Below, piece after piece: positions 1 to 64,000 of a stretch of DNA of 64,000 nt. Below the pieces are notes generated by a model. The model made no database searches, was not told the DNA's origin, and was given only the letters and a program-made list of their open reading frames with translations. The stretch lies in NCBI GenBank assembly GCA_964270895.1, contig OZ185439.1. One strand, given 5' to 3'. The position numbers were made by a program, and so were the translations under genes. The number at the start of each line of letters is the position of its first letter. Positions within the stretch are counted from its first letter, which is position 1. Source of the stretch: Podarcis filfolensis (taxonomy: Eukaryota).

Positions 1-38
1 AACTTGTGATGTGTTTCCATGTTAATGGAATTGTTCAG
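1..38 (+). CDS. EDRF1: EDRF1 coding exon (partial): (E)LVMCFHVNGIVQ
   Basis: Ends CAG|gtaagc, phase 0. Confidence 0.9.
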
Positions 39-823
39 GTAAGCTTTGAGTTCTGTTGCTCTGATTACTGTATTTGTTCTTGGTCAGTAAAATATTGCAC
101 AATTGTTAAGCCACAGTTTTCAAGCAGGTTTTTTTTTTCATTTAGATGGCAACCAGTTTAGGGAATCATTGCATTGGTGTATTGAAAAGGAATGTTTTGT
201 TGATACTACTTCATAAGCACATTCAGACTTGGCAAGAGATTTTAGTGGGCACGTTAATAATGAAATTCTTAAACCACAACAAAAATACGACAGGTGCATT
301 GGGTTAGTGTGTATGACTGTTAACCAGAAGGTTGGTGGTTCAAACCCACCCAGACAAGGTTGTGGGCCAGATTCCTGCATTACAGGGGTTGGACTAGATG
401 ACCCTCAGGGGAATGTTCCAACTCTACAGTTTTCTGATTCTAAGAATGCATGGAAGGCAATGACTTCCTTGTAGCATAAACAGTACTTCTAATTGGTTTT
501 TTGTTTATTTTAGAAATACGAAATGATTAAGACAGAGGATATACCCAACTTGGAAAACTCAAATTTCTCTACCAAAGTAATAAAAGATATTGCTCAAAAT
601 ATTTTATCGTTTCTGAAAGCTAACTGTACCAAAGAAGGGCATACTTATTGGCTGTTTAAAGGTGAGCATTTTTCCATTTTTTAACTTGCAGAATTACCGT
701 GATTTAGGGTAGGGAAGATTCCTAGGTTCATAGACAATTGCACAATATATTGTGCCAGTATTTTTGCCTCTTTCCTGAGGGTCTCTGCTGGGCACCTGGC
801 AATGTAGATGGTGCCCTCTCCCT

Positions 824-873
<50 letters not shown>

Positions 874-3800
874 CTCCCCATAGCATGTGGTGGCAGCACG
901 TTGTGTACACAGACTAGGGTCCTCCTGCCACAGACCCATGCTCTGTTAGACTAGGGGAAGCAGCTTGGGCTGCTCTGGTAGCTCAGGAAAAGAGCAACGT
1001 CTTATTACATGCACAATGTACCAACAGACAGGAACAGAATGTTGCTCCCTCTTGTTTTTTGTGCTTCCTTCATTCCTACTTTTCTGATGCTAGGAGGGAG
1101 GGGCTTGGAAGCGGAGCAAGGATTAGGGAGTCTAAACTGAGATCACTCTAGCCATTCTGTCTCGCATTGTTCTTTCCTTGTTTGATCATACTGGAGTGCG
1201 ACCAAAAATTCTAGTTTTTCCTTATTTTATTGTGGGACTCATACTTTTTCAAGCATACACTTATGGAAAAAATATTTTTCTTTCAGCAAGTGGAAGTGAT
1301 ATCGTAAAGCTGTATGACCTGACCACTCTCTGTGAAGAGACAGAAGATAAATACCAAAACCCCTTCACGATGCCAGTGGCAATTCTTCTTTACAAGTAAG
1401 TTTGCCTTGTATGGTTAGTACTATAAACACAGGAAAAGGTCTGAATGATACTGTTCAGCTTGAGGATTACAATCCAAATCTATGCAACCTGTAGAACACA
1501 TGGTAGAGTGCTAGGCTTGTAGCCCCACTGCAGGAAGTCAAGAAAGCTAGCATTTCTCTGCTTCCGTACTGGCGTACTTTGCCGTTGTAACAGGATGGTG
1601 GCAGAAGTCACTATGGGGATGCTAAGGAGAACTTCATGATATTGGTAGAGAACTATTATGAAGCTGTATTGAGAGAGAAAAAGTGAAGTGGGGCTGAAAG
1701 TGGTTTCTTAACTTCACTGTAAGGCCAGCCAGAGCAATTCAGTGTCCCTCCATGCTGATGAAAATTTGTCCTACGAAAAATTTCAGAGTGTTGGAATCAG
1801 ATTCATTTTTTAAAAAATCCTCCTGCAAATGTCAGGCTACAGCTGATCTTAAAGGGGTACAAAATATATAAGCCTAATTTTCTACTCATCTGTTGTATTC
1901 CACAATTCTTTTACACTAGAGGGTAAGTTCTGTTTTCTTGTTTCTCTTAGCATTATTAAATTTGAGGATTTTTAATATAAGGGTGGTGTTCATGTTGATG
2001 AAGCAGAAGAGTTCTTAACCTTTCAATATATTTAAATGCATTCCTTCAAGGGGTTTTGAGTTGGAAGGGCAGAAGTAGAAAGTGCAAAAACAAAGTATTT
2101 GATTGGACCAATGTCAAGTAAGGTCATTATAGCCTCCAGGTATTATCATTTCTGTATACAGTGGTGCCTCGCAAGACGAAATTAATTCGTTCCGCGAGTC
2201 TTTTCGTCTTGCGCGGTTTTTCGTCTTGCGAAGCACGGTCAGTCGCAACTGCACCTCTTCAACCGGTTTTAAGAAAAAAGGAAACAAACTCGCAAGACGT
2301 TTTTGTCTTGCGAAGCAAGCCCATAGGGAAAATCGTCTTGCGAAGCAACTCAAAAAACGAAAAACTATTTCGTCTTGTGAGTTTTTCGTCTTCCGAGGCA
2401 TTCGTCTTGCGAGGTACCACTGTAGTTATATCCAGAACCTGATGCAGTATTTAATTTTATGATGTAGCCTTTGTTGCAACTAAGGCAAAATTGATTTTTT
2501 CTGGGAATGTGTTTTGAAATAATCTTTAATACAAAACACCATACATGAAACTAGCTAATTTGGAAATAATAAATACAAAATTGATAACAATTGTTTCAGT
2601 AGATGCTGCACGGTCAGTATGAGAGGGCCTTTATAGTTTGCTTTCTGTTCATTTTACTTTCTCCTAGAGTTGCTTGCAATATGATGTTGAAGAAAAACCA
2701 AAACAGGAAGCATTATGGTACTATCAGAACATTACTCCTTAACTGTGTGAAGTTGCTGGACAAGGGTAGACATCCTCAGGTAAGAATTGTATTCTGAGGC
2801 AAATACCAGTGACACCTGATACCAGTGACACCTAAAGGGAAAACACTTCATGGAGAGAGAGGTCACAACTAACCCCATTAGAATAGTTAAATGAATTATG
2901 CATTAATCATTTGATTCCAGTGTACAAGTATAGGCTCCATATGCCCTAAGCAAAGCATCTGGAAAATTCATTATATTCACTCCTCTCTCTTGCTCTATTC
3001 AGCTGCAGGAGAAATCCCAAACCATGTGCATTTAGCATTATGTGAATGATCAGAAGCAAACCTTGGGCTCAAGCACTCCCGTTTTAGGTAGTTCAATAGG
3101 TAGAGCCACATGCTTTATACAGGGTGTGTATTTGGGTATGGGTGATGATCTAGGGGAGGGGTGAGTTGAATGGCCAAGAGAGAAGGGAAATTTGGCTTCT
3201 TGTAAACATGGTGGTTTGCCTTCTGTTGGAGCAGAAAACTGGGTCATCAAAAAAGTGGCTTAATCTCTGTCTTGTACTCAGTTTCTTAAAAAGTCAGGTC
3301 CATCTCATTCAGTATTGCCTATATTGCTTGCCAGTGACTCTCCTACAGGGGAGCCCTAAGTGCAGATGCCAGTGACTGAATCTGGGAACTGGTGTTTCTC
3401 TCCCCCAAAGGCCTGGCTGTTCTTTATTCCCCACCTGCACTCCAGCCAAGGCGGATAGTTCCATTTTTTTCTTCCTCTCCTAGCCCCCGAGGCTTCATTT
3501 TTTTCTTCCTCACATTATCTACCTTTCCTTAACTTTTAAAGGCATAAAAATGTTGGTGTCTGTAACTTTGAGAAACCACTTGAATTGATCTTTCCCCTTT
3601 TCTGAATAAAGATTATTGCTTCAGCAAACTACATGCTCTCAGAACTGTTCCAGCTTGATGAGCCAAAAAAAGAAGAGGGCGGTGAGTTCCCCTTAAATGG
3701 TAATTCTGATGAAAGCTACAGTGAGGAGGAAGAGGAAATGCCTGATAGTGATGAAAATGGTTCCTATAGTACCAGCTCAGATCCTCCTGATGACAACAAA

Positions 3801-6800
3801 GCAGTTGCTGTAATAAAATCAGTTGGAGAACTGTCTGTACCTGAAAAATACAAATCTACTCATCAAATACGTGTAAGTGTTAACTGGCTCAATTGAGATT
3901 GAGATTATATTTTGTAATAAGACATAATCGTGTTAATTAGCATACCTTTGCCAGGGAAATTAGTATGAGGTAAAGCTTTCTCTCAAATGCCAGCTATCAC
4001 CACAATACTAAAAAGGCATAGAGGAAGGCATAGGACATTTTCACCGTATATATGTATTTTTCTTCCATAGAATAATGTGTGGAAAGTGAATAATTTTTCT
4101 TAATAGTTTATTTCTGAAGATCGGGGGTTTTCTGAGTGACGTTTTTGAGGAAAATAGCCAGGGTCAAACTAGGGCAGTAGGTCTTGGGAAAATAGATGTG
4201 GCTGCAGTATGGTGCTTATTTAAATGTTTTCAGTCAGTCGTCATTAGCTTAGCTTCATTATATCCTAATAAGAATATTGAAAGCCTGAGTCCATAGCCCT
4301 TTTTAAAGATTTAACTTTATTGAGAACATAATCATTGATTATTCCTCTAATGGCTTCTGATGAGAGGAATTTCTGTTGAATTCTTCTGATTCAATGCAGC
4401 TGTTTTCTTTTGTCTTTTCTGTGCAGCCTAGTTGTGCATTTCCAGTTTGCCACGACACTGAAGAAAGGTGCAGACTAGTGCTCAACTATGTTCTTGAGGT
4501 AAGTTTTGTTTTACTAATTGTTTTAATGCATTGGATCCTAACATCCTTTGAAAGTGCAAATAATAACTAAAAGGCTTTTTCTTTTTGTTTAAAACAGGGC
4601 TTAAAATCTGTAGACAGCAGCATCAAGAAGGAAAGTGATCTTCCTGCAGCAGATCCCAGCACTCCCATTCCATTAAAGTATGAAGATGAATCAACAAGTG
4701 TTGGACCTGAGTGTCTTGAAAAGCAGATGGCCTTGTTTTTAGACAAAAGTAAGCTTGTCTTACACCCTCTTCTCAAATTTAGTAGAATTAAAAAAAAAAA
4801 GCTTTTTGATGGAAGCTTTTGGTCATCAATAGCAGCTCCCCCCTTTTTTCTGAAGTTAACATTATTTTTGGTGGTATTTCCTTTTACTGTGTTCTTTCAT
4901 TGTTTTCATGGCTGCTTTATTGTATTTATTGTTGTCAAACTATTTTGAAAATGTTTAATTTTATTAACTTGTGCTGTTGAGGAAAGGCAGGTTATAAACA
5001 TTCAAAATCATTAAATTGTGCTGCCAATTAACCTTTTCAGTTTTAAGCTATGGCTGCTACATTGCTTTATAATTTACTAGTGGGGAGTTCCCAGTGCTGC
5101 CTGAGAATTTTTAGAAACCAAAAAAATGTGATTTTTAAATGGGTAGGGCAATTTGTGAGTTTGGACCCATCATGTCAAAAATTGGTGAAGTCAAACCAAA
5201 GTCACATTTTGGCCGCCATCTTGATTCAAAATGGCACCCGGTCCCCAAATGTCAAGTGAAGACTCCCATCCTGGGAACATTTCTGCCAATTTTGACAACA
5301 GTATGTCGATAAGTGGCTAAACCTATAGAGAAAAGATTCCTAAGAATGAATTGCTTTATTTTTTAATTATAGTGGGCTCATTTCGGGAAGTTAAACATTC
5401 TAGTCAGTCAGGAATGATCCCTGGATCCTGGCAGTACAAAATGAAGCTTCAGCTGATCTTGAAATCCTCAAAGGCTTACTATGTTCTCTCTGATGCTGCT
5501 GTGAGTCTTCAGAAATATGGGAGAGCATTACGGTACATAAAACTAGCTTTACAGTGCCATGGTAAGTTGGAATATTTTTATTGTAGGTTCTAGATATAAA
5601 ATGGCAATTGGTTATAATACTCAGCCTATGTCTGCACTCTACATTCATGAACAAGAAGGAGCTACTATGGACTTCCATGTTTCCCTCCTCTCTTCCTCCT
5701 GTAGTAGGGAAAAGAACTTTGGTGGAGTTTAGATTCACCATCCATGACGCATGACTTGTTATATACAGACAAAATATTGTGTATTAAACACTGGTTAGTT
5801 ACAGAAGTCAGCTATATAATCCATGGTTTGTAGTTGACGTATTTAGAAACTGACCAGAGTTTGTTTTAGATGGTCAGACCTAATAAGGCCCACAGACTGG
5901 AGATTTTCCAGCACTGTTTTAAAGCCTTCTTTAAAAGCACACTTCCAGCACATTCCCTCACACTCCGGTATTTTGAATTCATATGCCCTTAGAGAAATTG
6001 CAAGGAACATGTGATGCATTTTACCACATTGAATAAAAAGCTGAAAAGAAGAGGTGATATAACCCCAGAACCTGGGTGTGTAATGTTGCTCTAGCCCTGG
6101 GGTAGTCAACTTATTTATACCTACTGCCCACTAATTCATCTTTCTTGATGGTAAAATTTCCTTACCGCCCACCAGTACTCGATGGAAGGAGGATTCAGCT
6201 TGTGCCGTAGAACCCCCTACCGCCCACCTAGATTCCTGAAACACCCACTAGTGGGTGGTAGGGACCAGGTTGACATCCCCTGCTCTAGCCAATGTACAGT
6301 TGTCATTATCATAATATTTGAGAACACAGCTGTGCTTGGTACTGGCAATCTAAGTTGACAAGTTTGAACTTGTATAAATAAGCATGCATACATTAATGCT
6401 TCCAGAAGATGATGAGGAGGAGGATTTATTGAATTTATATACCATCCTATATCGTACATGTGCACAGTTTCTTTGTGTGGCTTCATATCAAAAAGGCATT
6501 CTGTTCACTGGCTTCCTTTCTTACTTCCCTCCAACTAGATACATATTGCTGCCTCTGCACGAACATGCTTTCTGAAGTACTCCTGTTTCTTTGTCAGAGT
6601 TTAACTCTTTGTGGCGATATCCAACTAATGCTGGCCCAGAATGCAAACAACAGAGCTGCATATCTTGAAGAGTATAACTATCAAACAAAAGAAGATCAGG
6701 AAATACTACATAGTCTTCACAGAGAATCCAGTTGCCAAGGTAATGATTTAGTATCTGAATTACAGTGTATTCAGCTAATTGGTTCTTTATTTACTCCTGA

Positions 6801-8149
6801 TATTTATACACCACATTTCACTGTACAGGATCACAAAGTGGTCTACACAACAATCTGTAAAGCAATACATAAAATAATGCTTTGTTTAAAACCAAAGGAT
6901 ACAGGTGGAACCAAAAGGTAAAGGTAAAAACATAAGGGGCATCAACACAGTTGTAGGTTGGGTTGTATATATTTGTAGCATAGTTTTTGGAAGGTCCTGT
7001 TCAAAATAGGAGAGAGGTATTTGCAGGTGGAGTCAGCATTCTTGGTCAAGATGCTGCTGATCCCATCCTTTCTTCTTCCCTTGCTCTGTCTTCTTAAAAG
7101 ACATGAAAAATGCCCTGGACCAAAATAATATTTGCATAAACTTTAAAACGTATCACACTTGGCTTGGCAGAGGATGGAGATCCTTGTTCGTTTCATCCAT
7201 TGGCAGCAGTTTTTGCTAAAGGTCTCACTAAACTGTAAATTACCATGGCATCTAAATACAGACAGTGGTGATAAGACTATACAAAACAAATGCAGACAGT
7301 GCTGAAGTCCCTGTGGAATGGTAGTTTTCACTCTTTGGATGTCCCCTGCTTAAACTACTGAGTACAGGTTTCACAGCTGCAGGGTTCAGACAATTGCTCC
7401 ACTCCTTTGAGGAATGGGGGTTATGGGGCCAGGTGAGCTAGTCCTGCGCTTGTCACCATGCCCCATTTTCTGCATGTAAAGAAGTGGGTAGCAATCCTCT
7501 GTACAAGGGCAGTGCTTAACTGTGTGGCCCCACTGCTGAACACCTACTCACCCAGAATAGGGCATAGAGAGAATTTTATTATTTCTAACCATATAGTATC
7601 ACTTTGCAATGAATGCTTGAGACACTTGTGCAGCAATGTTCCAGACAGTACTCAAATGGCCACCGAAAGGTTTTTTTCGCATTCATAAAATTAAATCAAT
7701 ATAAAGTATTTTTATAACAAAACCATTCATTTTGCAGAGCTTTTAAAAGCTGTAAAGTTCTTTATACACAGATTATAATCTCTTGAGTGGCTGTTGTCAA
7801 TTGTTTCGAATACACTTTTATGATTCTTTAGAAATAGCGATATAGCAAAAAATTACAGTGGTGTATTAATTTTCTCTTCTAGTATTTTCTTGGGCTACTG
7901 ACTTGTCTACAGATTTGGAATGCCAGCTTTCAATTAGCTGCAAATGCTATGAGGCAGCTAATGAAATTTTGCTTTTTAGTAATTTAAAAGGGCAGAATCC
8001 AGAACAATATACACAAGTGCTGAAGAGAATGGGTAACATCCGAAATGAAATTGGAGTATTTTACATGAACCAAGCTGCTGCTTTACAGAGTGAAAGAGGG
8101 GGCAAGTATATTTATCTATTTCTATTTATCTACACACACACACACACTC

Positions 8150-8201
<52 letters not shown>

Positions 8202-11131
8202 CTACTGGTGTTTTAATTTTTGTTAGATGTAGGATTTTTAATGATCTGAAAAGAAGACTAAAATTGGAAGATACAGTAAAGATCATGGTTTATTGTGCAG
8301 TACAAAGTAAATTCAGTTTTTGGAAACTGCCCTATATATCCTAAAGGTAATTGAAACAAAAGCCCTGCAGTGGAGATGGAACCACTTCCATCACAAGGGA
8401 CTGGTACAGACTTAACATAACCATTGCCAACCACAGCAAAATGATTGGGAACAGGGGATTGGATCTCCTCCCCCTCCTCCCCTGACACTTTCCTTGAATG
8501 CCAAGCTGTGTTCAAATCTAGCTTAATACAGAACTTGCATTAGTGGTAATCATTACTAATGTTTGTGGCCCTGCAGCCTTGTGCCATCCCTTGATAGGTA
8601 AGAGACAGGCTGCATTACATCTGCTCTGGCCTGTACAATTGCTTGGCACTAACACTTGGAATTAATTGAAGATAAGGATTTGAAACATTTTTTCTCTCTA
8701 AATTAGTGCTGACATATAAGCTAGAGGCCTAGATTTTGTTTTGTTTTTTTCCAGTCTGCATGCCATAAATATGACCAATAGTGTTTTCAGGTCTATTGTG
8801 CAGAAAAGGTAGAAGAGAATATGTACCATAGGGAAGATTGTCATAGAAAATCATATAGGCTAAATGTTTCTTTATAACCAGGCCTTTGGCTGATTAAGCA
8901 TTCTGTAGGCGTTTTGGTGTGTTTGTGGGAGGTGGGGTTATTGGTTTGCTTTTGTTTTATTATGTATTTTGTATTCTCATTTTGTATTTGTATGCTGTGA
9001 ACCTTTGGATAAAGGTCAGTATACAAATTTAATAAAGAAGAAGATTTAAAATTGATTTTCCTGTTGAACACTAGTTTCTTCAACAGGATTTTGCTAAATT
9101 TGAATATAATTATTTATAGTCGGGGGGACTAAGATCACTTTGTTTTTCAATGTTTTTCAATGCTGGAGTAGTTGGTGAAATATTCTCTTTGGAGACATCT
9201 TCCCTTTCTGGAGGCAATTGTCCTTATGGGTTCTATAAAATTACATTTAGGTCCTTTAATGTAGCACTTTTTGAGCCACTATAAATAAGATAATACAGTT
9301 CTCGCTGGCAGCCATCTTGGAAGCCATATTTCTGAGAAGAAAGACTACTTAAATTTCAGAATGGCATTAAAATAGCTAATCCATGGAAGTACACATACTA
9401 CTGATTTCTTAAAATGTACCTCTTTCTCTTTCGACTGTTCTAGAGAACAAAACTGTATCTGCAGCAGAACAGCAACTTTGGAAGAAAAGCTTCTCTTGTT
9501 TCGAAAAAGGGATTCAAAACTTTGAATCCATTGACGATGCAACCAATTCTGCTCTTCTCTTGTGTAATATGGGAAGATTAATGCGGATTTGTGCTCATGC
9601 TCACTGTGCTGCTGCAGTAGACTTCAAAAGAGAATTTTCCCATGAAGAGGCTCTTTATTATAATAAGGTAACAACCACCCCAATCATCTTAAGCTGATTG
9701 CAATTCCTAGATAAAAGAGTAGGTCTCTACTGTGATTAGTGGATGCCTAAACATACAGAAATCCTATGTTGCCTTTTTGAAATGAATATTTATTGAGTAT
9801 TTCTGTCTTGGATTTAGATTATATGTCTATGTAAGTTTAGTTCCAAAAATATAAGAAATGTTTACAGTGGTACCTTGGGTTAAGTACTTAATTTGTTCCG
9901 GAGGTCCGTTCTTAACCTGAAACTGTTCTTAACCTGAAGCGCCACTTTAGCTAATGGGGCCTCCTGCTGCTGCCGTGCCGCCGGAGCACGATTTGTGTTC
10001 TCATCCTGAAGCAATGTTCTTAACCCGAGGTACTATTTCTGGGTTAGCGGAGTCTGTAACCTGAAGCGTATGTAACCCGAGGTACCACTGTACTAGAATA
10101 GGGATGAAATAAGCTTTTAAATATCTTCACTCTGAAGATACATTTCATATTCCTTTTCCACTGGCTCATTTCTACAAGTTACTGCTTGTATCGGTCTACT
10201 CACGAGAATAATGTGATGTCAGTTAAGGATCTTATGGAACTCTCAGTGGCAGCTCAGTTGTAACGAGAGACGGCTATTGTGTTCATGCCCTGCTTTCCTA
10301 AGGCATCCATGAGAATGCATTGTTGAACCAGATGAGACTTTGGGGTCTAATCCAGCAAGGCTCATACATTCTTAGCTTTTTTGGTTGTGCTTTTTTGCAT
10401 GCCCTGTAGCCCTCCTCATGAAAGATGCAGCTAAAACATCTGTGGGTACTCTTATCTGATGTTACTTAATACTTATTTGAGTAATCTGCTAGTGTAAATA
10501 GGCAAGTAAATATTCTGAGCCGACATGGTCTCACCAAGTTAATCAAAACTTTCTTGTTTAGAATTAAACCCTTGATACTGAGGGGAACAATAGAGACCAT
10601 GGTTAGTGAACATGTACTTCTCACAGAGTTGTTCAGCCTGTTTTTACTTTTATAAAAGGTACAGCATGGGGGGGGGGTGAATATAGGAGGTTCAGATTGC
10701 AATTGAGTTCATTGGATAATGTATGGAGAATATGCACGTTAGCGGTGAAAATGTTCACTTATCAGTGTACATGCCGCCAGAGTGGCTAAAATAATAGAGT
10801 GATAATTATGTTTAATAATAGGTCATATCCTGTTCAATTATTGCAGACACCCTGTATTCAGAATCAATAAGTATTCAGTACCTACTATGTAAATATAAAT
10901 ACATAAATATTAGTAATGAATACAAGCCTGTCAACAACTTATTTTGCTATGCAATGATTTAATTCTGTAGGCTGTTGACTACTATCTGAAGGCCTTGAGG
11001 TCCCTGGGTGAAAGGGAAGTTCATCCTGCTGTTTGGGATTCTGTCAACTGGGAGCTGTCTACCACCTACTTTACTATGGCAACTCTGCTGCAAGATTATG
11101 CTCCCTTATCCAGAAAGGCTCAAGAACAGGT

Positions 11132-11180
<49 letters not shown>

Positions 11181-14100
11181 AAGAACTAACCATTCCTGTA
11201 GCACTTAAAATAGAAAAGAGGAAGAAGGACTCAGATTCATGTTGAATATAGTATTTGAATCATCAATAGAAAAATTAGGTGATCATGATGATGATTGCTG
11301 CAAGAATGGTTTCTAAGCATTTCTTAGCTATATAGGCTTTTTACTTACCTTGAGCAAATACTATTGCATGCATCTCTGTCCTTTCTGAAGCCCACACTCT
11401 GGTAGCAGCCATATGTATCTATGTTGACAGATCAATCGTAGATTATGGCATCCTGCATAGTGTTGTACAAATGTTAATTCTTCTTTGATGATCACTCATA
11501 GCCGAGTAAGATTGTCTTCCATTAATTTGGTCTTAACTGTGTGTCCGTGACTGTGGAGGCCAATTCTGGATCCACACGTCCTTCCACAGTGGAGACATAG
11601 GTTTCCGCGCAGGAGTTGATCACTGCGAAGATTTGCCAAACGTGCCTTCCTCTTAGCATGTTTTTCCCTTTCACCCTGAGTTTGTGCTTCTTCAAAGTCC
11701 ATGACGCCTTTGGTAAAGGCTATTCTCCAACTGGAGCACTCGCAGGCCAGTGTTTCCCAATTATCTGTGCTTATACTGCATTTTTTTTTTGTTTTGCCTT
11801 TAGAGCGTCTTTAAACCTCTTTTGTTGTCCACTGGCATTTTGTTTTCCATTCTTAAGTTGGGAATGGAGTAGTTGCTTTGAAAAATGATAATCAGGCATC
11901 CGAACAGCATGATCAGTCCAGTGAAGTTGATGTTTAAGAATCATTGTTTCTACACTGGTGATCTTTGCTTCTTCCAGTACACTGACATTAGTTCACCTGT
12001 CTTCCCTGTATAAATGTTATGGGAGTAGGAGCAGTATTTCTTAATTTTTCTTATTCATGAAAATAAATAATGCCAAATACTCTATTTTGAGAAATTCATG
12101 TATTGCAAGGTATTGCAAAGTATTGCAATACTACAAATTTTGAAAGCTTTTTCTTTGTGTGTTAGATAGAAAAAGAAGTTAGCGAGTCAATGATGAAATC
12201 CTTGAAATATTGTGATGTTGACACAGTGTCTGCACGGCAGCCCCTTTGCCAGTACCGGGCAGCTACAGTTCACCACAGGCTGGCTTCCATGTATCACAGC
12301 TGTTTGAGAAACCAGGTATTTGTCCAAAGAGAATCTACAATAATGTGTCTCTGATGGTGCACGCTTAATATATATTGATTAGTATATATCTCATATGTAA
12401 ACAGAGGGTCATAGTGTTTTATTTTTTAAGCATAGGTTTGTTACATTTTTTAAAGTGTGGATTTCTGACTTGTTGATTTATGGCCACATCGATGTCTGCA
12501 TGACACTATTGGCTTTTCCAGGTAGTTGGTAAACTTCTTTTATTCTCAGTAATTATGCTAGCCTTGATACATCAGCAGTAGCATCATTGTGTGGTACTCT
12601 GGCAGGAAGATGTTACTACATCCATTAGGTTTCTAAACATATTTAATAGCACATATATTTTATAAGAAGAATCTTGTAAAACAGTTACAAGGAGAAATTG
12701 ATTTCATATGCTTCCTGCTAAACATGTATTTTCTGTAAATATTTAAGTTATGTAGTAAGCATTGTTAAAGGGGGGATATGCTTTACCATAATACATAAAA
12801 CTATGCTTTTTATTCACCTGAACAAATTTCAAACAATTTTTTTTTGTCAAAGGTTGGTGATGAACATCAGCGGAAACAGCATAGAGTACTAGTAGATCTT
12901 CATTACAGTAAAGCTGTGAAGTTTTTTCACCTCCTGAAGGATGTGCCATGTGAGCTTCTTCGTGTACAGCTGGAAAGAGTAGCATTTGCAGAATTTCAGA
13001 TGGCAAGTAAGTTGAACAGTTGTTCTATTCTGAATAAATATTTTTCAAACTTTTTTTCAAAAATAATGATGAACAGCAGTTCCCTGGGATGAAACAGAAT
13101 TTGCTAATTGGTTCACTAGACTTGTCTTAAACTCAAAATATTATTAAAGAAAGAATTTTGTAATTGACAAGTACTTAGTATATTAATATCATTCTTATCT
13201 ACTTCTAGGTCAAAATAGCAGTGCTGGAAAACTAAAGACTTTGTCTGGGGCTTTGGATATAATGGTAAAGACCCAGTCTGTGTTTCAGCTCATCAGAAAG
13301 GAACTTGTTGCTGAATTTGAACAGGTAAACTACCTATTATTATTATTTTATAGATGTTTGTGGTTCTGTCATGTTACATGATTGTTTACACTGGTTTAGA
13401 ATTGAGTAAAATATATGTTTGAATGGTTGTGTTATACTTAATGTCTGTATTTTTAAATACCCCCCAGCAGCTTTTTTTAAATTTCCCTATAATTGCATAA
13501 TTACATACATGTGCTGATACTTAACCCTTTTTTATTGTTTGAGCAAATCTGTACACCACTTTTCAAAACCAAAAATTCTCCCCAAAGCAGCTCACAGTGT
13601 TCTTTTGTTAAGACTAGAGAACCATTTTCATAAGTGTCTTTTCTGTTTAGAGACTTGAGGATAACAAAAGCAATGTGGAAAGTGTGCCTGCTGAAGACTC
13701 ATCCACTAGCCTCAATAAGGAGGAAATTGTAAAACTCCTTGGTATATTTGAGTCTCGATTGTCTTTCCTCCTTCTTCAGTCCATCAAACTGCTTACATCA
13801 ACTAAAAGGAAAGTTGGGTAAGTCAGTACATGGTACTATTTCTCTTAACTTCTTTGCTTTGCATGAACTGCTTACATCAACTAAAAGGAAAGTTGGGTAA
13901 GTCAGTACATGGTACTATTTCTCTTAACTTCTTTGCTTTGCATGAATTGTTTTTTATTGAGCTTTGGATCCAAACTATATCATTTACAGAAAGAGAGCAG
14001 CAATAGCATTGTTCTGCAGAGTTCACTCAGTGCTATAGCAGATGAGGTTTGTAGTAGTACTACATAAACAGACCTATTTGGGGATTTAGTTTTTTGTGCA

Positions 14101-15551
14101 TTTCTTGCACAGCCCTGTAGAATGATGTATAAAAGATTCGTTCCTTGAAGAGCATATTGAGATCCAGCCAAGAACTTTGTTTTGCCTTTTAAGCCTACTG
14201 TGTATTGCAGGGCTTTCCAACTTCCAAGAGACTGCGATCTATTCCCACTATAAAAAAACTGCCAGTTATCTACCCATTGGATTGACCAAAGTTGTTTTTT
14301 AGGGAGCCAAAGCTGTTGAGCTCCAACCCCCCCCCCCCCCCGCTTTGCTACATTGGTGAGGGTCCAAAGGCAGAGCAGGAGCTAACACAGATATCCCACA
14401 ATCATCCAGTATATCGCGATCGACCTGTAGGACACGCCTGGTGTATTGTATTAGTTTTATGTTTGGCGTATTTGGGAAAATGTTTTGTGTATCATCCTTT
14501 TGTGGTGATACCATGTATTCAGTCGGGAATGGAGAAGAATTGGGATTGGTGTTTCTGTAGGAAAGGCATTACCATTGCTTATGGTGCCTACAAGGATCAA
14601 GCAAGCTCTGTTTACCTGCACTTAGAATAGGCCTGCAGCTCAGGAGGAGGAGGGAGGAAAAGAGAGTAAATAAAACACATGCTGTTGCTGTGAGGTAAAG
14701 CTCACTCTGTATGTAAGAGCCGGTAGATAGCACAAAATATCTGTTGTTTTCCCCAGCTTTAAGATTATGTTATGTTCATAGAGCTAGGCAAAAAGAAAAT
14801 TGGGTTTTGATTTTTATTTGTGCAAGGAAATTGCAAGAGTAACTTGGAGTGCCAGTCTATCCACATGGAATTGTTAACTTAGAAAGCTCTGAAGTTGTGT
14901 TGGCATGTGTGCTAAATATAGTATAGCAACTACAGTATTCCAAGTGTAAAGAAGCTTCATGGGGCAAGATGATCAATACACGACAGGACAGAGTAATAGC
15001 AGAGTGTTTGCTGTGCTTCTCTTTTTTCAGTTTTTTATTAGAATTCTGAGTCTCCACACGGTGGCAGTATAAATAAAGGCCAAAACATAGGGGTTTTTCC
15101 CCCCAGAGTAACTTGTTTACTATATAATATGTTAGCACTTGTAATTGTTCATGTTGTAGTATATTGTGCAGATTTGGAAAGGCTAATAATGTCATGGAAA
15201 AATATTTAGATTTTTGTGTATTCTACTCTTTGAATTACTAGTAATTCTCTTTAGCTTTTTCTAAAGCCTGGGCACATCAATCCCAGCTGCATCATTTTTA
15301 AATATTAATTTTTCAAGCTTTCCAAAAATGACAGCAGACGGGTGCTGTAGCCATTTCATTGTAGCTGGAGCCACATCAGAATTGTACTTCTGCCATATCC
15401 GTGCTCAGTTTTCCTCAACCTCATAATGTTGTCATTTATTATTACCGTGTATTTATTTATAGACAAAAATGGTGATTGCAGGAGTATAAAACAAGTGGAA
15501 AACAACATAATTATAATTAAAACAGAAAAAACAAAACCCAGTGATCCAGTA

Positions 15552-15629
<78 letters not shown>

Positions 15630-18600
15630 TATACAACAACAGCATGATCACTAGCACAGTTTTCAACAGGGCCACACCCCTGTCTTTTCCTGACAAAGCT
15701 TGTCATGCAGGGCAACCAAGCCAGTTTCAGCGCAGAACCCATGTCCAAACCCTGATTGAAATAAGAGCCAGACAATTACCATATTTTTCGCCCTATAGGA
15801 CGCACTTTTTCCCCTCCAAAAATGAAGGGGAAATCTGTGTGCGTCCTATGGGGCGAACGCAGGCTTTCGCTGAAGCTTGGAGAGCGAGAGGGGTCGGTGC
15901 GCACCGACCCCTCTCGCTCTCCAGGCTTCAGGAAGCTATCAGCAAGCCTGGGGAGCCCGCGGGAGTTCCTGCAGGGGTCCCTAGGCTGCGGATAGCAGCC
16001 TGCTTCCTGGAGCGCGGGGCGCGCTGAAAGCAGAGCGCCCGGCGCTTCGGGAAGACATCCGCAGCCTGCTTCCCGGAGCACGGGGCACGCTGGAAGCAGG
16101 GCGCCCGGCGCTTCGGGAAGACATCTGCAGCCTGCTGCATGGAGCACGGGGAGCGCTGAAGCAGAGCACCCCACGCTTAGGGCAGACATCGGGCAGCCCC
16201 ACAAGCTCGGGGGACTGCAGGGAGGCGGAGCGCCGCCATCCTGCTGTTCCCCGACCTGGTTTTGGGGGGGAAATAAAGGGAAAAAAAATTTCCTTTATTT
16301 CCCCCCAAAAAACTAGATGCGTCCTATGGGCCAGTGCGTCCTATGGGACGAAAAATACGGTAAGTCTCATCCAAAAGTAGCCACAGAGAATACTGCTCAA
16401 AGGATAGGTTTTGCCTGCATGCTATAGTTATCCTTTATTAACTGACATTTTATCATCTTCAGTCTCCTTCAGTGGGTATGATGTCATAGTCCTGCCTTTT
16501 TATAAATACAAATGAGTTTTTAGTTGTTACTCTATTTTAGTTTTATGTTTGTTTATGCTTACATCTTGTAAAAAAAGGAAATAATTAAAGTTCAATAAGT
16601 AATGATAAATGATGCTGTTGTATAGTACCCCTATATATCAACAAGAGCAAGGGCCACTGTAGTAATATTACGGCTGCCAGGGACTGCTGCTGCCTGGGGC
16701 TATGGTTGGATCTGAGTTTATGGTCACCACGTGGCTATGTGTCGGACGCGGGTGGCACTGTGGTCTAAACCACTGAGCCTCTTGGGCTTGCCGATTGGAA
16801 GGTCAGTGGTTCGAATCCCTGCGACGGGATGAGCTCCCGTTGCTCAGTCCCAGCTCCTGCCAACCTAGCAGTTCAAAAGCATGCCAGTGCAAGTAGATAA
16901 ATAGATACCGCTCCGGCGGGAAGGTAAACGGCGTTTCCATGCGCTGCTCTGATTTCAGTGTTCCATTGCGCCAGAGGCAGCTTAGTCATGCTGGCCACAT
17001 GACCTGGAAAAACTGTCTGCAGACAAACGCCGCCTCGGCCTGAAAGTAAGATGAAATGGGGCAGCCCCAGAGTCACCTTTGACAGGACTCAACCGTCCAG
17101 GTTTCCTTTACCTTTTACCTATGTGTCGGTATTGGGATATTACTTTGCACAAATAAAAGTAATACTGTGGCCTCGTAGGCTTGAGTTAGGCATTTTGTAG
17201 GGGAATCAGTTTAATATTGAATGTGGTGATCCAGTTCACACATGCACACAATGACTCAGGAGTTACTGATTTGCAGCTGAATGTATGAACAGACACCGTT
17301 TAAAGCATACGTCTAAAGTGCTGTGTGTGATTGTGTGCTCCTCCACAGTTGAATCACAAAGTCACGATGTGATCATTACAGCATGTTTTTAGTCAGTTAA
17401 TAAAAGAGAGGCATCCCTAATAGAAAAGAGGACACAAAGGGAAGTAGAACAGAATTGCTATAAAGGACAAAGCACATTGGTATATATAGTCACTGTGCCA
17501 TGTTGAATGTGTGCTCAGAAAGTTAAATTGCCTTAGAGAGCTAAGGTCACTTTCAACTCCATTGTGAGGCTTCTAATGGACCCTTTGAGTTAATAATTCT
17601 GTAGTGAAAGATCAGGAGTGTAAAGAGGTAAGCCTCGTCAGACATTTGATTGTGTTTTCTCCCCTGCTGCTAAATGTTTGGAACACCTGAAGCTTTTAAC
17701 TATGAGAATGTAACTGCAGACAAATTGGGGTGGGGAGGAGAGTGGTATCTCCAGAATGGGATGTTTAGCTAGGAGGCTTAGATATTGGGAACTACTAACC
17801 AGCTTTATGTATCATTTGGAATGCATATGCATCATCAGTGGAATATCAATGCATAAACCATCTATAGAGCAACGCATGGATAAAATAGCTGCTCTCTCAA
17901 TTATAAAATAACTGTGCTGTTTGGCAATGAAACAGCTTTAAAACACTTATTAAAAGAAATACTTAGTTCTGGATATTCTAATAGAATTCATTGGAATTTT
18001 AAATTTACTAACTGGTCTGTCTGCATAATAAATAAAGCTGTCAATTCTATTTGCCAAATGTTAGGAATTTAATTGCTTCTTGCTTTCTTGGATCAAAGTA
18101 TTTCCAGTGGCAATGCTTTCTCTGTATAGTTCTGGATAATGCCAGCTGTGGCAGTTGTTCATTTTTGAGCACATTTTATTAGTGTCTAAAAAGAGATGGA
18201 GAACTTGCACTAACAAAAGCAAAAGATCTAAGCTTATTCAACACACCTGAGTTCCTCTGACAATTAGCATTGTGATGAAGCATGATGAAAGAGAAAGGTT
18301 TTTCTAAAAAGTATTAATGTAGAGGTACACAGAGGCTGGTGCATACAATGAGCTATTGTGGTGAACCCAAGTAGTTGAAAAATAAGTTGCCATTAAAGGA
18401 GAATATAATAAATGGAAAGATAGATTCAGCCGTGACAAAAGTGAGATTCCATTAGTACTCGGAAAGTGTAAGTGTTGCACACTTTTGAGTTGCACTGATG
18501 AGAACATGAAAAACAGGATAAATGGTATTTGCTCCAGGTGGAAGGAGGGAAGTGGGGATGAATTGTGGTTCTGCTGTCTCCCAAGGGTTACTGCTCAGCT

Positions 18601-19153
18601 AAATTCCCCTCTATTTGCTCACAGTACAGGATCTTCCCTTGCACTTAAACCTACTTTCCTATGATAGAGGTAAGGGAAAGAATATTCTAATAAGCCCCTT
18701 GTGTCCGCATGATTAAGGAGGATGTGGTAGTACTAAAAGTCTAAAAGTGGATAGGTTTTGGTTCAACATACTGCAAGCAGAGTTCTGCCACCCCAAAGAA
18801 AGCTGCTCCTAGGGTAAAGGATGTGACACAAGAGGCTTCATTTGGCAGGGGGAATCTTCTCTTTGCACAAATAAAAGTGCATCTCACACACATTATTGCT
18901 CTGTTGGAGCCAAGCCACTATATGCAGACTTTGCTTATGCATCAACTACTAGATTAACCTAGTTCCCCCCCTTTCTTCCAGAGGTAACAGTGAAGAAGAA
19001 GAAATTCTTAAGACCAATAAGAATGTTTATTCACTTCTTTTGCGATCAGCAGCAAATAAAAACCTGACTCTGCTAGAAAGAACGGAAGTTGTTTTAAACT
19101 TATTGGAAAAGCTGACTCAGGATAATGAAGGCAATAATCTGGGAATTCAGTGA
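1..19153 (+). CDS. EDRF1: EDRF1 (erythroid differentiation regulatory factor 1), 3' part, 17 coding exons; 5' end lies outside the window
   Basis: Exons 1-38, 514-661, 1287-1395, 2668-2779, 3612-3872, 4427-4498, 4598-4748, 5373-5561, 6539-6739, 7883-8101, 9444-9667, 10971-11129, 12166-12315, 12853-13006, 13209-13324, 13651-13817, 18982-19153 join with consistent phases into one frame (2642 nt) ending at TGA 19151-19153. Peptides such as KYEMIKTEDIPNLENSNFSTKVIKDIAQNILSFLK and WDSVNWELSTTYFTMATL match recalled human EDRF1. Confidence 0.97.
293..447 (+). mobile_element. tRNA-Asn-derived SINE relic with a CR1-LINE-like tail
   Basis: 293-353 aligns to tRNA-Asn(GTT), anticodon at 319-321, with CpG-type decay. 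It is followed by gggttggactagatgacc...ttccaactctac...tgattct, typical of CR1 3' ends. Confidence 0.7.
514..661 (+). CDS. EDRF1: EDRF1 exon KYEMIK...HTYWLFK
   Basis: ttttag| acceptor, G|gtgagc donor. Confidence 0.95.
823..872 (+). repeat. (TTTC)n microsatellite, about 12 units
   Basis: Read directly. Confidence 0.95.
1287..1395 (+). CDS. EDRF1: EDRF1 exon ASGSDIVKLYDL...VAILLYK
   Basis: tttcag| acceptor, AA|gtaagt donor. Confidence 0.95.
2159..2422. mobile_element. Tc1/mariner-type MITE (family A)
   Basis: 22-bp TIR CAGTGGT(G/A)CCTCGCAAGACGAA with 1 mismatch, TA on both flanks, internal cgtcttgcgaag repeats. Confidence 0.9.
2668..2779 (+). CDS. EDRF1: EDRF1 exon VACNMMLKK...GRHPQ
   Basis: tcctag| acceptor, CAG|gtaaga donor. 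Confidence 0.95.
3612..3872 (+). CDS. EDRF1: EDRF1 exon IIASANYMLSELFQLDEP...THQIR
   Basis: aataaag| acceptor, CGT|gtaagt donor, 87 codons. Confidence 0.95.
4427..4498 (+). CDS. EDRF1: EDRF1 exon PSCAFPVCHDTEERCRLVLNYVLE
   Basis: gtgcag| acceptor, GAG|gtaagt donor. Confidence 0.95.
4598..4748 (+). CDS. EDRF1: EDRF1 exon GLKSVDSS...MALFLDK
   Basis: aaacag| acceptor, A|gtaagc donor; preceded by a 99-nt intron. Confidence 0.95.
5373..5561 (+). CDS. EDRF1: EDRF1 exon MGSFREVK...KLALQCH
   Basis: ttatag| acceptor, G|gtaagt donor. Confidence 0.95.
6097..6282. mobile_element. hAT (Charlie-like) MITE
   Basis: 14-bp imperfect TIRs (CTGGGGTAGTCAAC / CAGGGGATGTCAAC) and an exact 8-bp TSD CTCTAGCC at 6089-6096 and 6283-6290. 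Confidence 0.8.
6539..6739 (+). CDS. EDRF1: EDRF1 exon DTYCCLCTNML...RESSCQ
   Basis: aactag| acceptor, G|gtaatg donor. Confidence 0.95.
7883..8101 (+). CDS. EDRF1: EDRF1 exon VFSWATDLSTDL...LQSERG, ending at a GC donor
   Basis: ttctag| acceptor. Among nearby candidates, the donor that keeps phase 1 with the next exon is G|gcaagt at 8102. Confidence 0.88.
8132..8197 (+). repeat. Compound (AC)8 ... (GA)22 microsatellite
   Basis: Read directly. Confidence 0.95.
9444..9667 (+). CDS. EDRF1: EDRF1 exon ENKTVSAAEQQLWKK...LYYNK
   Basis: ttctag| acceptor, AAG|gtaaca donor. Confidence 0.95.
9865..10090 (+). mobile_element. Tc1/mariner-type MITE (family B, copy 1)
   Basis: TIR CAGTGGTACC(T/C)(T/C)GGGTTA, TA flanks; four more copies in the window. 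Confidence 0.92.
10971..11129 (+). CDS. EDRF1: EDRF1 exon AVDYYLKALRSL...KAQEQ
   Basis: ctgtag| acceptor, CAG|gtaact donor. Confidence 0.95.
11135..11176 (+). repeat. (TG)21 microsatellite starting at intron position +6
   Basis: Read directly. Confidence 0.95.
11478..11832 (-). mobile_element. RTE-clade LINE 3' fragment
   Basis: Minus-strand translation GQQKRFKDALK...NWETLACECSSWR...CLHCGRTCGSRIGLHSH resembles the RTE ORF C-terminal C2H2-type motif; short AAG-type tail. Confidence 0.8.
12166..12315 (+). CDS. EDRF1: EDRF1 exon IEKEVSESMMKSL...CLRNQ
   Basis: tgttag| acceptor, CAG|gtattt donor. Confidence 0.95.
12853..13006 (+). CDS. EDRF1: EDRF1 exon VGDEHQRKQ...AEFQMA
   Basis: tcaaag| acceptor, A|gtaagt donor. 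Confidence 0.95.
13209..13324 (+). CDS. EDRF1: EDRF1 exon SQNSSAGKLKTL...AEFEQ
   Basis: ttctag| acceptor, CAG|gtaaac donor. Confidence 0.95.
13651..13817 (+). CDS. EDRF1: EDRF1 penultimate exon RLEDNK...FESRLSFLLLQSIKLLTSTKRKVG
   Basis: gtttag| acceptor, GG|gtaagt donor; the donor is duplicated 79 nt downstream. Confidence 0.92.
13787..13946 (+). repeat. Exact 79-bp tandem duplication spanning an EDRF1 exon end and splice donor
   Basis: aactgcttacatca...ctttgcatg at 13787-13865 repeated at 13866-13944. Confidence 0.95.
14208..14440. mobile_element. hAT-type MITE
   Basis: Ends CAGGGC... and ...cgcctg, with an exact 8-bp TSD GTGTATTG at 14200-14207 and 14441-14448. Confidence 0.8.
15557..15627 (+). 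repeat. Compound (TC)21(AC)14 microsatellite
   Basis: Read directly. Confidence 0.95.
15779..16360. mobile_element. Tc1/mariner (Tigger/pogo-like) non-autonomous element (family C) with an internal palindrome and 66-bp tandem repeats
   Basis: 27-bp TIR CC(A/G)TATTTTTCG...ATAGGACGCAC with 3 mismatches, TA flanks, GC-rich interior. Confidence 0.88.
16744..17118 (+). mobile_element. Sauria SINE (Squam1-like), full length
   Basis: tRNA-like head with gttcgaatcc B box, (tttacc)n tail, and direct repeat ctatgtgtcgg at 16735-16745 and 17119-17129; homologous to the copy at 51778. Confidence 0.88.
18982..19153 (+). CDS. EDRF1: EDRF1 terminal coding exon GNSEEEEILKTNKNVYSLLLRSAANKNLTLLER...GIQ*
   Basis: ctttcttccag| acceptor, phase 2 matches. 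Similar to recalled human ILKTNKHIYSQLLRATANKTATLLER. Confidence 0.92.
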
Positions 19154-19284
19154 CCCACCTTAATGCTTGTACATGTTGCAACCATTGAATCAGTGCCTTG
19201 CTCAAAAAGGGATTTGTGGTTCTCTTCCATAGATTGCCCGCTTTATTTATATTGTTACATATTTATAAGATTGTACAGTTGGAA

Positions 19285-19290
19285 AATAAA
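19285..19290 (+). terminator. Candidate proximal polyA signal (AATAAA) of EDRF1; a distal candidate lies at 19838-19843
   Basis: AATAAA about 130 nt after the stop codon; actual use unknown. Confidence 0.45.
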
Positions 19291-19469
19291 ACTATTGTTA
19301 ACCTTTGAATGCTGTTATGAATTAGCATATATTTTTTGTTTTTACACTTCTGGGTTTGTTTTGAAATGCTCAAAGAGAAATGTACAGTTAGTTTATTTAA
19401 TCTGAACTGTAATGGGCTTTGTATTGTTGCAAAGCAGAATGGTTTTGCTAGCACTCTACTCTGTTTCAC

Positions 19470-19607
19470 CAGGGGTGGGGAACATGGGCCCTACAGCTGT
19501 TGCTGGACTCCCAACCCTCGGCATTTGTGGCCACTGGCTGCATTGGCTGGGCCTGATGGGAACTGGAGTCCTGTCACATCTCAAAGGCCACAGATTCCCC
19601 ACCCTTG
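19470..19607. mobile_element. hAT-type palindromic MITE
   Basis: caggggtggggaac ... attccccacccttg inverted ends; degenerate 8-bp flanks tgtttcac / tgttacag. Confidence 0.7.
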
Positions 19608-22600
19608 TGTTACAGCAAAAGTCCCCTTTGCTGTTTCTTTCCACTATGCATTCTCTGCTAAGCAAAACGTCCGTGAAAGGCACATGCCAGCAGTATTAAT
19701 TAAAACCATAACATTACAATTACAGATTCCTCCAAAAATGTGCCTTTTGCACTTCAATGCAAACACTTAAAATAGACATTACTCTGAGAAATGAAACGGG
19801 CTTGTTTGTACCTCACTGTCACTTTTTCAGAAATGTGAATAAACAGTTGTATATTGAAGAAATTTTATTAAAAATTTATCCCAGTGGTCATCATTTCATT
19901 TCTGTTGTCTCATTTTCCTCCCAGAAAACCTCAAAGGTATCAGTGCATACAAAGGTTGCTGTGTTGGTTCTTTTGTTTGTTCTTTTGTAGAGGTTTGTAA
20001 CACCATCAGGGAACACAAGTTTCTTTTAAAAAGAAATATTGTTCCTGCATTGCACTATAATCTCATTCTGCAAATGGCTACCATTTATTCCATTTAACCA
20101 AATATTCCGAGTAACTTGAAAGATTGCTCATTCTTGCTTTTCCACAGAATCACTTTATGTTGCCTACTGTGTCTTCTCTTGTGTATGACTGACAGGCTAT
20201 ATTATCTTGTATTATTTAGTAGGCATCATATGCAATGTTCAAAATTGTGACCCTATGGTGTCTTTGCATGTTCTAATTCGGCCCAGATACTCTCTGCATG
20301 ATATGACTGAGCTACCAACCAATAGTTCTCTCATCTTATTCTGAGTCATTTTGACTCATTGGCTTGGATCCTAACTTTTATTTTGCTCTTGGGGTTTGGG
20401 GAACCCTTGAGCTGTGTGGAGAGCTGCAGGCAGCCAAGCGAACATGGTTTATTCTATAAAGGCTACACTATGTTGGTTAAATGCAACCTGATTCTGTAAG
20501 CATTTTCTACATAGTAGCTATATAGATATTTCAGTGAATTATTATTTTTTTAATTTGCAGCTCCAAAAAGATGTATAGTCCTTATCTGGACCACCTGGAG
20601 TGCATTCTAAGCATCACTTCCTTTGGCAGTTTGATATGGAGTTGTTCCCAGCTGCAGAGAGCATTTTGTGCAATGGAACAGTTCTTTTCCTTTCTTTTGT
20701 CCCCCATATACCCATGGGATATGCTGTGGGCTAATTTGTCTGGGCCTGCGGTGGGAGGGCATAATTGTCCCAAAGCAGGTAGGGGAATCTTGCACAAGAT
20801 TCTTCTGTCCAATATCTGGTGATTCACCTCCACCCTGTTCTGGATAACACAGCCCACAATGTTTGGTAGGTCCTGCTGAGTATCTAGAGACTTTTTGTGG
20901 GGGGTGGGGGTGGCGAGAAGGAAAGGTAGATCAAATGAGCTACCTTAACTTGTGCTTCTACGATGTTCAATACATCTCATGAGCACAATAACTTTGCTAC
21001 AGGTAAGCTTGGAGAATACTTGTGGATTTTCCTCTAATAATTGGAATTTACTTCTTTTAAAAAGATGTTAAATGAAAGGCCTCTTCGTAAGTTGCACCAA
21101 TAGATTGTATTACCACCAATGTAAATAATGTGGGATAACTAGCTTCGTATAACCAATATGCTTAAGTCTAATTAATGCATGAAGGGGTTAAAACCAGAGT
21201 AAGCTCTCCTGCCTTGCTACTTGAAACTTGGGAGGGACTAGCTTATCAAGCCTTTGTTCCAAGATGCTCAGGATGTAAAGAGATCCAAGCTGGTTGTTCC
21301 AAGCTCAGATTTCATGGCTCTAACTTTCTTGAGTTCATATACCAATAATTTAGGAACTTTCACCGATGTAACTAAACCAAGTTTTACTGTCTGTGCAACC
21401 TTTTCTGGCTGCTGTATGGAAAAGCACACGAACCTGACCCATGGGGAGTTTGTAAGTAAACCATTTTTAACTTAACCAAATGTGTGCCTTTTCTATGCTA
21501 ATGGAAGAGGGAAGTTTTGAAACTCACAAGGATGCATTTTAAAGGTCTAGCAGCCTGTATTTCCACACACTAATTTTCTGCGTATGTGGTGATTTTAAAA
21601 CCTCTTTGGGGGTTTTGCCCCAAACCTGGATGTTAGCATCCAGGAATTCTCTTTTCTATATGCCTATTTTATTTTTTCCTTGCCACCAACAAATAAAAGT
21701 ACTTTACATTATCCTCTTAATGAGAGTGATATTTTTTATATTCAGCATTTTATGTCAAGCAGAGTAATAGTGATTGTTTATATGTATGAAATATCTTCCA
21801 ACTATTGTAGATAACTTTATTATTTTGGCTATTGTCTGGAAAGAGATTCTGCTGGAGTTTTTAGAGTGAATTAAGCAACAGCCACTTAGCTACTGGATGT
21901 TTTGTTGCATGCTGACATTCTTTTATGAGGAAGCCAACTGTTTGGTTTAACTTGTGCTATCTACATAACAACCATTGCCTATATCCTTTTGTGCTTCACC
22001 TATTTAAAGTTTAAAGAGAACCAAAGTAAACCTACATACCGTATTAACCATTTCCAGTCAGCTGGATCCAGGGGGTGCTTAGAGTAACAATGGCATATAT
22101 AACTTGTTCAAGAAGCCATTTTAACTTGCAAAAGATGCTGATAAATATTGTAGCTCATTTTTTTCAGGCCTTATATTTGATCAGTTTGCATGGAATCTGT
22201 CTTGCAAAACAGTTTACCCCCACTCTGAATGTAGTACTTTAAAAGTTTGCATTGCTTCCTTATAAAAGCGTTTAGAAAAGTTGAGTGAAGGCAGAACGGT
22301 CCAGAACAGAGATCAGCTTTCCAAATGCTAGGCAAACAGCTTGCTGTAAAACTGAGTTTCTTGCTAAGGGGGAAATTGGCAGGTCTGCATCTCTTCTTTC
22401 CTACTCCCTACTGTAGATTCAAGGCTGCAGCTTATTGCTTTGGGGCTCCCATGTGAAGAGGAGCTAAGGCTTTGTTGCCATGAAGATTTATATATATATA
22501 TATAAAAAATCAAACACTTTAACAATTGGGCAGATAACAGGGATTGAATTCATTCTACCTAGCCTGACTCTAGCAGTCTAGATCATAGAGTTATGCTGAC

Positions 22601-24029
22601 CACTGACTGCAAAACAGTTGAATTGCTTTAGTGCCTATAAACTCTGTCCCTTATGTTTTATAAGCAGCAATTCTCTCCCCTCTAGTCTCAGTTAATGCAC
22701 TTTGGCATCAGAGAGAAATTACACAGCAGGAACTGTCATTACCCAAGCCAGAGCACTAAATAACCGGTGTAATGTACCTTTTCTTTTGCTCTGTACTGGG
22801 GTAGTCAGGCATCATGCCTTCTGTCTGAGCAAATTAGGAGGTGATACTGATGTGTAGGCTCGATGCTCTTCTATGGCCTCATTCTGTGTCGTAAGACAGC
22901 ATTTGTTTCTCCTTTACATTCTAAGCATTATTTATTAAGAGACATTATGTGAGCTAGCCTAAATGAATCAGTGCATTTTCTTTTAACTTTTCTTTCTGTT
23001 AGATGAGTCCTGTTAAATCTCTTTTAATTAGTAATGATGGCTCTACATTTTGCTATCCAGCATATAGACAACAATCCCGGAGGCATAATAAAATCCACAA
23101 TATTCAAGTACACAGATTATCTAGTATTGTTGCCTTTGGTAGAGAGCTGATCATGTTAGACAGGACAAGGTTTTAGAATGCTGTAGCAGCCTTCTACTAA
23201 TAACATTTCACCACGAGCCACCGACAAAATGTTGTAATTCCAACACAGAACTGAACAGTAAATGGCTGCAAAGTAGATGGAGGCCCCTTTCCATTTCTTC
23301 AGGCATCTGAAGTGGCTTTGAAAGGGACATCCATGCTTTCATTCTTTTCCGTCTACATGAATATGTTAGTAAGGCAGTAAATGGAGTAGTTTGTTACAAC
23401 TCCCTTCCCCAGTGGTGGTGCAGCTGTTGTCCCAAGTTCTCCCTATGCTTTATGAAAACAAAAAGACCCTAGCTGCATCAGACCAGAGGTCCACCTGTAC
23501 TTTGCACAGTACAGCTCACAAACATGGCTTAAGAGTTGATAATCCTCTCTTGCTATATTATCCTACATCTGTGGCAAATTTGGAGGCAATTTTGTGCAAA
23601 ACAGTATTCCACAGTGGTGGCTGATGCTCATTGGGATTGCTAGAGAAGAATGGAGGCAGGTAAAGCCAAAGCCGACTAATTCTAGTCTTGTCTCCATCTT
23701 CTGTTCTGAATTTCACAATAGCAACATGAGAATCAAGAGGAGGCAACAGTCACTGCCACCCAATGGGCTGCTTGTTACGGAAGAAGGCAGACAGAGGTTG
23801 GTATGGCAGTGCGCCATTTGCCCTAGTGAACAAGATTCCACTGCTATTCTGTATCACCATCATGACCAAGAACCAGCGAGAGATATTGTCCATGATTCTG
23901 AACTGGTCTAAGTACAACAGAAAATAAAATGGAGAGAGAAATGCAAAGTTTACAGGGAGGGTTTCCCTGCTACCCGTCTTAACATTTTGACAGCTCACAC
24001 AGTAGGACTTTGTAGGTTGATCTGAATGC

Positions 24030-24370
24030 CTGGCAGTCTCATAGGGGTGTAGTTGGTCCTTCAGATAACATGATCTCAGAACTTTGAGGGCTTTAAAAGT
24101 TCAAAACTGAAACTTTAAATGGACCTGGAAATGAAACTGGCAAAAAGTACAGAATTGGCTCCCACAAGCATTATTGCTGCTGCATTCTGTACCAATGGAA
24201 TTTTCTTAACTGAAAGGTAACCACACACGGAGAGCATTATTCTAATTCATTGTGGATGTAACCAGTGCATGAGTCACTATGGCAAGGTCTCATTTCACCA
24301 GATAGATTCCAGCCAAACTGAAGCTGTGGCCCCTATTGCAAAATCAATTTAACTGGGTGACCAGTTCTGG
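24030..24370 (-). mobile_element. L2 LINE ORF2 C-terminal relic
   Basis: Minus strand reads HALVTS..N*NNAL.VWLP then, after a frameshift, LVQNAAAIMLVG; resembles L2 HALVTSRLDYCNALYVGLP...LVQNAAARLL. Confidence 0.7.
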
Positions 24371-25560
24371 CATTGCAAGTGAGGAAAGGAAAAACCTCTA
24401 CCAACTACTTTTACGGCAGTAGAACCTCTGAAGACTACTGTTCTTGGCAATCTTGAGATCACTTTAGGAAATTAATGTTTTTAACAATTCTAGACTTTTG
24501 AATTGTTTGTTTTTAAATTGTGGAAGTGTTTGCCACCCTGGCCTTCTTCAATAAAACATACAAACGGTCTGAATTCACAAGGTTAGGTGCCTATGTTTTT
24601 CAAGGTATAACCAGAACATCAAGAATATTTTGTAACTTGTTTATTGGAATTGTGACTTGGAAATCATTCTTTCCCTCTTTCCATGGATGATGCAAAACAT
24701 GATTTAAACAGGACCACACAATGTGCTTGTATAAACTGAGATACTTGATATACAGAACGCTTGTCAGAAGCCACTAATTTGAAATGAACATATTCACAGC
24801 CTATGAGCAAATGTCCCATTTATATGCTATTATTCACAGTAGCCGAGAACGTACAATTATGAAAATCTGCATAAGGTGTAAAGTACATAGGAGGCAACCA
24901 ATACACCACCCCAAGTGTATGGTGGAGTGTCTCTGGAAGTCTGCTTTTAGTCAATGGGCAGATTTCATGTAAAGTGTCCAATCAGCACGAGGGTTTTCAC
25001 TCATGCAATTGAGCTTTCTTTTTTCTCTTTCCTCTGCCCCCCACCTGAAATTGGCTCAGGGGCGTCAGAAGAATTCCCAGAACAACACATAGGGGATTAG
25101 TCTGTCTGGCAGGTTGCAACGCTTGCACTGACCATAACCCGACACTGAAATCTACCCTGGATTTCTGAAGGGAACTTAGGTGCAATGAAAACTGCATCTG
25201 GATTATAGCAACATTGCTTACATTAAATATGAGACTTAATTAGAAGGCAACAAAACACCTAATGCTTCATTATTACTATTTCTAAAACTTAAAAAATATA
25301 AGCTCACATTTATCGGGGTAAGATTAGACAAGGTGTTAACTGTGCTAGACAGCTACTATTACTGTCCATTTTAATTCGTATTTAGCACCACTGTTAATAC
25401 AGTATAAAGGCATACATTAAGTGTCTTACAGGCCAGAGCTGAATGTGACTTCTAATCCCAATGAATGTTACACCCACTGACAATAAGTTTTCATTTTAGA
25501 GATGTCATTTCTGCAAAATAGCATAATATCAAATACACATAGCCTTAAAATCCATCAGTT

Positions 25561-25686
25561 CTACAACTGGAGACTCCTTTTAATGCAAGCAGTGAGATCC
25601 TCTGGAGTTGGGCTACTGGCAATGCAGCTCACTGAGACGCCTTGAGCAGTTATAGCTTCAGCTGTTGTTGGACCTATAGCAGCAAA
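25561..25686 (-). CDS. UROS: UROS terminal coding exon [16 protein letters not shown]...KRSLQL*
   Basis: tcatttcag acceptor; TAG at 25561-25563. Confidence 0.95.
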
Positions 25687-28600
25687 CTGAAATGACACTC
25701 GTGTTAACACAGTAGAGACCGATACAGTATTGACTTCAGCTCTTGCTATGTCAGCCAGCTGCCTGATAACATTTCCCCATGTAGATCAACATTCTAGCCT
25801 TTCAGAAATGTATTCCAAACTCATGTATGTATGTGGTTTTGGATCAAGGGCTAAAATGCATCCCTTTTCATTGGTCTTCAAGTTGCAATAAAGGTCTATT
25901 GAACTTGTTTTCTCATACCAATGAAGTTTGGACTAATAAATGTCAACCTACCCTCTTTAACTTACGTCTGGTACCAATAGCCAGCCTTGTAATTACATAC
26001 CAAGCAAGTTCGTACTACTAGTTCAAAATTCAAGTAGGGCAAGAAATTAAGCCCCATCTTAATATATGCTGTGTTCATGCTCAAACTATAGAATGGCTTT
26101 GCTCACATGTCGTATTACCCTTCTTTAATGGTTTAATGTGAACATGCTAGTCTCTCCTGTTTTGCTCCTCCTTGTTGGACCCACTTGGTTTAGCATTACA
26201 TCCAGACCAGATATCATGGTTTGTCCTGCTCCAAGTGTAAACTATTACTAGACTGGGATTGTGGTGCAGCTGGACAACTCTTTGCACACCGCCCCCACTA
26301 TTTATCCCAGGGTGAAAGCAGCTATTGATGCCAATAGTGTTTTCAGGATGGTGACTTTCATCAGAACTGCAACATGGGTGGAAAAATATGATCTCCCTCT
26401 CTCTTTGTGTTGTGGCCTCAATACAAATCTCCACCCCCACTCGGGTGGTAAAATATAAACACATGCGAATATGCACTCAATGTCACAAGTGGTTGATAAT
26501 TCATATTCTGCAAACAGTGAAGTGAAGAAATAAATCAAGTGAAATGGTGTTGCCTTCCAATGGCGTGCATGCCTTTGCTTCTTCTTTTCCCTGCAGTTAT
26601 TCCATAATGGTTGTATATCAAACTCTCATTACTGTTTGGTTGCTAACACACTGAAACATCCATAGATTAATGTGATTCTGAGTCAGTAAATAAGTTCTGT
26701 ATCCCTCGACACTATAGGAAAAACATGTCCCCCAATTCATAAAGTGTCTTTCTACAAAGGATATTAAGGCAATTGACAGTGAACAGTTGCCACCCACAGC
26801 ACAAAGTTAAGAGACAGAAAAGCTTAAAGCAAAATGATAATCAGGAATCCAAGACCCTTGAATCAGAATTCTGTTTGAACCAAATGCAATATTACCTCTC
26901 CAACAGATTTGTACCTTAATTTGGGAAAAGAGATCACCAGCCAATTCCTGAATCTGCTTCATACAATATTTGACGCCAGATGGACTGAAAAACGTGATAC
27001 TTGCAGGAATACCCTGTGGAAAAATATTTAAAAGAGAAGGAGAGCTGATATTTCTTCCTGGTTGAATCTCTTGATGTATGTTCAACCAGGGTTGTTTTTT
27101 TGTTTTGTATTCACCATGGCCACTTTGCAGCTTAAAAGTCGGTTCTGAAGTTGCTGCAGTAGATATTACAGCTAGCCGAGGGCTCTTACCACATGTACAT
27201 ATAGCAACACAACATCACATTTCATTTGCTGTTTTGCCCAAGAATGCATGAAGTTTGATTTTTCCAGTTTGATTGGGAGGAGGTCACTAGAAGACCAGGC
27301 TAATGTTTCCTGAAAGAAGTCCTTTTTATTCCTGTCTACAAACAGTTCCTCATAGTAACATAGTTACTTGAAGTTTTGCTCATGAACCTCACATTTCTAA
27401 TTGTAATAGGCAACTGTGTAGCTTGGATTCTACAGTCAAGATCCCACAGCCAATATAACCTCTCCTTTCTAATGCACTTTTAAACAAACAAAAATCCTTC
27501 AAGGGCTTCCTTCTAAACTTACTCTGGGCTACTAATCCAACACCAAGTATATGTTCCACAAATGACCATGCAGAGTCAAGCATTCAGTTGTGTGGAAGAC
27601 AGCCTGCTGTGGCATAAAAAATATACGTGAGCTAGAGAACTAATCTCAACAATGGCATTAGAGGAAGATCTCTCCTAAAAGTATTCAGCATGGAAAAAAC
27701 AGCATCCCTTCAAAATTCCTACTTCCCACTGAGGGGCACGGGCGGAGATGGTGCAAATGAACAACCTGTGTTAATCCTTTACATTCAACAGTGTGAATTC
27801 CCTTAGAACAATAAATGCTTTACTGCAGAAAGGAAAAAAAAGATTTTTCTACAAAAAAGTTTTAGGAAGTACAAGATGAAGCCAATAAGATATAACCTCA
27901 AGTCCACCTAATTGGCAGCAGCCCCATTTATTTTAGTAAAGGTAAAGGGACCCCTGACCATTAGGTCCAGTTGTGGCCAACTCTGGGGTTGCGGCGCTCA
28001 TCTCGCTTTATTGGTCGAGGGAGCCGGCGTACAGCTTCTGGGTCATGTGGCCAGCATGACCACTTTATTTTAGTACTTTACTTTAGTAGGACCCTTCTAA
28101 TTCTAGATCACTGCCATAACCCCTAAAAAACCCCCATGAAGCTGGGAACAAAACACACAAGTTACCTGGCAGGTAAGATTATTTGATTTCTTTCTGTGAG
28201 TGCATCTAAAATAGGTTGAACATCTCAATTGCAGGAGGAAAAACGATATATGTCTATACCATAAGTGTGGTAAGAAATGTTCAAGGATTATATAACATAA
28301 AACCATCAATAGGTTTAAGAGCTATTGTGTTTCGTATCACAAAAATGTCTGGGGACCACTTCCATTTTTATCAAACAAATGCATTATATCTAAGATGACT
28401 AAAAGCACAGCCAGAGGAATTCTGCCTCCACAGCTAGGGGAGGGGGCTGGAGAAATTGCTTAAGCAGCTTGCTGGTTGTCCTTGGCAATAGTAACTTAAC
28501 AGACAACCAAGGGAACGTAATAAAATTTATCATAATGTAGATAAATGCTCACTTGGGAAGTGAGATACCTGTTGTGAGAAATAATTCCTCAAGGAGTCTT

Positions 28601-31600
28601 GAAGATTAAGATGTTGAGTAGTTTGGTAAACAGTAAGGCCCTCTAGTGCAATGCCTGCAACAAAAACAGTGAAATATATTAGTGATTAAGCTTATCGGTT
28701 TCAGTTAAATCAAAACACAAACATTTAAACTGATGTCATACTGAGCATTAATACTAACATGGATGGGTATCTAGCATATGCTGCCCCAAATCTAAAAAAA
28801 CAACCACCTCTGTGTTTTGACAACAAAATTATTTGGGGAAAAAATATTTTAAAGGTTTATTGTCATTTACAATAAACATGCAAAGACTTGCTAATCAAAG
28901 CATATGAGATAAACCGAACAAAAATCCCACACAACACTATGTACAAGTCTGGTGTAGTGGTTAGGAGAGGTGGACTTGTAATCTGGTGAATTGCATTTGC
29001 TTCCCCACTCCTCCACATGCAGCTGCTGGGTGACCTTGGGCTAGTCACACTTCTCTGAAGTCTCTCAGCCTCACTCACCTCACAGAGTGTTTGTTGTGGG
29101 GGAGGAAGGGAAAGGAGATTGTTAGCCGCTTTGAGACTCCTTAGGGTAGTGATAAAGCGGGATATCAAATCCAAACTCCTCCTCTTCTTCTACTTGAATA
29201 TTTTTCAAGGGCTAAAAAATGCAGGCACTGTAACTGAATATGCTATGCCAAAATAGCATGCTGAGTCATCATCACCAACCCCAGGAACCATCTTAATCGA
29301 TTGTTGTGCTTGCCAGAGAAATGGGTGAGGATGACTTATTGTATATGGGGATGATGTATAGGTTCACTTACGCACCACTCTTCTGACTTCAACAAACATT
29401 GGGCACACACTGAGACTTTGCAGGCTGCATTAGGATGAACTTGCCCCTTGGACTGATCCAGGTTGTCACAGAAAGAGAATCAACATAAACTACCCAGTAG
29501 CACCACTGAGATGGCAATGTTTGATGGAGCCCACAAGTATGCAAAGCCGGTTATTGGTCTGATAATCGGCACTGTCTCTCATGCACTCTGCGTTCCTCAA
29601 ATTGAAGGACCAAACTTCAAAAATACTTTAAATGATTTAAATCAAACCTTTCCCACTGAGCATGGTTGGAAGTGTTTCCCTTTTGAGAGCCCCGCAAGGA
29701 AAAAACAAAGGCAATGAATTGGGTGACTCCCCTGTTTGAAAAAATAAAAATATATTTAATTCATGAGGTCATTTTAAGCACAAAGTCCCCTAAATAATAC
29801 TTTTAAACCATCACACTACAAACACACAGTGAAAAGTATGATATGTGTTACTTGCACCCTTAAGACTACTGAAAATAAAGTTCAAGGCACATAGGTGTTT
29901 CACATACAGCAGAAGCTCTATAGCCCTTTTTTATATTTTTAAAAAACAGGTTTCCATTGCCAAGGCATGGATATTTTGGCTAAAGAGTTCTGGCAAAAAG
30001 ATAAATTGCCTTGCTATGCTCCATTTCTTTGCTATTCAACAGAGAGCTACCAAGCACAATCCTTCCAATCATCTTAATAAGTTTTCTCCCTCCCCTTCAG
30101 TCACTTGGCATTCCTCATACTTGTTTAGCTATTTAAAGACTCATTTCAGCTGAATAAATTTGCTGTCTGACATTCCACACAAAGGAAAGGTCAAGGCTGT
30201 CGCAAGAAGGAACAGGGTGGTTTGAAAAGATGTTCCAGATACAAGTTGTCTTATTGGGGATATATAACACACCCATTTTCTGGTCTTTAAAATGGACATT
30301 CACTTTTTTGAACCCCTACAAGTTCTCTTAGGGGAACCATCACACAAATGTCCTCAGACAGACCTTCTTCTTGGAGAACAGTCATCCATCCTTGTATACA
30401 TTCATACAACATATTCCTACTAATATGTTTTTGTAAATCAATTTATGGAATTCACTGTTGCAAGATGTGCTGGTAGTCATTATCTTAGCTGATTCTAGAA
30501 ATGGATTAAGACACATTCATGGAAAGGAAGTCTATTATTTGGCCACAAAAACTATACCTCTGAATATCAGATGCTGGGGACAAAGAGAAGAGGGCTGTTG
30601 CCCTCATATCCTGCTTCCCAGAAGAATCTGTATGACCACTGTTGGAAATTCAATTCTAGACTACATGCAGCAGGGCTCTTATACAGTCGTACCTCGGATA
30701 TTGAACAGAATCCATTCCGGAAGTCCATTTGACTTCCGAAACATTTGACTTCCAAAATGTGGCTTCTGTTTGGCTGCAAGAAGCTCCTGCAGCCAATCGG
30801 AAGCCACGGAAGCACCGTCGGACATTCAGCTTCCAACTGAAGGAACACTCACTTCCGGTTTTCAATCATTCAAGCTGACTGTATTCTTATAATGGTCTGG
30901 TGTTTTCAAGAGGCTCATAGTTCACACTCCATTACCCAACCACAAGCAGAGAGATTATCCTGGAGCAGAGGAAGAGTGTGGTCCTTTGCCTAATGTGTAC
31001 AGCTTGCTTCTTCAGAACTGATTTAGGAAACACCAGGCAGAAATCACATGGCTCCTACTGAAACCTCATCTCTATTCTACTCATTCTTCTTAAAGGCACT
31101 GTTGTGCCCCCCAGCCCCACCCCCCAGCACTAGATAGATAATATAGATTTATGTATATATTTCTGTTGCGTGCTTGCACATTCAGGATCAGTGCATACAC
31201 ATATTAAGAAAACATGTGTTGCACTTCTGGAGAAATTGGAGGGGTAAAACAATTTAAAATTCTCTGGTCCTACTATTTCCAGAGGATTTGCTTTTTTCCA
31301 AATTATTTTTAAACCGGATAAAAGAAAACATGGTTTGGGGTGTTTATTTTAAATGCTACAAGTACATTCTTGCCTCTTTTTCTTAAGCTCCTGAGTTTCC
31401 TCCAGGGTGAAGAAAACAGGCTCATTCCAATAAAATCAAGCTAAGGCACCTTATTAGGAGTCTGCACAGATTTATCAGAATAACCTAATTGCAAACTGAA
31501 GTTTTATTAGGCACCACAGATATGTTAGTAATAAATTACAGGAAGCAACAAAGGGCTTGAGACAGAATACAGAGCGTTATTTTGAGAGATAAAAGCAAAA

Positions 31601-34600
31601 TATGTTAATATCAATCCTACCAAGGCTTGTGTCGGTTAATTGAAATGCCAATGTGATATCTGAAAAGTAATGCTAATCTTTTTAAACTTGTGTTTACAAA
31701 AAAGAAGAAGAAAAAGAAGAACAGCCTGATCGCTCTGGCCAATGTAAGAGGCACCAGCCCTGGCAGTATCTCCTTCTATAACAAATTATGCAGAGACATT
31801 AAATTCTAAAAGACCTTAAGATCTGTCTTGAGGAAAAAGACTAACACTACCTATTTAATTAAGGAGCCAGTTGATATATTTGCCCAAGCAACACACCCAA
31901 AGTCAGCTCTGAAGACAAGGAATCTTGAAAAACAATGCAACTATTTTCATACAGGTACTACAGGATTCTGGACTTTCCACTGTCAACCAGGATAGAAAAA
32001 TATGCATTCTGTATAGAGCATAACACGCCCCCCCTTTTTTAAAGAAAATGTGTATGACAATAGAAAATGATAAAACAATAACCCAATCGCTGAAAATTGT
32101 TATTCTGCTTACGAGAACAAATGTATTCAGCTAGTTTTTCAGCATTCCCAGAGCTCTCTCCTTGTGATGTGAGACCTATTTCAGCCACTGAAAGAAAAAG
32201 AGAAAAATGATTCCTTAGGATGAGTTGAAAGTTCTACTGAGTCAGTGAGGATATTCGTATTTTAAAAAATAGTTTGTAACATTATCATAAATCAATGTTT
32301 AAAATGCGCTTTATAGAGATACATACAAGTGAGAATTATAATTTGTTATCCAATGACTTGATCGACTTCATGGAAAACAACGCAACAGTACAGCCACGGA
32401 ACAAAACAGGATTCGCCTTTGTAGCTCAGATTCTGATAACTGGAACACTGCACCAAGGAGTGCACCAAATACCTTTTTGATCCATAGCAGCTGAAGCAAT
32501 ACAACACAAACAAAGGTATAGCAGCAGTGCTTTGCTTCCACTTCTGTTCAAGATACTCCTACATGAGCAGGGGTTCCACTGCCCATCTCTAAAAATTGCC
32601 TGTTAAATATGAATGTTTGCTAGTGTGTTGTAGGACTGGAATTAGAGAAACAGGTTCAAACTGCCATAAAGGGCAAGCTAGAAATGTGTTAAATGATAGT
32701 TTGCCCTTGAATCCTCCTCTCTCTCATTGTAGTAAGAAGGACACAAGTATTTTGTGTGTGTAAAGAGAAAGTAGGAGTTTGTGGTAGAATTAGGAGAGGG
32801 ATCTGTCTGGAAACCTAGGTTCAGAGTGGAAGGATTTAAATGTAAAAACCCAGCACCCTGTGTTGTGCCAGGAAGCATACTTGCAGCTCATGCAATCAAT
32901 TGAGCATTGGAATAACAAGTTCTCTCAATCTCACAGCAGAAACAAGGTGCACTGCAGCAGTTTACAGGAGCTGCAGTTTCCAAAACAGTCTTATTCAAAC
33001 CACATTACAGCCATGAGTCATAGAACAGCACAGCATATATACTCTCTGTTTCCACCTCCTGACCTGCACTGCTAAACCTGGAATTATGCAAAACTGATGG
33101 ACCTTTATAAAAGAGAATGAGCCGAGTGCCACCAGTGGTTGGTAACACCACACTAAATTCTCAGGTGGTCCATCCTGGAGGTTTCACACAGATATTAAGT
33201 GAAATCAAAAGCAGATAAAATGTCCAGAAGAACCAATGGGGCTGCACTTTCCCTGGAGGTCCCTAGACTGACCAGCAAAACCAGAGCAATATCTATTTTA
33301 TGCTCGAGTCAGACTGTCCCAGCAGGACTCAAAAAGGCCATGGAAACTCTCTTCACTTAAGAGTGTGCTCAGTTACCTTCTCAGAGAATGGAAAATTTGA
33401 ACGTGGACAATAATTTTAAAAAATATTCTGGGTCAGGGGAATTTTTTTTAAAAAAAGAAAACAGCTGTTTCTTTTAAAGAAGATGACATTCTGCCTACTT
33501 TGAGAAGGTCTTTAATCCTGAGAAAAAGAGGCCAGTTTCTTCCAGCACCCAAGGCCGTGATCCAAGATACACCTAACTGGGAGTAAGCCCAATGGGGCTT
33601 ACACCCAAACAGCCATGTGCCAGGCACCCTGTCCCATCCTCAAGCAAACCTAATCAGAAGTAATCCAATATATTTTCACAAGATGGTGAAGTTCAGTCTG
33701 CAAGTTCAGTTTCTATTGGCTAGAACCAATGGATCTACTGCCCCTTACAGCAAGCAGTCCAAAAGGGCTCCCAAGGGTATGCTGTCCTCCCAGACTTACT
33801 CACACCACCCACTGGTTTAAAGGACCTTGTTAGGTGGGCCTTCTATAGCTGCTCTTGCTCATATGATTGCTTGCTCCCTTGCTCCAATCCCAGAAACTTG
33901 TGCTTCCTGCCTTGACAACAACCTAGGCTGCTTATGGCTCAGCATTCTGGCATGAGTTTAGATTTGACCCACTTTCATTTCCTGGTCAGATGGCATACAA
34001 GCAACTTCTAAGATTTTTGCTGGCTGACAAATATTTTGACCATTAAGAAGTAAATAGTAGGGAACTAGAAATAAGCATCAGTATCTTTTGCAAAGTATGG
34101 TGTATAGCTTTTTATTAATATTTGTATAGGCCTTTTAAAAATGTGGCTTACCTAGTTCAGCTGTAGCTTTTCCCACCACATAAATGGATTTGGTATTCCA
34201 CTTTTCTCTCAGAGAATTTTTCCAAACTGTGAAACGTTAAAATTATGTGTAAGCATTTTGCAATACAGTATAAATACTAAAATGCTGATTTGGACATGCC
34301 CCACCAAAGAACGTTTATTTGAAAAATGTGTGGGCTCAGCAAAATATTAATAACTATTACTACAGTATAAATGTCAGTGACTATGCAAAGCAAACAAAAA
34401 TGTGTTTTTGTTCAGTACTCCAATATGCTGCGAAAATATGGCTGAATAGACGCTTCTTTCAGTTACTTGTCTGAAACTGCTTTCTTAATCCATATATCTG
34501 GAGTGCTTCCAGATGGGTGTTCATTGTGGGATGGGTGCTGCTCATGGACTCAGTTTTTTCACAGTGTCCACATGACGCTGCTGGCATCAAAATACTGACA

Positions 34601-37600
34601 TTAACACAGCACTGCTCAAAAGAAAAGGAAGCCAGGACATGTAATAAGTTCCTAAGCAATGCATTGAATTAATACCACCACTCATAGGTAACTGCATTAT
34701 CCCAGTACAAAAGGATGTGGTAGAAAGCTTCTGAAAATATCCGATCCAGTGACTCACTAGGATTGCAATCCTAACTCCACTTAACTGGGGCAAGTCCCAC
34801 TGAATTCTGTAAGTCTTCCTTTTGAATAGACATGGTTAGGGTTCTGCTGCAGGATGATAAACACTCCCCCCCCCCAAGAATGATGGAGAATTCTAATAGC
34901 CCTTCAACTGTTTATACACTCAATGGCTTATTTTGGGGGTGGGAATGCATTTTAAGGCATATATTTCGAGAGAAAACTATAAAATAATTCACCACATTTA
35001 ATGGTATTGTCTAAATTCCCACTTACCTTTTTTTTTAGTATTATCATCCAGACATAATCTGAAGGCTTCTACAGCTCTTGGGCTGGTAAAAATTAGTCCA
35101 GAATACTGTTGAGGGTGAAAAACCTATTCATCAACAAAAATTGAGAAAAATAAACGTAAGTTAACGATGATAAACCAAACACAATAAAAAGTCTTCCATC
35201 TGCTGCTTTTTAAAGCAAAGGCTCCTGGTGTCCTTAGTAGTATTTTCACCAAATTGTTACCGGTAAGTCCTGCATTAACAATACTGTTAAGTCTTTGTTT
35301 GTTTGTTTGTTTGTGTTTTCTATGGTCTGACTTCAACAGCAGCCTATCATTTTACGATAGAACTTTAACATGTTGGTAGCATGACTTACAGCTGACTTCA
35401 GGTCAGTAAGAAAACAATTGCTTGATGGGACTTCAGAATCCAAGACTCTGGAGTTGTCACTGAGTGTCCACAGCCTACTGTAAAGTTACCCTAGGATAGC
35501 AATAGATGTTATTGTGTGATTCATTGCCTAAAGTGAACTGTACCTTGAATAACTGACAAGTGAATTTTTGATATCACTGTCTGTATGCCTGCCTAGACAT
35601 ATTCTTTCATAAGGAGGAAACCATGTGTGTTTAAGTTGGGCAGCCTCAAGAACTCTAAATTTTGAGAATCCTTGTCGACAATAATAGACTCATTGCTTTC
35701 CCCACAACTAATGGGGCAGGAAAAATTATTGTGGAACATCATAATAACTGTTCAACTTTCTCTCGGCAGAATCAGTGAGGTGTAGAACAACAAACTACCG
35801 CTAAAAATCTGATGCTCTGCTCTGCTGAACTGAGGCAACAGCTTACAAGATTAGAAGAATGGACCTCAGCACCCGCAGATCAATACAAAAACTAGGTTCT
35901 AGCCTTAGCCTTTGTACACAAGACCACATTTTACCAGATGAAACTTGACGCCATAAAACATCCACAGTATGCTGTAGCAAATGGAGTTCTGGTGAAGCTT
36001 CCACCAGCTTCCCAGGGGTCTTGGTTTCCCCTACAAAGCTTAAATGATGCCAGTGATACTCAGCCAGAATATGTACATCAGGGATCACCAACATGGTGCC
36101 TTGCAGGTGTTGCTGGATTCCAACTTCCATCAAGCCCAGCCCTCATGGCCAATGATGAGGGATTATGGAAGCTGTGGCCCAGCAACATCTAGAGGCCACT
36201 AAGTTGGCTACACCTTATATAAACCCTCAATGTAATTATGTGTCCAAGTCAATTACCGTGATCCAAAAAAATAGCCCTAAACATGTAACTAGGGCTTTCC
36301 TATTGTAACCTATAGAAAGGAAAGGAGCTCTGTGCACTCTCAGAACTTCACTGGCCATAGCCAGCAAAGCAAACTCCAAGGACATTCAAGACTCTGGACT
36401 GTAGCTCACTATCTTGGAAATGTGAAAAAGCTTAGTCTGAAACAGAAATATTACTTAAGCTTAAAAATACCATTTATATATAATTCAGTTACATAGTTTA
36501 GATACTGATATGGCTTTATAGTCTAAGCCTTCAGCAAGCATCTACAATTCCAAATCCCATTATCAAGCATATTTGTTTGTATGCTTGTGTGTGTGTGTAT
36601 GTATACAGAAAGAGAGTGAGAGAGAAATCTCAAGATTTATGTTTCTTTTAAGCATCCCTTTAGAGTACTATTTATATAATGCAAGTGTAATTACAGAAAT
36701 AGCACCATCCGGACACTAGCTCAAGGGAACTATACCTGTGATCAACTGTGGCTCATAATCCTAGCTGTGGGCATAATCAGACTCAAAGCTGGCTCACTTA
36801 CTGATTGGTATTTTTTTCTACATCCCAGTCGCTTTGTTTTTGCAGCTGAAGGGTTTGGCAAGAGATATGCGAAACGAAAGATTGCGCTAATAACCTGCCC
36901 CAGAGTAACCTCCAAGAAAATAAAATGCTTTTCATGCATTTACAGTGTGCTAGGAAAGACACACCAGCTTCTATTCCCCTATTTAAATGGAGGTTAGCAG
37001 CTCTTTCCTTAGCTTCAGAAGCACGTGCTCAGCTAGTAATGAGGTTTAATTACTCAAATTTATAAACAAGTAATTAAAAAAAAAAATTCCTTTAATCCTG
37101 TGGCAGAAACAAGTGCCCTTGTCAAAATGGTAGCATCAAAGCAGGATCATCCACAGCTCGACTCATTGCTATTTTGTCATCACACTACTTAGTATTTAAA
37201 GCTCTGTTTCAGTGACTGACAGGCCCTATAAGACCATTCAGTTCACAAGCTCATAAACATACTGAAAAAAATATTCATTTAAGTCACTTAGATACCTAAA
37301 AAAGCAGGATTTTATTTTTTTTAAAAACTCTCCTATATTTTGATCTAGGTTGTCAGGGCACTAAATTCACCTTTGAGATCTAGGATGCAGCTTTAAACAT
37401 ATGTAAGTAGGAAGCAACCCTTAGGGCAATGAATGGGACCAACTTCCAATGAAGTATTCTTTGGAATGGAGTATAAAATGGTAAAAGAAATAGGGCTCTT
37501 ACAGTTCCATAATGCATGTGTTAACTGAGCGTCACATCTAAAAACCCCAAAACTGATAAACAAAAATCATATCCAAAGAGTATATCATTTCTTGCCAAAC

Positions 37601-39698
37601 TTCCCCAAGCAAAACAAAACATGAATGGCAAGGACTTTAGATAAATTCAGTATGCATGCAGTATTTGTACGTGAACACATTTTTCACCATTGTTAAGATG
37701 GTTGTCTTTTATCATCTTTGCAAGAGTATCAATTCTCATGGAGGTCAAGCCAAATGCTAAGGTTTATCCTTTCCTCCACCACGGAATATAATTACCAGAC
37801 TGGTCTCTCCGCTGATACCAGATGCCCCTATGGCCAGAAGCAACTGAGGTTCAAATAGGGCAGAGACCCCTTCTAGTCAACATAATGCTATATACCATGG
37901 CAACCTACATTCCTAATCCAACAAATGGGTTTTTAAAAATTAGATGCTTTTTTTTTTTTGCCGAACAGGCTATTAACAGGAAGAGAATGTTAAGACTTAC
38001 CCTTTCAGAGAAAGCTTGGAGAGATGTAAATTCAAATGCTAAAACTGGGATCAAAGTTGCTTCAAGCCCGTGCAAACCCAGTTCCTATGAATGAAAGGAC
38101 ATACAATTTTGGGATAAGATAAGGATTGACACATTAAAATTATTCTTAACATTTAAATCAGCAAGGTAACTTAGGCTGGGAGTAAATGTCACGGAAAACA
38201 ATTAGATTTACTTCTGAGTAGACATGTATGGGATTGTACTGTTGTTTAGTGGTAACAGCATAACTTAGAACAAATCATGATTAGGTAAAAAAGCAAACTT
38301 GCGTTTTTATTTAAAAGCCAGCTGCATTGGACCAAATGCCTTAAGTTACTGAAAAAATGCCCCTGCGTGCATGTTCATAATTACAAGGCTTATGCTAGAG
38401 GACATGCAACAGCTGCCCTACGGTGTAAAACAGTTGTCCTTCAAAACAGGCCTACATTTGGTTATATGTAGACTAAATAGCTTTGCTGTCCTTGAAATCA
38501 TGCAGCCCACTTTAAGAATAATTATGGAACTTCATATCTGCATGATTCCCTTATGCACTACGCGCACTGGTCTGTGTGTAACAGATAAAACACCAGATTA
38601 TTGTTGCATGTTTCCTAGCGACTAGAAGTGGTATTTTAATGTACTCTTCATACAAGTGAAATGAAAACCCAAATCAATCAATCAACCAACCACACAGCTG
38701 TTGGCTTGGTTTACACCTAATGCTAAACCATGGTTTAGAATTATGAGGAGCAGCTGCAGCAAGACTTGAGCTTGCACATGCCTTCGTTCCCCTTCCCTGA
38801 CATGGCTGTAAGCTTCAACAATACATTCAACATTACATTCAGCTATCAGAAATGTGTTTTTCCTTGTGAACAATCTTGCTTCAGAAGATGCAGGCATTTT
38901 TAGCCAGGCCACTTCACATCTTAAGGTATTGTGGGGGTATATGGGAGACAGCTATATTTTACACCAACATACGCTTCCTTAGAATCCAAACTATATGTTA
39001 ACTACCGAAGTTGCATAGATCAGTTCGAAACAATGCTGTACATCATCTATTTTCAGGAAACAATTCCTACCAGACAGAGAAACATGACCAGTTTTTCCCC
39101 CTGTAGCAGAGAAGCTGGAATATATGAAATCTGAGAATATAGTACACTTGAAGGGTGTATTATTAACCTTCTGGGTTACTAACTTTAAGCATTCCCCTCC
39201 AGCCTACAGCTAGCTTAAACTGCAAACGACTCTTTCCAGAGACGTAGCGGGAAGAGAGGACATCTATCTGGCATGCTGCCCAACCCGGCAATAGCTACCG
39301 TATTTTTCGCTCTATAACACGCGCCCGACCATAACACGCACGTAGTTTTTAGAGGAGGAAAATCCGTAGGCATGCCACCCGTAGGCATTCCCTCCATAAC
39401 ACGCACAGACATTTCCCCTTACTTTCTAGGAGGAAAAAAGTGAGTGTTATGGTGCAAAAAATACGGTATACTTTTTATGACAATGCAGTTGTACCCTATT
39501 TATGATCTGTGGACCAGTGGTTGTCTGTGGCTATCTGAACAGGTCCATTAACCTAAAATGCAGAACTCAGTGTTAAGTTGAATGACAATTCAGATACAAA
39601 TATCTAAATTTAATCTCTTTCAAAAGGTTACTTACTTTTATATATGGATCTGGTCCGTTTTCACTTTCTTTAGGCTCTTTCAGCAACAGAACTTTCAT
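25561..39698 (-). CDS. UROS: UROS, uroporphyrinogen-III synthase, complete CDS, 9 coding exons, 262 aa
   Basis: Exons 39636-39698, 38001-38084, 35027-35123, 34152-34226, 32113-32187, 29648-29731, 28569-28654, 26915-27013, 25561-25686 total 789 nt, all GT-AG with consistent phases. Peptides [53 protein letters not shown] match recalled UROS. Confidence 0.97.
26915..27013 (-). CDS. UROS: UROS exon [33 protein letters not shown]
   Basis: 99 nt, cag / gtacaa. Confidence 0.95.
27939..28063 (-). mobile_element. 5'-truncated Sauria SINE
   Basis: Reverse complement of the 3' third of the 51778 copy, flanked by a 12-bp direct repeat tttattttagta at 27927-27938 and 28064-28075. Confidence 0.88.
28569..28654 (-). 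CDS. UROS: UROS exon (G)[28 protein letters not shown]
   Basis: 86 nt, cag / gtatct. Confidence 0.95.
28948..29191 (+). mobile_element. tRNA-derived SINE (squamate MIR/Squam2-like; family name uncertain)
   Basis: A-box-like ggtgtagtggttag, core-like gtgaccttgggctagtcacac, (ctt)n-type tail. Confidence 0.7.
29648..29731 (-). CDS. UROS: UROS exon (R)[27 protein letters not shown]
   Basis: 84 nt, cag / gtttga. Confidence 0.93.
30684..30881. mobile_element. Degenerate Tc1/mariner MITE
   Basis: TA-CAGTCGTACCTCGG left end; only GACTG-TA remains on the right. Confidence 0.55.
32113..32187 (-). CDS. UROS: UROS exon (V)[24 protein letters not shown]
   Basis: 75 nt, cag / gtaagc. Confidence 0.95.
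34152..34226 (-). CDS. UROS: UROS exon (V)[24 protein letters not shown]
   Basis: 75 nt, cag / gtaagc. Confidence 0.95.
35027..35123 (-). CDS. UROS: UROS exon [32 protein letters not shown]
   Basis: 97 nt, tag / gtaagt. Confidence 0.95.
36079..36216. mobile_element. Degenerate hAT-type MITE similar to the 19470 element
   Basis: cagggatcaccaac ... gttggctacacctt ends; shares the gttgctgga ... caacatct internal motifs. Confidence 0.55.
38001..38084 (-). CDS. UROS: UROS exon [28 protein letters not shown]
   Basis: 84 nt, tag / gtaagt. Confidence 0.95.
39298..39466. mobile_element. Short Tigger/pogo-like MITE related to family C
   Basis: CCGTATTTTT... inverted ends with TA flanks. Confidence 0.82.
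39636..39698 (-). CDS. UROS: UROS first coding exon [21 protein letters not shown]
   Basis: Acceptor ttctccag 6 nt before the ATG (exon begins at 39704); donor gtaagt. Confidence 0.95.
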
Positions 39699-39889
39699 TG
39701 TTTACTGGAGAATACAAAAACACAACACAAAATCGTATCTAAATTGGATCTAGAGGATTCTTCTCTGTACAACGTCTGCATTAGTTGAATATCACAGGAA
39801 ACAGGACAATTAACAACTGCACTGAAGGGCCGTTGGTTGCACAGTGAGTAAGCAGCTAATGTGCATTCTCTGGGCATGAACATCTACCC

Positions 39890-39952
39890 TGATAAGGCGA
39901 ACAAAATGCGTGTTGCTTTCAAATGATATGGCAAGGAAAGTAAGAGTGATAA
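39890..39952 (-). promoter_or_regulatory. Candidate erythroid alternative promoter of UROS (two WGATAR sites)
   Basis: TGATAA at 39890-39895 and 39947-39952, about 195 and 250 nt upstream of the UROS ATG. Confidence 0.5.
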
Positions 39953-40562
39953 GAAAGAAAAGGCATTCATTTTGCTTTTAACTCTACTACATACTAGTGC
40001 TAAAATGACAAACCTTCTTAAAAGTCTGCCAGACCAGTAGGCCTGCAAAAATCCGTGTAATTGTTGAGAGAATTATTTTCCAGTACAGATATCATTTAAA
40101 ATATTTGCACATGCACTACCTAGAAAGGTCACCTTGAATTATTTTGTTGCCCTGCACAAAACAGGTAAGGCTGCACCTGCCATGATTTCCGACTACATTC
40201 CTGTTTAAATATCAGCCTATAAATAAGTTACCCCCCTCCCCACAATGCATTGCAGAATTTCCAAATCTGCAGAGGTCCAGCAAGGGACACCACTCTTTTG
40301 CTTTAAATGTATTCTGAAGAGAGAGGGAAAGAACCGGCCAAATCCATATCCAATGAAGGTTCTCACACATTTTCTTCACAAATGTAATCGTGGCACAGGC
40401 TGCAAACCACCAGGCGCACTAGCTCAGGTTCAAACTCCACAAGCAATGTATCCAGGTGTGCCAATTTTATTTATACAGGTCACCGACCCAATTCAAACTG
40501 CACGCAGAATTTACACTGGAGATTGCATGCTTAATAGTATCCACATATAAAAACCTCTTGTA

Positions 40563-40793
40563 CAGTGGTACCTTGGGTTACATACGCTTCAGGTTACAGA
40601 CTCTTCAGGTTACAGACTCCGCTAACCCGGAAATATTACCTCGGGTTAAGAACTTTGCTTCAGGATGAGAACAGAAATCATGCAGCGGCAGCGGGAGGCC
40701 CCATTAGCTAAAGTGGTGCTTCAGGTTAAGAACAGTTTCAGGTTAAGAACAGACCTCCGGAATGAATTAAGTTCTTAACCCGAGGTACCACTG
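40563..40793 (-). mobile_element. Family B MITE copy 2 (opposite orientation)
   Basis: Same TIRs and TA flanks; interior is the reverse complement of copy 1. Confidence 0.92.
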
Positions 40794-42135
40794 TACATGG
40801 AAAGCTTAGACACATCAGGACAAAGTAAGTTGAGGCTACAGACTTCTCTTTGACATATGACCTTTCAGTAAGATGATTTTTACATGCATGCATTTTTAAA
40901 CCAGCAACCCCTCTGTATTCTGAGGTAGTACACCAAGGGAACAACCCTAAGGCTAGAACTGCTGGAATGTGCAGGGTTAGGATCCAGCAGATCTCCAGCT
41001 GAGCTGGGAGGTTCTTGGCTCAGCTGGGCTATGCCTGCATAAGTCCCCAACTCCAGCTCAGCCAAAGATACACTGCGCGAAGTCCTTCATCCCAGCTCAG
41101 CAGTTACCCAGCTGGTTGAGCCCAGTGGAATTTCAGCTTGTGTAAACCCAGAGGGGTGGAACTTAGGCTGGATCCTAAGCCCAGCACGGTCACATGACTT
41201 GGGAACACTGAATAAGTTAAGCTGACAAAAAGATGATGTAACTCAAGCTCTTGTTTTTCCCTCTGCCAGGCTTTGGTCAAGCCCAGCCAGAGTAGCCCCA
41301 CACCTGATCAGAGTTTGGATCTGGTACTACGCCAGCGTAACTAAAACTGGCTTCTCATTCTTAGGACTGCTTCCTAGCACAGCTGTGTCTGCTCGTTTGA
41401 ATTGGTTGCCAGAGCATCTAGGTGCAACTGCATTAAAGGGTCACAAATAGGCCAAGCTCCATCACTAGGCTAACTGTGGAATACATGTGAACGTTGCATT
41501 ATATTTAAGATAATCGGTAGGAACTAAACCCTACATAAAGTCAATCAATTGTGAGGCAAAGTGGTCCATTAAATTGTACTCAAGTCTCTCTCCATCGTAT
41601 ATCTTACTTCACCACTGGGAAACAAAAATAAGTATCAGTGCAAGTTTTCCAAATATTTTGTAAATCAGCATTTCAGGTATTTATCATTTCAGAAGCTAAA
41701 TATATTTTAAAATAGACAAATTAAATGGAAACATCCCATGAGCTCAGAGATAAATTAATTCAAACCATAACCTAAATGTTATTTTCACACTGATCCCAGA
41801 GAGTGCAATGCATAGAAGACAGCTGATAAAAGGATGCATGCTTTTGAGTTTGAAGAGGGATCTTTGCCAGGATAAAAGAACAAAGGCATTCTGAGAACAA
41901 ATATTAAGCTGCAACATAAATCATTTCTTGAAGAACAAAACACCCAGCTTTGAAACCTGTAAATATGCTGGTTGTTGACCAAAGTCAGCCAGTTTAATGG
42001 GACTCTGAAAACAACTTCCGGATTTAAAACCAAAACTCTATTCAAATCCACAGGCAAGGCTGGAAAAATCCCCTAAAAATGTAATGTGGGTGCCCATTTT
42101 CAGGGGACACAACTCAGGGGCAGAATGGATATATA

Positions 42136-42349
42136 CAGTGGTACCTCGGGTTAAGAACTTAATTCGTTCTGGAGGTCTGTTCTTAACCTGAAACTGTTCT
42201 TAACCTGAGGAACCCCTTAGCTAATGGGGCCTCCCGCTGCCGCCGCACAATTTCTGTTCTCATCCTGAAGCAAAGTTCTTAACCTGAGGTACTATTTCTG
42301 GGTTAGCAGAGTCTGTAACCTGAAGCGTCTGTAACCTGAGGTACCACTG
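42136..42349 (+). mobile_element. Family B MITE copy 3
   Basis: Same TIRs and TA flanks. Confidence 0.92.
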
Positions 42350-43947
42350 TACCGGGTTTCCAGCACAGAGGCAGATTTCAGGAAGCGCAAATGGTTCACC
42401 CACATTGAACGCAGAGCCAAGAAGGCGTCACAGGGGGCACCAGAACAATGGCGAACAACAGAAGGTGAGAGGCAGGGGAGGGGTGCCAAATTTTGGCATC
42501 ACACAGGGCACTGCTGAAATTTGGAAGCCCAAAGTCCACCACTGCCCAACATCTCAAAAGGCCTTGGGGCCAAAGGCTGGGAAACACATTGGTCCAAGAA
42601 ATTAAGAGAGCTGCTACCAGTTAGAATAGGCAAGACTAAGGCTAGATAAATTGTTAGTCAGACTCCATAGGACAGCTCAATACCAAATTTAATTATACAG
42701 CTCTGGTGCCTCATTACATAATGGTGATTCTCAGGAATCTATCCCCTATATTGTAGCTACATCTTAAAAATTTGGTGCGTGGTTTGCAAAATCTGATGTC
42801 AAATTAACTAAACATTCACTTCCTGGAAATCAATACGTACTTTTGTCAGTTTCAATATTTTGAAGGTATGCTTACTTATCCAATTCAGCCTTATGCTTAC
42901 TTTTTATACAGTACACCTGAGATGGCAGGCATGTAATGGAGAAGTACACTTTGACCCACATATTGCCCTTAGGGGCTACATCCGCAGGCAAGCATAACAT
43001 TCATTTTGGCCTCCAACCATCAACGAGAAGCTTCTGGAAATAGCTGGTTGTCTTTTCTTTTTAAATACAGACAGGCTTAATCGGAAAAAAACACCAATTA
43101 CAAGGTGACACAGACTGCATCAAATATAGTGATGACCTCATACGCCAAGGCTCTCCTGTAGGTGAGATAGTCCTGGAAATAGTTCGGACTCTACATCATT
43201 TGAACGCATTTTTTCTTAGCAATTGTGTATCAGAGTGACTAAGTTATCACTGCAAGTCTAGGCATTATGCCATCCCAACAGATGCGCATGAATATAGGCA
43301 CCCAGGAAAGAGAATGTGCATGCCCAATGAGCTAGCTCTCAGCCAAAATGGCTAAAAACAGCTGTCACTTGCTGAGTTTGTGTACCAAAGGCTACAGGAG
43401 TGCATCATCATCTTAAACTCTCTCGCCGCCGCTCCCCCCGCCGCCCAATTACAGCAATATCTTCTTTTTCAGTCAATTGAGAATTATATAAGGAGATCCT
43501 GCTGGATCAGACAAAAGGCAGACAACCAAATCCCTATGTGAAGCCCACAAGAAAGACCTCATTGAAACAGCATTGTCCTCTCTTGCACCTTCCAGCAACT
43601 GGCATTCAGAAGCATACGGCTTCCAGCAGTGGAGGAAGGACACAACTCTCAAGGTTAGTTGTCACTGATAGCCTTCTCCATGTTTTTGTGTTTAATACTG
43701 TCTTAAATCCATCCACATTTCAAGCACTTGTAAATGAAAATTTATTTTGCATTGTTGCATCCATCATTGATCTCTTTTTTTTAATACTGTGTATCCTGTT
43801 TTATATAAGGTTTCAAATTCCAGAGAAGCTATAAAAATACACCCCCAGTTTTGAAAACTTTCTCAGTGTTATTTTGACACAAACACTTCAAAATCAAGGA
43901 AGGATTCTCCACACACGTGCCAAAATATAACCTTTCTTGCAAAAAAA

Positions 43948-43982
43948 ACTACTACTACTACTACTACTAATAATAATAATAA
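43948..43982 (+). repeat. Compound (ACT)7 + (AAT)n microsatellite
   Basis: Read directly. Confidence 0.9.
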
Positions 43983-45169
43983 CGGTAGTATTGTTGGTCA
44001 ACATCCTATGCACAATCTCAGGAACAGGACTTTATGTTGCTTTTGGCAAAGCTCCACTACAAAATATGAGTGTTAAATCAAAGGCTCGTGTAACTGCAGA
44101 GCATAGGATAATTGGCACAAACACATCTTTAGGCAGGCTTGCGAAAAACTCCTCTCTGAAATGCTGGAGAGCGGCTGTCTGTCAATCTTCCTCTGCGCCA
44201 CCATTGGCTAAGGTCATGATACACACTAGTATGTACATATGCAAGTACATACTATACAGTATTCCGATGCTAGTTGACCACTGGAAGCCAAAACTCTGCA
44301 TCAATTTACGTACACAGCAGTTTCATCCATTATCTACCATCAGTAAATTCTACAGTGGGGTTGGCTAGCCTTTTCTGGCCAGGGACCACATGCCAGCAAT
44401 GAATGTGGCAAAAGCAACAAGCCACTGACAAAATAAATTGCACATGGAAGACTAAAAACATTGGAAGACAAGTTTAAAAATCTCTTTCAAATGGGTACAT
44501 GAACTTCAGCTTTCTTATTTATTTATTGAGGAAAGCAAAGGGCACAGTGCTGTCATTTCTAAACTGCCTTATGTGTACAGCTGTCAACCAAACAGAAGGG
44601 AGATATCTGGACCTTGGAAGTCCTGCTTAGAAAGAACAGTTATTAACATTCTTGCAAGTTACCGTAGCTGAATACTGCTCAGCAGCCAAGCCCCATGGAG
44701 CAGTATTTCCACCATGAGTGCATGCGCAAGGACCCTGAATGGCTGTGGCTAGCATCTTATGTCTGCATCTGGGACTTTTAAGCATGTAAAGCAGCATAGT
44801 ATGCGGCAATTTTTATTTCAGAAATAAAACTGTGGTACAGCAGAGCAAGGACATAGTACCTTCAGTTACTGCACAGCAGGGCCGATGAAGTTCTTTCCTG
44901 GGGCACTATTTGCCATTTGTCTACATGCCAAACAAATAAGCCTCTCTCAAAGAGAAATAAGCTAAGCAGAGGAATAGGTAGGTTACATTAGCATGCATGG
45001 CCAAGCTGCCACTTTTATTTCGAAAAATTCCTAAGTCCTTTTGTTATGACCAACCAAAATGTCACAAAATAGAGAGCAAGCTTTCAAGTTCACCAGAACT
45101 CTTCATCAGGCTGGATGTTAAGCAAAGTGCTGGAGGCGGGGCAAGCAGAGAATATGTATGTTAGAAATA

Positions 45170-45217
<48 letters not shown>
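45170..45217 (+). repeat. (AAT)16 microsatellite at the edge of the CpG island
   Basis: Read directly. Confidence 0.95.
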
Positions 45218-45219
<2 letters not shown>

Positions 45220-45641
45220 AAAGCTCGCTTGTAACCAAAAGCATATCTTCCTTGATCAAAACATCGTGTTATCGTATAAGCCAAACGGATTGCGGACTGA
45301 AGTTGCTCCCTGACTATTAATCAACAGGAAAGAGGGGGAAGCACTCTGCACATGGCCAGAAGCTCTCGTTTCAGTTACATATTTACCCCAGCGCTCAGCC
45401 CTGGCACTGGGAGCAATGCGTTTCTTCTTCCCAGGCAGGGCTTGTCCCCTGAAACTGCTGCCTTGGTGCCTAAACCTCCACCGCTGGCGACCCCCGACGT
45501 CCCCAGGGGAACTCCTTTTCCGAGGAAGGGGCGGAGGGCTAACCTTGTTCACGACCCTCGCAGCCCCAGATTTCCCGCCTTCCCCGCAGGCCACTCCAGG
45601 CGGCACCGGGGCCCCCCGCCCACCTACGCGCCCGCGCTCAC

Positions 45642-45720
45642 CAGCGCCAAGAGCGCGGCCTTCCTTCCCGGCTTCCGTGGCCGCGCGGCCTTCCTTCCCG
45701 GCTCGCGGGCGCAGGCGCAC
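45642..45720 (-). other. UROS: Probable non-coding exon 1 of UROS (housekeeping transcript); 5' boundary unknown
   Basis: Strong minus-strand donor CTG|gtgagc at 45641-45636 inside the CpG island. Human UROS has a non-coding exon 1 head-to-head with BCCIP. Weaker alternative donors lie at 45543 and 45386. Confidence 0.55.
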
Positions 45721-45746
45721 AAAGGAGGGGAGGAGAGCTCGGCAGC

Positions 45747-45905
45747 ATGGCCTCTCGGGCTAAGCGGAGGCGAGCGGTAGGGCCGCCCGAGTGCCGGGAG
45801 GAGGAAGGCGGCGGCGGCGGCGACACGGAGGACGACTCCTCGGAGGAGTCGGGCAGCGACGAAGACAGTGATGATGACGACGAGGAGGAGGAAGAGCTTA
45901 ACCAG
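45747..45905 (+). CDS. BCCIP: BCCIP exon 1 MASRAKRRRAVG...EEELNQ
   Basis: ATG in GCAGCATGG context; donor gtaaaa. Confidence 0.93.
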
Positions 45906-48900
45906 GTAAAAGAGCGGCCGGGGTTCGTTCCTCTCCCGTCGCCGTGGCTTTGGGAGTAGCTTCTGCCGCCGCGAAGGCCCCTCTGCGCCTCAGGGTCGCC
46001 GGTTGGGACCCATGGCGTCGGCAGTGTTTCTTGCGCGCTTCTCTTGCAACGGTCCCCACCTCCAGGAGTGGGGGTGGGCGTGGGGGGAGACGACCACCGG
46101 CGACCCTCCGACCTGTCTGTGGGGCTCTTTATATCCGCCACCTGCCTCATCCGTCGAGGGGGCTGGAAACCAAAGGTTCCTCGTCCCTGTTGTAGAGGCA
46201 AGGGGGGCTGCATGGGAGGGCAGGGCTCAGTGCTGTATTTTTTTAAGGGCCAGGGCTCATCCTAAGACCGTATGAAGTAACTTCAGAGAGAGAGAGTGAT
46301 TGATTGATTGCGGTTCTCCGAGTACAGTGGTACCTCAGGTTAAGTACTTAATTCGTTCCGGAGGTCCGTTCGTAACCTGAAACTGTTCTTAACCTGAAGC
46401 ACCACTTTAGCTAATGGGGCCTCTTGCTTTCACCGCGCCACTGCGCGATTTCTGTTCTCATCCTGAAGCAAAGTTCTTAACCTGAAGCAATATTTCTGGG
46501 TTAGCGGAGTCTGTAACCCGAAGCGTATGTAATCTGAAGCATATGTAACCTGAGGTACCACTGTATGTGCTAGGTTACCAGCTGAAAGTGCAGGTCAGCT
46601 TTTGCAACTAAGAGTGCAAGAATAGGTTGGTGTTAAAGCAGCTTTTGTCCAGTTGACAGATGATGATGACGACGATTACTATTTTTTTTATACGCAGCTT
46701 TTTTCGTGGATGGGACTCCAGGCAGCCTCCAGATAAAAACAAGAACCACAAAAAGCATAGGAAAAAAGCAATGATATGCTATACGCCTGTATAAAATCTG
46801 TTTAAATAATTGCAATAAGAACAGCATGGCACCACCAGCCCCTTAATGAAAAGCAGTCAATTCTGAAAAGCCTGTTGGGACAAGAAACTTCTGATTGCTT
46901 TGGGCCAGCACAAAGTCTGAAGTAGGCATAGCAGGTCACTCTTGAGAGTAGTGCAACTAGCACACTGACACTGTTGTGCTCTTTCTTTCATGGGACAGCA
47001 GAAGTAGGGGGATCTGCTTCAGGGGCTGTCTTTGAGTGCCTGCCGGTAAGATTGGTTAGGATACCTTAAAAAACAGGCAGGATCTTCTCCATGGTGGCCC
47101 CAAAACTGGAACTCTGTTCCAGTTGACATATGCCTTGTCCCTTTATTACATACATTTAAGTTGGCCTTGAAAAATTTTTCAATGCTGCATTTAACCGGGT
47201 CCATAGATACCTGTATGTTCAGAGGAGCATGCTAAATGTAAATTACAGTGGTACCTCTAGCTATGAACTTAATTCGTTCCAGAGGTCCGTTCTTAACCTG
47301 AAACTGTTCTTAACTAGAGGCGTGCTTTTGCTAATGGGGCCTCTTGCTGCTGCTGCACCACTGGCACACAATTTCCGTTCTCATCCTGGGGCAAAGTTCT
47401 CAACTTGAGGTAACTCTTATAGGTTAGTGGAGTTTGTAACCTGAAGTGTTTGTAACCTGAGGAATTTGTAACTCGAGATACCACTGTATACACATTTCTA
47501 GGGTTACTTTGTGAGGATGTAGCCTTAAAATAAATGAGCCAGTTCGTTGCACAAGGAGAGGGGATGTTATTGATCATTGTCCACCCTCCCCACACCTCAT
47601 TTTGAGTAATGTAATAGATACTACAGATTGCCACTTGTACATGGTAAGCATCTGTATCAGGTAAATCTTTAGTACTTCTAAGATTGGATGCATCCAGTTT
47701 TCCCCGCCGCCCTCTTAACTTCTTTTGAGGTCAGTATTTCATTGCAAACACCTTGTGATTGTCTTTTGTGTTTATTTACAGGAAGTAAATATTGAATTTG
47801 AAGCTCATTCAATATCTGATAATGATAAGAATGGAATGAAGAAATTACTGCAACAGGTATGTATGTTTCAGTTTGTGACATTTGTAGCTTTTTATGTGAA
47901 AATGGAATGAAGAGAAAGAACACAAATGCCATGAATAAATGATAATGCGAATTAGTATAACTGACTTGAGTTCATGAGTCCCTAAACTATTGCAGAACTC
48001 ACATAAGTTGTTCTGTTGCATTCTGAAGCATCTTCACACTCTAATCGTTTGCAGTATCCCAGTTTTGCAATATTTCAGGGTCAAACTGAACATTTATCTC
48101 AAAAGCATGTTTGAATTCCATGCTCAGGAATCCAACATCTTTATTTTGTAAACTAGCCGGGGGGGGGATGCTGAAGGAGGGGATTAACTCTTTTCTCCCA
48201 CACTGCTCTATTTGCCCGTGAAGCTGCTCTGCTTGTTTGTGAGCAGGTGGAAGTGGTTCAGATCAGGGACCCAGCTATTGCATTCTGTAAAGAAAAAGAC
48301 ATGGAGAATCCCAAGTGCAGGGTTCAAAAATGCCTTTAACATGCACTCCATTGTGTCTCAAGACAGACAGATGCTAACAAGTTTGAACCTCACTGTATAG
48401 CTGGAAACTTCATTTTTTCTGATTCCTAAATTGATTTCCACCCCCACCCACTTCAGAACTGAAGATCATGCCACAATTCTGATATAATAAATTCATATGA
48501 CAGCAGGGCTAGTCTTCTCTAACCTGGTGTCCTCTGGATGCTTTGGAATAAAGTTCTCATAATCTCTGATCGTTGGCCATTGTGGCTCAAGTTGACTGGC
48601 GTTGTAGCCTATAACGTGGAGAGCACAAGGTTAGTGAAGGCTGGTATAAAAAGTTACATTGTGGCACTGAAAATATATGAACGGGAAAAGAATATGAATA
48701 TGCTCACTGAGAAGGGGGGTTTACAACACAATCCTATATGACTGCTCAGAAGTAAGTCCCATTGATTCAAATGGTACTTATTCCCAGATAAGTGTGTGTA
48801 GGATTGGATGCCTAAATAGGGTGAACCTAAACGAATTGTACTAAAATAAATTTGTTTTGGTCCTAGAATGCTAGCCTAATGTTAGTTTTCATGGAAATTC

Positions 48901-51900
48901 AGCCTATGGCTGTTTCTAGCTTTCAGGGATAGAACACTAAAAGTTGTGGCTGGCAAATCTGACTCCACAAAGCAATATGAATCTTAATAAGTGATCCAAA
49001 AGTGTTTTCCTACTAAAACCCTGCACCACTCTTTCCCTTCCAGCTGTTTCTAAAGGCTCCTGTTAGTACAGCTGATCTGACTGATATATTGATACAACAA
49101 AATCACATTGGGAGTGTTATTAAGGTAAGAGATCTGAAGCCATGTTAATTTATGACATTTTATGGAATAAATCTGTTGATGGTTAACAAGATATTTTGAT
49201 CCTTGGTTAATATGGCATTTGGGGCTGAAACGTACATGCTTCATTCAGGGCATCTGTCCACAGCACACATGGTCCAGGAGTAAATAATGCATATCAACAA
49301 TTATTTAAGCAAGCAACAAAATGGACTTTCCGCTTACTGCTATGGTAGCAGTACTTTTGATCCAGCACTAGGATCATGATAGTTGATAAACAAAAGTAAA
49401 GGATAAAAACACATATCTCTAGGGGGCAAAAAGCTACTTTGCATCTTTTTCCTAATTATACCTGCCACTCCTCATCCTGTATAAGTTGCAGTAGACCACA
49501 AACAGCATCTAATCTTGGCAAAATAAAAACAAAAGAATTTGAATGCAGGGCATTACAGAAAGAGAAATTATTCTTGCACTTACATTTTTAATGGGCTACT
49601 GGTCATACCTCCACCATTGATGGGACCCAGAGCAGAGCCTAAAGATTGCACCCTTACTTTTAATACTGAAAATATGAGCTTTTGGAAATACTTACTCTGG
49701 CCACACTTTGGGCATGGAGTAATTGTTATTTGTTGTTGGTCATGCCTAATAAGTGCTTGCAACAGTCAAAGAAAAATGCACTGCATAAGTTACTTATAAC
49801 ACTGCCGGTTATGCTAGTTTCCATTTTCCCCTGATAAACCGTCACAAAAAACAAAACAAAACCATTGGCCAGAAGTTGTGGCACAACAGTCTACAATACT
49901 TCTGCCAAGTCTCTGAAACATTCCTAAAATCAGTGGACTTAGATTGGGACAATTCACCTTGGGAACTGAGTTGCCATCAGTTTTTACTCTCAGCGACCTT
50001 TAGTTTATGTTTCTGTGTCCACTTATTGTGAGAAGGTGGCCCACTGCTCTGCTTGTCTGCTTGTGCTACCATATGGTCATGCAGAGGGATGGAATACAGA
50101 ATATCTGGAATGTCAGTGATCAGCTGGGAAATTCTAGCAAGATTCTGGTATGATTGCAAGTCTCTGATCCTTGATAGTTAAAGAATCTAGATGCAGTTTT
50201 ATCATTTCAGATAGACATTTATCTAGCTGCTGGAACTATGGAGCAAATAGGTCAAAGTGTTGAGGTGGATATAATGGCACGGTTCTAATAGAAAAGTTAT
50301 TTATTAAAATTTGTTCTTTTAAAAATGGGCTACAAGGACGACATACAGCCCAATTCTACGTATGCCTACTCTGAAGTAAGCCGCTTTGTGTTTAATAGGC
50401 TTTTTTTCTTATATATATTGACATTCTCTTCTTGACTGTTAGTAGACTATGATGCTTGCAGAAAGACTTAATAGAGAACATGCATTTGGTTGTATTTTCT
50501 CCTTTGTTTTCTGTTTAATAGCAAGCAGAACTTTTAGAGGAAAGTGATGATGATGATGATGATGATCCTGATGAGGTTTTTGGCTTCATAAGCCTGCTGA
50601 ACTTAACTGAAAGGAAGGTCAGTAATACTACTTTGTATTTAACTATGATGATAATCTGCCTGTCAACTAAATTTGAATATTTTGGCACCTCAGTGTTATC
50701 CATCGTTTTCCCTTTTTTATTTCATATAGTCATGTTTTCTTTCTGTCTGGCATCAGAATGAACACAATCAATACAAATAGAAACATCTGCTGGAAATGAT
50801 TAAACATCACACCCTTTCCAAGAAAAGGGAGTGGAGGAAGCCTTCATTGAGAACATTTCTTGTTCAGTATAGTTGAACGCAATTCATTGGGGTCAGCAAT
50901 ACCTCATAATATTAAGTACAAAAACCTACACAGGTGGGATGTGGGATCTAATTGTTGCCACATTTTTAAACATAATTTGTAATTAGCATACATATAGCAT
51001 AATTAAAATACTCATAAGCTTTGAATTATCTGTAACAATAATATATCTCAGAACTTGCAACTATAGTACAATAGGCCTGCAACATACTTTGGGTTACGTT
51101 CCAGGCATTTGTGCACAAAGATAAACTTGTGCAAAGGCAGGAAGACCCCCGGAACAGCCCACACGTGACTAGCTTTACCTTACTGGGCTGTGGGAAGGTT
51201 GTGCAAGGCTTCTGGAAGGTTGTAGGAGGCATCCAAGAGATCTCGTGATAGCCTTACAGAGCCTTGCACGATGTTTCCAGGGTCTGGTAAGCATGGTGGA
51301 GGGCTTTAAAACTCTTTCTTCACTAGAAAACCTGACGTGGAAAGTGCCTTGTTTTGCTGGGCTCTAGGAACGTCATGCAAGATCTCACAGGCTCTTTACA
51401 AGATCTCGCAAGATCTTAAACAGCCCCTTTCAACTGCCCCCCCAGCTCTCCATTAATTAATTTATTTTCCCACCGCCCACACAAAACTGGAATTGCATAA
51501 GTAAATCTTGTGTAAGTTGTGGGCCTGCTGTACATAATTCTCAAGCACCCTGTGCACAATCACCACATTTCACAGCTGCATGAATTGGATAGGTAAAACG
51601 GTTCAACTAAAACAAATAATTGCTGTAACTTTCTGTCCTCATTTTGATTGCAGACATGACTATTTTGCCTTCTCTTGTTGCCAAGCAGTTCTGAGGCTGC
51701 TTTTCTTAAAGTTCCAGGCAAGCTGGCTCTGTGTATCAAAACTCAACTCAGGGTTTGATAAATTGTAGACTTGGGTCTACTGGTGGCGCTGTGGGTTAAA
51801 CCACAGAGCCTAGGACTTGCCGATCAGAAGGTCAGTGGTTCGAATCCCCGCAACGGGGTGAGCTCCCGTTGCTCGGTCCCCGCTCCTGCCGACCTAGCAG

Positions 51901-54900
51901 TGCAAGTAGATAAATAGGTACAAGTGCAAGTAGATAAATAGGTACAAGTGCAAGTAGATAAATAGGTACCACTCTGGCGGGAAGGTAAACGGCATTTCCA
52001 TGCGCTGCTCTGGTTCGCCAGAAGCGGCTTAGTCATGCTGGCCACATGACCCGGAAGCTGTACGTCGGCTCCCTCGGCCAATAAAGCGAGATGAGCGCCG
52101 CAACCCCAGAGTCGGTCGTGACTGGACCTAATGGTCAGGGGTCCCTTTACCTTTACCTTTACCTTAGACTTGGGTCCTGAAGTGCTGGTGCCAGTATGGG
52201 TTGTTGAACTTAGGGTAGGCAGTGTCTGCTAGATTGGAAAAACCACCATTGGCTACCATTTGATCATGCATTTGCATGTGGTCACAGATGTCAACACTAC
52301 CTTTAGTTTCATTTAATAAATCAATAAATATAATAAAGACTGATCTCAGGTAGTGAATTCTGGTCTGAGATTGTTGCACTATTATACATTGACAAAATAA
52401 TAAGAATTTTCCTTTTTTCCTTTGATACATAATTTACAAGTGTCAGATCTTCTTGAAAAAACAAAAACACTGCTGTTGACACTTTTGGATTCATGAGCCA
52501 GGAACTCTAAGGGAATTTAAGGCCTGTTTCCTTTTCTTCTATTTGTTGATAGGAGCCAGGTTTTCTTAGCTAATCTTCCAAGCAGCAACACAATAGTGAA
52601 ATTATCAGTTGCTATATTCTATCCAGCAGGCTATAAATGTGTTAATTTTTCAACCACCATCTACCTATGTTTTGAGCTGCTGAGACAAAGCAGCCATAAT
52701 TTTATGCCATATTTTGTGGGTTTGGATGGCATATATTGCCTTGTTGGACGTCTTCCTCTGATCAGCCCTAATTGTTCATTAATTGTAACATTCTCATACA
52801 GCAGAAAGCAATGTGAGAGTGGCTTGATGAACATTTCACAGGTCGTGTGTAATGGCCAAGCGCCCTTCACATAAATAATTCAACATTAAAGCCTATCGCC
52901 ACATCATTTGATTCTTTTGAAGGAGGCCAGTGACATTGCATCCTGGAAGTTTTGCAGCAACCCTCAACAACACATTTTGCAAAGATCTTTCTGTAAACAG
53001 AGAAATGTGATCATCCAAAGCTTCTTAACTAAGAGTTGCCATTAAGTCTAGCCATCTGCTGAAGTGAAGCTGTATGTTGCTTGCAAAAATGTGCAGATGC
53101 AGTTGAGGTTGCGTTGACCAAGTTAGTAAGTTTTGTATAAACAAAACAGGTTTTTAAACAGGTTTTAAAACTTGTGGGGGTACTGTCAATGACCCCTAAT
53201 ACCATTTGTTGTAATGTTAAGGAAATGTAATGTAATGTTAAGGAAAGTGAGTAATTTTTCTGGTATGAAAATTATGGAAACATTATTTCACCTTCTGTGC
53301 TTTCTTCCTGCATGAATGAAAAGAATGAAGAGTCTAGGTGTCTGTTGAAATGGCATGTGAAAACTTTTGGAGGGGTCAGTTTGACGTGACACTTCATGTG
53401 TCTGGCTGTGTGACTTTCCAGGTTATTTAAATATTGAAATCATAACATATATATTTTTAAAAAATAATTTATGCAGCTTTAAGAATCCTTTGAAGGATGT
53501 TAGTTTGCAGGGGTGTAAATATGTATATTAATCTAACGAAGTGGAACATATGCAAATAGCAGAAGTGAAAAGAATAAAAGTGCAAAATCGACAAAAATAA
53601 TCCCAGTGGTTGACTTTAATTTGGCTTTGCAATAAGACCTGCATGAGTCATTACACTGTTTTAGAACGTCACCAATGGTGCTATTAGGCAATAGCAAACT
53701 AAGTCATACTTGGAATAGATTCACTGAAATAAATGGATTTAACATTGGATATCACCTAATATCTGTTCCGTCTCTTTCTGGATGAGTGCAGTCATACTTA
53801 AGAGCTGTGGAAATAATTGTTTAATTGAAGATTATTTCTGTAAGGAAAGATCATGTTGGTACTAGAATGGTGTTCCTCAATAAACATTTAAAAACTCAGT
53901 AGGATCCAGTTGTAGTTTCCTGTTGTTTGCATTGCTTGAACAAAATTATAACCCAATGTTTTAATGCATTGATTTATCACTTTCATTTGCTTTATTAGGC
54001 CATTTATGCTGAGTACTTCATATAATTTTATAAAGTATTCTTTTAGTCATGTGGCTGGCTCTGTGGCCCTAAGCAAGAGTGGAATGCTAATGCTTGGTTA
54101 CCGTTTTTGTCATCCTTTCCGAATTAAAACTCCCCTACATGCATTCGTTTGAGCGTTGATTAAATAATCTAAAAAGAAATTCCTACAAATCATTAAAAGT
54201 CACAGCAAGAAATTTCCCAGAGTCCTGTAAAACAATGCCCAGAAGCTCTCTTTTCAAGTTGCCTTTTGTAAATAATTATTCTGTAATGCAAAGAAAATCT
54301 ATCCTTTGATTCCTAGGGTACCGAATGTGCTGAACAAATTAAAGAGCTGGTTTTAAGCCAGTGTGAGAAGAACTGTGAACAGAGTATGGTTGAACAGCTG
54401 GATAAGCTCCTAAGTGACACCACCAAGCCTGTGGGCTTCCTACTAAGTGAAAGATTCATTAATGTACCTCCCCAGATCGCTCTGCCCATGCACCAGCAAC
54501 TGCAGTAAGAGCTTTTCCAAAACCATTTTTGAACAGAATTATTTTTTTTTTTATCCTCGGATGACCTCTGAAATCTTATTTAAATGGAAATGTGTAGAGT
54601 GGGAAGAAAAAGGTCCCCCGAGAAGCAGAAACCAACATTTTTAGTATTGATCTCTTAAAGTGGCCTTTGGTGCAAACATTCAATATTTCACATATTGTGT
54701 ATAGGTGAGTTTTACTCATATGTGAAAGCACTTTGTAAGGGATGAAAAAAGCCACTTAGAATTACTCTGCAATATATTGGATCCAGACAAATGTGTTCTG
54801 TGAATTGTTTTGAGAGTTGTGCTGTTGCTTGGAGAACACTCACTAAAAACAGCTACATTCTAACCATTTATCTTTTATTATAGTGGTTTCTATTCCTGGC

Positions 54901-57872
54901 AGATTGGTTACAGAAATTTGTTTAAATTTCTGAACTTTTGACTAAACACTGGATATTTATTTTAAGGATTAAGGCTGTTAAGTGAGATGCATAACCAGAG
55001 ATCAGTAAGCAGTTTTAGCAAAGCTGATGCCAAGAATTCAGAGAAGAATCTTTAGTTGTTTGTAACGATTTTAAATAGTTCTGGCAGTAGAATAATTTGC
55101 TCTTTCCCCCTGGTTGCATGGCCTTGTTTGTTTGTTGTTGTTACATCAGTTTCCTGATTCAGATATCACAGAACACTGGATTTAAGGAATATTAAATATT
55201 CATAAAAACTGGGAGCAAGGAGTGTAGTACAGACATATTCCTGGTCCAATAAGCTATGGGTTATAGAACTGGAAGTGCCCACAGCTTTGGTTCGTGTAGA
55301 GAGAGCTTCACCACAGTATGGGCCATATACTAAATCAAACCTTGCTTAGTAAAGTTGCTGCAAACCACTCTCCAGGCGTTTGTGGTCTAGCTAAGCCAGA
55401 ATTTGACTTAGCATGTTGGGTGAACTAGGCCAGTGTTTTGCCCAGTAACCACCACCTTTGCTTCTGGAACGTTAGGTGATCTTCCTTAATGCCCTTACAT
55501 GTAAAAAGAGAGTGGAACAGAAATATTTAATTTCACAATTATTCCCCTAAGCAGATTATGAATTCTCCTGGGGGACCATAGGTCTGCAGGGCTCATGAAG
55601 GAAAAGTCTTCAGTTTCAACGAAGCAGCTTTTTTGCTGTGGAGTGAGATGAAGAGAGGCAGTGTGAAGAAGAAGGAAGGAGAAAAAGATGCATAATCCGA
55701 AAGTTTCCTTTTATATTCTAAGAACAGCAGGAGCATTTGTTGCTCAGAATGTTTTCACTCACCTCTTAAGGGATGGTGGAACAGTGTGTTTATGCACACT
55801 TCTGAGGATTGTGTTGGCACATGAGAAAGCACTGTTGTGGCAAAGCAGGCATCTTTATTTGCGGATTGGGCTGAAAATATGTGACTCTTGAGTGAGGTCT
55901 GGACACAATAGAAGTGTTTTCCGATTGATCTTTCCTGCAGTTGTGCATAGGTTTGACTGAAGCATGAAGAAATTTTTGGTGTAAATATGTGTTTATTTCT
56001 AGGAAAGAACTAATTGAAGCTCAAAAAACAAACAAACCTTGTGGAAAATGCTACTTCTATCTTCTAATTAGCAAAACTTTTACTAATAAGAAGAGTAATA
56101 TCAGAAAAAAGGGAAGCAGCAGCCGTCAGAAAGAAGAACTGATGTTTTCAAATGCTGAGGAAGAATTCTTTTATGAGGTGAGACTTCGTTGTTGTTGATC
56201 GACTTTTTTGGTGTATTTTGATGTATACCGGGGAACCTAAAAGATTTGAGGCTGTTTTTCTTTCTAGCGTGTAGCAGCTATTGAACGTGGTCAAGGCAAT
56301 TGTTCAGCATAGATGGAAAGGGGGCAGGGAAAGCAAAGATGAAAGATCTCCATTGCTCTTGCACCCCAGTTCATGCATCCTGATTCAATGGAGTCAGCTC
56401 CAGGTTCAATTGCCACCACTACTGCAGCAGCAGCTTTGCTTGGAATGGCCTGCATTGAAGCTGTCCTTGGGGCTGAATGGGGAATGAATTTGGTTTTGCC
56501 AATCCTAGTCACGAGGGCTTGTCTCTGGCTATTAGAAGTATAGCTTGGGTGCTGCAGTCTGCTGTCAGGGATATTTCTGTGTGCAAATCTTGCCTGTGTT
56601 GATTTGACGGGTGGCAGCTAGTGCACTTTTTTTTTTTGTAATGCTTCCCTGCCCCATCCTCTCCCTACCCTTTTAAACTTCCTCATTATTTGCATGCAGT
56701 GTCCCACTTGATTTAATACAGGGAGTAGTGTTTTTCATTAATTACCAGATTAATGAAAATCTGCCAGATTTCAGATAATATTCTTTTAGCCCCGGAAGCA
56801 CTTGTACACACATTCAATAGTTCAATCTGTTGTTTATACAAAGATACTCTTTTCTCCCCAGGCATATCCCAGATTAGCCTAGCCTAGCACTGCAGTTATA
56901 TTCAAGCAGACCAGACATAATAAGTTCATGGCCATATTGTACATTGCTGTAAACTGCTTTGAGCGTGATGTAAATGGAAAGGTAGTCTATACATAAAAGA
57001 TAAAGACAATTGCAATGCCTGATTTTTAAAAAAATAATTAGTCCTGCTTGTAGAGAGATTTGAAGATGCAGTTTCCTTTGTATGTTCCAGTTTTCAGGGG
57101 TTGCCACCATATCTGAACATTTATATATTGATTTATCATGTTTTTAAACTTCTCATGACATTGTATCAGTCCTTGCCACAATACTTTCTGAAAACTAAAA
57201 TGTGGTTTAGAACACTTTAAAATTGAGTGACATCATGAAAAAATAATATAATTTACATACATTCTATTTATTTGCATGATCAGGTAGGCATACCATGTGC
57301 TTTTAAAACAGAATATGGGAATTATCTGAAAAATAAAGAGTTGTCCAAGGCTACATCTTAACATGATGCTATTTTCCCTTGGTTCAGCCTACTGGTTCAT
57401 TATATTTTTCCAGAGTCTCCTCCAGGGTGTGCAGTGACCTTTTTCATCATTTATCTCTGCATACTATGTAGAAGCATTCAAGCAAATCTAAATTTGGTAT
57501 GCAAGTTTATGAAACATTGCACACCAAGTTCCATAATAGGACATCGAATCTTCGGTTACCACTGTGCCTTATTAAAATGACTTTACCTGGCCTTTCTTTG
57601 TAGACAGTGTAAGTTATATACGTATTCTTAATTCTTTTTTAAAAGGAAGCAAAAATATGGCAATTCAAATGCTTTTAACGAGTTTGCTTATTTTGTTTTA
57701 GAAATCGCTTCTGAAGTTCAGTTACTCAGTAGAAGAGGAAAGCGACTCATGTTTGGGAGGCAGATGGTCTTTTGAAGATGTACCCATGAAACCTTTACGA
57801 ACTGTGATGGTAATCCCTGCTGACAGGATGAATGCCATCATGGATAAACTCAAAGAATATCTTTCTGTCTGA
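45747..57872 (+). CDS. BCCIP: BCCIP (BRCA2 and CDKN1A interacting protein), beta-type isoform, complete CDS, 7 exons, 314 aa
   Basis: Exons 45747-45905, 47782-47856, 49044-49124, 50522-50617, 54317-54504, 56003-56177, 57702-57872 total 945 nt, all GT-AG with consistent phases. Contains EVNIEFEA, LIQQNHIGSVIK, GFLLSERFINVPPQIALPM, MFSNAEEEFFYE and ends KLKEYLSV*. Confidence 0.97.
46325..46563 (+). mobile_element. Family B MITE copy 4
   Basis: Same TIRs and TA flanks. Confidence 0.92.
47246..47486 (+). mobile_element. Family B MITE copy 5 (more diverged)
   Basis: Same TIRs and TA flanks, more substitutions. Confidence 0.88.
47782..47856 (+). CDS. BCCIP: BCCIP exon 2 EVNIEFEAHSISDNDKNGMKKLLQQ
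   Basis: 75 nt, cag / gtatgt. Confidence 0.95.
48729..48806. repeat. About 80-bp palindromic dispersed repeat
   Basis: caatcctata ... tgtaggattg inverted ends with an internal taagtcccattga / tcaaatggtactta stem; related copy at about 34766-34845. Confidence 0.6.
49044..49124 (+). CDS. BCCIP: BCCIP exon 3 LFLKAPVSTADLTDILIQQNHIGSVIK
   Basis: 81 nt, cag / gtaaga. Confidence 0.95.
50522..50617 (+). CDS. BCCIP: BCCIP exon 4 QAELLEESDDDDDDDPDEVFGFISLLNLTERK
   Basis: 96 nt, tag / gtcagt. Confidence 0.95.
51778..52164 (+). mobile_element. Sauria SINE (Squam1-like), full length, with an internal 3 x 24-bp expansion
   Basis: 12-bp TSD tagacttgggtc at 51766-51777 and 52165-52176; (tttacc)n tail. 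Confidence 0.92.
52540..52870 (-). pseudogene. piggyBac transposase fossil
   Basis: ENVTINEQLGLIRGRRPTRQYMPSKPTKYGIKLW, then in the same frame through stop codons NIATDNFT. These resemble the piggyBac motifs TVDEQL..FRGR..FRQYMPSKP.KYGIK and NITTDNFFTS. Confidence 0.85.
54317..54504 (+). CDS. BCCIP: BCCIP exon 5 GTECAEQIKEL...PMHQQLQ
   Basis: 188 nt, tag / gtaaga. Confidence 0.95.
56003..56177 (+). CDS. BCCIP: BCCIP exon 6 KELIEAQKTNKPCGKCYFYLLISKTF...EFFYE
   Basis: 175 nt, tag / gtgaga. Confidence 0.95.
57702..57872 (+). CDS. BCCIP: BCCIP exon 7 (beta C-terminus) KSLLKFSYSVEEESDSCLGGRWSFEDVPMKPLRTVM...EYLSV*
   Basis: ttttag acceptor; TGA at 57870-57872. Confidence 0.95.
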   Translation, partial: KSLLKFSYSVEEESDSCLGGRWSFEDVPMKPLRTVMVIPADRMNAIMDKLKEYLSV

Positions 57873-58282
57873 ACCACTCTCTGTGCTAACGGTTTTGTGA
57901 AGTACCCCTGTAAAAGTTATTCGACTTTACAGTGGTGTCTAGAAATTTTCCATACCAATTCTGCATTATTTCAGGATCTCCTTTATATTCTCATAAAGTA
58001 CATCACCTACACAACTTGTTCTTATTGGCAGAGAATTACCATTTTGAAACATCAGGATTACAAGTGCAATTTTAAAAAACCCTCAAAACAGTAATCATTT
58101 AATAATTGTTGAACACTTTTCTAACTAACTGTAGGTTGTTTCCATGTTGCCAAAGATAATAACAAAAAACTCCTGCGATTTTGTTCTGTTTTAAAATCAT
58201 TTCTCATGTCATATAAAAGCTGGTGTTAGGAATATATTGTACATAGAGGTTATATACTTCAACACAGTTTGGGATAGCAAAC

Positions 58283-58475
58283 TTATTGAATAATGCATCG
58301 CTGTTCGGCAGGTGTTTCAGGATATTTTTTATATTCTTTATCTTTGCTGTTTGTTTTTTCTTCCTTGCCTGTTGTTGAAATGGGTGATAAATGATTGATT
58401 TCTTCCTGCAGAATAGCCTTGCTCTCACTGGCAGGCAGATTACTAAAATAGTATTGAGGTGCCAGCTCCACAAAT
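58283..58475 (-). CDS. DHX32: DHX32 terminal coding exon [19 protein letters not shown]...EQRCIIQ*
   Basis: ttcttaacag acceptor; stop at 58283-58285; candidate ATTAAA polyA signal on - at 58098-58103. Confidence 0.93.
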
Positions 58476-61400
58476 CTGTTAAGAAACAGAATAAACAAGT
58501 GAGGGTATATTTTTTTTTAAGAAGGCAATTTTTCAATATTTTCTATGACTGTTTTATGACTCATGCAGCAAATGCTTACAGGCAGGAACATTTTGATGCA
58601 TTAAATATAGAGCTGCATAGCTGGAATCAGTTCCAAATTATATATTCCAGGTAAAGTGTACATATAAGATTATACAGTTTCTTTACAAATTAATATGTTC
58701 CGTTTGTCCTTGGAGTGCTAGTAGTTGGTTTCCAGGTGTTGCAAACTGCAATCAAAATATAACATAGTCCTGGATATGAGTATACCCTTTGCAAATTCTA
58801 CCTGAAGCTTCAATGCATAACCTATTTAAATTTAGGGAAACGGTAGAAGGGCACAATTTTTATCTATTTTAGTAGTTTGGGGAAAAGGAATAGTTTCCTG
58901 CTACTATGTGCATTATAGCATTTCAAATAAATTCAGTCATCGCTAGCCACACATGTGTGGAATTATTAGTTGTTCATGCTCCTGATTCAGTATATAACAT
59001 GAATTTTGTTTAACTTTGATTTCACATCTGTGCATTGGTTCTGTGTGCCAGGACACAGAGGAATAGATATGCTCAGGGTTAACTTGTCCATTAATTTCAT
59101 ACTAGTCTTAACATTGTCTATCACCCATTTTCTTCAGTCTATCTTACTAAAAGGGGGATTGCACTGTATCAGTTTGAACTTACTACCTGCTTGAGCAGGT
59201 ACATCAGACCAAGTAGTGACATAGGACTGAAATAGCTGAAGGCTAAACATTTCATTTTTAAATTTCTAATTAAAACTTTACCCATGGTTCAGTAAGTGAA
59301 ATGCTTTTAACCAAAATGTACTTATTTATTTAATAGAAAGCACTTCTGAAGTTCAGCCATGTTGGGCTGCAAGCTCAAACCATCTGCACAGAAACAAATT
59401 CTCAGTATGAAGTCAATGAGAACATGCTACTATTGCCTGCACTTTGTTTCCTCTTTTTTAAAAAAGTTATTTATCTATGCCACCAAGCAAACAGTGAAGT
59501 TAAAATGATTTGCTCAATGGCTATTTCTGGACAACTAATGTAGAGCTTGTCAGGTAGTACTTCATTACTGGGATTTTGCTTGAATGGGAGACTAGGAGCA
59601 TAGCTTGGGCTGATGGTCCCAAAATGAGTAAATCCATTCTGCATTGATTCTGCATTTATTTGGATAATAGGATCATGCTAGCCCTGCAGATAAAATTAAT
59701 TGTGAAATGGTGAGATTTAAAAACTTTAAAACATTTCACTTCCTTGCCTCCCTTAATACACTTTCAGAATGCTGATAGAACTATTGTACACTTCCATGAG
59801 ATTGTCAGTTGGATTTCTATAATTCAGTGAAAATATCCTAATGATATTTGAAATACCTCCCATAAAATAACTTTCAGCACGAGTCATACTATTTCCACCA
59901 AATCAAAATTATGGAACAGGTAGCTACCAAATATCCAAACTCTGCAGAAATGTTAGAGCACACACTTTGTATGCAGAAAATCCCACATGAAATACAGGGC
60001 ATCTCCAGGTAGGACTAAGAAAGACAATTGTATGAAACACAGTCTGCACTGACAACACTGAGCTAGATGGACTAATAGTCTGACTCAATATAAGGCAGTT
60101 CCCTGTGGTCATAACCTGCTTAAAATAAGAAAAGTGCTAGGAGACCTTTCAACACTGACAGTATTGATGTGGGTGGTGGGGTGCCAGCTTAAAAACCACA
60201 CACACAAATGTATCTTACTGCTGGAAGCTAAAGGCAGAGATCACCCACCCCTCCTGTCTCTCCAATTTTCCCACGAAGCAAGCTGTGTAATGTTGGGTTG
60301 TGCTCTTAAATGGAAGTTGTATGCTACAAACATGAATGAAAACCTAAATTCCAACTTCCTCTTACTTACAGATCAGGTGATATCGCTGAGATGATTTTTA
60401 GAGAGTTGTTTTCAGCAATACTGAATTCATGGAACACAACCCACTCTGGGATCCTTGCAGTGTTGTAGTATATTGACAGAGGGTGAAGCTGGGCCACTTG
60501 CCTGTGTGACAACATTAAATAGTTTCCAGCACCATCAACATCACGAGCTATCTAGAACATGAAAAGTCAATAAATGACATGTAATTACCTGGACTTATGC
60601 CTACTGCAGTGTATTACCTGCATTCAGTTATCCATTAAATACCAAAATACGATCCAAGAATGGTTCTGTTGTAGTCAAATGACTACACAAATTAATTTTA
60701 CAGCTTTAAATGAATTGTAAGAGGACTGAAGAGTAAGCTATAGAATTAAAACAAATTGGGGGATAGGAATCAAAGGGACAGAGCATTATTATGTCAATAC
60801 AAATGAAAGCAAAGTATTTTGATTAAATTGAGCTTTTCCAAAACATTATTAAACTTAGATGAAGCTATCCATTTGGTTTCCTTACTTGCATAAAGTAACC
60901 AGACAAGAGTGCTTTCTTTATCCTCAGTACATTTTCTTTCAATCCAAAAGCAGGTGCTGAAATTGGGAGTTCAATTCGTTTCATAATGTCATCCAATTCA
61001 GCTCTGATAGCTTCCGCCATTCTTAGTGCAGAGCAGTTCAGAAAATACTCTTGACACCACTTTTCAGTACCACGGTCTGCGAGGGGAAAAAGGTAAAATT
61101 GTGTTTGTTTTTGCTAGAGAATCCAGTTCCATTACACTCAAAGGGACTTATTCCCAAATAAATTTGTACAGGACTACAGCTTTCATCCTGAGAAGACGTT
61201 ATTCTGTCATGTAGATTTTACCTGACAGAATAACCCTTTTTTCAGGATAAAGGCTACAGTCATATACACACTTATCTGGGGATACGTCCCAGTGAACTTA
61301 ATGGAACTGACTTCTAAGTATGCATTTTTTACATTAGACTTATTTAATTTACCATTTTAAAATTGGAATTCATTGCTAGCCCTCTTCAGGCATTCCATAG

Positions 61401-63445
61401 GAAGGGAAGTATGAAGCAAAAGGAGCCACTGGAAAGGGTGAGCTCTCTCCCCATGGTCCTCATTGTCCTCCATGAGTTGAAGACTCAGGGTTCTTAAAAT
61501 ATGCAAGAGCCTCCACTGCTTCAGTCACCCTTCAGGCTCCCTGCTTCAGTCACCCTCCCAAACAATGCCAGTGGCAGAGCTAGCACAGTCATTCCCATGG
61601 ATTTGCCCCCCTTGTATTTGCTTAATGCTGAATATGAATGCCTGAAGAGGGCTCCTGCTGCCTATCCTCATTGCTCACATTGCCTCTTTCCCTGTTCCTC
61701 TTGCTGTTTTCTATGATTAAATAAAAATAAATTAGTCTGTTAGCTTATAGGTCCTATATAAGTGAATGCTGGAATAATTGTTCAGAAACATTTCAGGATG
61801 AATTTTTAAAGTGTAATTAAAATATTTGACACACACTTACACAGGCCTGTGGAGCTTGTCCTAGCTTCCTTGTAAGCCCTGTAGACATTGATAAGGGTAA
61901 AATGATCTCCAGCAGGATGCAAGAATTTTTGCCAGCAAGCGACTGCAATCTCTTCTGTTCCCTGTGGTGGGTTTAAAAAGCAACTAGGAGCTTGTGTTCA
62001 AAAGGAAAGAGAGGGAAATTAAAACAAGCTGATACGGTGAAATAAAGCTTACTATATGCACAATGTATGCTGTGTAATAATTTTTCCGTTATAATGTTGC
62101 CCTCACTCTTTGGTCCTTCAGCAAAACCTGTGGTTCACTCTCATCCTCTCCATTTTGACTGCCACAATGGGTCTGAAAATACCCCTGAAAGAGTAGCAGT
62201 GTTTTCAACTAAAGCAATGACACCAAAACCATTTTTTTCTCCAGGCTTACATTCTGGGGAGAAATGCTGAGTTGGTGATGTCTGGATAGCCTCCCCATAA
62301 TACATAGCTTTGACCTCATGTTGTAGATAGGAGCACACATGACTGAATGTTTCCCCATGGAAACATTCCTGCAAGCAAAACTTGATGAACCAGGCTTCTC
62401 TGACATGCAAGTCTTCTATGTATTTTTTAGGGGGAAGAGGGAGTTGAGAATTCCATTGTGGGATCTCCCAGTTAAAGTGGTACAGTCAAGAGAAGTGGTC
62501 ATCACTTCACTGAATATTTGCGACAACTGGACCCAAGTGTTGCTACAATTCTAGAAAACAGTGGGATTTATTTGTAATTAAATACAGTATGTGTAGAATG
62601 AGACAGAAAAGCTATATATACATAACAATGGGAGTATTGGCACAACATTGCTTGGTGTGTTAACCTTTTTTGCTACATCATTACACTAAAACCAGTGCCT
62701 GAGTTTTACTATATTGCAGAGCAAGCCTCTATAGGCCTGTATAATTTTATTCTCATTAAATATTGTGTGGAAGAAGTGACATAACCCATCCTGAACATCT
62801 GTGCAAAACAAAAAATAACTTGAATCCTTTTTAAATTTACATTTCATTAATTGTGAGTACTGCGATTTTTCTGGCTCTGATCTTTAATCAATTTAATAAG
62901 CAGATTAATTAAGGAAACCTCTGCTTGATTAATTGATAAGGAACAAATTTAACTGATGAGGTGATGAGTTAAGGGCATACCTCTTGTCTTTTTTCAAGCT
63001 TATTCTGATTTAGGTGTGTTAGCAAAATACAGGGTGAAATTATTAATGAAGCAGTAACTTTTTAATTAAACTGTAAGGTCTTTCACTGTTGCAAAGGGGC
63101 ACTACTGAGGTTTTTGTAATATTTTAATTTTCTCATTTAGTTGGTTAAAAGGCAAACTATGAATCAACTAATCATCCTATAAATGGTTGATGGCAGTAGT
63201 TCTATATAATTATACTGGGCCTGAGCAGTAGCCACAAACGCTTCAGAAAATACCTGTTACCATGGCAGCAATGGTGAGCATTTCTTCCACACAGTCAAAT
63301 TCACACGAAGCTAAAATAGCCTTTGACAGCTGTGGATCGACAGGAAACTCTGACATTATTATTCCAAATTCTGAAAGGTTTCCATCATTGTCCAGGGCAG
63401 CCAAATAATCCAGATCTTCCAGAGCTTGCATGAGACTTTCAGGAG
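58283..63445 (-). CDS. DHX32: DHX32 (DEAH-box helicase 32), last five coding exons; 5' part lies outside the window
   Basis: Exons 63254-63445, 61841-61990, 60886-61076, 60370-60551, 58283-58475 join in frame. [48 protein letters not shown] and PQYYFSNLP match recalled DHX32; the C-terminus EQRCIIQ* resembles human EQRCTLQ. Confidence 0.95.
60370..60551 (-). CDS. DHX32: DHX32 exon [24 protein letters not shown]...ISPDL
   Basis: 182 nt, tag / gtaagt. Confidence 0.95.
60886..61076 (-). CDS. DHX32: DHX32 exon (Y)[20 protein letters not shown]...SGYFMQ
   Basis: 191 nt, cag / gtaagg. Confidence 0.95.
61841..61990 (-). CDS. DHX32: DHX32 exon (A)[10 protein letters not shown]...[26 protein letters not shown]
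   Basis: 150 nt, aag / gtaagt. Confidence 0.92.
63254..63445 (-). CDS. DHX32: DHX32 exon (A)[11 protein letters not shown]...AAMVT
   Basis: 192 nt, cag / gtattt. Confidence 0.95.
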
Positions 63446-63921
63446 CTGGGATGGGGAGAAATGCTTAGTTACACTGGTTGTTACATTCTGTCACTGTTCA
63501 GTGAAATGCCTATACAGACAGAATTAAACTAAGTATTTTATTATCACAAGGTTACAGGAATTTTTGCCTAATTTCTCTCTCAGGTAAATTGGTGCAGCAG
63601 TTGCCAACTTTTTTGGGTCCAGGGGCACATTTGGAATTTTGAGGCAGTGCCAAGTCAGAAAATTGCTGCCAGGGGTGTGGCCTAGAACAAAATGGCTGCC
63701 AGCCCCACCCCCAAAAGAGCAAAAAAATAGAGAGAGAGGAATATGAAATGGAAAAATATATTTTTATTTTTTGCTCTTTAACAGAAAAGTTCGAACATTT
63801 CTTCTTTTCCATAAACTCTTAAAACTGTTCTCCCCTGTACTCGACAATGTGGGAACAGGAAAAAAATGTGATCATATGGATAATGATGCTTCTGCAGTAG
63901 GTCCCACTAGGTGATCAAAAG

Positions 63922-63923
<2 letters not shown>

Positions 63924-63962
<39 letters not shown>
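63924..63962 (+). repeat. (AC)n microsatellite, about 19 units
   Basis: Read directly. Confidence 0.95.
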
Positions 63963-63963
<1 letters not shown>

Positions 63964-64000
63964 CGCCCTTGCTGACAGTTCTGGCTATCTCTGCCTCATC

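Follow-up and report, generated by a model that had tools for sequence, protein, structure and literature searches.

The EDRF1-UROS spacer of a lacertid lizard as the probable remains of an MMP21 locus decayed in place, with one conserved non-coding element

We analysed a stretch of 64,000 nucleotides from the lizard Podarcis filfolensis (NCBI GenBank assembly GCA_964270895.1, contig OZ185439.1), referred to below as the window, in which the genes EDRF1 and UROS lie tail to tail. The features of the interval between them and of its two flanks are as follows (coordinates are those of the window).

18983-19153, plus strand: last coding exon of EDRF1, including the TGA stop codon at 19151-19153 (Pfam TPR_EDRF1, positions 347-394 of 395, E 3.5e-8)
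19154-25560, no strand: tail-to-tail spacer between EDRF1 and UROS, probably the vacated MMP21 locus (6407 bp, without N)
19154-19933, plus strand: proximal EDRF1 3'UTR, of probable extent, with blocks 19165-19457 and 19621-19933 (nhmmer against gecko, turtles and crocodilians)
19470-19607, no strand: MITE of 138 bp within the EDRF1 3'UTR, with 23-nt terminal inverted repeats that are 78% complementary
22590-22852, no strand: core of a conserved non-coding element, 263 nt, in the lacertid-gecko alignable block 21761-22907
23543-23911, plus strand: open frame of 122 codons, terminating at the point where the annotated P. raffonei EDRF1 coding range also ends
25175-25560, minus strand: probable UROS 3'UTR, of likewise estimated extent, with block 25175-25411 (nhmmer against the gecko spacer, E 2.9e-9)
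25561-25686, minus strand: last coding exon of UROS, including the TAG stop codon at 25563-25561 (Pfam HEM4, positions 196-230 of 231, E 1.8e-6)

The EDRF1 exons in the window were 98-100% identical to EDRF1 of Podarcis raffonei, with 100% identity over the 56 amino acids of the last exon, and exons further upstream gave matches to the Pfam families EDRF1_N and TPR_EDRF1. On the other side, UROS is followed by BCCIP on the plus strand. With both flanks backed by Pfam, the distance between the two stop codons is exactly 6407 bp, in agreement with the value of approximately 6.4 kb given in an earlier note on this DNA. At E<=1e-3, no other part of the window resembled the spacer, and a search of Rfam over positions 19000-25700 matched no family at E<=1.

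The same note had placed both 3'UTRs and a hAT MITE within the spacer, and the 3'UTRs and the MITE as such were borne out. Conserved 3'UTR blocks adjoin both stop codons; the proximal EDRF1 3'UTR contains two AATAAA poly(A) signals (at 19285 and 19838), and a TTTAAT signal is found at 25370 within the probable UROS 3'UTR. Beyond the first EDRF1 block, nhmmer revealed further blocks conserved between lacertids and gecko at 19621-19933, 20160-20355, 21761-22907 and 25175-25411. The presence of the MITE was confirmed, with terminal inverted repeats at 19470-19492 and 19585-19607, and the orthologous gecko site is empty, the gecko alignment being contiguous across it. The element is an insertion relative to gecko and, on this alignment, appears to have entered in the lacertid lineage. 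Its assignment to hAT would be tentative, as it draws on the 8-bp flanks, which match at 6 of 8 positions. As regards the L2 relic mentioned in the note, no reverse-transcriptase-like piece was detected in Pfam scans of the spacer pieces.

It should be noted that the spacer also contains the open frame at 23543-23911, in which the lizard and P. raffonei differ by one amino acid. It had no Pfam match and could not be aligned to gecko. The annotated EDRF1 range of P. raffonei ends at 44229 (coordinates of the P. raffonei locus), which is the TAA of the corresponding open frame, and this coincidence suggests that the frame is a predicted alternative terminal exon of EDRF1.

Comparable spacers were observed in the relatives examined. 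In P. raffonei, for which an independent assembly is available, the spacer measures 6431 bp and is 97.3% identical to that of the window, and the gene calls place UROS directly after EDRF1. The leopard gecko spacer is 6.6 kb long, with the conserved element at an equal distance from EDRF1. Among birds, spacers of 7.9 kb and 4.5 kb were found in Rhea and Balearica, respectively.

The earlier note had reported no PRCG cysteine switch, HExxHxxGxxH zinc motif or hemopexin-like exon in this space and had proposed a search with MMP21 sequences, and each of the methods used here supported its view. Neither the PRCG cysteine switch nor the HExxHxxGxxH motif occurs in any frame of 19154-25560. For Pfam, stop-to-stop pieces of at least 22 amino acids were scanned (99 from the minus and 93 from the plus strand), and these covered about 60% of the six frames; among these 192 spacer pieces, no match to Peptidase_M10, Hemopexin or PG_binding_1 was obtained at E<=10. 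Queries for the homology searches were obtained by synteny, proceeding from the EDRF1 exon to full-length EDRF1, from there to its amniote orthologues, and then to their loci with 10-kb flanks. Stop-free pieces of mouse and bat, one for each of the seven MMP21 exons, were then searched exon by exon. With tblastn, the mouse and bat exons gave only chance, non-collinear matches in the spacer (best E 0.13), and the mouse exon pieces gave scattered, non-collinear matches in the whole window (best E 0.03). As a positive control, the mouse pieces recovered seven of seven bat exons, with E-values from 6e-61 to 2e-21. Considered domain by domain, the pro-domain (PG_binding_1, PRCG) was not found in the spacer, where the exon-2 pieces of mouse and bat showed no similarity; the Peptidase_M10 catalytic domain was not found there either, exons 3 and 4 being without similarity; and the Hemopexin repeats (exons 5-7) were missing from it by Pfam, tblastn and nhmmer. 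Finally, nhmmer with the EDRF1-downstream flanks of two turtles and two crocodilians that carry MMP21 relics (see below) detected nothing at the expected MMP21 places of the spacer. These four flanks aligned with two spacer stretches only, namely the start of the EDRF1 3'UTR (about 300 nt) and a block at approximately 22590-22852. Thus, MMP21 has left no trace in the 6.4-kb EDRF1-UROS spacer of this lizard.

The loci sampled for comparison were those of P. raffonei, gecko, Dermochelys, Emydura, Gavialis, Alligator, Rhea, Balearica, mouse and bat; monotremes and marsupials were not sampled (platypus and tammar wallaby being absent), and no EDRF1 of tuatara, amphibians or fish was among the matches listed. 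In mouse, MMP21 is intact (568 amino acids, with PG_binding_1, Peptidase_M10 and Hemopexin) and is encoded on the strand opposite to EDRF1, 2.9 kb beyond it. The bat Phyllostomus likewise has an intact gene of 579 amino acids, 2.5 kb downstream of EDRF1 and on the opposite strand. The statement that MMP21 lies between EDRF1 and UROS was therefore confirmed in mouse and bat as far as its EDRF1 side and its orientation are concerned, UROS being located beyond the 10-kb flanks in these two species. Directly past EDRF1 and in opposite orientation to it is where MMP21 is expected, and in the lizard this site is empty.

A different picture was obtained in turtles and crocodilians. No gene is called within 10 kb past EDRF1 in Dermochelys, Emydura, Gavialis or Alligator, and in all four tblastn identified relics of MMP21 exons past EDRF1, on the minus strand, collinear and at the spacing seen in mammals. 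Both turtles showed an exon 7 relic whose splice acceptor is still legible (E 2e-5 and 1.5e-5). Each of the four species retains a relic of exon 5 with in-frame stops (turtle E-values 7e-6 and 2.5e-8) and a relic of exon 4. In crocodilians, matches labelled exon 6 and exon 7 at about 2.0 and 3.4 kb were rejected, being weak, out of order and not alignable to exon 7; the crocodilian relics that we claim are those of exons 5 and 4 only.

Several lesions are common to the four species. The codon for the catalytic Glu of HExxH, which is GAA or GAG in mammals, reads TCT, TCT, TCG or TTG in the four reptiles, and two 2-nt deletions in exon 5 occur in all of them. The Glu codon of IPQEPAFELDW is TAG in each of the four, at a place where the decayed exon-4 alignment between the zinc motif and this TAG is uncertain, as is the original frame. 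Lesions common to all four turtles and crocodilians show that the gene was dead before their split: MMP21 had already become a pseudogene in the turtle-crocodilian common ancestor, and then decayed in place. This ancestor dates back to more than about 250 million years. No exon relic of MMP21 could be identified in the window, P. raffonei, gecko, Rhea or Balearica.

The second stretch shared with the turtle and crocodilian flanks is a conserved non-coding element. Relative to the window, identity of its 263-nt core was 98.9% in P. raffonei and 88.5% in gecko, and 81.5%, 82.6%, 82.4% and 82.4% in Dermochelys, Emydura, Gavialis and Alligator, respectively, with BLAST E-values from 6e-108 to 2e-55. 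Among squamates, turtles and crocodilians, identity ranged from 79 to 89% over approximately 263 nt, beyond which the flanks are unalignable, and 154 of the 266 alignment columns were invariant in seven species. For comparison, the last EDRF1 coding exon is 73-74% identical at the nucleotide level between the lizard and the turtles and crocodilians, whereas the element reaches 81-82% (up to 82.6%). Conservation of the element lies well above that of its neutral flanks across a deep divergence. In turtles and crocodilians, the copies of the element have the exon-5 relic on one side and the exon-4 relic on the other, a position corresponding to the former intron 4 of MMP21. Squamates have 3.4 kb between the EDRF1 stop codon and the element, as against 5.7-6.8 kb in turtles and crocodilians.

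With regard to its nature, no frame is open throughout the element, 1-nt indels distinguish the species, and neither Pfam nor Rfam gave a match. A structured-RNA reading was examined and rejected (RNAalifold, seven species), with a covariation term of +0.72 and compensatory change in 2 of 57 pairs. Because of the indels, the missing open frame, the empty Rfam search and the absence of covariation, the element is regarded as not protein-coding and not a structured RNA. The alignment shows it to contain many TAAT/ATTA cores, and it has the appearance of a cis-regulatory module. A profile of the element matched neither of the two bird spacers (Rhea, Balearica), nor did it match the EDRF1 loci of mouse and bat, flanks included; the element is therefore not pan-vertebrate, and it may have arisen after the death of MMP21. 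We consider the chances about even that it is a functional cis-regulatory module in the former intron 4 of MMP21, which squamates, turtles and crocodilians would have retained for some 280 million years and which would have been deleted in birds. If so, the element would be the reason why part of a dead locus persists, as well as a marker for the erosion of this locus in each lineage.

Taken together, the most probable reading, to which we assign a probability of roughly 0.88, is that the spacer represents the remains of the MMP21 locus, with early inactivation in sauropsids, decay in place, erasure of the exons in squamates and one constrained element left. The designation as a vacated MMP21 locus, already made in the earlier note, agrees with the position of the gene in mouse and bat, with the turtle and crocodilian relics at this position and with the element in their old intron 4. 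Under this scenario, MMP21 would have been inactivated early in sauropsid evolution and would have been a pseudogene, decaying where it stood, by the time of the turtle-crocodilian ancestor. In the slowly evolving turtles and crocodilians, the exon relics would still be readable at mammalian spacing. In squamates, substitution together with net deletion would have erased all exons, and roughly half of the EDRF1-side DNA would have been lost. What would be left there are the EDRF1 and UROS 3'UTRs, lineage-specific insertions such as the MITE, and one constrained element of 263 nt. Through its orthology to a sequence of the old intron 4, the element ties the spacer to the former interior of the gene and implies an eroded gene body. 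We infer that the lepidosaur loss was the same event as the turtle-crocodilian loss; as no lepidosaur relic was identified, the former is not tied to the lesions of the latter. The suggestion that the lizard interval could serve to date and characterise the loss did not hold, the lizard spacer being without a datable relic. The answer to the question of deletion versus decay came instead from turtles and crocodilians, and it was decay in place, with death before their split. Similarly, the comparison across reptiles that had been proposed was productive in yielding the turtle and crocodilian relics and the element, and gave no relic in squamates or in the two birds.

An alternative, which we regard as improbable, is that squamate MMP21 was removed by one clean deletion of the whole gene rather than by decay in place. 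Such an event would fit the lack of any exon relic in the lacertid, P. raffonei and gecko spacers, and also the shorter distance between the EDRF1 stop codon and the element in squamates. However, a piece of the gene interior (22590-22852) survives with DNA lost on both of its sides, which argues against a single whole-gene deletion, and in turtles and crocodilians the gene is a pseudogene that decays in place.

It is still less probable that only the ancestral site is empty and that MMP21 survives elsewhere in the genome after translocation or as a retrocopy. Our own search of this genome covered the 64-kb window, which leaves some room for such a copy; nevertheless, published genome-wide surveys report loss of Mmp21 in reptiles, with absence confirmed in a chameleon, and in the sister lineage represented by turtles and crocodilians the gene died at its ancestral site. 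We therefore infer that this lizard's genome contains no MMP21 outside the window either. As for a collapse or hidden gap in the assembly that would conceal MMP21 and make the spacer look short, which the earlier note had raised against its own reading, no supporting point was found, and the lack of any N in the 64-kb window, the collinearity of positions 16361-30000 with the independent P. raffonei assembly in a single block (13640 versus 13637 bp, 97.3% identity) and the 6.6-kb gecko spacer with the element at a matching distance from EDRF1 exclude it for practical purposes.

Loss of MMP21 together with the flow-sensing module in animals without a ciliated left-right organiser is a known case of co-elimination with a lost developmental mechanism, to which the window adds one squamate. 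The loss in reptiles is itself already known, and what the earlier note had stated about sauropsids matches the published reports. In a preprint on the veiled chameleon (10.1101/2024.09.03.611012), Mmp21 is described as lost from reptile genomes, its absence having been confirmed through genomic regions and synteny. Reptile loss is also attributed to Szenker-Ravi et al. (2022, Nat Genet) and Guimier et al. (2015, Nat Genet) by a review and a later paper, and the literature describes MMP21 as lost in sauropsids and cetartiodactyls alongside DAND5, PKD1L1, CIROP and C1orf127. As quoted elsewhere, Guimier et al. (2015) described the orthologs as 'absent or degenerating' in birds, reptiles and Cetartiodactyla; in view of this quoted wording, the relics in turtles and crocodilians may have been noticed before. 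A full-text literature search linking MMP21, pseudogene and turtle found nothing. The conserved element may be the only item that is new here.

Our results agree with the published sauropsid losses in gene, in clade and in the conclusion that no MMP21 is present at the syntenic site in a squamate. They differ in dealing with a lacertid and in adding the anatomy of the spacer, the lesions common to two turtles and two crocodilians, and the element in intron 4. The lesions show the gene to have been lost through inactivation and decay in place, not through deletion, before the turtle-crocodilian split. With unitary pseudogenes, for example MMP21 in Cetartiodactyla, the turtle and crocodilian loci have in common collinear relics with stops, frameshifts and a destroyed catalytic residue, whereas the lizard window holds no relic, is beyond recognisability and is not classed as a pseudogene.

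A third comparison is with conserved non-coding elements housed in bystander genes. The lizard element differs from these in being known from its sequence alone, and in lacking a counterpart in the two birds and at the loci searched in mouse and bat. On the other hand, it is similarly intronic in a gene that is not necessarily its target, has been kept while this gene decayed and carries TAAT/ATTA cores. A strongly constrained non-coding element marks the old gene body in non-avian reptiles and, if it is regulatory, would provide a clean example of an element that has outlived the gene in which it was housed.

Decayed exon relics of MMP21 were identified in two turtles and two crocodilians, at the following positions:

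L003:61075-61260, 65169-65249 and 66506-66574, leatherback turtle
L008:58117-58260 and 60908-61075, Emydura
L004:72790-72840 and 74548-74607, gharial
L007:57370-57420 and 59100-59135, alligator

The catalytic Glu has been lost from the relics in all four species, which also have one TAG and 2-nt deletions in common.

Within what was intron 4 of MMP21 in these turtles and crocodilians lies a non-coding element that is deeply conserved and is retained in the lizard spacer, the 6407 bp between the EDRF1 and UROS stop codons:

22590-22852 of the window, conserved non-coding element (wider block, 21761-22907)

This element was common to lacertids, gecko, the two turtles and the two crocodilians, and its conservation exceeded that of the adjacent coding exon of EDRF1. 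It was not found in the mouse and bat loci searched, nor in two birds, whose spacers have lost both the element and the MMP21 relics:

L010:37106-41619, EDRF1-UROS spacer of Balearica, 4.5 kb
L006:37889-45781, EDRF1-UROS spacer of Rhea, 7.9 kb

No stretch of the lizard spacer, including the 3'UTR, could be aligned with these two bird spacers.

Two further features were located in the lizard spacer:

19470-19607 of the window, MITE within the conserved EDRF1 3'UTR
23543-23911 of the window, + strand, open frame of 122 codons (P. raffonei counterpart, L002:43861-44229)

The MITE was missing at the orthologous gecko site and is therefore a lineage-specific insertion into the UTR. In P. raffonei, the annotated coding range of EDRF1 ends at the stop of this open frame, which predicts an alternative terminal exon at this position. 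The two lizard versions of the frame differ at a single amino acid, and no alignment to gecko was obtained. Repeated open-frame pieces lie past the penultimate EDRF1 exon (window ~13730-14060).

On the other side of UROS, between this gene and the divergently oriented BCCIP, lies a GC-rich stretch (window ~44000-46300; 0.495 over 44001-46000) that resembles a shared CpG-island promoter. The first coding exon of BCCIP lies near 45.7 kb of the window, and a long AAT microsatellite near 45.2 kb.

Upstream of EDRF1, an HDNR-domain gene, which we take to be TEX36-like on the basis of human gene order, was present in lizard, turtle and bird:

L002:1-8452, lizard
L008:1-1995, turtle
L010:1668-6818, bird

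Therefore, the wider gene order around the missing MMP21 has been conserved.
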